From a plasmid, in sequence record NZ_CP065264.1: a stretch of 18,117 nucleotides of DNA; one strand, given 5' to 3'. The position numbers and the translations under genes were made by a program. The number at the start of each line of letters is the position of its first letter. Position 1 is the first letter of the stretch. The notes beneath the pieces are model-generated. The model was not told the origin of the DNA and did no database searches. It saw only the letters and a program-made list of their open reading frames with translations. Positions 1 through 18,117 of this stretch are shown piece after piece.

Positions 1-38
1 TTGAGATGCCCAAACTTTGACCAGGGCGTGCATCTCAA
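1..38. promoter_or_regulatory. 9-bp perfect inverted repeat TTGAGATGC / GCATCTCAA with a 20-nt spacer; a second 6-bp IR GTTAAG / CTTAAC lies at about 47-65. Possible operator or origin-proximal element upstream of the rep gene.
   Basis: Read directly from the sequence. The local GC is lower than the surrounding replicon. Confidence 0.25.
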
Positions 39-1458
39 CCTTCACCCGTTAAGAGAAAGGCTTAACACGAACAGGGTTGAGCGTACCCGGAATCAGATAC
101 CCCTCGCAATAGCTGACACGTCTCTACAGCCTGTCGTGTCGGTAACGATTCGGGATGTCTGGCGGCCGCCGTTGGGTTCATCGGCGGCGCGGCCGCGGCG
201 GGGGACAGCGTATGTACATAAGACGCGGGCGCCACGTGGGCGCGACACCAGCAGTGGGCAGGGCGTCGCTGCGTTGGTGGCGCGCGCCCATCAGATCGAA
301 CGTCGATCGGGGCAGCTTCGGCTTGATCTGCCGGTGTTGCGGTACGTGCCGAAGGTGCCCCGTTGGGTCGAGAGTTTGGCGCTCGGGGTCGGCGCCGACG
401 CTTATGCCCGTGTCCCGTTATGGTCCGGGGCGCAGCATTGGGCGCGTATAACCGTTCCTGTCGCCTACGACCTTCGGTATCGGAAGATCCGGCGCGAGCT
501 TGAGCACGATCGTGTCAGCCGTAAGACCTTGTTGAAGGTCGCTGATGCCCGCGCCCGGTACGCCGACGGGCGCACGGGCCGTCACTGCCGGCCCACCAAC
601 GAGACCTTGGCCAAGATCAGTGGTCTTGACGAACGCACGGTTCAACGTGCCACGCGACTGCTCGCACTGCTGGGCTGCGCCACGGAGATCCTGCGCGGCC
701 GCCAACGCACCAAGGACGAGCGGCTCGCGTCGTGGCGGATGAACGACCGGGCCCGCGGCTGGGCCTCGGTGTGGGCGCTGCATGCACCTCGTCCGGCTGT
801 GGATAACTCCCGCGACCGAAAGGGCCTGTGGCGGCCTTGTTCACAAAAAATGTCGCCCCATCCCCGTAGGGGGTCTGTATCTGTTGAAAAAGGTTCTTTG
901 AGTTCTTACTCACCTACCGACAGGCAAGCTGTCGGAGCGGGCCACGGCCCGCCAATGAACGGCGGCGCTGCGCGCCACGCTACGAGCCAAGCAAGGCGGC
1001 GGCCATACCGGCGCAGCGTTGATCCGCGGGGGCGCTTGTTGGCCTTGCGGTGGCTCGCTGAGGGGACAACGCCGGCTTGGGCGGGTCGGTATTCGCCGCG
1101 AGGGTGGGCAGCGGTACTGGCTGCTCCTGCGGCACATGAGTGGACACCTGATGACGTGAATACCGTGATCCGTGAATGGTCCTCGGTGGGCGCGAACTAT
1201 CTGCCGGCGGACCCCCATAAGCCGATCGGTCTGCTGTACACGATCTTGGCCTGGCACGGCGATCTGCAGAACCGTCCGGCTGCCGGCGCCGCCGCGCAGA
1301 TCGCCGCCGAACATGCCGCCGATCTTGCCGCGACGCACGCTCGCAGACAAGCCGCTGCCGACGCTCGGCCCGCGGACGCTGAACACCGTGCCGCGGTGCG
1401 TGCACAGTTCGCCGCCGACCAGCGACGCCGGAAAGAACAGCACCGCCATGACGGTTAA
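1..1458 (+). CDS. Putative plasmid replication initiator with winged-HTH (HTH_36-like) motif. The 5' boundary is unresolved; internal GTG candidates exist at 136 and about 277.
   Basis: One frame is open across the whole span. The motif TNETLAKISGLDERTVQRATRLLALLG is typical of the HTH in actinobacterial plasmid Rep proteins. Positions 1-130 are AT-richer with inverted repeats and look non-coding, so the true start is probably internal. A low-GC island at 840-910 interrupts the ORF, so a two-gene alternative (Rep plus a small RepB-like product starting near ATG 952) cannot be excluded. Confidence 0.45.
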   Translation: MRCPNFDQGVHLNLHPLRERLNTNRVERTRNQIPLAIADTSLQPVVSVTIRDVWRPPLGSSAARPRRGTAYVHKTRAPRGRDTSSGQGVAALVARAHQIERRSGQLRLDLPVLRYVPKVPRWVESLALGVGADAYARVPLWSGAQHWARITVPVAYDLRYRKIRRELEHDRVSRKTLLKVADARARYADGRTGRHCRPTNETLAKISGLDERTVQRATRLLALLGCATEILRGRQRTKDERLASWRMNDRARGWASVWALHAPRPAVDNSRDRKGLWRPCSQKMSPHPRRGSVSVEKGSLSSYSPTDRQAVGAGHGPPMNGGAARHATSQARRRPYRRSVDPRGRLLALRWLAEGTTPAWAGRYSPRGWAAVLAAPAAHEWTPDDVNTVIREWSSVGANYLPADPHKPIGLLYTILAWHGDLQNRPAAGAAAQIAAEHAADLAATHARRQAAADARPADAEHRAAVRAQFAADQRRRKEQHRHDG

Positions 1459-2690
1459 GCCGCTTCGGCCTGTTCCTCGCTCAGAAGTCGCGCACGGTGC
1501 CGCTCCAACTTCTCACGGCGCGCACGCAGGCTCAGCTCAACCATGCCCCACACGGGTGCAGCGGCCCATCGGCTCCACCGGATGTGTGGGTGCAAGCGAC
1601 TGAGCGTGAAGGCCACCCAGCACACCGCAGGTACCGGAAGCAGCCAGCCCGCCAGGTAGAGCGCCCACACCAGACCGCCGTGTATCCCGGTGAGCGCCAG
1701 TACCGCTGAGGCCACCAGGAAGTACCCGACGATGGCAAGCGGCGGCCTGATATCGAGGTGCAGACGGATGCGATCGGTGGCGTATTTCTCGGCGTAGCGA
1801 TGCAGCGTCAAGTAACCGAGCCCTAGCCCGGTGGTCGCGCCCACGTAGGCCGCTGCGCCTAGCCCAGCCCCCAGCGCCGACCAGTCCCATTCGGTGTGGT
1901 GATGTCTGATCAATCCGATCGCAGCGGCCCCAGTTTGCATCACCAGCAAATACAGCATCGGGATCATCGCCAGCAGCGCGAGCCGAATCGCTGCCCCAAC
2001 CCAGTACCGCCGCCACAGTAGCTTGCGGTTGGGAACACTCACGCCTGCAAGCGGTCTCGGAACCGTACGGTCCTTCAACGCCGCCTCCCAGGTGTCGAGT
2101 TTGATGAGCTTGCGAACTGTCTGGCCGAACGCATTAGCGCGTTCCGCCGCCTGGACCTGGCGGCCCGCCGTCGTGGCCAGCAGCGCCGCCACAACGGCGA
2201 ACAAGGTTGCACCCGCAGCGGTTCCGACAGCATGCGGCGAGTCCAAGCTCGCCCAGCACGCACCCGCCGCCGCCACGGCGCCCATCGCCAGCAGCTGGGC
2301 ACCTAACTCCAGGTAGCGCCGTGCCTCGCCCATCGCGATCTGGGCACGCCGCGAGGTCACCAGACCCTCTAGGAACAGTGCAGCGTTGATGGCACCGCAC
2401 AACGACAACGAGGTCACCGCAATGGTCATCGCCGTCTCCGGGATCAACCGGCCGTGCACCGCGTGATACACCCGCGTGAAGAACTCACCCGAAAGTGGCA
2501 CTGGCGCGGGCGCTGTTCCCGACGCCGACCCGAACACCACGCCAAGCTGCGCGACACCAAACACCCCAAACGCCAACGCAACCCAAAAGCCCCAGAACCT
2601 TGCGCGACGTTCACTGCGAATCTCGCGGCCATCCTCCTCGGCCCGCTCGTCCGCGGCGAGCAGCTGCTGTTCCCAGAACCGATCATCCAT
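1455..2690 (-). CDS. Polytopic integral membrane protein, about 8 predicted TM helices, function unknown. Divergent from the relaxase gene.
   Basis: ATG at 2690 is preceded by GGAGGA (plus-strand CTATCCTCC at about 2697-2705) at SD spacing. There are eight hydrophobic 20-25-aa segments, e.g. FWGFWVALAFGVFGVAQLGVVFG and GGLVWALYLAGWLLPVPAVCWVAFTL. Its stop converges with the rep ORF stop with overlap. Confidence 0.6.
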   Translation of the reverse strand: MDDRFWEQQLLAADERAEEDGREIRSERRARFWGFWVALAFGVFGVAQLGVVFGSASGTAPAPVPLSGEFFTRVYHAVHGRLIPETAMTIAVTSLSLCGAINAALFLEGLVTSRRAQIAMGEARRYLELGAQLLAMGAVAAAGACWASLDSPHAVGTAAGATLFAVVAALLATTAGRQVQAAERANAFGQTVRKLIKLDTWEAALKDRTVPRPLAGVSVPNRKLLWRRYWVGAAIRLALLAMIPMLYLLVMQTGAAAIGLIRHHHTEWDWSALGAGLGAAAYVGATTGLGLGYLTLHRYAEKYATDRIRLHLDIRPPLAIVGYFLVASAVLALTGIHGGLVWALYLAGWLLPVPAVCWVAFTLSRLHPHIRWSRWAAAPVWGMVELSLRARREKLERHRARLLSEEQAEAA

Positions 2691-2879
2691 AGCTGCCTAT
2701 CCTCCACCGCACCCCCCGACAACACCTGGCCAACACACACGCCTAACCGTGCGCACACCACCCCGCGCGCAACCCTCCCCGACAACCTCACCAACCCCGC
2801 CTACCTGCACAACCACTACAACACCCACAGACCTTTTGCACTAAGGTCACGAAAAGATAACGACTGCTATTCTGTGTGC
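2691..2879. promoter_or_regulatory. Divergent promoter region and candidate oriT for the MobF relaxase.
   Basis: About 130 nt of the plus strand are C/A-rich and almost free of G. CCCCGACAAC occurs as a direct repeat at about 2714 and 2777. A low-GC stretch at 2830-2873 holds the hairpin GACCTT-ttgcact-AAGGTC (2830-2848) and a TANNNT -10-like TATTCT (2868-2873), placed for a leaderless transcript starting at GTG 2880. MobF oriTs usually lie next to the relaxase gene with an IR 5' of nic. Confidence 0.3.
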
Positions 2880-5800
2880 GTGACCGCGACTTGTCACAAG
2901 CTGACCGCCGGGGACGGGTACGAGTACCTGACCCGGCAGGTCGCTGCGTACGACAGCACCGAAAAGGGCCGCATGTCGCTGGCGGACTACTACCACGCCA
3001 AAGGCGAAGCGCCCGGCCGCTGGGTCGGTTCGGGGTTGAAGTACCTCAGTGACCCGGCGGGCCGATCACTGACCGACGAGGAACGCCAAGACTGGACCGT
3101 GGACGAAGGTTCGGAGGTCACGGCCGAACAGATGAAGGCACTGTTCGGTCTCGGGCAGCACCCGAACGCCGAGCAGATCGCCACGAAAGCCGTTGCCGCA
3201 GGCGTACACCCAGATGTCGCCAAGAAGATCCCTCAGCTGGGCCGCCCATTTCCGATCTACACCAAGGCATCCGAGTACCGGAAGGCATGCGCCGAGGCAT
3301 TCGGCGCCCACAATGAACACCGGGGCCAGCACGCCGCAGCGGCCATCGACGACGACGTGCGCGCACACATCCGCAGCGAGGTTGCCCGAGGAATGTTCGC
3401 CCAGCAGCACGGCCGACAACCCGATGCCCTTGAACTCACCACGTTCATCGCCGAACATTCACGCCCGGCCACCATCGCCGTGTCCGGGCACGACTGGTGC
3501 GCAAGCCCAGTCAAATCCGTCTCCACACTGTGGGCCGTGTGCGGCACCCGCGAGCGCCAGCTCATCGAACTCGCCCAGGACTTGGCCGGGCAGGGCGCGA
3601 TCCAATCCATGGAGCGCAACAGCCTCTTTACCCGCATGGGCGCCCAAGGCGTCCAGCAGCTCGACGCCACCGGATTCATCGGCACCGCCTTCACCCATCG
3701 CCAAAGCCGAGCAAATAACCCCGACCTGCACACCCATTACGCATTGAGCGCTAAGTGCCGCGCGATCGGTCCCGATGGTGTCCCCCGCTGGCTGGCCATG
3801 GATGGCCGCCCGTTCTACAAGTCGCTCGTCGCGATGTCCGAAACGTACAACTCGCTGCTTGAGGCGTACCTCATTGAATTCCTTGGTGTGCAGTTCGTGG
3901 AGCGTCCCACCGAGCCTGGCAAGCGGCCCATCCGCGAGATCGCCGGTATCTCCCCGGAACTGATGGAGTTCTGGTCGCAGCGGGCCAAGATGATCGACGA
4001 TCGGCTCGCCGAACTCACGATCAAATTTCAACGGGAAGTGGGCCGCGAGCCCACCGCCTCGGAGGCATACGACCTGTCGCAGCGCGCCACGTTGGAGACA
4101 CGGCAGGCCAAGATGGAGCCGCAGTCATTCGCCGAGCAGCGCGAGAGCTGGCACCGCGAAGCAGTCGAAGTGTTGGGCTCGGAGAAGGCCCTGGCCGAGA
4201 TGTTGACCAATACCCTTGGCCGCCAGCAGCACCGCGCACAAGAACCAGTCAGCGCCGAATGGATCGCCGACAAAGCCACCCAGTTGCTCGCCACCGTGGC
4301 CGAGTCCCGGGCCAAATGGCAGTGGGCGCACGTGCACGCCGAAGCCTGGCGCATCGCCCGTGCCGAAGGCGTTGCCCACCAACCGGACATCGCCGAGCAG
4401 CTCACGAACGCGGCGCTCGGACGCAGCATCCGCGTCGCCTCCACCGCTCTCGACGGGGAACTCAACGAGCCCGATTTCCTGCGGCGCCGCAACGGCGAAT
4501 CGGTCTACACCACGCACGGCACCGACATGTACACCTCCGCTGACATCGTGGCCGCCGAACGGCGAATCGTCGCTGCCGCGACAGAACGAGGTGCCCGCCG
4601 CCTCGATGCTGACAGCATCGATATGGCGCTACTAGAGCACGCGGCGAACAGCGACTTCGCACTCAACGCCGATCAAGCGGCCCTCGTGCGTGCGCTCGGC
4701 AGCTCCACCGCCGGAGTGCGACTCGCGCTCGCGCCCGCCGGAACCGGCAAGACCACCGCCATGTCCGTGTTGTCGCACGCATGGGCCGACAGCGGCGGAA
4801 CGGTACTCGGGCTCGCCCCCACCGCCGCAGCCGCCGAGATCCTCGGCGCAGAGATCGGCACCAACGCAGACACTCTCGCCAAGTACGTGCACTGCACCAC
4901 TCATCCCGAACATCCAGTGCCCGCATGGTTCGACCGGATCGACCACAACTCGCTCATCCTGGTCGACGAAGCGGGCATGGCCGCCACCTTGGACCTCGAT
5001 GCACTTATCGCCCATGCGCGGGGCCGCGGCGCCACCGTTGTGCTCATCGGCGACGATCAGCAGCTTGCCTCCATCAGTGCTGGCGGTGTCCTGCGCGACA
5101 TCGCCCACGTCTGCGGGGCCACCACCCTGACGACAGTGGTTCGGTTCGCTGACCCCGCCGAATCGGCCGCCAGTTTGGCACTGCGCCAGGCCGATCCGGC
5201 AGCCCTGGGCTTCTATCTGGACAACGAGCGCGTGCACATCGGCTCCGATGCGGCTGCCGCGGACATGGCCTACACCGCGTGGCGCGCCGACATCGATGCA
5301 GGCATCGACAGCATCATGCTTGCGCCCACCACCTCGACCGTCACCGAACTCAATCAACGCGCCCAGGCCGACCGCATCGCCCGCACCGGGCGCCGGGCCG
5401 GGCGAGCCAGCAGCCTGCGCGATGGAACCCGCGCACACGTCGGCGATGTCGTATTCACCCGGAAAAACGATCGCCGCCTGACAATCTCGGGCACCGATTA
5501 CGTGCGCAACCGGTACCGCTGGACCGTCCGCGAAGTACACCGCGACGGTTCGCTGACAGTGCAGCAGATCACCAAATCCACCAAGCCCGGCCGCATCGTG
5601 CGGTTGCCCTCCAGCTACACCGCCCGGCACATCACTCTCGGCTACGCCGCCACCGTGCATGCCGCCCAAGGCTTAACCACGATGCGCTGCCACCTCATCG
5701 GAGCAGCCTCCCTGACACGCCAGTTGCTATATGTGGCGATGACGCGCGGCAAGCTGGGTAACCACATCTACTTTTCCACCGCCGAACACGATCCCCACAA

Positions 5801-8624
5801 GATCATCAGCGCCAGCGCCCTGCTGCCCGAGACCGCCACCGAAATCCTCACCAAAATCCTGGAGCGCGACGGCTCTCAACACTCGGCGACCAGCGCCCAG
5901 CGTGATGCGCAGAACCCGTTCCTGCGTCTGGCACACGCCGCCGGCTACTACAGCGATGCCGTGGAATCCTGCGCCGAACACCAGCTCGGCGCCGACATCA
6001 TGGCCGCCATCGATCAGGGCGCCAATGAGCTGTATCCCCAGCTCACCGAAGCAGACGCCTGGACCGCGCTGCGCAAACACCTCGCCCTGCGCGCATTACC
6101 GGACCAGGACGCCAAAACTGCTCTTGATGTTCTGGCCGCCGCGATCACACGGCGCGAGCTCGACACCGCCGACGATCCGGCCGCTGTCCTGCACTGGCGC
6201 ATCCAGCAGCGCACCGGCACCCAAGGTCCACTCCCCTGGCTCACCGCCATCCCCGCCGAGCTGCAACAACAGCCCGACACCGCGATCTACCTGCACGCGC
6301 GCTTCTCGCGGGTCCGGGACCTCGCCGAGGAGGTACACACCGCCGCACTCGCCTGGACCTCTGACACCGCGCCCCGCTGGGCGCAGGCACTGCATGCCGC
6401 CGACCCCGTGCTTACCGCCCGCATCGCCGTCTTCCGCGCCGCGTGCGGCATCGACGACGCCGATCAGCGCCTCACCGGCCCCGACCAATACGCAGTCACC
6501 CTGCGCAGCCACCAAGCAGTGCTGATGAAGGCCGCCGCAGCGGCCCTGCCCGGGCTCGACGCAGGCCGCAGCCGCTGGACCGACGCAGTACGCCACCTTG
6601 ACCCACGACTGCCCGACGATCCCTACTGGACTCAGCTCACGCACCTGCTCGACGACATCGAGCGCGACGGCTTTGACGTGTCCCAGATCCTGGAGGCTGC
6701 CGCCACCAAGCCCCTACCTGCGGACATGCCCGCCGCGGCCCTGTGGTGGCGGGCGATGCGCGCCATCCACGGCGACACCCGACCCAGCAGCGCCGCACCC
6801 GCTGAGCTTCTTGAGCTATGGACCAGGGAGAAGAACCTCGCCGATCAGCTCGCCGAGCTTGAAACAGCCCAGGCCGAACCCACCCATTGGGGCACACCGC
6901 ACCTGGCCGCGTTCAAAGACCGCTACGGGCAACTCCTTAGCGAATACCGCCGCCAAGAACCCCACCACCGCGCCGTCACCGACGCCTACGAGCGCTGGCT
7001 GGCCGCCGACCGCGAACTCACCGCCGCCAACCGCACCACCGACCGGGAGAACCCGGCCGACACTGACGAACGCCGCGCCAGGGCCGCCGGCGCCGAACAG
7101 GCCGCCCGCGACACCCTGCACCACGCACAGCAAGAGCGCGCGCACGCCCTCGGCGGCGCCCAACCGGTCACCGACACCATGCTCACCGAACTCGTCGACG
7201 AAGCCCTCCGGGCCGATCGCCGACTACTGGAAGACACCCGAAACAGATTGCAGCGAGCCAAAACACGGGCACGTAGCGCCGAACAGCAGGCGGCGATCGA
7301 GGCTGTCAAAGACACCGGCAGAACCAGCCGCGGCGAAGAAGACGACCTCACCCAGATCCGCCTGGCCTACACCCTGCTCGAGGACGCCGCACACACCCAC
7401 GCCCGCACACCCCGGCCCAGCATCGACCAGAGCGGGCTCAGCGCCGACCAGATTGCCGTAGCCCGCGAACTCGCCCGCTCGCCGTACACCCTCAACGTGC
7501 TCACCGGCACCCCGCAGGACACCCGCGCCGTGCTGGACAGCATCCGCGCCGGAGCTGAACGCCAGCAGCGCACCGTCCACGACATCACGGCCGCCGACAC
7601 CATCGGCGCCGACGACATGCTCGACGCGATCGTCCTAGTCTCCGATGCGGACCGCTGGGAACTGCCCGCCCTGCACCGTCTCGCCGAGACTGCACGACGC
7701 GAACACGCCAAACTCATCCTGGCGGGCGATCCTCAAACAGCCGCCGCCACACCCCATTTCCGGGCACTAGCCGCCGAACTGCCCTGGACCCAGGCCGCGC
7801 ACGAACAGCGCCACGCGGCCACACCGGAAGTCGTTCTCGCATCCACCACACAAGAGGCCACCACATCAGCAATCCAGGCCGCCCAACATGATCAGGCAGC
7901 AGGTGTCGATGCCGTCATCCTCGCCGCAGGCCCGCAGCAGGCCGATGCCCTCAACACCGCAGTACACGAGCGCGGCGCGGCACGAGATCGTGTGGCCATC
8001 GGCTGGCATCACCTCGGCGTCGGCGACATCATCACCACCACCGCGGCCACCGAAACCGCAGACGGCACCGCTGTCGCTCCTGGCGGGCGCTGGACCATCA
8101 CCGAACTCGACCAGGACGCCGCGACCGCCCAGGCCATACGTCGCGACGACCCGTCCGTCACGATCACCGTGGGCGAACACACCCTCTACGAGCTCGGCTA
8201 CGCCCAAACCGCGCGCACCTATGCCGCCGGCCCGGCCGCCGACCGAATTCACCTGCCGATCGACGAGCACACCGCGGGCGCCGAACTGCACACCAGTCAC
8301 CACGCCGACACCACGCTGTACGTGGCCGCCACCAGCACCGAGGAAGCCGCCGACGTCATTGCCGCCGCCCAGGCCCGCGATACCCGGCCACGCCTCGTAC
8401 TCGATACGAAAGCCGAGGCCGCGCAGCGCAAAATCGACAACAGCGAGAAGGTATCGCCGATCGACAAACTCGCCCTGCAACTCGTCGACAAACGCGCACA
8501 GCTCAAAGCCGCCGCCACCGAGCATTACCGGCAATGGACCGCCCGCCAACAACGAGCAGCTCAAGCACGCCAACGCGCCGCCGAGCGGGGACGCTCCAAC
8601 GACGGCCCCGGCCTGTCTCTCTAA
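2880..8624 (+). CDS. traA: MobF/TrwC-family conjugative relaxase-helicase (TraA-like), about 1914 aa. It has an N-terminal HUH relaxase domain, an active RecD-like helicase, an Ala-rich coiled-coil segment and a C-terminal degenerate (vestigial) second helicase-like domain.
   Basis: Relaxase motif I is HKLTAGDGYEYLTRQVAAYD...SLADYYHAKGEAPGRWVGSGL with catalytic Tyr residues. The 3-His motif is NNPDLHTHYAL. Walker A is LAPAGTGKTT, Walker B is LILVDEAGM, followed by VVLIGDDQQL, TVHAAQGLT and LLYVAMTRGK. The track ORF begins at 2454, but everything upstream of 2874 is low-complexity and overlaps the divergent membrane-protein gene. GTG 2880 (alternative 2874) is the first start that keeps the catalytic-Tyr motif. 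Confidence 0.9.
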   Translation: MTATCHKLTAGDGYEYLTRQVAAYDSTEKGRMSLADYYHAKGEAPGRWVGSGLKYLSDPAGRSLTDEERQDWTVDEGSEVTAEQMKALFGLGQHPNAEQIATKAVAAGVHPDVAKKIPQLGRPFPIYTKASEYRKACAEAFGAHNEHRGQHAAAAIDDDVRAHIRSEVARGMFAQQHGRQPDALELTTFIAEHSRPATIAVSGHDWCASPVKSVSTLWAVCGTRERQLIELAQDLAGQGAIQSMERNSLFTRMGAQGVQQLDATGFIGTAFTHRQSRANNPDLHTHYALSAKCRAIGPDGVPRWLAMDGRPFYKSLVAMSETYNSLLEAYLIEFLGVQFVERPTEPGKRPIREIAGISPELMEFWSQRAKMIDDRLAELTIKFQREVGREPTASEAYDLSQRATLETRQAKMEPQSFAEQRESWHREAVEVLGSEKALAEMLTNTLGRQQHRAQEPVSAEWIADKATQLLATVAESRAKWQWAHVHAEAWRIARAEGVAHQPDIAEQLTNAALGRSIRVASTALDGELNEPDFLRRRNGESVYTTHGTDMYTSADIVAAERRIVAAATERGARRLDADSIDMALLEHAANSDFALNADQAALVRALGSSTAGVRLALAPAGTGKTTAMSVLSHAWADSGGTVLGLAPTAAAAEILGAEIGTNADTLAKYVHCTTHPEHPVPAWFDRIDHNSLILVDEAGMAATLDLDALIAHARGRGATVVLIGDDQQLASISAGGVLRDIAHVCGATTLTTVVRFADPAESAASLALRQADPAALGFYLDNERVHIGSDAAAADMAYTAWRADIDAGIDSIMLAPTTSTVTELNQRAQADRIARTGRRAGRASSLRDGTRAHVGDVVFTRKNDRRLTISGTDYVRNRYRWTVREVHRDGSLTVQQITKSTKPGRIVRLPSSYTARHITLGYAATVHAAQGLTTMRCHLIGAASLTRQLLYVAMTRGKLGNHIYFSTAEHDPHKIISASALLPETATEILTKILERDGSQHSATSAQRDAQNPFLRLAHAAGYYSDAVESCAEHQLGADIMAAIDQGANELYPQLTEADAWTALRKHLALRALPDQDAKTALDVLAAAITRRELDTADDPAAVLHWRIQQRTGTQGPLPWLTAIPAELQQQPDTAIYLHARFSRVRDLAEEVHTAALAWTSDTAPRWAQALHAADPVLTARIAVFRAACGIDDADQRLTGPDQYAVTLRSHQAVLMKAAAAALPGLDAGRSRWTDAVRHLDPRLPDDPYWTQLTHLLDDIERDGFDVSQILEAAATKPLPADMPAAALWWRAMRAIHGDTRPSSAAPAELLELWTREKNLADQLAELETAQAEPTHWGTPHLAAFKDRYGQLLSEYRRQEPHHRAVTDAYERWLAADRELTAANRTTDRENPADTDERRARAAGAEQAARDTLHHAQQERAHALGGAQPVTDTMLTELVDEALRADRRLLEDTRNRLQRAKTRARSAEQQAAIEAVKDTGRTSRGEEDDLTQIRLAYTLLEDAAHTHARTPRPSIDQSGLSADQIAVARELARSPYTLNVLTGTPQDTRAVLDSIRAGAERQQRTVHDITAADTIGADDMLDAIVLVSDADRWELPALHRLAETARREHAKLILAGDPQTAAATPHFRALAAELPWTQAAHEQRHAATPEVVLASTTQEATTSAIQAAQHDQAAGVDAVILAAGPQQADALNTAVHERGAARDRVAIGWHHLGVGDIITTTAATETADGTAVAPGGRWTITELDQDAATAQAIRRDDPSVTITVGEHTLYELGYAQTARTYAAGPAADRIHLPIDEHTAGAELHTSHHADTTLYVAATSTEEAADVIAAAQARDTRPRLVLDTKAEAAQRKIDNSEKVSPIDKLALQLVDKRAQLKAAATEHYRQWTARQQRAAQARQRAAERGRSNDGPGLSL

Positions 8625-9031
8625 AGACCGACAGCGCTCAGCGGGTGCGCAGACTGTGTCTTGCCGCTGATCGCCGCGTTGAAATACGCGATCGCCGCCT
8701 CGTGTAACCGATTGCAATGGACCACGGACGAACCGTCCCACTGCTCCTGCCTTTTGGACCACTCGGCCATCCGCAGCGCGACCGCCGCGCCGGGGGCGGC
8801 ATAGAAGAAATCGAACTGAGCCTGCTCTTTCCACGGCCCCGTGGGTATCGCGGCGACCATGGCGCCGGTGCTCAAGTACACCCACACCGAGGCGCCGACA
8901 TTGTTCGACTTCAAATCGAGTGCGTCAAAGGGCGCCGGCAGATCCCGATCGTTACAGGAGTGATCCAGCACAGCCCACCCGGCAGGAACCGGTTCATTCG
9001 TGTTCACCATGACACCATCATGGCCGTTCAC
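8621..9031 (-). CDS. Hypothetical 136-aa protein, last gene of the minus-strand operon. Candidate partner or immunity-type protein for the upstream 787-aa modular protein.
   Basis: GTG start at 9031 lies 16 nt after the stop of the upstream gene on the same strand. Third-position GC is consistent with coding. Trp-rich; no recognisable motif. Its 3' end converges on the relaxase stop with a 4-bp overlap. Confidence 0.45.
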   Translation of the reverse strand: MNGHDGVMVNTNEPVPAGWAVLDHSCNDRDLPAPFDALDLKSNNVGASVWVYLSTGAMVAAIPTGPWKEQAQFDFFYAAPGAAVALRMAEWSKRQEQWDGSSVVHCNRLHEAAIAYFNAAISGKTQSAHPLSAVGL

Positions 9032-9046
9032 GTGGACATCCTGTGT

Positions 9047-11410
9047 TTAGAGGCCACTGATCCTCTCGGCAGCCGCCACCGCATACGTGGCATCGGCCAG
9101 GTTCGGCTCCTCAGCGCTCAGATGCATCGCCGCCTCCAGGATCTGCGCAGAGATCCACATCGGCCGATATACGGCCTGCATCATCATCTCTACTTCGCCC
9201 GGCGGACCATACTCGCCCGCACCCGTGCGGTTAGTGGAGGCGAGCTGCTGGCGCAGGCGATGCTCACGGCGCAACTCATCGGCCAACTTCTCCGAAACAC
9301 GTTGCTGAGCACCAAGACTGGCGAAAGCATCATGGCCGCACGTGGGCAACTCAGAGCCTTCTGTCAGCGGCAACAGGCGGCGAGCGCGAAGCGCCAAATC
9401 ATCGATCACAGCCTGAGGATGATCCTTGGCCGCGCTCAGCCGCTCGTGCGCGCCGGGCTCAAGTGAATTCACGCGGTGATACCGATCAAAAGTCAGTCCT
9501 GGATCTTCGGCATTCCACGCGAACGGGCTGGCGTCTCGATCAACCCAGCACACCGGGATCTCCCGACGCTCAGCAGCAGTCGTCGAGCCCGACGTGGCCA
9601 GGCCCAGTAGAGGAGTGCCGCCCGCTGCCACGCGAGCATCGCCGTACTCAATCATCACGCGTGTCACGTCGATCCAACCGAACCAGCGCCGCAAGAAATC
9701 CAGCGGCAGGGCTGGATCCGTCAGGGCCGGAACCAACGTTCTGACGGGAATCACTGGCTGCGGTATGCAACCCCAACCGTAATTCGACACCATCAGCGTC
9801 CCTATGCCGCCGTACGGCATCTCGAACAACCCCACCGCGAACTCAACATGCCACCACTCCTGGCGACACGCATGCAACAGCTCCCACACCAACATCCGTG
9901 CCGGACCAAAATCAGGCCACCCGACTTGCTCGGCCGCACGCTCCACAGCGGCCCCGGCCGCCCCTGAACCCGCCAACAACGCACCAGGTGCGCCAGTCCC
10001 GCCACCAGGATTCGGCGGCGCAGCCGGTCCAACCGGAGCACCAGGGGAAGGAGCAGCCGCAGTGGCGCTACCGCTTCCACTTGCGCGTATATCCGACCCG
10101 AACGGTGGCAACGAACCCCCACCAGCAGCCGGGACCGCAGAAGGGCCGGGACCAACCGGCGCCACCGGAACAGGCTGCGCACCAGCACTACTCAGAGCAA
10201 CCGCAGCCGGTGTCCCACCAGCACCAGGTACTGCGCCCGGAGCGCCGAGAGGTGTCGGCGACATCGGCGGCCGAACACCCTCAGCCGGCGCCAACGGCCG
10301 CACCACAGCAGGTGCAGCAGGAGCCGAGGCGGCCGACGTGAACCCCTTTGCAAAATCCTGCACCGGCCCGCTAGGCGCTGCCGATGGTACGGCACCCAGA
10401 CGCGGAACAGACGAACCATTTCCCAAGCCGCCCAACGAATTCGACGGCTTCATGCCCGACGACAAACCACCCAGCATCGACGACCCGCTGCCTGAGCCCG
10501 CGCTAGGACTCATCCCACCCGCCAACGGCGAAGCCGGAATACCGCGTCCAGCAGCCGAACCCACACCAGGATCGGCGACACCCGGTGTCCCGGACGTTGC
10601 CCTATGTGCCGCCGATGATTCGGGCGTCGAACCGTCGGCTTGGCTTTGATCGGCCCGTCCGGAGGACTCGCCTTGAGACGTGGAGCGATGGCCGTTTTTC
10701 GCGGAGTCGCTTTCTGAAGCTGGTTCACGGCCATTGTCTCCCTCGGATGGAGGAGACATCGGTCTGTGATCGCGCCGGACTCCGCCACCTTTTTCTGTTA
10801 CCGAGTCGACCGGGTGGACTGCATTCCCGCCGTGAGGTGCAGGTGCGCCAGACCCGTTCTTACTGGCAGCTGCGCCAGTCCATACAGGCGCGGCGGCTGC
10901 CAGAGCTTCGATCTCAGCGGTGGCTTTGGCCACCGCTGCATCGACCTCTAGACCAGCGGCAGGGACTATCCTCGCGATCTCCGCGCCCAGCGCCATCGGG
11001 TTTCCCGCGAACTTCGCTTCGGCTGCTTCGATCTCGGCGTGTGCTTCCTCGTCGATACGCATGATTTCGAGCCGCAATGTCTGTTGAATCGCGCCCGCTT
11101 GAAACAGCATGGGCGATTCCTTCGCGCACCCCTCGGCCAGCTCGTTCCATAGGCCCAATTCCTGCTTATAGGCGTGCACTGAGGCCGCGGCAAAAATGCC
11201 CTTCTCCTCAGACTCGACCTCGGCGATAGCGCGTCGCACGCTCCCGGCCGCCGCCTGCGCATTTTCGTGCTCAGCGCGCCCAGCAGCAGCTAGATCACCG
11301 ATCAGGCTCGGCGGGCACTCTGGCCAGCCCTTGCGGATAATCACCTTGGAGAAACGACGGTTCGGCATCGACAGGGCCATAAAACTCACACTAAGCCCGC
11401 AGAGCCGCAC
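9047..11410 (-). CDS. 787-aa three-part protein: N-terminal alpha-helical domain (~200 aa), a ~330-aa Gly/Ser/Ala/Pro-rich disordered linker, and a ~300-aa Cys/Trp/His-containing globular C-terminal domain. Its architecture resembles ESX-associated Esp/CpnT-like secreted effectors.
   Basis: A continuous 2.36-kb frame with three distinct compositional modules. The linker is the cause of the spurious antisense ORF at 9804-10649. The C-domain contains WELLHACRQEWWHVEF, SNYGWGCIPQ and PTCGHDAF. The exact start is uncertain; GTG 11410 or ATG about 11380. Confidence 0.65.
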   Translation of the reverse strand: MRLCGLSVSFMALSMPNRRFSKVIIRKGWPECPPSLIGDLAAAGRAEHENAQAAAGSVRRAIAEVESEEKGIFAAASVHAYKQELGLWNELAEGCAKESPMLFQAGAIQQTLRLEIMRIDEEAHAEIEAAEAKFAGNPMALGAEIARIVPAAGLEVDAAVAKATAEIEALAAAAPVWTGAAASKNGSGAPAPHGGNAVHPVDSVTEKGGGVRRDHRPMSPPSEGDNGREPASESDSAKNGHRSTSQGESSGRADQSQADGSTPESSAAHRATSGTPGVADPGVGSAAGRGIPASPLAGGMSPSAGSGSGSSMLGGLSSGMKPSNSLGGLGNGSSVPRLGAVPSAAPSGPVQDFAKGFTSAASAPAAPAVVRPLAPAEGVRPPMSPTPLGAPGAVPGAGGTPAAVALSSAGAQPVPVAPVGPGPSAVPAAGGGSLPPFGSDIRASGSGSATAAAPSPGAPVGPAAPPNPGGGTGAPGALLAGSGAAGAAVERAAEQVGWPDFGPARMLVWELLHACRQEWWHVEFAVGLFEMPYGGIGTLMVSNYGWGCIPQPVIPVRTLVPALTDPALPLDFLRRWFGWIDVTRVMIEYGDARVAAGGTPLLGLATSGSTTAAERREIPVCWVDRDASPFAWNAEDPGLTFDRYHRVNSLEPGAHERLSAAKDHPQAVIDDLALRARRLLPLTEGSELPTCGHDAFASLGAQQRVSEKLADELRREHRLRQQLASTNRTGAGEYGPPGEVEMMMQAVYRPMWISAQILEAAMHLSAEEPNLADATYAVAAAERISGL

Positions 11411-11440
11411 TTTCCCGGGTCGAAATTTTGTTCGATCAAG

Positions 11441-12043
11441 CTACGGGACCACCGGCTCACCGAGCTGGCGGCAATAACCATTAATAGGGTTTCCGACCTC
11501 GGCTGAGTCGTTGAATATGTACCGCGCGTCGGCGGTCCAAAACTCATCGTGCACAACCAGATTTACCGCGACAGTTCGATCAATCATCCGGCGGCCAGCC
11601 CGATCTAGCCATCCTGAACCTTGCGCCCTAACCAGGGTATCCAGAGATCCCTTCGTGCGATCGGCCCAGCCGTTGACCCAGGAGCTATAGCGTTGGAACT
11701 CAGCACCAGTCGGTCCGTGGTCGATCACTGCCGATGGCATCATGTCGATGGTTTCGGCGAGTAACGGGCGCATCGTGCGGCACCACTGCTTGTCGGATTC
11801 CTTATTGAAGATGAAACTCTCGACAGTCGCCGACCCGGACGGAGAAGTTGATGAGGCGGCGGGTGGTGAGACATCCTTGCGAGCTGACCCGGCAATGAAG
11901 ACAGCGGCCACCGCACCGATCAACGCCGCCGCGCTCATCACCGCCGCCGCCACGACCAATCCGCGCTGGCGCGGCGGAGGCGGAGAACCTGCTGGGCCGG
12001 GCATGTAGTGTTGCGGTGCAACGTAATTCGGTGAACCGTCCAT
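11441..12043 (-). CDS. Membrane-anchored protein, 200 aa: a Pro-rich N-terminus, a single TM helix (LVVAAAVMSAAALIGAVAAVFIAG), then a ~130-aa extracytoplasmic domain.
   Basis: ATG at 12043 shares one nucleotide with the upstream gene's stop (TGATG overlap). It lies 30 nt upstream of the 787-aa gene. Confidence 0.6.
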   Translation of the reverse strand: MDGSPNYVAPQHYMPGPAGSPPPPRQRGLVVAAAVMSAAALIGAVAAVFIAGSARKDVSPPAASSTSPSGSATVESFIFNKESDKQWCRTMRPLLAETIDMMPSAVIDHGPTGAEFQRYSSWVNGWADRTKGSLDTLVRAQGSGWLDRAGRRMIDRTVAVNLVVHDEFWTADARYIFNDSAEVGNPINGYCRQLGEPVVP

Positions 12044-12690
12044 CAGATTTCCCGCACACTAGCCTGCTCGCCAGCAGCTTTCGTGTCGGCCGAATCAATC
12101 AGTGTGATCCCGCCGTGGCGACCTACAGCGTTCGACGAACCCTGCCCGCCGGCATGAGTTTTACCCGCAGCCTTAAACGCAGCGAATTTCGCCACCAAAG
12201 TACCCACCGCCGCATCAGTAGGACTGGTGCCCACAGCAGCAGGAGCACCCGAAGTATGAGCCGCATGCTCGGCAGATTCCGCTTCCGCCTTACTAGTAGC
12301 GGCCCGAGCCTTCTCCGGATCGAGCCGCACCTGCTGCCCCGAACCCCCAGGACCAGCCCCTGGAATCGAGCTGGCAGCGGGCGCAGTCGCACTCGTCGGC
12401 GAAGCTAACCCTTGAAGCATCGACAGCGGCTGCTGAATACCCGACAGCGCCGGGCTTACAGCCTGCGACAACTGGTTAGGCAACTGACCGACTTGCGAGC
12501 CGATCTCCTGGACAGGCTGCAAGAAGGTCGATGGGTCAATGCCGTTGGCGGGCAAATCAGAACCGAGGCCCGACGCATCCGCACTACCGGCGGAATCCGC
12601 AGGAGACGCACTGTGCGAGGCAGCTGCGCCAGGCTCACGCTCATCACCAAGCTCTTGTCCAGAGTGCGGATCTGGTGAAGCCGCGTTCAT
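12043..12690 (-). CDS. Low-complexity Ala/Ser/Gly/Gln-rich 215-aa protein, unknown. Contains Gln-rich repeats such as LPNQLSQAVSPALSGIQQPLSMLQGL.
   Basis: ATG at 12690 overlaps the stop of the upstream 180-aa gene (ATGA). No TM segment. Compositional bias is the only signal. Confidence 0.5.
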   Translation of the reverse strand: MNAASPDPHSGQELGDEREPGAAASHSASPADSAGSADASGLGSDLPANGIDPSTFLQPVQEIGSQVGQLPNQLSQAVSPALSGIQQPLSMLQGLASPTSATAPAASSIPGAGPGGSGQQVRLDPEKARAATSKAEAESAEHAAHTSGAPAAVGTSPTDAAVGTLVAKFAAFKAAGKTHAGGQGSSNAVGRHGGITLIDSADTKAAGEQASVREI

Positions 12691-13229
12691 AACGGCATCG
12701 TATCCCCAGGTGGAGGACTATGAGTGGGTGGATTCGGCTTCATTGCGCATATCGGGCACACAGCCAGAAACTCCTTGTGCTTGATGTCCGCCGCCTCACG
12801 GCGCTGTGCACCCATCCGCTGCGCCATACCAACGAGATCCCCGGTGCGATCGTCAAAATACGCATCACGCAACAGCCACGCCTGTTTTTCTGCAACCGGT
12901 AGGGACTGCCACTGATCAGACTTCATTACCGTCGCGGTGAATTCGCGCCGCTGGCGGGACTCCGCCCCCCGAGCCCGGATTTCGGCCTCAAGGAAATCAC
13001 GCAGATGAGTACGCCACGCATCGGCAGCAGCAGCCGCAGCCTCGATCGCATCAATTCGCTCAGCGATCGTTTTCTGCGGGTCGGATAACGCCGACGCCGT
13101 TTCGTACAGTTCCCCCAGTACATCTAGCGGCGGTACCCACCGATCGGCAGACACCACCTGCCCTTTCAAAACAGACGGCGACAAGGTCCACGGATCAAAC
13201 GGCGGATCTGGCGGCTGCGGAGTACTCAT
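12687..13229 (-). CDS. Hypothetical 180-aa protein and first gene of the minus-strand operon. It has a CPIC motif near the C-terminus.
   Basis: ATG at 13229 starts it. Its stop is coupled to the next gene through an ATGA overlap. No recognisable family. Confidence 0.55.
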   Translation of the reverse strand: MSTPQPPDPPFDPWTLSPSVLKGQVVSADRWVPPLDVLGELYETASALSDPQKTIAERIDAIEAAAAAADAWRTHLRDFLEAEIRARGAESRQRREFTATVMKSDQWQSLPVAEKQAWLLRDAYFDDRTGDLVGMAQRMGAQRREAADIKHKEFLAVCPICAMKPNPPTHSPPPGDTMPL

Positions 13230-13295
13230 ACCCGCATCGTATGCCCAGTTTCAGCCCCGTGAACGGGGTCAATTTCGCGAGGCCCGTGCGGCACT

Positions 13296-13432
13296 TCCCC
13301 TCCCCTCTGGCCCTGATTGTGCGTTGGGTGGTGGTGCTGTCAAGGCCATGCCGCTGCGCGGTCGGTCAAAGCCCGAGCCTTGACAGCACCACCACCCAAC
13401 GTGAGATCGGCCAATATGAGGGAAGGGGAAAA
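13296..13432. promoter_or_regulatory. 137-bp palindromic divergent control region. Its core is a perfect 25-bp inverted repeat (13322-13346 and 13377-13401) separated by a 30-nt loop.
   Basis: CGTTGGGTGGTGGTGCTGTCAAGGC ... GCCTTGACAGCACCACCACCCAACG. Outer arms TCCCCTCCCCT / AGGGAAGGGGA match at 10 of 11 positions. The region lies between the operon start (13229, -) and the 193-aa gene (13438, +). Confidence 0.5.
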
Positions 13433-13437
13433 ATCAG

Positions 13438-14019
13438 GTGATCCCCGATAACCAGCCTTTGCCGCCACTGATAGCTACTGTGATCAGTATGGAGCTTTCC
13501 GGTCGTTACCTGCGGCTTTTAGACACCTACGAGGAATACCTCGTGTTGCGTGACATGCTCAACAGAATCGACGAAGTATTGGTTTCCGCCGAACGCAGCA
13601 GGGTCGAGGAACGACCACTATTCACCGTGCGCCACATGCACGACCTCTATGCAGCGTCCCCGTACATCGAAGTCTCATTCGACCGCCAGCGCGAGGCCGA
13701 GCGAGCCCTGGCCGCCGCGGTGGAAACATACCGCAAAGCGTTCCACGCAGTAACCCGGGGCCGCGAAGATGTCACGAAAATTGTTGCCAAGCAAGGACTT
13801 CCCTACCCAATCGATTTAGAATCCGATTCCCGTAAGCGGCCCGCACTGTTGCCCTGGTGGCAACGCGTCGGCCGTTATCAGTGGCGCGGCGGAGAGATAT
13901 TCATCGAACGGCCAACAGGCGACAGATTCCAGCCCATGAACAGCCCAGACCCCACACAGGCCATCGAGATTGAACGCAGCGCTGGCCGCCGCGAGATCAC
14001 TTCGCAACAGCCCACCTGA
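13438..14019 (+). CDS. Hypothetical 193-aa cytoplasmic protein and first gene of the lower-GC accessory island.
   Basis: GTG at 13438 is preceded by GAGGGAAGGGGAAAAA (SD-like); the alternative start is ATG 13489. Codon third positions are GC-biased as in a real frame. No known motif. Confidence 0.5.
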   Translation: MIPDNQPLPPLIATVISMELSGRYLRLLDTYEEYLVLRDMLNRIDEVLVSAERSRVEERPLFTVRHMHDLYAASPYIEVSFDRQREAERALAAAVETYRKAFHAVTRGREDVTKIVAKQGLPYPIDLESDSRKRPALLPWWQRVGRYQWRGGEIFIERPTGDRFQPMNSPDPTQAIEIERSAGRREITSQQPT

Positions 14020-14095
14020 TCAGGCAAGCAGTGCATGGTGCGCGCTTGTCGCGCCGCGGCGAAGGTTCTGCACCCCTACGTGGTTCCCTCCGCGC

Positions 14096-14284
14096 ATGTC
14101 AGACACCACCACCATCGTCATCACAATCATCCTCGTGATCATCACCATCGTGACGATCACCGAGTTCTTCCTGTTGGCCGCCTACATCGTCTACAAGACC
14201 GGCGCCACCACAGGCATCGCCGACATCGGCCGCGCGGTGGCGGCGATCATCGCAGCCATCACCAACAACCCACCGCCGCCCTAG
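14096..14284 (+). CDS. 62-aa small membrane peptide with two predicted TM helices (ITIILVIITIVTITEFFLLAAYIVY and IADIGRAVAAIIAAI) and a C-terminal NNPPPP tail. Candidate toxin, holin-like or exclusion peptide.
   Basis: ATG at 14096. About 90% of third positions in this frame are G/C (atC gtC atC acA atC ...), as expected for a real coding frame in this replicon. The overlapping His-rich frame 14035-14706 lacks that bias. It lies in an ATC/ACC triplet-rich tract. Confidence 0.5.
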   Translation: MSDTTTIVITIILVIITIVTITEFFLLAAYIVYKTGATTGIADIGRAVAAIIAAITNNPPPP

Positions 14285-14429
14285 CTGTCCGTCTCGTTTC
14301 TAAAGATCCTGGACAGCACAAACGCTGGGCGATCGGCGATCAAAAACGCCTAGTCGTGGCGTCTCATATCTCGTCTCGCGCCGCGTGTCTCGGATCTGCC
14401 TTGTCACTGGCTCGTGAGACAGTGCGTGA
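14285..14429. promoter_or_regulatory. Candidate res (resolution) site and promoter for the serine recombinase.
   Basis: TGTC/GACA-type half-sites: CTGTCC (14285-14290) ... GGACAG (14311-14316). There are several GTCTCG/CGTCTC copies near 14291, 14356, 14369 and 14384, and an inverted GAGACAG near 14416. Tn3/gamma-delta family res subsites have TGTCYNNTA-type half-sites immediately upstream of the resolvase gene. Confidence 0.35.
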
Positions 14430-15014
14430 GTGGCAACGACACTCGGATATGCGCGAGTCAGCACAGCAGGCCAAGACCTCGATGTGCAACTGGCACAGCT
14501 CGCCAACGCCGGAGCGGACGCCGGCCGAATCTTCACCGACAAGATCTCCGGTGCTGCCGGATCACTGCGCCCTGGCCTCACGTCCCTACTGGACTACTCC
14601 CGCCCGGGTGACATCGTGGTCGTCACCGCCATCGACCGCCTCGGCCGATCGGTCGTTGAAATTACCCGAACTATCGCTGAACTGGGACAACGCGAAATCA
14701 CCTTGAAAGCCCTACGCGAAGGAATCGATACCTCCTCCCCCACCGGCCGCGCCGTCGCCGCGATCATGGCCACGCTCGCCGAACTCGAACTCGAACTCGG
14801 CAGGGAACGGCGAGCCGCCTCCCGACAAGCTCGACGTGAGCGCCACCTACCGGCCACCAAGCCCCCCAAACTCAGCCTTGAACGGCAAGAACAACTGCGT
14901 CGCCTTGCAGCTACAGGTGAACCCGTACGCGAGCTAGCGGCCGCTTTCGGAATCGGCCGCGCCACGGCCTACCGCTACCTAGCTCAACACGAGGAATCGC
15001 TGAAGAGTCCGTGA
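14430..15014 (+). CDS. Serine recombinase of the small resolvase/invertase type, with a C-terminal HTH.
   Basis: The N-terminus MATTLGYARVSTAGQDLDVQ carries the catalytic-Ser motif GYARVST..QD. The C-terminal HTH is ELAAAFGIGRATAYRYL. GTG start at 14430; 194 aa. Confidence 0.9.
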   Translation: MATTLGYARVSTAGQDLDVQLAQLANAGADAGRIFTDKISGAAGSLRPGLTSLLDYSRPGDIVVVTAIDRLGRSVVEITRTIAELGQREITLKALREGIDTSSPTGRAVAAIMATLAELELELGRERRAASRQARRERHLPATKPPKLSLERQEQLRRLAATGEPVRELAAAFGIGRATAYRYLAQHEESLKSP

Positions 15015-15202
15015 GAGGCGAAGTCCTCCAAAGACTCCAACAGCACCGCCATGGAAGCTGCGCACTCACGTACGAGTGACAGCAGTTCGGTGTCACCGCG
15101 TGCGAGCGCTTCGGCCTCGGCTTTAGCGGCCTCTATGCAGAAGTTCCGCCGGGCTAAAGGCAGCCATCCGTACTGTCGGTCCACCGCCTGCCCACCACTC
15201 AT
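14984..15202 (-). CDS. Possible small 72-aa helical protein downstream of abi and antisense to the last 31 nt of the resolvase gene. Speculative.
   Basis: ATG start with about 70% third-position GC and a plausible helical sequence (ELLSLVRECAASMAVLLESLEDF). No family match and no clear RBS. Confidence 0.2.
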   Translation of the reverse strand: MSGGQAVDRQYGWLPLARRNFCIEAAKAEAEALARGDTELLSLVRECAASMAVLLESLEDFASHGLFSDSSC

Positions 15203-15376
15203 GAAGTCAGCATATACGCATCTCAGTATTTACTGCAATAGGGTGAACGGGCCAGATGTCATCAATGGCACCAAGGTCATGAAGTCGCCAACTTGCCTAC
15301 GGTCCCCTCTCAGGTACGGAGGAAGGCGCAGAACCAGGTGTGGGCGCTTGGGATGCGTATGTACGCAAATACGGAT

Positions 15377-16138
15377 TTACGGATTACTTGGGCGCGCTGC
15401 CAATATTGCGCGTACGCGGCTGCGGTTTTGCGCCCAGTCCCGCAGGTCATGGCTGATGGAGTTCAGCAGCGGCAGAAGCACCCGATCATGTAGGTGAGCG
15501 ACATCGATGTAGAGCAGGGAATCCATATGCGAAACCTTGTTACGGAGTTTCCGCAGGTCGCGAACTTTGTTCCCGGTGCCATAGCCTCTCGGGTCGTTCG
15601 TTGCGTTGGGAAACCCGCGATGTAAGCACTGACGCCATAGATCGCGGCGCGCTTGCAAGTTGCCGAGATCCTGAACCGGGTTCCCCCGGCCGTCGACCCA
15701 ACGGGCGTCGAATTTCTCCGGCAGCATCCGTGCCCAGGTCCCGAACATAATGTGCGCGACCAGATCATCATGATTCGGTGCGTGACCTCGGCGTGGATGT
15801 CCGTGCACACGTTCTTTCTGTGAAAGGTCGGCCGCCCCGTACAACCGGTGGCGTGTAGTCGAGAACACCTCGGCTACAGACAGATAGGGAAGAGCTGAGA
15901 CGTGATCGATCCATTCCTCAGTGCCGCAGTGAGTCACCGACCATGACCGCAGCTCGACATCGATCGCATGCCTAACCGCCACTTCGGCGATACCTAGTAG
16001 CTCTTGAAGTGCCGATGTCAGTTCGATGTTCCACTCGTAGAGCGCCAGCGCGTCAGCGTCAGAACCGCCCGCGCCGCGGTAATGGCTCAGCCGCGCACGA
16101 TGGAGGTGCTTAAGAACCTCGCCCGGCTCGACAGTCAT
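15377..16138 (-). CDS. Abi-like abortive-infection protein, Abi_2 / AbiD-AbiF family.
   Basis: The N-terminal signature LSHYRGAGGSDADALALYEWNIELTSALQELLGIAEVAVRHAIDVEL matches the conserved R..Y..D...AL.LY.WN..L..A....L...EV.LRNAI block of Abi_2 proteins. 253 aa; lower GC than the backbone. Confidence 0.7.
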   Translation of the reverse strand: MTVEPGEVLKHLHRARLSHYRGAGGSDADALALYEWNIELTSALQELLGIAEVAVRHAIDVELRSWSVTHCGTEEWIDHVSALPYLSVAEVFSTTRHRLYGAADLSQKERVHGHPRRGHAPNHDDLVAHIMFGTWARMLPEKFDARWVDGRGNPVQDLGNLQARRDLWRQCLHRGFPNATNDPRGYGTGNKVRDLRKLRNKVSHMDSLLYIDVAHLHDRVLLPLLNSISHDLRDWAQNRSRVRAILAARPSNP

Positions 16139-16164
16139 GGTTGGTCACTGTGCCACAGAAACAG

Positions 16165-16197
16165 AGAAGCCCCTCGGGACAGGCCCGAGAGGCTTCT
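16165..16197 (-). terminator. Stem-loop AGAAGCCCCTCGGG-acagg-CCCGAGAGGCTTCT, candidate terminator for the parA-parG operon just upstream of abi.
   Basis: A 14-bp stem with one mismatch and a 5-nt loop. On the minus strand it is followed by TCTGTTTCTGTGG (U-rich). It lies 140 nt downstream of the parG-like stop. Confidence 0.35.
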
Positions 16198-16244
16198 TCA
16201 CAAACAACCAGACGAAGCTGATTGCATCGTGAGGACAGATTAGC

Positions 16245-16289
16245 ACAATTCCACACAATTCCGCAGGGCTGCGGAAACCTGCGGAATTG
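16245..16289. promoter_or_regulatory. Tandem 9-bp direct repeat CACAATTCC x2 overlapping a perfect 12-bp inverted repeat CAATTCCGCAGG / CCTGCGGAATTG with a 10-nt spacer. Candidate operator or centromere-like site.
   Basis: Read directly from the sequence. It lies in the abi upstream and par downstream intergenic region. Confidence 0.3.
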
Positions 16290-16337
16290 CCAGCTCGACT
16301 CGGTTATCCGTATATCAGTATTTACGTGTATACGTAT

Positions 16338-16655
16338 CTACGTACGTTCTGAGAGTACCTGTGTAATTGCCTCGGCCAGCGCTTTGTCTGCGAGCAGCCG
16401 GTCGACGAGGGCGGAAAGCACCTCCTGGCCGGTCACCCGAGCCAAGCCCAGTCGCTCCGCAGTATCGCCTTGCCACACGTCCAAAGCTCGGTGTTGTGTC
16501 GGAGTGAGATCAACAGTGCGCCGCACGTTCTTCTGCCGCACTGCCGCTACCGGAGCAGCGGTCTCAACAGCCGGAGAGACGGCCGGAGCCGCAGGCTTCG
16601 GCGCCTTCCGAATCCGTTCTGCGTTCGCCTTAATCTTGTCCGCAGCCGTGCTCAT
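16338..16655 (-). CDS. Small 105-aa partition protein, ParG/omega-like ribbon-helix-helix centromere-binding partner of ParA.
   Basis: It lies immediately downstream of parA in the same orientation. It has a flexible basic N-terminus and then RRTVDLTPTQHRALDVWQGDTAERLGLARVTGQEVLSALVDRLL, which fits the RHH pattern (beta-strand, H..L, G.S...V...LV). AGGAGG lies 8 nt upstream of ATG 16655. Confidence 0.6.
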   Translation of the reverse strand: MSTAADKIKANAERIRKAPKPAAPAVSPAVETAAPVAAVRQKNVRRTVDLTPTQHRALDVWQGDTAERLGLARVTGQEVLSALVDRLLADKALAEAITQVLSERT

Positions 16656-16717
16656 CAGTCTGACCTCCTATTTCGTCACGCAGTATATACGCATCTACGG
16701 AGATCAGTCGGTACGGA

Positions 16718-17377
16718 TTACTGCGCGTCCGGAGCTAATAGCTCAGCCACAATTTCCCCGTATGCCGTACCCGCGGCATCGACAATGGGTGATCCGTAAG
16801 CCTGGGCGAACCGCTCCAGCCGCGCCACAGTCGGCCCCAGAACCCGCACCCCATCGCCGGCAACCAACTCACGGTAAGCCGTCGTCGACGCGGCATTGGA
16901 CACCGTTCGCGTGAACACCACACATAAAGCTGGGGGAGTGTCGTCAACCAGCGCCGCCGAATCCTCAACCAACTCACGGATCGCTGGCAGTCGCGCGTAC
17001 TCCATACCCGTGGGAGCCATGGGCACCACAACATGTGTCGCCAATCGGATCGCCGACCCGACCACACCCCGCCGCTCCTTCATCGGAGGGGTGTCAATCA
17101 CCACCGCGTCGTACCGATCACCGGCAATACCAGGCAGCTTCCGATGTAAATCCGTCACCGGCAGCCCGATAACAGGAACACTCCAACCGCCGGCCTCCGA
17201 CCACGACAACAGCGACTCGTTTTCGCCATCCGCATCAACTCCCAGCGCCGATAACCCCGCCTCGGCTAACGCATGCAGCATGAACGCCGCAGTCGTCGTC
17301 TTTGTCGAGCCGCCCTTGAGATTTGCCACCACGATCGTCAAACCAGAAGAACCCACCAACGCATCCTCTCCGTACAT
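16718..17377 (-). CDS. parA: ParA/Soj-family partition ATPase, small type-Ib form, 219 aa.
   Basis: Deviant Walker A LTIVVANLKGGSTKTTTA; Walker A' and Walker B-like VVIDTPP; 219 aa; followed by the small RHH gene. Confidence 0.9.
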   Translation of the reverse strand: MYGEDALVGSSGLTIVVANLKGGSTKTTTAAFMLHALAEAGLSALGVDADGENESLLSWSEAGGWSVPVIGLPVTDLHRKLPGIAGDRYDAVVIDTPPMKERRGVVGSAIRLATHVVVPMAPTGMEYARLPAIRELVEDSAALVDDTPPALCVVFTRTVSNAASTTAYRELVAGDGVRVLGPTVARLERFAQAYGSPIVDAAGTAYGEIVAELLAPDAQ

Positions 17378-17434
17378 ACGGATATGAGCTATTCAGTAAC
17401 TCAGCATAGAGCCATATGAGACCAAATGTGCAAC

Positions 17435-17452
17435 TACTGATATACGTATATC
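17435..17452. promoter_or_regulatory. 14-bp perfect palindrome GATATACGTATATC inside a ~24-bp imperfect palindrome, 60 nt upstream of parA in the parA / RHH-gene divergent region. Candidate par operator or centromere.
   Basis: Read directly from the sequence. The 12-mer CGTATATCAGTA (minus-strand sense here) recurs in opposite plus-strand orientation at 16309-16320 downstream of parG. Confidence 0.4.
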
Positions 17453-17580
17453 CGTACTTACTTATTCAAAGTGGAACTTACTCGGGAGCGCAAAAGTGCC
17501 AATCAGATAAGGCGGACCAGTGAAAAACCCTGGCGTGTCGCTACGGGTTCGTAACTGTTAGTTCGCGAATACTGGCGGCT

Positions 17581-17985
17581 ATGGCACAACGGCACAAGGG
17601 CAAGCGGCAGCAGATCGCGGCCCTAACTGATCCTCGGGTCCGGGCCGTCATGGTCGGACTCGCCACGCGACACGGCATTTCGGTCTCGCAGTACGTCGCA
17701 GACCTATTAGCAGTGGATGTCGGCCGACCTGACCTCGTTCGCGACCTCAAGCAGGCGACGATCCCCATCCTTGAAGATCTCGAAGTCGTCGTTGATGACG
17801 AACGGCTCATCGCTCCACGTGTGCATGTAGATGTCTATCAAGCGATCGCAGAGCGGGCCGGTAAGCGCCGGATGGGGCAGTACGTCGCCCGGGTATGTGA
17901 GGCCCACGCCAACGGCCACGCACTGCCTATCGACCACGCAACCGCTAACGAAAATCAGGAGGAATTACTACTGACCAGCGCATAG
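17581..17985 (+). CDS. 134-aa putative DNA-binding protein with two tandem ribbon-helix-helix-like motifs (CopG/Arc/omega-like regulator).
   Basis: Two internally repeated units: IAALTDPRVRAVMVGLATRHGISVSQYVADLL and IAPRVHVDVYQAIAERAGKRRMGQYVARVCEAH. Both follow the RHH pattern of beta-strand, helix A, G/S turn, helix B, with a shared SQYVA / GQYVA signature. Divergent from parA. Confidence 0.45.
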   Translation: MAQRHKGKRQQIAALTDPRVRAVMVGLATRHGISVSQYVADLLAVDVGRPDLVRDLKQATIPILEDLEVVVDDERLIAPRVHVDVYQAIAERAGKRRMGQYVARVCEAHANGHALPIDHATANENQEELLLTSA

Positions 17986-18047
17986 CCGCTGCGGATTCGC
18001 TTGCCGCAGAACATTTTTCAGTGCGCAGAACTTTGCTCAGAAAGCAT

Positions 18048-18077
18048 GAAACCCCCCTAGAAAACTAGGAGGGTTTC
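18048..18077 (+). terminator. Stem-loop GAAACCCCCCTAG-aaaa-CTAGGAGGGTTTC, 13-bp stem with one mismatch. Candidate factor-independent terminator for the RHH gene.
   Basis: Lies 60 nt after stop 17985 in an AT-richer tail. There is no strong U-tract, which is common in actinobacterial terminators. Confidence 0.35.
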
Positions 18078-18117
18078 TACGGAACGAAGTACCACCTTCG
18101 CTCCAAAGTTCTACGTC

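Follow-up and report, generated by a model that had tools for sequence, protein, structure and literature searches.

What function is served by five tightly coupled genes of no recognisable family, encoded beside the relaxase of a small mobilizable plasmid? The question is raised by a plasmid sequence of 18,117 nt, analysed here over its full length and referred to as the window, which carries a minus-strand operon of five ORFs at 8621-13229 (Table 1). The window has the same size as the 'cluster pC' plasmids of Mycobacterium abscessus (18,117 bp), which are listed as mobilizable by Dedrick et al., who found WXG-100-domain proteins in these plasmids and suggested that they use type VII secretion of the host (PMC8092301).

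Table 1. Features of the operon and its surroundings in the window
Feature	Coordinates	Strand	Remarks
MobF/TrwC relaxase, ~1915 aa	2877..8624	+	Pfam TrwC 1.9e-65, AAA_30 3.6e-56
Gene 5, 136 aa	8621-9031	-	Variable accessory gene
Gene 4, EspK-like, 787-aa ORF	9047-11410	-	Probable start M11, ATG 11380, giving 777 aa
C-domain of gene 4, residues 485-787	9050..9958	-	Predicted EspK_C fold: alpha/beta/alpha sandwich plus helical bundle
Low-complexity linker of gene 4, residues 191-484	9959..10840	-	66% Gly/Ser/Ala/Pro
N-domain of gene 4, residues 11-190	10841..11380	-	Predicted three-helix WXG100/PPE-like bundle
Gene 3, 200 aa	11441-12043	-	Single-pass membrane protein
Gene 2, 215 aa	12043-12690	-	Gln/Ala/Ser-rich; without known family
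Gene 1, 180 aa	12687-13229	-	Soluble; without known family; conserved module member
Candidate promoter and operator region of the operon	13316..13401		Promoter-like site plus inverted repeat

The coupled arrangement described in the sequence-only reading holds in its coordinates, overlaps and small gaps. The 180- and 215-aa genes share an ATGA overlap and the 215- and 200-aa genes a TGATG overlap; 30 nt separate the 200-aa gene from the 787-aa ORF, or 60 nt with the start supported by its family (M11, MALSMPNRR, ATG at 11380), and the 15-nt gap before the 136-aa gene contains an AGGA Shine-Dalgarno-like motif. Adjacency to the relaxase is likewise correct, with one amendment: since the relaxase lies on the plus strand, the operon converges on its 3' end, and the stop of the 136-aa gene overlaps the relaxase stop at 8621-8624. 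In comparison with plasmid pGD69B-2, which is 95% identical, pN/pS is 0.16-0.36 in each of the five genes and in all three parts of the 787-aa ORF, with values of 0.25 for the 180-aa gene, 0.20 for the 215-aa gene (though it is left unannotated by PGAP in pGD69B-2), 0.27 for the 787-aa gene, 0.34 for its linker, which has no indels, and 0.36 for the 136-aa gene. Because the five frames are free of frameshifts and stops in this comparison, while most opposite-strand ORFs show pN/pS >1 or gain stops (one of two annotated by PGAP is among these, and the other gains a stop), the five ORFs are genuine genes under purifying selection rather than chance ORFs. None of their products has an above-threshold match in Pfam, NCBIfam or PHROG or a significant match among PDB sequences, in line with the earlier description of them as lacking a recognisable enzymatic family, and the four soluble proteins contain no canonical YxxxD/E motif.

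The largest product is the most informative. Its anatomy was correctly anticipated as a helical N-domain, a disordered linker and a Cys/Trp-rich C-domain, the last comprising 303 aa with 4 Cys and 10 Trp and predicted with a confident fold (pLDDT 89). Foldseek searches with this C-domain model return a probability of 1.0 for only two proteins, EspK and Rv3899c, and the same two rank first in a profile search of PDB sequences; PF27215 (EspK_C) is also on record for three relatives of the protein (P0007, P0008, P0009). Both matches are non-enzymatic, and we interpret the modelled C-domain as the putative substrate-binding, non-enzymatic part of a secretion chaperone or adaptor, and not as a toxin fold. 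The family includes 154 cluster representatives, most of them 760-850 aa long; the C-domain occupies about residues 480-790, and the N-terminus (MALSMPNRR.S..I...WP) is conserved from M11 onward. EspK is absent from the best 150 of the 154 matches to a HMMER profile built on six close-clade sequences; the plasmid proteins would therefore form a separate clade, and their ligand may differ.

The N-domain is helical with an AF2 pLDDT of 90.9, and its family profile retrieves Staphylococcus aureus EsxA (2VRZ/2VS0; E 6.5e-5) and, at E 0.0036, an ESAT-6-like protein; 'EKG' aligns with the Gly of WxG, and the Trp is replaced. PPE41 or PPE15 chains take all five top places in a Foldseek comparison of the model with the PDB (probability 0.99-1.0, TM 0.5-0.67, E 0.04-0.19). 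As the profile also retrieves unrelated helical proteins at E 0.001, the statistics for this domain are moderate, and we describe it as probably WXG100/PPE-like. The linker contains no Cys or Trp within residues 191-484, and two short motifs in it, GPVQDFAKGFTS and GGxLPPFGSDIR, are conserved among close relatives. Taken with the C-domain, these matches indicate that the 787-aa product is related to EspK, an adaptor of mycobacterial type VII secretion, and is not a toxin.

EspK (Rv3879c; PDB 8AKO chain B; Pfam PF27215) is the ESX-1 secretion-associated adaptor/chaperone of EspB in M. tuberculosis, and it shares with the plasmid protein both the C-domain fold and the layout of helical N-domain, disordered linker and C-domain. 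The C-domains are just 12% identical, however, and the plasmid protein has lost the WxG Trp. Whereas EspK is encoded in an ESX-1-type espJ-espK-espL-espB block, the 787-aa gene lies beside a relaxase on a plasmid without an ESX core, has no EspB-like client nearby and is preceded by a dedicated membrane-protein partner. Rv3899c (PDB 5IMU, DUF5631/DUF5632), encoded beside ESX-2 in M. tuberculosis, has the same C-domain fold, but is a protein of 410 aa with an annotated Tat signal and has neither the 300-residue linker nor a WXG100/PPE-like N-domain. The N-domain model superposes best on the PPE protein of PE-PPE-EspG complexes such as PPE41 (PDB 4W4K/4KXR; TM up to 0.67); unlike PPE proteins, it has no Pfam PPE match or PPE motif, and no adjacent gene encodes PE or EspG.

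A different identity had been proposed in the sequence-only reading, in which the 787-aa product would be a CpnT- or LXG-type polymorphic toxin exported by type VII secretion, with a toxic C-domain and the 136-aa protein as its cognate immunity factor. The locus does resemble CpnT/IFT and LXG-type pairs in its secretion-related helical N-terminal domain (WXG100/PPE-like, as in type VII-exported toxins), its linker and C-domain, and the small gene downstream with its own Shine-Dalgarno-like motif. It differs from them in its C-domain: the structure prediction and Foldseek search that had been suggested for this domain gave the EspK/Rv3899c fold, no toxin family was matched in Pfam, NCBIfam or PHROGs, and the C-domain is not polymorphic, because the same architecture recurs throughout the family (the tripartite layout is present in 71 of 155 proteins, among which there is no sign of swapped C-domains). 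Absence from homologous loci, which the sequence-only reading named as grounds for refutation, also counts against the small gene as a dedicated partner. No copy follows the EspK-like homologue in six related loci (L002, L009, L014, L015 and L021/L022), with the relaxase directly following the EspK-like gene in L021/L022; in L016 its homologue is displaced to a position after eccA; and in pGD54, pMA100 and a M. aubagnense plasmid homologues occur away from any detected 787-aa homologue, none of these three plasmids having a record among the matches to the 787-aa protein. The distribution of the 136-aa gene indicates a variable, dispensable add-on with no fixed partner in the EspK-like protein, and a toxin-immunity pair, already largely refuted, is the least probable of the explanations that we weighed.

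The remaining genes point to a stable association. Homologues of the 180-aa protein at 65-96% identity are confined to small, related plasmid contigs of M. abscessus type, where the 215-, 200- and EspK-like genes always come after them; a homologue with 29% identity (E 6e-13) directly follows the EspK-like gene in L015, and its position is therefore permuted. The 180-aa family profile has no match among PDB sequences. The 215-aa protein has the Gln/Ala/Ser-rich composition noted earlier and no Tyr, and its C-terminal half is conserved, ending in AADxKAAGEQASVRxI. Homologues with 40-45% identity follow eccA in L002, L009 and L014, and others directly precede the 200-like gene in L015 and L016. 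The 200-aa protein, as anticipated, has one transmembrane segment (residues 30-48, Kyte-Doolittle maximum 2.43), which is preceded by a Pro-rich N-terminus and followed by a predicted exported domain of ~125 aa and of disulfide type, with C88 and C191 invariant in the alignment. Its homologue is always directly upstream of the EspK-like gene (L002, L009, L014, L015, L016, L019, L021). Distant homology also connects the 200-aa protein to the membrane protein encoded ahead of the EspK-like gene in pMSPYR102 and in the pELW1-1 ESX locus (hmmsearch E 6e-5 and 2.5e-5; hhalign probability 89%, E 2.4e-6).

A single-pass membrane protein with an exported Cys-pair domain adjoining transfer genes might instead indicate entry or surface exclusion, blocking redundant transfer into plasmid-carrying cells, and the pMSPYR102 counterpart shows a very weak TrbK-like match (E 0.18). 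This match is far below threshold and falls within the transmembrane segment, and exclusion would leave unexplained both a cytoplasmic EspK-type adaptor with a WXG100/PPE-like domain and the association with EccA; we regard it as improbable.

Comparison across loci indicates that the unit described as five genes is better viewed as a module of four conserved genes (180, 215, 200-aa membrane protein and EspK-like) plus one variable accessory gene, all five of which exist in the window. The 215-, 200- and EspK-like genes co-occur in L002, L009, L014, L015, L016, L019 and L021/22; L015, L019 and L021/22 also have a 180-like gene. The pair of membrane-protein and EspK-like genes extends to pMSPYR102 and pELW1-1, and in plasmid ESX loci the gene immediately downstream of distant EspK-like members is eccB or eccCa. 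Among close relatives, the 215-like gene comes after EccA, and two of them have a VirB4-like AAA_10 ATPase upstream. In all larger relatives the transfer region contains the module, placed after the VirB4-like and EccA genes and before the relaxase; the full map of a 91.8-kb M. farcinogenes plasmid reads ESX-P, T4SS-like genes, EccA, module, mobF. The EspK-like gene is convergent with a MobF relaxase in the window, pGD69B-2 (where the relaxase is annotated mobF), L014 (where the relaxase is 63% identical), L021, pMSPYR102 and pGP01. These neighbours, together with the predicted folds of the EspK-like protein, support the proposed link to both type VII secretion and conjugative elements. In pRAW-type plasmids the conjugation region comprises ESX-P1, a T4SS-like locus and the TraA/MobF relaxase (Ummels et al. 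2014), and conjugation of pRAW requires both the ESX-P1 and T4SS-like loci (PMC4173767). By synteny, the module forms the relaxase-proximal end of this region in large pRAW-type mycobacterial plasmids; no 787-aa homologue was detected in pRAW-like plasmids of slow growers at E 1e-5. The window keeps the relaxase and the module, and has no EccA-E, MycP, VirB4-like or VirD4-like genes.

This gene order, on a plasmid without any core secretion genes, could also be that of a decaying remnant, left without current function by the reduction of a large conjugative plasmid to 18 kb. Decay is difficult to reconcile with the pN/pS values given above and with frames kept intact along a 2.4-kb gene, 882 nt of which are of low complexity, or with the presence of the same four genes, intact, in small plasmids whose proteins are just 66-82% identical, and we consider it more improbable still than exclusion. 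An 18-kb plasmid that carries a relaxase and no secretion machinery has kept the module under purifying selection.

On balance, we favor, with somewhat better than even confidence, the interpretation that the operon is a type VII secretion (ESX)-associated accessory/adaptor module on a mobilizable plasmid, which would use ESX in trans for transfer. If the protein works as EspK does, its C-domain would hold the helical tip of a PE/PPE/EspB-type client in a clamp so that the client stays monomeric, its N-domain would dock onto EccC, the ATPase of a type VII system, and the linker would serve as a tether. Through the module, the plasmid is probably linked to an ESX system supplied in trans, either from an ESX-P/T4SS-like helper plasmid or from chromosomal ESX-3/ESX-4. 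Against this interpretation stand the missing YxxxD/E motif and WxG Trp, and the absence from the plasmid of any ESX core gene or obvious client of this type. Cluster pC is also not listed together with large ESX plasmids in the strains of Dedrick et al. (Table 2 of PMC8092301), and a helper plasmid is therefore not normally present. Synteny suggests that the borrowed ESX may serve a step of conjugal transfer or mating-pair formation, a logic similar to that of mobilizable plasmids with their own relaxase and coupling factors. Of the readings originally offered for the locus, the link to type VII secretion and conjugative elements is supported and the pairing of a toxin with its immunity factor is not.

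An unlikely, though far from negligible, alternative is that the module is unrelated to DNA transfer, and that type VII substrates and their chaperone are carried as cargo, exported through chromosomal ESX-3/ESX-4 to alter the host envelope, competitiveness or virulence. EspK, EspB and PE/PPE proteins have a role in virulence and not in conjugation (PMC9811218), cluster pC plasmids are found in clinical strains that lack ESX plasmids (PMC8092301), and the membrane protein carries a predicted exported domain. Cargo would not be expected, however, to sit inside the transfer region of all larger relatives, between VirB4-like/EccA genes and the relaxase, or to stay beside the relaxase in small plasmids despite 20-35% protein divergence; furthermore, the species-representative genome collection yields a single C-domain homologue, on an unplaced contig of 86 kb in a draft assembly of Mycolicibacterium vanbaalenii.

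Upstream of the adaptor module, a promoter-like TTGACA-16-CACAAT sequence on the minus strand (13343-13316), not enriched over shuffles, is embedded in a perfect 25-nt inverted repeat (13322-13346 and 13377-13401). As single-stranded DNA this region folds at -43.5 kcal/mol (z -9.6), and the identical 25-mer is found both in pGD69B-2 and in the more diverged L019.

The 18,117-bp plasmid has the same length as the cluster pC plasmids of Dedrick et al. 2021, in which pGD22-2, pGD24, pGD34, pGD39, pGD75 and pGD100A/B are listed as 'mobilizable' (PMC8092301), and it is matched across its entire length at ~95% identity by pGD69B-2, a circular plasmid of 18,611 bp from Mycobacteroides abscessus. Five minus-strand open reading frames (ORFs), encoding proteins of 180, 215, 200, 787 and 136 aa, occupy positions 8621-13229 as the sequence-only reading had it, and their junctions are confirmed as an ATGA and a TGATG overlap and gaps of 30 and 15 nt. 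These five ORFs are genes. Compared with pGD69B-2, each has a pN/pS of 0.16-0.36 and no frameshifts or stops, an 882-nt low-complexity stretch included, and the operon is thus under purifying selection; most ORFs on the opposite strand have a pN/pS above 1 or gain stops in the same comparison. The operon is convergent with the relaxase gene, and the two stop codons overlap, TAA on the plus strand and TAG of the 136-aa gene on the minus strand, so that a terminator would not fit between the two transcription units. Besides the operon and the relaxase, the plasmid encodes a resolvase, a ParA protein and a few hypothetical proteins; no secretion genes of any kind, and no ecc or mycP gene, are found in its whole 18 kb.

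The 787-aa product is an EspK-family protein and not a toxin, as its fold, its profile matches and a domain layout that agrees with the one published for EspK (PMC9811218) together indicate. Direct family searches with all five proteins gave no usable match in Pfam, NCBIfam, PHROGs or PDB sequences. With the C-domain (residues 485-787) as query, HMMER found 154 relatives among 1.84 billion cluster representatives; most are proteins of 760-850 aa in which the domain lies near residues 480-790. When compared with all PDB sequences, a profile of 26 C-domain sequences ranked EspK (8AKO_B, E 0.0022) and Rv3899c (5IMU, E 0.0066) first, whereas a profile of only six sequences missed EspK. The AlphaFold2 model of the C-domain is confident (pLDDT 89, pTM 0.87) and has the C-terminal alpha/beta/alpha sandwich flanked by a helical bundle that is a feature of the EspK family; in Foldseek it matched only EspK (E 3.4e-5) and Rv3899c (E 3.4e-4), everything else having E > 1. 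Rv3899c (PDB 5IMU) is the basis of two Pfam domains, and several family members have sub-threshold matches to one of these, DUF5632; precomputed Pfam matches name PF27215, 'EspK_C', in three close relatives. The fold and the family are already known from EspK, Rv3899c and PF27215; the present data extend the fold, so far described only from M. tuberculosis chromosomal proteins, to a family on plasmids that comprises at least 154 sequence clusters. A narrow-alignment scan of genome contigs with the C-domain found a single locus. A beta-lactamase-like match at residues 707-774 (E 0.007-0.2) was rejected as short, sub-threshold and lying inside the helical bundle.

The N-domain (residues 11-190) is conserved throughout the family and is modelled as a three-helix bundle (pLDDT 91), and each of its top five PDB matches is the PPE chain of a PE-PPE-EspG complex. 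This likeness is one of fold only: Pfam searches at E up to 1 gave no match to the PPE family (PF00823), and the window has no PE gene. The N-domain profile also aligned with the whole WXG100 domain of the S. aureus protein EsxA (E 6.5e-5). The N-terminal domain of the EspK family carries a WxG motif; the plasmid protein keeps its glycine and has the tryptophan replaced (EKG). No YxxxD/E motif was found in the four soluble proteins. Proteins with WXG-100 domains had already been noted in cluster pC plasmids (PMC8092301). Residues 191-484, of which 66% are Gly, Ser, Ala or Pro, tether the two domains to each other, in keeping with the long, unstructured low-complexity linker of the EspK family. 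The three-part layout is kept in 71 full-length family proteins, these being the matches of 700 aa or more to the C-domain query, which have an EspK-like C-domain by construction and agree in their tripartite length pattern; an alignment of the N-domain covered 40 of them. From the family alignment, translation of the 787-aa gene probably starts at M11 (MALSMPNRR...).

The operon had been likened to a CpnT-like pair, in which the large protein would be a type VII polymorphic toxin (CpnT/IFT or LXG type) and the 136-aa product its immunity protein, but this explanation is essentially refuted. The combination of AlphaFold2 and Foldseek gives the C-domain an EspK fold, with no toxin or enzymatic fold among the significant structural matches, and no toxin family appeared in the Pfam, NCBIfam, PHROG and PDB sequence searches. 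Swapped C-domains on a common N-terminal domain were not seen, all 71 of 71 proteins (selected via the C-domain) being EspK-like; a search with the N-domain profile, limited by its word index, returned short fragments only, with no other domains attached. Nor is the 136-aa gene co-inherited with the EspK-like gene across related loci. Its homologues in pGD54, pMA100 and the M. aubagnense plasmid are not near any gene detected as homologous to that of the 787-aa protein, and at another related plasmid locus (L016) one follows eccA. The gene is missing after the EspK-like gene in L002, L009, L014, L015 and L021/L022; in L021/L022 the relaxase comes straight after the EspK-like gene. The small ORF is not a fixed partner. 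The 136-aa family itself consists of uncharacterised small proteins of mycobacterial plasmids, with an invariant GAMVAAIPTG motif, conserved Trp residues and no Pfam or PDB match. Other small ORFs that follow EspK-like genes, in pMSPYR102 (158 aa), pELW1-1 (183 aa) and L014 (194 aa), are unrelated to the 136-aa protein or to one another.

Since the distribution of the 136-aa gene is unlike that of the other four, the conserved unit is four genes (180, 215, 200 and EspK-like) with a variable fifth. In the 200-aa protein, a Pro-rich N-terminus is followed by a single transmembrane segment (residues 30-48) and an exported domain that contains two invariant Cys. All close relatives have a homologue of its gene immediately ahead of the EspK-like gene, and a distant homologue takes this place in both pMSPYR102 and the pELW1-1 ESX locus. 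Homologues of the 215-aa protein (40-45% identity) are found after eccA or before the 200-like gene. The 180-aa protein is limited to related small plasmids, always as the product of the first gene; in L015 a 29%-identical homologue comes just after the EspK-like gene instead. Family profiles of the 215-, 200-, 136- and 180-aa proteins had no PDB sequence match, and their homologues are without Pfam matches. A relationship of the 215-aa protein to the ~115-aa or 'type VII secretion target' proteins of ESX-P loci was considered and dropped (hhalign probability at most 0.4%). In three plasmid ESX loci, two paralogous and mostly unannotated single-pass membrane proteins flank a ~115-aa gene shortly before the EspK-like gene; each combines a Pro-rich N-terminus with an exported domain containing two Cys (hhalign probability 98.8%), and homology to the 200-aa protein of the window could not be shown.

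EspK-family genes are found within or beside an ESX locus, and although this holds for members of the plasmid family, it does not hold for the copy in the window. In plasmid ESX loci, distant members are encoded immediately ahead of eccB or eccCa and are preceded by genes for DUF4226, 'type VII secretion target', DUF2694 and YbaB-like proteins. In close relatives (~39-43% identity) the 215-like gene comes after EccA, directly so in L002, L009 and L014, and two of them have a VirB4-like AAA_10 ATPase and a ~640-aa protein upstream of EccA. The full map of a 91.8-kb M. farcinogenes plasmid is given in the table. The L014 relaxase, 63% identical to that of the window, is convergent on the EspK-like gene, and the EspK-like genes of pMSPYR102 and pGP01 are likewise convergent with mobF. 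These maps and the shared relaxase convergence indicate that the window keeps the relaxase-proximal end of a transfer region of the type found in pRAW, whose conjugation requires both ESX-P1 and T4SS-like loci (PMC4173767). A literature search found no description of the large gene as EspK-like, of the four-gene module, or of its conserved position between EccA and T4SS-like genes on one side and the relaxase on the other. The larger plasmids have an insertion hot spot for defence and mobile genes between the 215-like and 200-like genes (in L016, between EccA/136-like and 200-like), with insertions that include Xre/RES with IS3, AbiEii/DUF6088, PIN/Phd, PemK, IS110, a Tn3-type gene and a TIR-domain protein with PIN_10.

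Coordinates of features in the window and in related plasmid loci (L handles)
Feature	Sequence	Position	Strand
MobF/TrwC relaxase, ~1915 aa	window	~2877-8624	+
Overlapping stops, relaxase and 136-aa gene	window	8621-8624	+/-
136-aa family member	window	8621-9031	-
136-aa family member	L006	8013-8369	
136-aa family member	L007	7884-8348	
136-aa family member	L008 (M. aubagnense plasmid)	7980-8405	
136-aa family member	L016	815-1249	
Segment with misannotated 787-aa gene and missing 215-aa gene	L001 (pGD69B-2)	8920-12566 (window 9047-12690)	
Inverted repeat, arms	window	13322-13346, 13377-13401	
Break in collinearity	window	~13441	
Extra bases, ~466	L001 (pGD69B-2)	13319-13786	
Hot-spot interval	L002	8488-11129	
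Hot-spot interval	L009	~3800-7750	
Hot-spot interval	L014	2900-9200	
Hot-spot interval	L016	1260-8436	
Membrane paralogues with ~115-aa gene	L005	5843-7498	
Membrane paralogues with ~115-aa gene	L010	6862-8510	
Membrane paralogues with ~115-aa gene	L012	6757-8383	
ESX-P locus	M. farcinogenes plasmid (91.8 kb)	43-64 kb	
T4SS-like genes, then EccA	M. farcinogenes plasmid	66-80 kb (T4SS-like genes)	
215-like, 171-aa gene, inserted toxin-antitoxin pair and IS3, 200-like	M. farcinogenes plasmid	after EccA, in this order	
EspK-like, ImmA/IrrE, convergent mobF	M. farcinogenes plasmid	after 200-like, in this order	

The C-domain of EspK clamps the helical tip of EspB, and its N-terminus has been proposed to contact EccCb1 (PMC9811218). 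By analogy, the C-domain of the plasmid protein would hold a client with a helical tip and its N-domain would dock on an EccC ATPase; judging from synteny, the module would probably serve plasmid transfer via a type VII system supplied in trans, by a helper ESX-P plasmid or by chromosomal ESX-3 or ESX-4. Counting against this reading are the absence from the plasmid of any client (no EspB-like gene was found in the window) or ESX gene, the missing YxxxD/E motif, and the fact that cluster pC and ESX plasmids are not listed together in the same strains (PMC8092301). The main rival is a cargo role unrelated to transfer. An exclusion function, as also suggested by the sequence-only reading, is weaker, and so is a remnant without function, which has to be set beside the purifying selection on all five genes. 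A more novel proposal, which we consider rather unlikely, is that small mycobacterial plasmids lacking secretion genes have an EspK-type module of adaptor, membrane partner and two soluble proteins of their own, which plugs their transfer functions into a type VII system encoded elsewhere. If so, the arrangement would be equivalent, on the type VII side, to a mobilizable plasmid with its own coupling factors, and the module would supply the first defined plasmid-specific recognition component of type VII-dependent conjugation. A quarter of the 18-kb plasmid goes to an EspK-type adaptor module that is conserved, under selection and taken over from the transfer region of large plasmids; small 'mobilizable' plasmids are common in M. 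abscessus clinical strains, and four genes on a small plasmid offer a compact, genetically tractable handle on the type VII part in conjugation.

The gene models also correct database annotation, in which PGAP splits or truncates genes of the module. On pGD69B-2, PGAP/RefSeq calls only the last 282 codons of the 787-aa gene, places two spurious antisense genes inside it (one with pN/pS > 1, the other gaining a stop in pGD69B-2) and omits the 215-aa gene. Homologues in pMSPYR102, pGP01, pMYCCH.02 and others are cut short in the same way, and the label 'chemotaxis protein' has been given to two relatives.

In the divergent intergenic region upstream of the operon lies a perfect 25-nt inverted repeat with a 30-nt spacer and TTGACA in each arm, and the single-stranded fold of this region has an energy of -43.5 kcal/mol (z -9.6). 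An identical 25-mer is present in pGD69B-2 and, three times, in L019, despite identities of only 65-89% in the flanking proteins; L021 lacks it. The repeat is a candidate operator of divergent promoters, or a candidate oriT- or res-type site. Right beside it the collinearity of the window with pGD69B-2 is broken, and the extra bases of the latter, which include an annotated 121-aa gene, make up most of the difference in length between these cluster pC members. The window relaxase has about twice the length of the pMSPYR102 relaxase, and residues ~1514-1796 of the former give a second alignment (25% identity) to the helicase region of the shorter protein, which suggests that the C-terminal stretch is a second, degenerate helicase-like domain.

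Follow-up and report, generated by a model that had tools for sequence, protein, structure and literature searches.

A Y-shaped, strand-asymmetric hairpin on the Mycobacterium abscessus plasmid pGD22-2 is a candidate single-strand origin or ssDNA promoter

The window analysed in this work, 18,117 nucleotides long, is the complete M. abscessus plasmid pGD22-2 (NZ_CP065264.1). It carries a long hairpin with a Y-shaped tip, which probably acts on the transferred strand as a single-strand origin or ssDNA promoter, akin to Frpo elements or the M13 minus origin. Elements of these two types determine the establishment of plasmids that arrive or replicate as a single strand. To our knowledge, the ssDNA promoters characterised so far all come from enterobacterial IncF/IncI plasmids and the sso types all from Firmicutes, and we know of no oriT, transferred strand or leading region for mycobacterial plasmids. 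A screen of Mycolicibacterium plasmids against oriTDB found no oriT (PMC8190616). The element carries no annotation in any of the 68 mycobacterial plasmid records in which we detected its core.

Results

Geometry and folding of the inverted repeat

A repeat search bore out the perfect inverted repeat described in the initial annotation, with 25-nt arms (13322-13346 and 13377-13401) that are 100% complementary and lie 30 nt apart; by our own arithmetic, chance alone would yield a repeat this long and this perfect, within 100 nt, about 1e-9 times per 18 kb. A second, outer pair of arms (13295-13307 and 13418-13430; 13 nt, 92% complementary) brings the whole to about 136 nt. The 137-bp palindrome proposed earlier is interrupted: in the helix map, the perfect and the outer stem are separated by a 4x4 internal loop, a 4-nt bulge and two short helices, one of 3 bp and one of 5 bp (GGCC). 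The element does lie, as had been stated, between a minus-strand ORF (12687-13229) and the plus-strand ORF of 193 aa (13438-14019), and its core occurs nowhere else on the replicon, being single-copy in the window. Folded as ssDNA, the plus strand reached -57.7 kcal/mol against -28.4 +/- 2.9 for shuffled sequences (z = -10.1; none of 200 shuffles equalled it) and the minus strand -58.3 kcal/mol (z = -10.0). Such extensive intrastrand pairing in a conserved, non-coding segment is what characterises a single-strand origin. The parts of the element, with the basis for each, are as follows.

13295-13430, minus strand (the strand presumed to fold and function as ssDNA): whole Y-shaped hairpin; fold energy, helix map and homologs
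13322-13346: left arm of the perfect 25-bp stem, whose minus strand bears the -35 hexamer and the 16-nt spacer; repeat search and helix map
13377-13401: right arm of the perfect 25-bp stem, the template-side arm on the folded minus strand; repeat search and helix map
13338-13343, minus strand: TTGACA, a -35-like hexamer that falls in the conserved inner stem GCCTTGAC; independent consensus scan
13316-13321, minus strand: -10-like hexamer CACAAT (ATTGTG on the plus strand), beginning exactly where perfect pairing ends
13347-13350: junction spacer CATG, 4 nt, between the inner stem and mini-hairpin 1; helix map
13351-13361, minus strand: mini-hairpin 1, CCGC-GCA-GCGG, a G-N-A triloop closed by C:G, of GCGNAGC type
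13362-13376, minus strand: mini-hairpin 2, variable in sequence with pairing retained
13408-13430, plus strand: right flank CGGCCA(A/G)TA(T/C)GAGGAAGG, conserved in alignments, pairing with 13295-13312 to give the lower and outer stems
13411-13413, plus strand, rightward: predicted first templated positions of an RNA or primer, 6-8 nt past the -10 when carried across the lower stem
13438-14019, plus strand: 193-aa gene, the first gene downstream of the predicted start; ORF list and translation

Promoter-like motifs on one arm

An independent consensus scan identified TTGACA-16-CACAAT (10 of 12 matches) as the sole site of its kind in 400 bp, where 0.2 would be expected. In the window, the first four bases of CACAAT fall within the 4x4 internal loop. 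The -35 and -10 hexamers, at sigma-70 spacing, occupy one arm of a long hairpin, an arrangement also found in Frpo-type promoters. The right flank, which includes the Shine-Dalgarno-like GAGGAAGG, would form the 5' end of the predicted transcript, and the 193-aa gene has a GTG start 8 nt past a GGGAAGGGGA motif. Searches of Pfam, NCBIfam and PDB gave no significant match for this 193-aa protein or for six other plasmid proteins. We also considered, and discarded, the idea that a conserved gene follows straight after the core: the first-ORF predictions were low-complexity junk, and the 'ccATG' motif belongs to the outer stem.

Conservation, covariation and strand asymmetry

Folding of six homologs from unrelated replicons gave the same Y-shaped architecture. 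Covariation was measured without alignment, by comparing own-arm with cross-arm pairing scores. Among 15 mycobacterial sequences the own arm was the best partner in 11 (own score 10.9 against 6.5 +/- 2.6 for cross pairs), and in 118 environmental copies the own partner ranked in about the top 6%. RNAalifold on a MAFFT alignment of the 15 homologs gave a poor consensus because arm-length indels misaligned the arms. Mini-hairpin 2, with the stem TCGG/CCGA in the window, reads TCGA/TCGA, TGGCCGG/CCGGCCA or GCGC/GCGC elsewhere; 40 distinct stems were counted in 100 distinct sequences, 51% of which had perfect stems of at least 4 bp against 0.9% of shuffles. The junction spacer most frequent among environmental copies is CAAG.

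These pairing data also bear on the idea of a structured small RNA, such as an antisense or copy-control RNA, to which conserved secondary structure with covariation would be congenial. We regard it as extremely unlikely: Rfam returned no match at E <= 1 for either strand of 13000-13700, no conserved promoter was found outside the hairpin, and the stabilising effect of G-N-A triloops closed by C:G is specific to DNA (PMC3201870, PMC13037366). Moreover, deletion derivatives described below retain normal copy number, and the hosts of the core have unrelated replication systems.

Within the alignment of mycobacterial homologs, GGCCTTGA was invariant and the next C was conserved in 14 of 15. The conservation of GCCTTGAC in the metagenome set is no free observation, since this motif was part of the search pattern for that set. 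CACAAT was invariant in all 15 mycobacterial homologs though the adjacent stem varies. The spacer is 20 nt rather than 16 nt in most of them, with a bulge, and in the fold of M. avium pS2c part of the hexamer (CACA) is paired, beside a 6-nt bulge; the picture of a bubble at the -10 is therefore not uniform. Family-wide, the -10 positions carried A in 60% and T in 52% of copies, on the minus-equivalent strand only, and A-N-N-N-T stood in the -10 register in 67 of 122 copies (55%) against 18 of 122 on the other arm. This motif is in register in only 55% of environmental copies, which counts against a promoter. In the family profile, pairing past the -35 was about 75% at positions 2-18, about 33% at positions 19-26 and about 45-50% at positions 27-39.

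Other features pointed to the same strand. On the minus-equivalent strand, G-N-A made up 89% of hairpin-1 loops and most hairpin-2 loops; the free base of the hairpin-1 loop that matches the A of G-N-A was present in 113 of 127 environmental copies. The minus-equivalent strand gave the more stable fold in 89 of 122 copies. A test of G:T against A:C wobbles detected no strand bias (124 versus 140 in stems, 22 versus 29 in hairpin 2) and is uninformative because bulges disrupt the ungapped register.

GCGNAGC hairpins are highly stable and are present at ssDNA priming sites (PMC13037366, PMC3201870). The element might accordingly be read as an ssDNA priming site for a primase, either DnaG as at G4-type sites or a plasmid or host primase-primosome, the promoter-like hexamers being incidental. 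GCGNAGC and GCGNNAGC mini-hairpins typify the primase-dependent origins of G4, St-1, alpha3 and RSF1010 ssiA and bind SSB poorly (PMC13037366). A clear -10 signal in only 55% of copies would also suit a primase, and the distribution of the core over rolling-circle and mobilisable plasmids (see below) would be explained equally well. Still, a primase site would not be expected to hold TTGAC within its conserved inner stem, a strand-specific A-N-N-N-T 16 nt away or, in the mycobacterial group, an invariant CACAAT, and we judge this explanation unlikely.

Distribution of the core

The core, GTCAAGGC...CCGC-NNN-GCGG...GCCTTGAC, was found in 68 mycobacterial plasmid records, with one copy each in nearly all, and in more than 120 metagenome contigs. 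It was also present on the Rep_1 rolling-circle plasmids pRE8424, pYQ39 and pZMO1A, in pBBR1 and MOBV-type plasmids, on tiny enterobacterial plasmids, on a small MOBQ circle, at TrwC-linked loci and on integrase islands. The accompanying relaxases were MOBF (TrwC), MOBQ (MobA/MobL) or MOBV (MobV), and the Rep_1 plasmids had none. Such a distribution fits an ssDNA conversion signal employed by many replicons. When the element and its core were compared by BLAST with the 72,556 plasmids of PLSDB, no plasmid of IncF or IncI size matched; a phage collection contained no match to the element, and the core was found in one viral contig only. A full-text search for the arm sequences returned a single relevant-looking match, a mutagenesis primer in a paper on the RepB' primase, which was coincidental.

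The inferred functional form of the core lies on the rep-sense strand, which we assume to be the displaced one, in 3 of 3 Rep_1 plasmids, an orientation argument that relies on a general rule for rolling-circle plasmids; in pYQ39 a CTTGATA motif on the opposite strand makes the assignment of the displaced strand ambiguous. Relative to the relaxase gene, the functional form is antisense in 5 of 6 lineages.

Many environmental copies adjoin housekeeping genes, which speaks against a plasmid conversion signal and would suit a palindromic repeat that is selfish or spreads passively and does nothing for the plasmid, either REP/REPIN/MITE-like or favoured as a target by the IS110 family. Two copies on some environmental contigs and an IS110-family transposase gene ending about 275 nt from the core at three loci are in line with this reading. 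The mycobacterial plasmids tell otherwise, with one copy in nearly all of the 68 records and a conserved position and orientation with respect to rep and mobF. In 5,426 E. coli genomes the core was on plasmids only, with 0 chromosomal copies, and a search of 185,579 species, each represented by one genome, located the exact 23-mer core in three places only; the dispersed REP/MIRU-type repeat that the initial annotation had allowed for is thus not what pGD22-2 carries. No RAYT-type gene was seen among the neighbours of the core, and the cross-phylum core points to a universal host partner and not to a lineage-specific transposase. We hold a selfish repeat to be very unlikely for the pGD22-2 element.

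In homologous plasmids the neighbouring genes are divergent, convergent or tandem and differ in identity. The element itself keeps a fixed position and orientation relative to rep and mobF, and every mycobacterial homolog examined has mobF, rep and the majority of genes beyond the element on the plus strand; in pGD22-2 the 193-aa gene, the resolvase gene, rep and mobF are all plus-sense. This context weighs on a conventional reading, in which TTGACA-16-CACAAT would act in dsDNA to drive the minus-strand operon and the repeat would serve either as operator for a dimeric regulator or as a regulatory hairpin working in both directions. The pair could indeed simply do so in pGD22-2, a point against a role in ssDNA: the 16-nt spacing is normal for dsDNA, the flanking region is divergent and the minus-strand operon begins 87 nt past the -10. 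In homologs, however, the left gene is usually on the plus strand, so that a leftward promoter would be antisense to it, and the 20-nt spacing in most mycobacterial homologs is poor for a dsDNA promoter. The genes for RHH and ParA proteins do not co-vary with the element, and a dsDNA control region leaves unexplained the arm covariation, the conserved Y-tip, the strand-specific G-N-A loops and the cross-phylum core. We find it quite improbable as an account of the element. The suggestion that the repeat is the operator of a dimeric repressor likewise found no support, as flanking genes and their orientations differ among homologs and the core is kept on unrelated replicons of several phyla, for which reason no plasmid-specific RHH or ParG-like protein explains it.

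A separate oriT candidate and a natural deletion

Three further features of the plasmid are relevant to the transferred strand.

2880-8624, plus strand: mobF, a fusion of TrwC-type relaxase and helicase (Pfam TrwC 2e-65, AAA_30 4e-56); start according to the pGD42-2 annotation
2821-2885, minus strand: candidate oriT just upstream of mobF, an inverted repeat GGTCACG...CGTGACC followed by TTAGTGCAAAAGGTCTGTGGG, distinct from the hairpin
4843-13410: segment missing in pGD42-2/pGD08 (9,547 bp); BLAST of pGD42-2 against the window, with 100% identity on both sides

The candidate oriT block is kept upstream of mobF in plasmids of Rhodococcus, Prescottella, Gordonia and Mycolicibacterium, with the order hairpin-then-GGTCTGT on the minus strand, and its GGTCT/GT resembles the nick regions of R388 and F. 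Together with the plus sense of mobF, rep and the downstream genes, the layout of this block suggests that the minus strand is the one transferred. Along the predicted transfer path, about 7.5 kb separate the hairpin from the candidate oriT, which places the hairpin at the far end of the leading segment; this distance exceeds that of classical Frpo elements and counts against our reading.

Besides the hairpin, the deletion in pGD42-2/pGD08 takes out the minus-strand operon and the greater part of mobF. Its right junction, with a 2-bp microhomology (CC), has three possible positions, 13411-13413, and these coincide with the predicted start. Two strains carry the 9,547-bp form at a copy number of 2.6-2.9 (PMC8092301). 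The hairpin is therefore not the vegetative origin, since pGD42-2/pGD08 are maintained without it; dispensability for vegetative replication and maintenance, here seen in plasmids that lack 13295-13410, is likewise a property of single-strand origins.

The deletion junction was the first lead to a different reading, in which the hairpin is the oriT of the MobF relaxase with a nick 3' of it near 13410 and the relaxase, by terminating at a pseudo-nick site, produced the deletion. The hairpin bound by MOBF relaxases lies 5' of nic (PMC9868005), the orientation of the element is fixed relative to mobF, and plus-strand sequence resumes after the deletion 10-12 nt 3' of the perfect arm, a polarity that circularisation from nick to pseudo-nick would give. 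GAGATC is present at both junctions and GAGATCGGC occurs again 11 nt beyond the left one. We dropped this lead, and now regard it as highly improbable, after the core proved to accompany MOBQ and MOBV relaxases and to occur on Rep_1 plasmids that have no relaxase, whereas oriTs are relaxase-specific, and after a better candidate emerged at mobF: the 2821-2885 block is adjacent to that gene, conserved in four genera and hairpin-then-GTCT-like on the minus strand, while the element is 4.7-7.5 kb away from mobF. A plus-strand nick would, moreover, leave untransferred the strand that bears the promoter-like arm and the G-N-A loops, and the junction shares no more than the 2-bp microhomology. The nick site envisaged in the initial annotation thus loses its footing, as the core is accompanied by three unrelated relaxase families or by none; its mention of a secondary origin comes close to the explanation that we prefer, with the difference that the structure is likely an ssDNA hairpin instead of a dsDNA cruciform.

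Discussion

Proposed mode of action

For an ssDNA promoter or single-strand origin in pGD22-2 we propose the following course. Once the minus strand is single-stranded, most likely upon conjugative entry following its transfer by the MobF relaxase, about 136 nt would fold into the long hairpin. The stem would restore the -35 box TTGACA as duplex and place the -10-like CACAAT 16 nt away, where perfect pairing ends and the internal loop begins, and the two very stable G-N-A mini-hairpins at the tip would probably hold the fold nucleated and keep SSB off it. Host RNA polymerase holoenzyme could then bind this promoter mimic and synthesise plus-sense RNA from about 13411-13413 with the opposite arm as template. 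This RNA would prime complementary-strand DNA synthesis and may in addition be an early message from which the 193-aa gene and the subsequent plus-strand genes, as far as that for the resolvase, are expressed. Such a role as mRNA cannot hold throughout, because in pMAB23-type and Mycolicibacillus plasmids the immediate downstream genes are on the opposite strand.

A broader proposal, which we advance tentatively as a real possibility, is that the hairpin belongs to an unrecognised cross-phylum class of ssDNA promoters or origins serving RNA polymerase recruitment. Four features are proposed to define the class: an inner stem GTCAAGGC/GCCTTGAC giving the -35 box, a Y-tip of two G-N-A mini-hairpins, a covarying long stem and a -10 box at the stem-loop boundary. 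It would be used by rolling-circle and mobilisable plasmids, the latter with three relaxase families, by integrative elements and by the MOBF plasmids of non-tuberculous mycobacteria.

If such a class is real, its members would bring the universally present host RNA polymerase to ssDNA that has entered or been displaced, the orientation of the hairpin would tell which strand is transferred in mycobacterial plasmids, and the pGD42-2/pGD08 deletion would be a natural footprint of the initiation point, possibly accounting for how the common 9.5-kb pGD42-2 arose from pGD22-2. Spanning Actinomycetota, Pseudomonadota and Chloroflexota, it would widen the concept of these elements and supply a searchable marker, and the hairpin together with the block upstream of mobF leads to testable predictions for clinically relevant plasmids of M. 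abscessus, M. avium and M. chimaera. pBBR1 is the parent of widely used broad-host-range vectors; as it contains the core, the element may influence vector mobilisation and host range.

Comparison with known systems

The closest parallel is with the Frpo/ssi promoters of IncF and IncI1 plasmids, which were reportedly described by Masai and Arai in 1997 and, in pESBL and F, are divided into classes 1-3. At these sites the transferred strand is believed to be read by host RNA polymerase into mRNA and/or a primer, an activity held to cease once the DNA is double-stranded (PMC12672017, PMC11541004). The element shares with them the long hairpin of one strand with -35 and -10 boxes on one arm and, by prediction for pGD22-2, transcription toward oriT on genes templated by the T-strand. 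Imperfect pairing around the -10, another trait of these promoters (PMC12672017, PMC11541004), is seen in the window but not uniformly among the homologs. Unlike Frpo/ssi, with which it has no sequence similarity as judged from the sizes of the matching PLSDB plasmids, the pGD22-2 element is GC-rich, measures about 136 nt, ends in a three-way-junction tip with two G-N-A mini-hairpins and lies about 7.5 kb from the candidate oriT, and its core is cross-phylum and also resides on rolling-circle plasmids.

The single-strand origins of rolling-circle plasmids offer a second parallel. The element resembles ssoA, ssoT, ssoU and ssoW and the sso1 of ICEBs1 in being non-coding, highly structured and, in its sequence features, strand-asymmetric, with its core on Rep_1 plasmids, and differs from the described types in that those come from Firmicutes. 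Hallmarks of ssoA are a conserved RSB and, within its terminal loop, the hexamer TAGCGT (CS-6). By inspection, no TAGCG occurs on either strand of 13285-13440, where the element reads CGCAGCGG and hairpin 1 CCGCGCAGCGG; GTAGCGG was found only in variants with a GTA loop. In the accepted view the ssoA primer extends in the direction of the loop; a pGD22-2 primer would head away from it. For pRE8424, the SSO has reportedly been mapped downstream of rep, which is where the core lies. At sso of rolling-circle plasmids, host RNA polymerase makes the lagging-strand primer (PMC5714925), and those of the ICEBs1 sso1 type also aid establishment after conjugative transfer (PMC4595007).

Phage origins provide further points of comparison. 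M13 has promoter-like hairpins that are recognised by RNA polymerase. G4-type sites carry GCG(N)NAGC mini-hairpins (PMC13037366). As at the origins of M13/f1 and of G4/St-1/alpha3, folded ssDNA that escapes SSB would here recruit a host enzyme for complementary-strand synthesis; the phage elements differ in having two or three separate hairpins in place of one long stem with a Y-tip. The MOBF oriTs of R388, F and pKM101 share with the element an inverted repeat on a plasmid with a TrwC-type relaxase, in fixed orientation to the relaxase gene. The element is, unlike them, not confined to one relaxase family, is far from mobF and has no recognisable nick motif 3' of the hairpin.

The terminal hairpins of parvoviruses and the telomeres of Streptomyces linear replicons are Y- or T-shaped ssDNA fold-backs with small G-N-A-looped hairpins at the tip. 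Those structures are terminal, belong to linear DNA and serve end replication, whereas the pGD22-2 element is internal to a circular plasmid. Several partial matches to the two mini-hairpins, without the GTCAAGGC/GCCTTGAC arms, are present in Streptomyces plasmids.

Structure of the hairpin and its promoter-like motifs

The window corresponds to pGD22-2, a complete circular 18,117-bp plasmid of Mycobacteroides abscessus that belongs to cluster pC in the plasmid tables of this species (PMC12995706, PMC8092301).

Genes identified in pGD22-2
mobF: TrwC-type relaxase-helicase (Pfam TrwC, 2e-65)
serine resolvase gene
ParA gene
1-1458, plus strand: probable Rep with an HTH_36 domain

The rep ORF probably continues across the record start, which would explain the absence of rep from the PLSDB gene table for the related plasmid pGD42-2. 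Rep proteins from pBBR1 and the M. chimaera plasmids have a similar HTH_36 domain.

The initial annotation had correctly located an inverted repeat with a minus-strand ORF (12687-13229) on one side and the 193-aa plus-strand ORF (13438-14019) on the other, and its 25-bp arms (13322-13346 and 13377-13401, 30 nt apart) are indeed 100% complementary over 25 nt. The proposed extension to a 137-bp palindrome holds for the outer arms (13295-13307 and 13418-13430), which pair at 12 of 13 positions, but not for continuity, which is broken by loops and a bulge. As single-stranded DNA (ssDNA) the element folds with -57.7 kcal/mol (plus strand) or -58.3 kcal/mol (minus strand), compared with about -27 ± 3 kcal/mol for dinucleotide shuffles (z about -10; 0 of 200 shuffles as good).

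Organization of the hairpin from base to tip, with promoter-like motifs
Base: outer stem, 13 bp
Above the outer stem: 4-nt bulge
Above the bulge: GGCC helix, 5 bp
Above the GGCC helix: 3-bp helix
Between the 3-bp helix and the perfect stem: 4x4 internal loop
Above the internal loop: perfect 25-bp stem
Tip: three-way junction with two mini-hairpins (hairpin 1, 13351-13361; hairpin 2, 13362-13376)
13343-13338, minus strand: -35-like TTGACA, from an independent consensus scan
13321-13316, minus strand: -10-like CACAAT, 16-nt spacer from TTGACA, 10 of 12 positions matching

A consensus scan of 13150-13550 returned a single sigma-70-like site, on the minus strand, against 0.2 expected, and no terminator-like sites. 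From the motif positions, both the -35 box and the spacer fall inside the perfect stem, whose end coincides exactly with the start of the -10 box; CACA of the latter lies within the 4x4 internal loop. The best-supported reading, which we consider moderately probable from the sequence, is that of a putative single-strand origin or ssDNA promoter: a promoter mimic that would exist in ssDNA only, recruit host RNA polymerase and prime the complementary strand, possibly with early gene expression as an additional output. With the 3' arm as non-template, the template for RNA polymerase would be that same strand's 5' arm, and the enzyme would travel away from the loop, yielding plus-sense RNA. A distance of 6-8 nt past the -10 box, carried across the GGCC helix, corresponds to template positions 13411, 13412 and 13413; the predicted transcript starts (C)CAAUAUGAGGGAAGGGGAAAAAUCAGGUG... 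and continues into the 193-aa gene. That the element instead encodes a small RNA is highly improbable.

Conservation among mycobacterial plasmids

BLAST with 13285-13445 matched 68 plasmid records, 64 of which belong to Mycobacterium, Mycobacteroides, Mycolicibacterium or Mycolicibacillus, with the element in single copy in nearly all 68 and always in unannotated DNA. In the loci examined its orientation was constant relative to rep and mobF, both located 1.5-4 kb rightward on the same strand, and the flanking genes were divergent, convergent or tandem. Across 15 distinct aligned sequences, GGCCTTGA and CACAAT (minus strand) did not vary, the lower stem (CTTCCTC...GGCC / GGCC-AGTAY-GAGGAAG) was conserved and the mid-stem varied freely. 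Left arms paired best with their own right arms in 11 of the 15 (own score 10.9, cross score 6.5 ± 2.6), pointing to covariation for pairing.

In most mycobacterial relatives the spacer measures 20 nt and a bulge is present, which counts against an ssDNA promoter, as does the mixed orientation of their downstream genes. An ordinary double-stranded promoter or operator for the minus-strand operon is unlikely, although the 16-nt spacer of pGD22-2 makes a secondary role of this kind possible there.

Shared anatomy of environmental copies

Because GTCAAGGC, CCGCNNCGCGG and GCCTTGAC were set in the environmental search pattern, free observations are limited to the other positions; counts refer to the strand equivalent to the minus strand of the window. 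Hairpin 1 reads CCGC-GNA-GCGG, its A, a free base, being present in 113 of 127 copies among the matches listed. Hairpin 2 was wholly free in the pattern; among the listed matches its loop was GNA in 58 copies and had the opposite polarity in 9, with 40 different stem sequences and perfect stems of at least 4 bp in 51% (0.9% of shuffles). GCGNAGC mini-hairpins melt at 70-76 °C, bind SSB poorly and occur at ssDNA priming sites, namely the complementary-strand origins of G4, St-1 and alpha3, ssiA of RSF1010 and the N4 early promoters (PMC13037366). Their stability depends on a C:G closing pair (PMC3201870), the pair also found in this family. A primase-type priming site represents a minor possibility.

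In the same listed matches, TTGACN and a 16-nt spacer were followed by A in 60% and, four positions on, T in 52% (background 10-15%), and A-N-N-N-T stood in register in 67 of 122 copies, compared with 18 of 122 on the other arm. Pairing per folded copy among these matches was about 75% at positions 2-18, about 33% at 19-26 and about 45-50% at 27-39, the low-pairing stretch being, in the modelled folds, a bubble at the site of the -10-like motif. In 89 of 122 listed copies the folded strand was more stable than its complement. A clear -10 in just 55% of the environmental copies listed counts against an ssDNA promoter.

Distribution of the core beyond mycobacteria

The core (inner-stem arms and Y-tip) was not restricted to mycobacteria. 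The exact 23-mer GTCAAGGCCATGCCGCTGCGCGG, again as inner hairpin arm and loop start, is present in a Chloroflexota MAG (L004, Promineifilaceae, 193-241) and in a Shimia chromosome (L005). A degenerate core pattern matched at least 120 metagenome contigs and one viral contig, and a generic 42-nt core matched 87 PLSDB plasmids, including pRE8424 (Rhodococcus), pYQ39 (Pseudomonas), pZMO1A (Zymomonas), pBBR1 (Bordetella), pBBR1-like MOBV plasmids and plasmids of 1.0-1.5 kb from Salmonella, Klebsiella, Yersinia and E. coli. The first three encode replication proteins of Pfam Rep_1, the pC194/pUB110 rolling-circle family.

Housekeeping and mobile-element genes are mixed among the neighbours of environmental copies. 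A TrwC relaxase gene ends 46 nt ahead of the element in L022; L039, which looks like a 4.9-kb circle, carries TrfA and a MobA/MobL relaxase beside its copy; elsewhere Fic, IS110-family transposases and tyrosine integrases were found, the last with small genes following in series on the same strand. The many copies adjoining housekeeping genes count against an ssDNA promoter. A REP-like or IS-target repeat is quite unlikely; nine occurrences of the enterobacterial core version, all on tiny plasmids and none chromosomal, were counted across 5,426 complete E. coli genomes.

In Shimia sp. MIT1388, an alphaproteobacterium, dctM flanks the chromosomal core (610-690) on one side and a methyltransferase gene, then tpiA, on the other; neither this locus nor that of the Promineifilaceae MAG has an obvious mobile-element context. 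In three metagenomic loci (L053, L062, L084) the end of a same-strand IS110-family transposase gene precedes the core by a fixed distance of 273-290 nt, in a sequence subfamily also present in at least eight more soil contigs; this IS either targets the hairpin or carries it. Two opposite-orientation copies, one per strand, occur in Pseudomonas pA29J1 (98-139 and about 898-940) and likewise in L094, L041, L105 and L115 (5511-5561 and 7242-7286), an arrangement that would be sensible if the rolling-circle-displaced and transferred strands differ. The pBBR1 core (1279-1320) lies about 460 nt upstream of rep in a region presumably annotated 'pBBR1 oriV' in common cloning vectors, and many laboratory constructs may carry it. 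In Streptosporangium and Streptomyces plasmids (H103, H109) only two GCGAAGC-type mini-hairpins matched, without the GTCAAGGC arms. Such partial matches number 5-9 per plasmid and include one at position 834 in a record of 85 kb; linear replicons may carry them as telomere-type palindromes.

Strand polarity and a candidate oriT

In classical MOBF/MOBP systems the template strand of the relaxase gene is transferred, and by this rule the minus strand would be the transferred strand in pGD22-2. In all three Rep_1 plasmids (pRE8424, pYQ39, pZMO1A) it is the rep-sense strand, probably the one displaced, that bears the functional form; a CTTGATA nick motif in pYQ39 lies on the opposite strand. Reportedly, a study of pRE8424 placed its single-strand origin downstream of rep.

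Conserved noncoding block upstream of mobF
About 2821-2885, minus strand: inverted repeat GGTCACG...CGTGACC, then TTAGTGCAAAAGGTCTGTGGG

MOBF plasmids of Rhodococcus, Prescottella (P. equi), Gordonia and Mycolicibacterium share this block, directly upstream of mobF, in the form GTTATCTTTTCGTnACCTTAnTGCAAnAGGT(C/G)TGTnGG (minus strand) preceded by the inverted repeat. We take its GGTCT/GT to resemble the nick regions of R388 (TTGTCT/AT) and F (GGTGT/GG). The hairpin bound by MOBF relaxases is 5' of nic (PMC9868005), and an in-silico survey listed no known oriT for Mycolicibacterium plasmids (PMC8190616). By sequence, the block is a much better oriT/nic candidate than the palindrome, for which an oriT function is very unlikely, and it also indicates the minus strand. 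Transfer would thus proceed 2828 → 1 → 18117 → 13430, and a 7.5-kb leading segment would have the hairpin at its distal end.

As in Frpo, transcription or priming from the hairpin would head back toward oriT. The mode of action proposed resembles those of Frpo/ssi, the ssDNA promoters of IncF/IncI1 plasmids (PMC12672017, PMC11541004), and of sso elements of rolling-circle plasmids (PMC5714925) and ICEBs1 (PMC4595007), but the hairpin has no sequence in common with either and differs in its distinctive Y-tip and cross-phylum conservation. It is not mentioned in the M. abscessus plasmid papers (including PMC12995706 and PMC8092301), and a full-text literature search returned no description of the motif; older papers may have mapped individual members.

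Deletion derivatives of pGD22-2

Plasmids pGD42-2 (9,547 bp, cluster pA) and pGD08 (identical length) correspond to pGD22-2 without 4843-13410, a loss that takes away the minus-strand operon, the hairpin and most of mobF. On either side the sequence is 100% identical to pGD22-2, and the junction shows a 2-bp CC microhomology. The deletion plasmid was kept at 2.6-2.9 copies in two strains (PMC8092301), so the hairpin is neither the vegetative origin nor required for maintenance.

The first retained base is 13411, 13412 or 13413, exactly the three positions predicted for initiation. By our arithmetic, the chance that a random breakpoint lands 2 nt or less from a given site is about 3 in 10,000, rising to about 4% when breakpoints are confined to the palindrome. 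One simple scenario fits: the complementary strand would initiate at the hairpin on the incoming minus strand and extend round to a break at 4842, and the linear duplex would be made circular by end joining, plausible since mycobacteria possess Ku/LigD. Alternatively, the hairpin may stimulate loss during ordinary replication.

Outside the deletion, pGD42-2 differs from pGD22-2 only by two adjacent substitutions (AT to GG, 3287-3288), within the mobF relaxase domain. In pGD42-2 and pGD08, mobF breaks off within its helicase domain and joins the 193-aa gene in frame-proximity, making their annotation as 'mobilizable' doubtful. A small hairpin, GCCGAG-ATC-CTCGGC, contains the left junction (4842); the 9-mer GAGATCGGC (13404-13412) recurs at 4853-4861. 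The 94% identical pGD69B-2 and pGD69A-2 carry a 466-bp insertion with a 121-aa gene (L001, 4444-4911), whose insertion point in pGD69B-2 is the exact outer edge of the hairpin (window equivalent 13441-13443), a second rearrangement breakpoint at this element.

Follow-up and report, generated by a model that had tools for sequence, protein, structure and literature searches.

A conserved small gene for a predicted single-pass membrane protein among the accessory genes of mycobacterial plasmids

Type I toxins such as Hok of hok/sok, Fst of par, TxpA and BsrG are peptides of 30 to 60 aa with one N-terminal hydrophobic helix; they occur in plasmid stability regions, have no protein antitoxin and a narrow taxonomic range, and their translation is tightly restrained. 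To our knowledge, no type I toxin family has been described in Actinobacteria. A 2017 survey found most of these families to be restricted to one phylum, with examples in Proteobacteria and Firmicutes (PMC5367252). The membrane proteins KdpF, AcrZ and MgtS are of similar size and have a single transmembrane (TM) helix that packs against a partner; their genes are chromosomal and lie within the operon of the target or close to it. A third point of reference is provided by the "moron" genes of Mycobacteroides abscessus prophages and plasmids (Dedrick et al. 2021, PMC8092301). Here, we compare with these systems a 62-aa peptide gene on an M. abscessus plasmid.

The stretch of DNA analyzed (the window; 18,117 bp) appears to be a complete plasmid of M. 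abscessus, belonging to cluster pC and of the pGD22-2 type. The peptide gene occupies 14096..14284 on the plus strand, from ATG 14096 to TAG 14284, and its translation is exactly that quoted in an earlier, sequence-only reading of this DNA. That reading took the frame to be real from its near-uniform G or C at third codon positions, and the count agrees: 58/63 codons end in G or C, giving a GC3 of 0.92 against 0.57 to 0.79 in the twelve other main ORFs compared. The synonymous-versus-nonsynonymous pattern among homologues points the same way, with a dN/dS of 0.08 to 0.26 in the peptide frame (Nei-Gojobori, 35-codon core, window versus ten homologues), whereas the other two frames mostly exceed 1 (0.5 to 6; undefined where dS is 0). 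One of these is the His-rich frame, which was correctly described: the +2 frame does read HVRHHHHRHHNHPRDHHHRDDHR and belongs to a 223-codon ORF (14035-14706) that overlaps the resolvase gene out of frame, but it does not behave as coding by dN/dS. Codon usage and substitution pattern together indicate that 14096-14284 is a genuine, conserved protein-coding gene. Both PGAP, for pGD42-2 and pGD69B-2, and RefSeq list its product as hypothetical.

The peptide is predicted to be a single-pass membrane protein with one hydrophobic N-terminal helix, variable in length and sequence, and not the double-TM peptide originally described. Summed Hessa insertion energy is negative for residues about 4 to 32 only, while each 19-residue window of the C-terminal part costs +6 kcal/mol or worse; likewise, the AlphaFold model (pLDDT 83) has one long helix (residues 2 to 35) and a short one (41 to 55). 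The layout comprises a variable Ile/Thr/Val-rich TM helix (about residues 4 to 33), a conserved core from F24 to T56 (YIVYKTGATTGIADIGRAVAAIIAAIT) and a C-terminal NNPPPP. After the TM helix comes a near-invariant juxtamembrane turn, Y-I-V-x-K/R-T-G-x-T-x-G, followed by a 15-residue amphipathic helix, I-A-D-I-G-R-A-V-A-x-I-I-x-A, so that the combined motif reads YIVxKTGxTxGIADIGRAVAxIIxA. One face of this helix is Ile/Val and the other Ala/Gly, the latter bearing Asp43, which never varies, and Arg46, which almost never does. T35 and G40 are invariant, and conservation of V32, G36, T38, G45 and A54 reaches at least 90%, in contrast to the drifting TM helix. Constraint peaks on the juxtamembrane motif and not on bulk hydrophobicity, a pattern no less compatible with a specific protein-protein interaction than with general damage to the membrane, which counts against the toxin reading favored below.

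Searches with the peptide gave no match in Pfam, NCBIfam, PHROGs, PADLOC or PDB sequences, none in Pfam at E values up to 1 with 32 family members, and none by Foldseek of the peptide model against the PDB. It belongs to a small unnamed protein family, with 36 clusters and then 42 representatives at 50% identity among 1.84 billion proteins, all named sources being mycobacterial; only 2 matches occur in 185,579 species-representative genomes. A phage origin was rejected, as a tblastn search of 50,697 phage records came back empty and the single IMG/VR contig looks like a pGD54-type element. A holin was likewise set aside, there being no lysin among the scanned window ORFs and no phage homologue of the peptide. 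In pGD54-type contexts, a GH19 gene lies 2 to 3 kb from the peptide gene on the opposite strand.

The peptide gene was found in 11 distinct gene contexts, on plasmids as well as integrated elements of mycobacteria. Nearly always it sits in a resolvase/ParA stretch that also collects addiction and defense genes (Abi_2-like, zeta toxin, PIN-like, ImmA/IrrE plus HTH, VbhA, NYN and a weak GNAT-like match), although this placement is only guilt by association. A resolvase gene lies within about 6 kb in 9/11 contexts, and resolvase orthologues of 73 to 93% identity adjoin distant peptide homologues. All-against-all BLAST of the upstream and downstream neighbors revealed no conserved protein partner. 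What does travel with the ORF is a conserved leader of about 55 bp (14042..14095, plus strand), which accompanies it into unrelated contexts and contains the palindrome CGCCGCGGCG. Homology begins at 14042, with unrelated DNA further 5' (window, pGD69B-2, pGD19, pGD54 and contexts L005 and L014), and in pGD19, pGD54 and L014 it runs from the leader to the stop codon or just past it. These boundaries show that the ORF and its leader are a self-contained cassette that has moved among at least 11 contexts. The peptide is present in plasmid clusters pA, pC, pD and pF, all of which PMC8092301 places in a single RepA incompatibility group. In four database representatives (P0042, P0046, P0062 and P0070), the C-terminal half departs from the family; we read these as probable frameshifts, which recurrent loss of a costly gene would fit, assembly error being equally possible.

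The peptide resembles the type I toxins in several respects. At 62 aa, with one N-terminal hydrophobic helix, it falls within their size and hydrophobicity range (under about 70 aa, with a membrane-spanning helix), and it shares with them a location in plasmid stability regions, the lack of a protein antitoxin, a narrow taxonomic range and signs of tightly restrained translation. A possible further likeness is the long 5' untranslated region of the distant homologues, predicted to be structured and to have the Shine-Dalgarno sequence paired: of its three putative hairpins, the last is CUCC-N4-GGAG. The distant-clade hairpins, which include one compensatory pair (AU to GC), are drawn from 7 sequences of about 4 lineages. 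In the window clade, the whole-mRNA fold z-score is only -2.2; the leader is devoid of a Shine-Dalgarno sequence and carries TTCCCT at -12..-7 of the ATG, a non-canonical hexamer at the -10 position, and the pGD19 leader has a canonical TACCTT one base further upstream.

In other respects the peptide differs from type I toxins. It has no sequence similarity to Hok/Gef, Fst, Ldr, Ibs, TxpA and others (Pfam, NCBIfam, PADLOC), and its conservation is concentrated in the cytoplasmic-side motif. Neither an antisense promoter motif nor an Rfam RNA was found at the gene: Rfam gave no match, and no TANNNT occurs on either strand of 13823-14658 or is conserved in homologues, so there is no recognizable antisense promoter and no canonical promoter for the peptide gene, within the reach of a motif scan that can miss non-canonical or trans-encoded RNA. 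By eye, the leader held no convincing match to the ECF, SigF or SigH promoter consensus.

Taking these observations together, we tentatively favor, with less than even confidence, the reading that the peptide is an autonomous, weakly expressed membrane effector of toxin or exclusion type, serving the plasmid. It would act alone, most likely as a membrane-targeting toxin of the addiction or abortive type. Basic residues follow the TM helix, and the expected insertion is N terminus out and C terminus in; this topology is ambiguous for pGD54-type forms, which bear a charged 16-residue N-terminal extension. Action would proceed via the conserved helix on the cytoplasmic face, through self-association by its small-residue face or binding of a membrane partner. 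Synthesis appears to be held low in the window plasmid, because the gene has no Shine-Dalgarno sequence, a non-canonical hexamer at -10 and Pro-Pro-Pro-Pro before its stop; in the distant homologues, the equivalent control would lie in the long 5' untranslated region, whose last hairpin may sequester the Shine-Dalgarno sequence. A bolder form of this proposal, which we regard as improbable, would make the family the first type I-like membrane-toxin addiction module in Actinobacteria, controlled by RNA or translation without a protein antitoxin and stabilizing the small plasmids of IncMabI type that occur in M. abscessus and related mycobacteria. Control would then reside in the conserved leader, and the invariant TGxTxG-IADIGRAV helix would be a new membrane-active motif. 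The sequence-only reading had also offered an entry-exclusion peptide, for which we found nothing in favor: these plasmids have a relaxase and are predicted to be mobilizable rather than conjugative (Dedrick et al. 2021, PMC8092301).

An unlikely alternative is a benign regulatory role, in which the invariant juxtamembrane helix of the peptide would bind a larger membrane complex of the host, be it a transporter, a sensor kinase or an ESX component, and adjust its activity. Under such a role, the plasmid or its host would gain an advantage without toxicity. The strongest constraint does fall on a specific motif, with T35 and G40 invariant, while the TM helix drifts, and tightly packed helices typically have such an Ala/Gly face. 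Moreover, neither an antitoxin-like partner nor an antisense promoter motif accompanies the gene, and mycobacterial precedents for such small membrane proteins exist, e.g., KdpF (PMC10730256). In size and helix the peptide is indeed like KdpF, AcrZ and MgtS, but those are chromosomal and close to their targets, whereas this family is confined to mobile elements, among addiction and defense genes, with no linked candidate target; its rarity among species-representative genomes also argues against a role of this kind.

A function in phage defense rather than plasmid maintenance, whether as accessory or effector of the Abi_2/PD-T4-5-like gene or as stand-alone superinfection exclusion, seems improbable to us. 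Both neighbors named earlier are present in the window: a serine recombinase (resolvase) gene at 14430..15014 on the plus strand (Pfam Resolvase, 2.3e-35, plus HTH_7), a recurrent neighbor of the cassette, and an Abi-like gene of 253 aa at 15377..16138 on the minus strand (PADLOC PD-T4-5, 3.5e-11), a recurrent but not constant one. In 4/11 contexts a homologous Abi-like gene is found close to the peptide, directly adjacent in two of them, convergent across a 45-bp gap in L025 and upstream across a 96-bp gap in L026; the window gene is 27 to 71% identical to those of L022, L025 and L026, whose precomputed Abi_2 matches are weak or faint. L004, L020 and L021 also carry remnants of Abi-like genes on the upstream side of the peptide, and the Abi-bearing clusters recorded by Dedrick et al. 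(pA, pC, pD and pF, together with pGD25-3; PMC8092301) include the peptide-bearing ones. Against this, orientation and spacing relative to the Abi gene vary, the stretch retrieved for seven of the contexts contains no Abi_2-like gene, and cluster pB carries Abi genes, according to the same study, with no peptide match among its plasmids. The absence of the peptide from the phage records weighs in the same direction. In addition, Abi_2-type systems and PD-T4-5 have been described as single-gene systems.

Other features of the region bear on its organization. The peptide-resolvase intergenic region (14285..14429, no strand) holds GTCTC/GAGAC motifs at five sites, TGTCTC...GAGACA among them, where the density over the whole window predicts 0.23; it is kept in pGD19 along with the resolvase gene and is a candidate res/operator region for the latter. 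The "lower-GC island" to which these genes had been assigned is in fact the entire maintenance/accessory half of the plasmid (about 11000-18117).

Upstream of the peptide, on the same strand and 76 nt away, lies the gene originally given as 193 aa. The ORF from GTG 13438 to 14019 does have 193 codons, but its start is most probably ATG 13489, giving a 176-aa soluble protein (13489..14019, plus strand). In pGD69B-2, a 469-bp insertion directly follows GTG 13438-13440; between the GTG and the ATG, 9/48 positions differ from the window, compared with 18/531 in the gene, where they fall 5/0/13 on the three codon positions. Residue 1 of the prophage homologues, which are 33 to 34% identical over their full length, aligns with M18. 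A -10-like TANNNT hexamer, TACTGT (13476..13481, plus strand), precedes the ATG by 7 nt, the mycobacterial leaderless geometry; it is kept in pGD69B-2, though the 7-nt spacer differs, and the prophage homologues have TAGGGT, 7 nt and ATG. The 176-aa protein is therefore probably translated from a leaderless mRNA. Its family comprises 4 clusters, and its highest Kyte-Doolittle 19-mer is 0.39; searches of Pfam, NCBIfam, PHROGs, PADLOC and PDB sequences gave no match, and the single-sequence AlphaFold model (pLDDT 42) is unusable. Its only relatives come from two prophages of M. abscessus, where they stand as single genes in reverse orientation and no peptide gene adjoins them. The 121-aa gene inserted in pGD69B-2 was compared with the genes divergent from these prophage homologues, without homology.

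These distributions bear on the proposal that the two genes form a defense or toxin-antitoxin pair, the upstream protein acting as cytoplasmic sensor and the peptide as membrane effector. They do share strand and proximity, with no terminator-like site between them (a scan for intrinsic terminators and sigma-70 promoters around both genes returned solely a minus-strand promoter-like site within the hairpin at 13295-13430), and both are retained in pGD42-2, a 9.5-kb deletion derivative. An oriT-nic origin for the deletion end of pGD42-2 beside that hairpin was rejected, the junction being plain GAGATC microhomology (4836-4841/13403-13408). Conservation of the pair, however, is not seen: the 176-aa gene accompanies the peptide in 1/11 contexts, so a sensor-plus-effector pair is unsupported. 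Furthermore, the family stands alone in the two prophages, the upstream genes elsewhere are unrelated to it, and a conserved cassette boundary separates the two genes, the conserved DNA around the peptide beginning about 20 nt past the upstream stop. Judged by distribution, the pair model is largely refuted and very improbable; the 176-aa gene belongs to a separate small plasmid/prophage family and is no conserved partner of the peptide. Both genes resemble the morons described by Dedrick et al. in behaving as independently acquired accessory genes; for the 176-aa gene, the likeness extends to its lone, reverse-oriented prophage relatives, whose ATG has a -10 hexamer 7 nt upstream. Neither family is taken up in the passages of PMC8092301 consulted.

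The tract encoding the membrane-spanning part (14105..14161, plus strand) is ATC/ACC rich, as first noted, but is repetitive only weakly, as an imperfect period-15 repeat (TRF: 3.6 copies, 66% matches, score 45) with direct-repeat families spaced 15, 21 and 33 nt and an ACC triplet run; homopolymers, and short repeats whose unit length is no multiple of 3, were absent. Length polymorphism among relatives is present, in multiples of 3 only: every tract indel seen is in frame, pGD69B-2 having lost 3 nt (ACC) and P0013 having an expanded IIM. A slippage-prone contingency locus that toggles the gene, or switches between the peptide and His-rich frames, could draw on the short direct repeats and this polymorphism but has next to no likelihood, as a tract of this kind makes a frame-shifting on/off switch impossible, its units and indels all preserve the frame, and the other frames mostly show dN/dS above 1.

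Clinical isolates of M. abscessus often carry plasmids, whose functions in maintenance and defense have received almost no study. The chief practical outcome here is negative, in that the picture of a phase-variable sensor plus two-TM effector fails comparison with related sequences, and the peptide gene is at present a well-supported small hypothetical gene. If the peptide proves to be a toxin or an exclusion factor, it would represent a new small-protein family and a candidate stability or defense determinant for a whole incompatibility group, and mycobacteria might thereby gain their first type I-like module.

The 62-aa membrane peptide is the product of a real gene. Both open reading frames (ORFs) described in the sequence-only reading exist, the peptide ORF running from ATG 14096 to TAG 14284 (plus strand) with G or C ending 58 of its 63 codons. 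At 0.92, its GC3 exceeds that of each of the twelve other main ORFs in the comparison (0.57 to 0.79). The His-rich reading of the same DNA lies in the +2 frame, within a 223-codon ORF (14035-14706) that overlaps the resolvase gene out of frame. Over a 35-codon core compared between the window and ten homologues, dN/dS was 0.08 to 0.26 in the peptide frame and mostly above 1 (range, 0.5 to 6) in the two other frames. Purifying selection therefore acts on the peptide frame and not on the His-rich one, and the earlier choice of reading frame holds, the frame being conserved among homologues by this measure. In pGD54-type genes, a 48-nt segment encodes the MPQERDP...KPKM portion of an N-terminal extension, and this segment is missing from the window form; consequently, the ATG next to the conserved leader (about 55 bp, 14042-14095) must be the start codon.

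The peptide was found in 11 distinct gene contexts, namely, those of the window, pGD69B-2, and pGD42-2; pGD19; the pGD54 type; and the loci L026; L015 and L016; L025; L014 and L027; L010 and L011; L012, L009, and L022; L013; and L017, L018, L023, and L024. The upstream 176-aa gene (13489-14019, plus strand) is present in only the first of these, and the immediate neighbors in the others show no relationship to it nor, for the most part, to one another. Nucleotide homology across contexts starts at about 14042, some 20 nt past the stop codon of the 176-aa gene, and ceases at or just past the peptide stop codon, so the mobile unit is the leader plus the ORF. This cassette is autonomous, and the peptide and upstream genes do not form a pair. 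The two-gene sensor and effector pair proposed earlier finds no support in this distribution or in the prophage homologues of the 176-aa gene, gp67 of prophiGD43A-5 and gp60 of prophiT37-1, neither of which is followed by a peptide gene.

Those homologues (L028 4001-4570 and L029 4001-4570) align with the 176-aa protein over its full length at 33 to 34% identity. Each is a lone gene on the strand opposite all flanking prophage genes and has a -10-like hexamer 7 nt 5' of its ATG, an arrangement like that of a lysogen-expressed "moron." The upstream gene had been described as encoding 193 aa from GTG 13438; the ORF stands, but four lines of evidence place its probable start at ATG 13489. First, pGD69B-2 carries a 469-bp insertion exactly after the GTG at 13438-13440 (window 13440/13441; L001, the pGD69B-2 locus, 3240-3710). 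Second, 9 of the 48 positions between GTG and ATG differ, against 18 of 531 within the 176-aa gene (5, 0, and 13 by codon position), which also shows one in-frame codon deletion. Third, residue 1 of gp67 and gp60 aligns to M18 of the 193-aa ORF. Fourth, TACTGT lies 7 nt 5' of ATG 13489, and both prophage genes have TAGGGT, 7 nt, and ATG. This spacing would match that of leaderless mRNAs in mycobacteria, a type of transcript known to be common there (Shell et al. 2015, cited in PMC10730256). The insertion, also seen in pGD69A-2, carries a minus-strand gene of 121 aa that has no Pfam match and does not resemble the genes lying divergent from the prophage homologues. The 176-aa family comprises only four clusters, from M. 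abscessus in every case with a named organism, and the protein has no domain match and no hydrophobic segment.

The peptide family contained 36 clusters in a word-seeded search and 42 matches of 47 to 107 aa when 1.84 billion representatives were searched exhaustively with HMMER; the named sources were Mycobacteroides, Mycolicibacterium, and Mycobacterium. Only two matches occurred in 185,579 species-representative genomes, and none in 50,697 phage records. No member matched any Pfam family, even at E values up to 1; the window peptide had no NCBIfam, PHROG, or PADLOC match and none in the PDB by sequence profile or fold. In alignments, a variable hydrophobic N-terminal segment of about 19 to 27 residues with in-frame indels precedes a near-invariant block, [FY]xLxA[YF]IVx[KR]TGxTxG[IL]xD[ILV]GxAVAxI[IV]xA, in which T35 and G40 are invariant throughout the family. 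The C-terminal halves of P0042, P0046, P0062, and P0070 depart from the family in a frameshift-like manner within or just 5' of helix 2, P0070 passing into a reading rich in Arg and His; natural inactivation or errors of assembly could account for this.

AlphaFold, with a 37-sequence alignment, gave a helix at residues 2 to 35, a turn, and a helix at 41 to 55 (pLDDT, 83). The position-independent Hessa-scale sum was negative only in windows within residues 4 to 32 and reached +6 kcal/mol or worse in all windows of the C-terminal part. The second helix is amphipathic, its hydrophobic moment being about 0.5, with Ile/Val on one face and Ala/Gly with D43 and R46 on the other. These results together indicate one transmembrane helix followed by an interfacial helix, and the peptide is a single-pass protein rather than the double-spanning one suggested originally. 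Since basic residues come after the transmembrane helix, the arrangement suggests an N-out/C-in orientation. In L010, a second small two-helix membrane ORF (5115-5318, minus strand; 67 aa, ...IIGATTGALTYL...) is oriented divergently from the peptide homologue; that both contain the string GATTG may be coincidence.

The ATC/ACC-rich tract (14105-14161) forms only a weak period-15 array in Tandem Repeats Finder, with other direct repeats spaced at 15, 21, and 33 nt. Length polymorphism among relatives, proposed earlier as a check, was found: pGD69B-2 has lost 3 nt (ACC), and IIM is expanded in P0013. Both changes are in frame; with the weakness of the array, they argue against the phase variation by slippage that had been envisaged. 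The tract variation is in-frame length variation of the membrane anchor, not an on/off switch, and the gene is not phase-variable.

Expression signals in the window are sparse. No TANNNT occurs on either strand in 13823-14658, so there is neither a canonical promoter for the peptide gene nor a recognizable antisense promoter nearby. Over the whole window, this -10-like motif is strongly depleted (59 occurrences versus 142 ± 11 in dinucleotide-preserving shuffles), partly from avoidance of in-frame TAA and TAG. The peptide ATG has no Shine-Dalgarno sequence in the window, where the leader hexamer at -12 to -7 is TTCCCT; pGD19, which has no same-strand gene upstream, carries a canonical TACCTT in the corresponding place, shifted upstream by one base. 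In the distant clade of the family, the Shine-Dalgarno sequence is strong and a conserved leader lies 5' of the start; TANNNT lies about 170 to 190 nt 5' of the start in L010, L012, and L013. For the 5' untranslated regions of this clade (L010 5915-6015, L012 5975-6075, L013, L017, L018, L022, and L023), RNAalifold predicted three hairpins, a weak result from seven sequences of about four lineages: the first with a variable loop, the second with an AU-to-GC compensatory pair, and the third pairing CUCC with the Shine-Dalgarno GGAG. Rfam gave no match. C-terminal polyproline slows elongation and termination, and in the peptide it may limit or couple expression. The PPPP tail belongs mainly to the Mycobacteroides clade, all of which ends in Pro-Pro-Pro(-Pro) and stop (window 14270-14284); a second subclade (P0041) likewise ends in PPP.

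The window is most likely one complete circular plasmid, its 18,117 bp being the length of cluster-pC plasmids (pGD22-2 and others; Dedrick et al. 2021, Table 2, PMC8092301). It carries a 2056-codon ORF (2454-8624) whose counterpart in pGD42-2 bears a MobF relaxase annotation, a leftward operon (9047-13229), a serine resolvase gene (14430-15014; Pfam, 2.3e-35), a 253-aa Abi-like gene (15377-16138, minus strand; PADLOC PD-T4-5, 3.5e-11), and parA (16718-17377, minus strand). Among small plasmids of Mycobacteroides abscessus that match the window, pGD69B-2 is 95% identical to it, and pGD42-2 is 100% identical from 13411 onward. The latter (cluster pA, 9,547 bp) is a simple deletion derivative that lost about 8.6 kb (window 4842-13410) between GAGATC hexamers at 4836-4841 and 13403-13408, leaving the relaxase gene truncated and joined to the GTG-extended ORF. 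The peptide gene is kept in this derivative and is present in clusters pA, pC, pD, and pF, which PMC8092301 assigns to one common RepA incompatibility group.

Just 5' of the 176-aa gene lies a very strong palindrome (13295-13430; DNA fold of -55.5 kcal/mol, z-score of -10.5) in which 13-nt outer arms enclose perfect 25-nt arms (13322-13346 and 13377-13401). TTGACA occurs in both inner arms, and a promoter-like site on the minus strand (TTGACA, 16 nt, CACAAT) faces the leftward operon. A copy of 13336-13427, 83% identical, occurs in an unannotated part of the M. avium plasmid NZ_CP076861.1, and the palindrome could be an operator, oriT, or terminator. The 145-nt spacer between the peptide and resolvase genes (14285-14429) has five GTCTC/GAGAC motifs versus 0.23 expected, including TGTCTC-N24-GAGACA, which resembles Tn3/gamma-delta res half-sites; the spacer probably serves the resolvase as its res or autoregulatory region.

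In nearly all contexts, the cassette sits in a plasmid backbone and defense region. In 9 of the 11, a serine resolvase gene is found no more than about 6 kb from the peptide; the resolvases of the window, L022, L018, and L025 are 73 to 93% identical, against only about 60% for the peptides (measured in L018 and L022). ParA is nearby in several contexts, and the addiction or defense genes vary (zeta toxin, VbhA, NYN, ImmA/IrrE with HTH, RHH-YfbU, DUF4145, a weak GNAT-like match, and a PIN-like ORF identified by eye).

Architecture and neighborhood are what bear on function. We tentatively favor a stand-alone, weakly expressed membrane effector serving the plasmid, of a toxin/addiction or abortive type. 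Less probable is a benign small protein with a regulatory role, binding a partner in the membrane. Homologous Abi-like genes occur in four contexts, directly adjacent in L025 and L026, with remnants 5' of the peptide in pGD54-type elements; a role as accessory of an Abi_2-type defense gene, or as an exclusion protein, is the least likely of these. What speaks most against a classical type I module is the motif-centered conservation, together with the missing antisense promoter. RefSeq annotates both genes as hypothetical proteins, and neither family is mentioned in the portions covered by term search of the M. abscessus plasmid literature (PMC8092301 and PMC12995706) and of reviews on type I systems and small proteins (PMC5367252 and PMC10730256). 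Small membrane proteins carried by plasmids form a broad class, to which the peptide is a new, uncharacterized addition.
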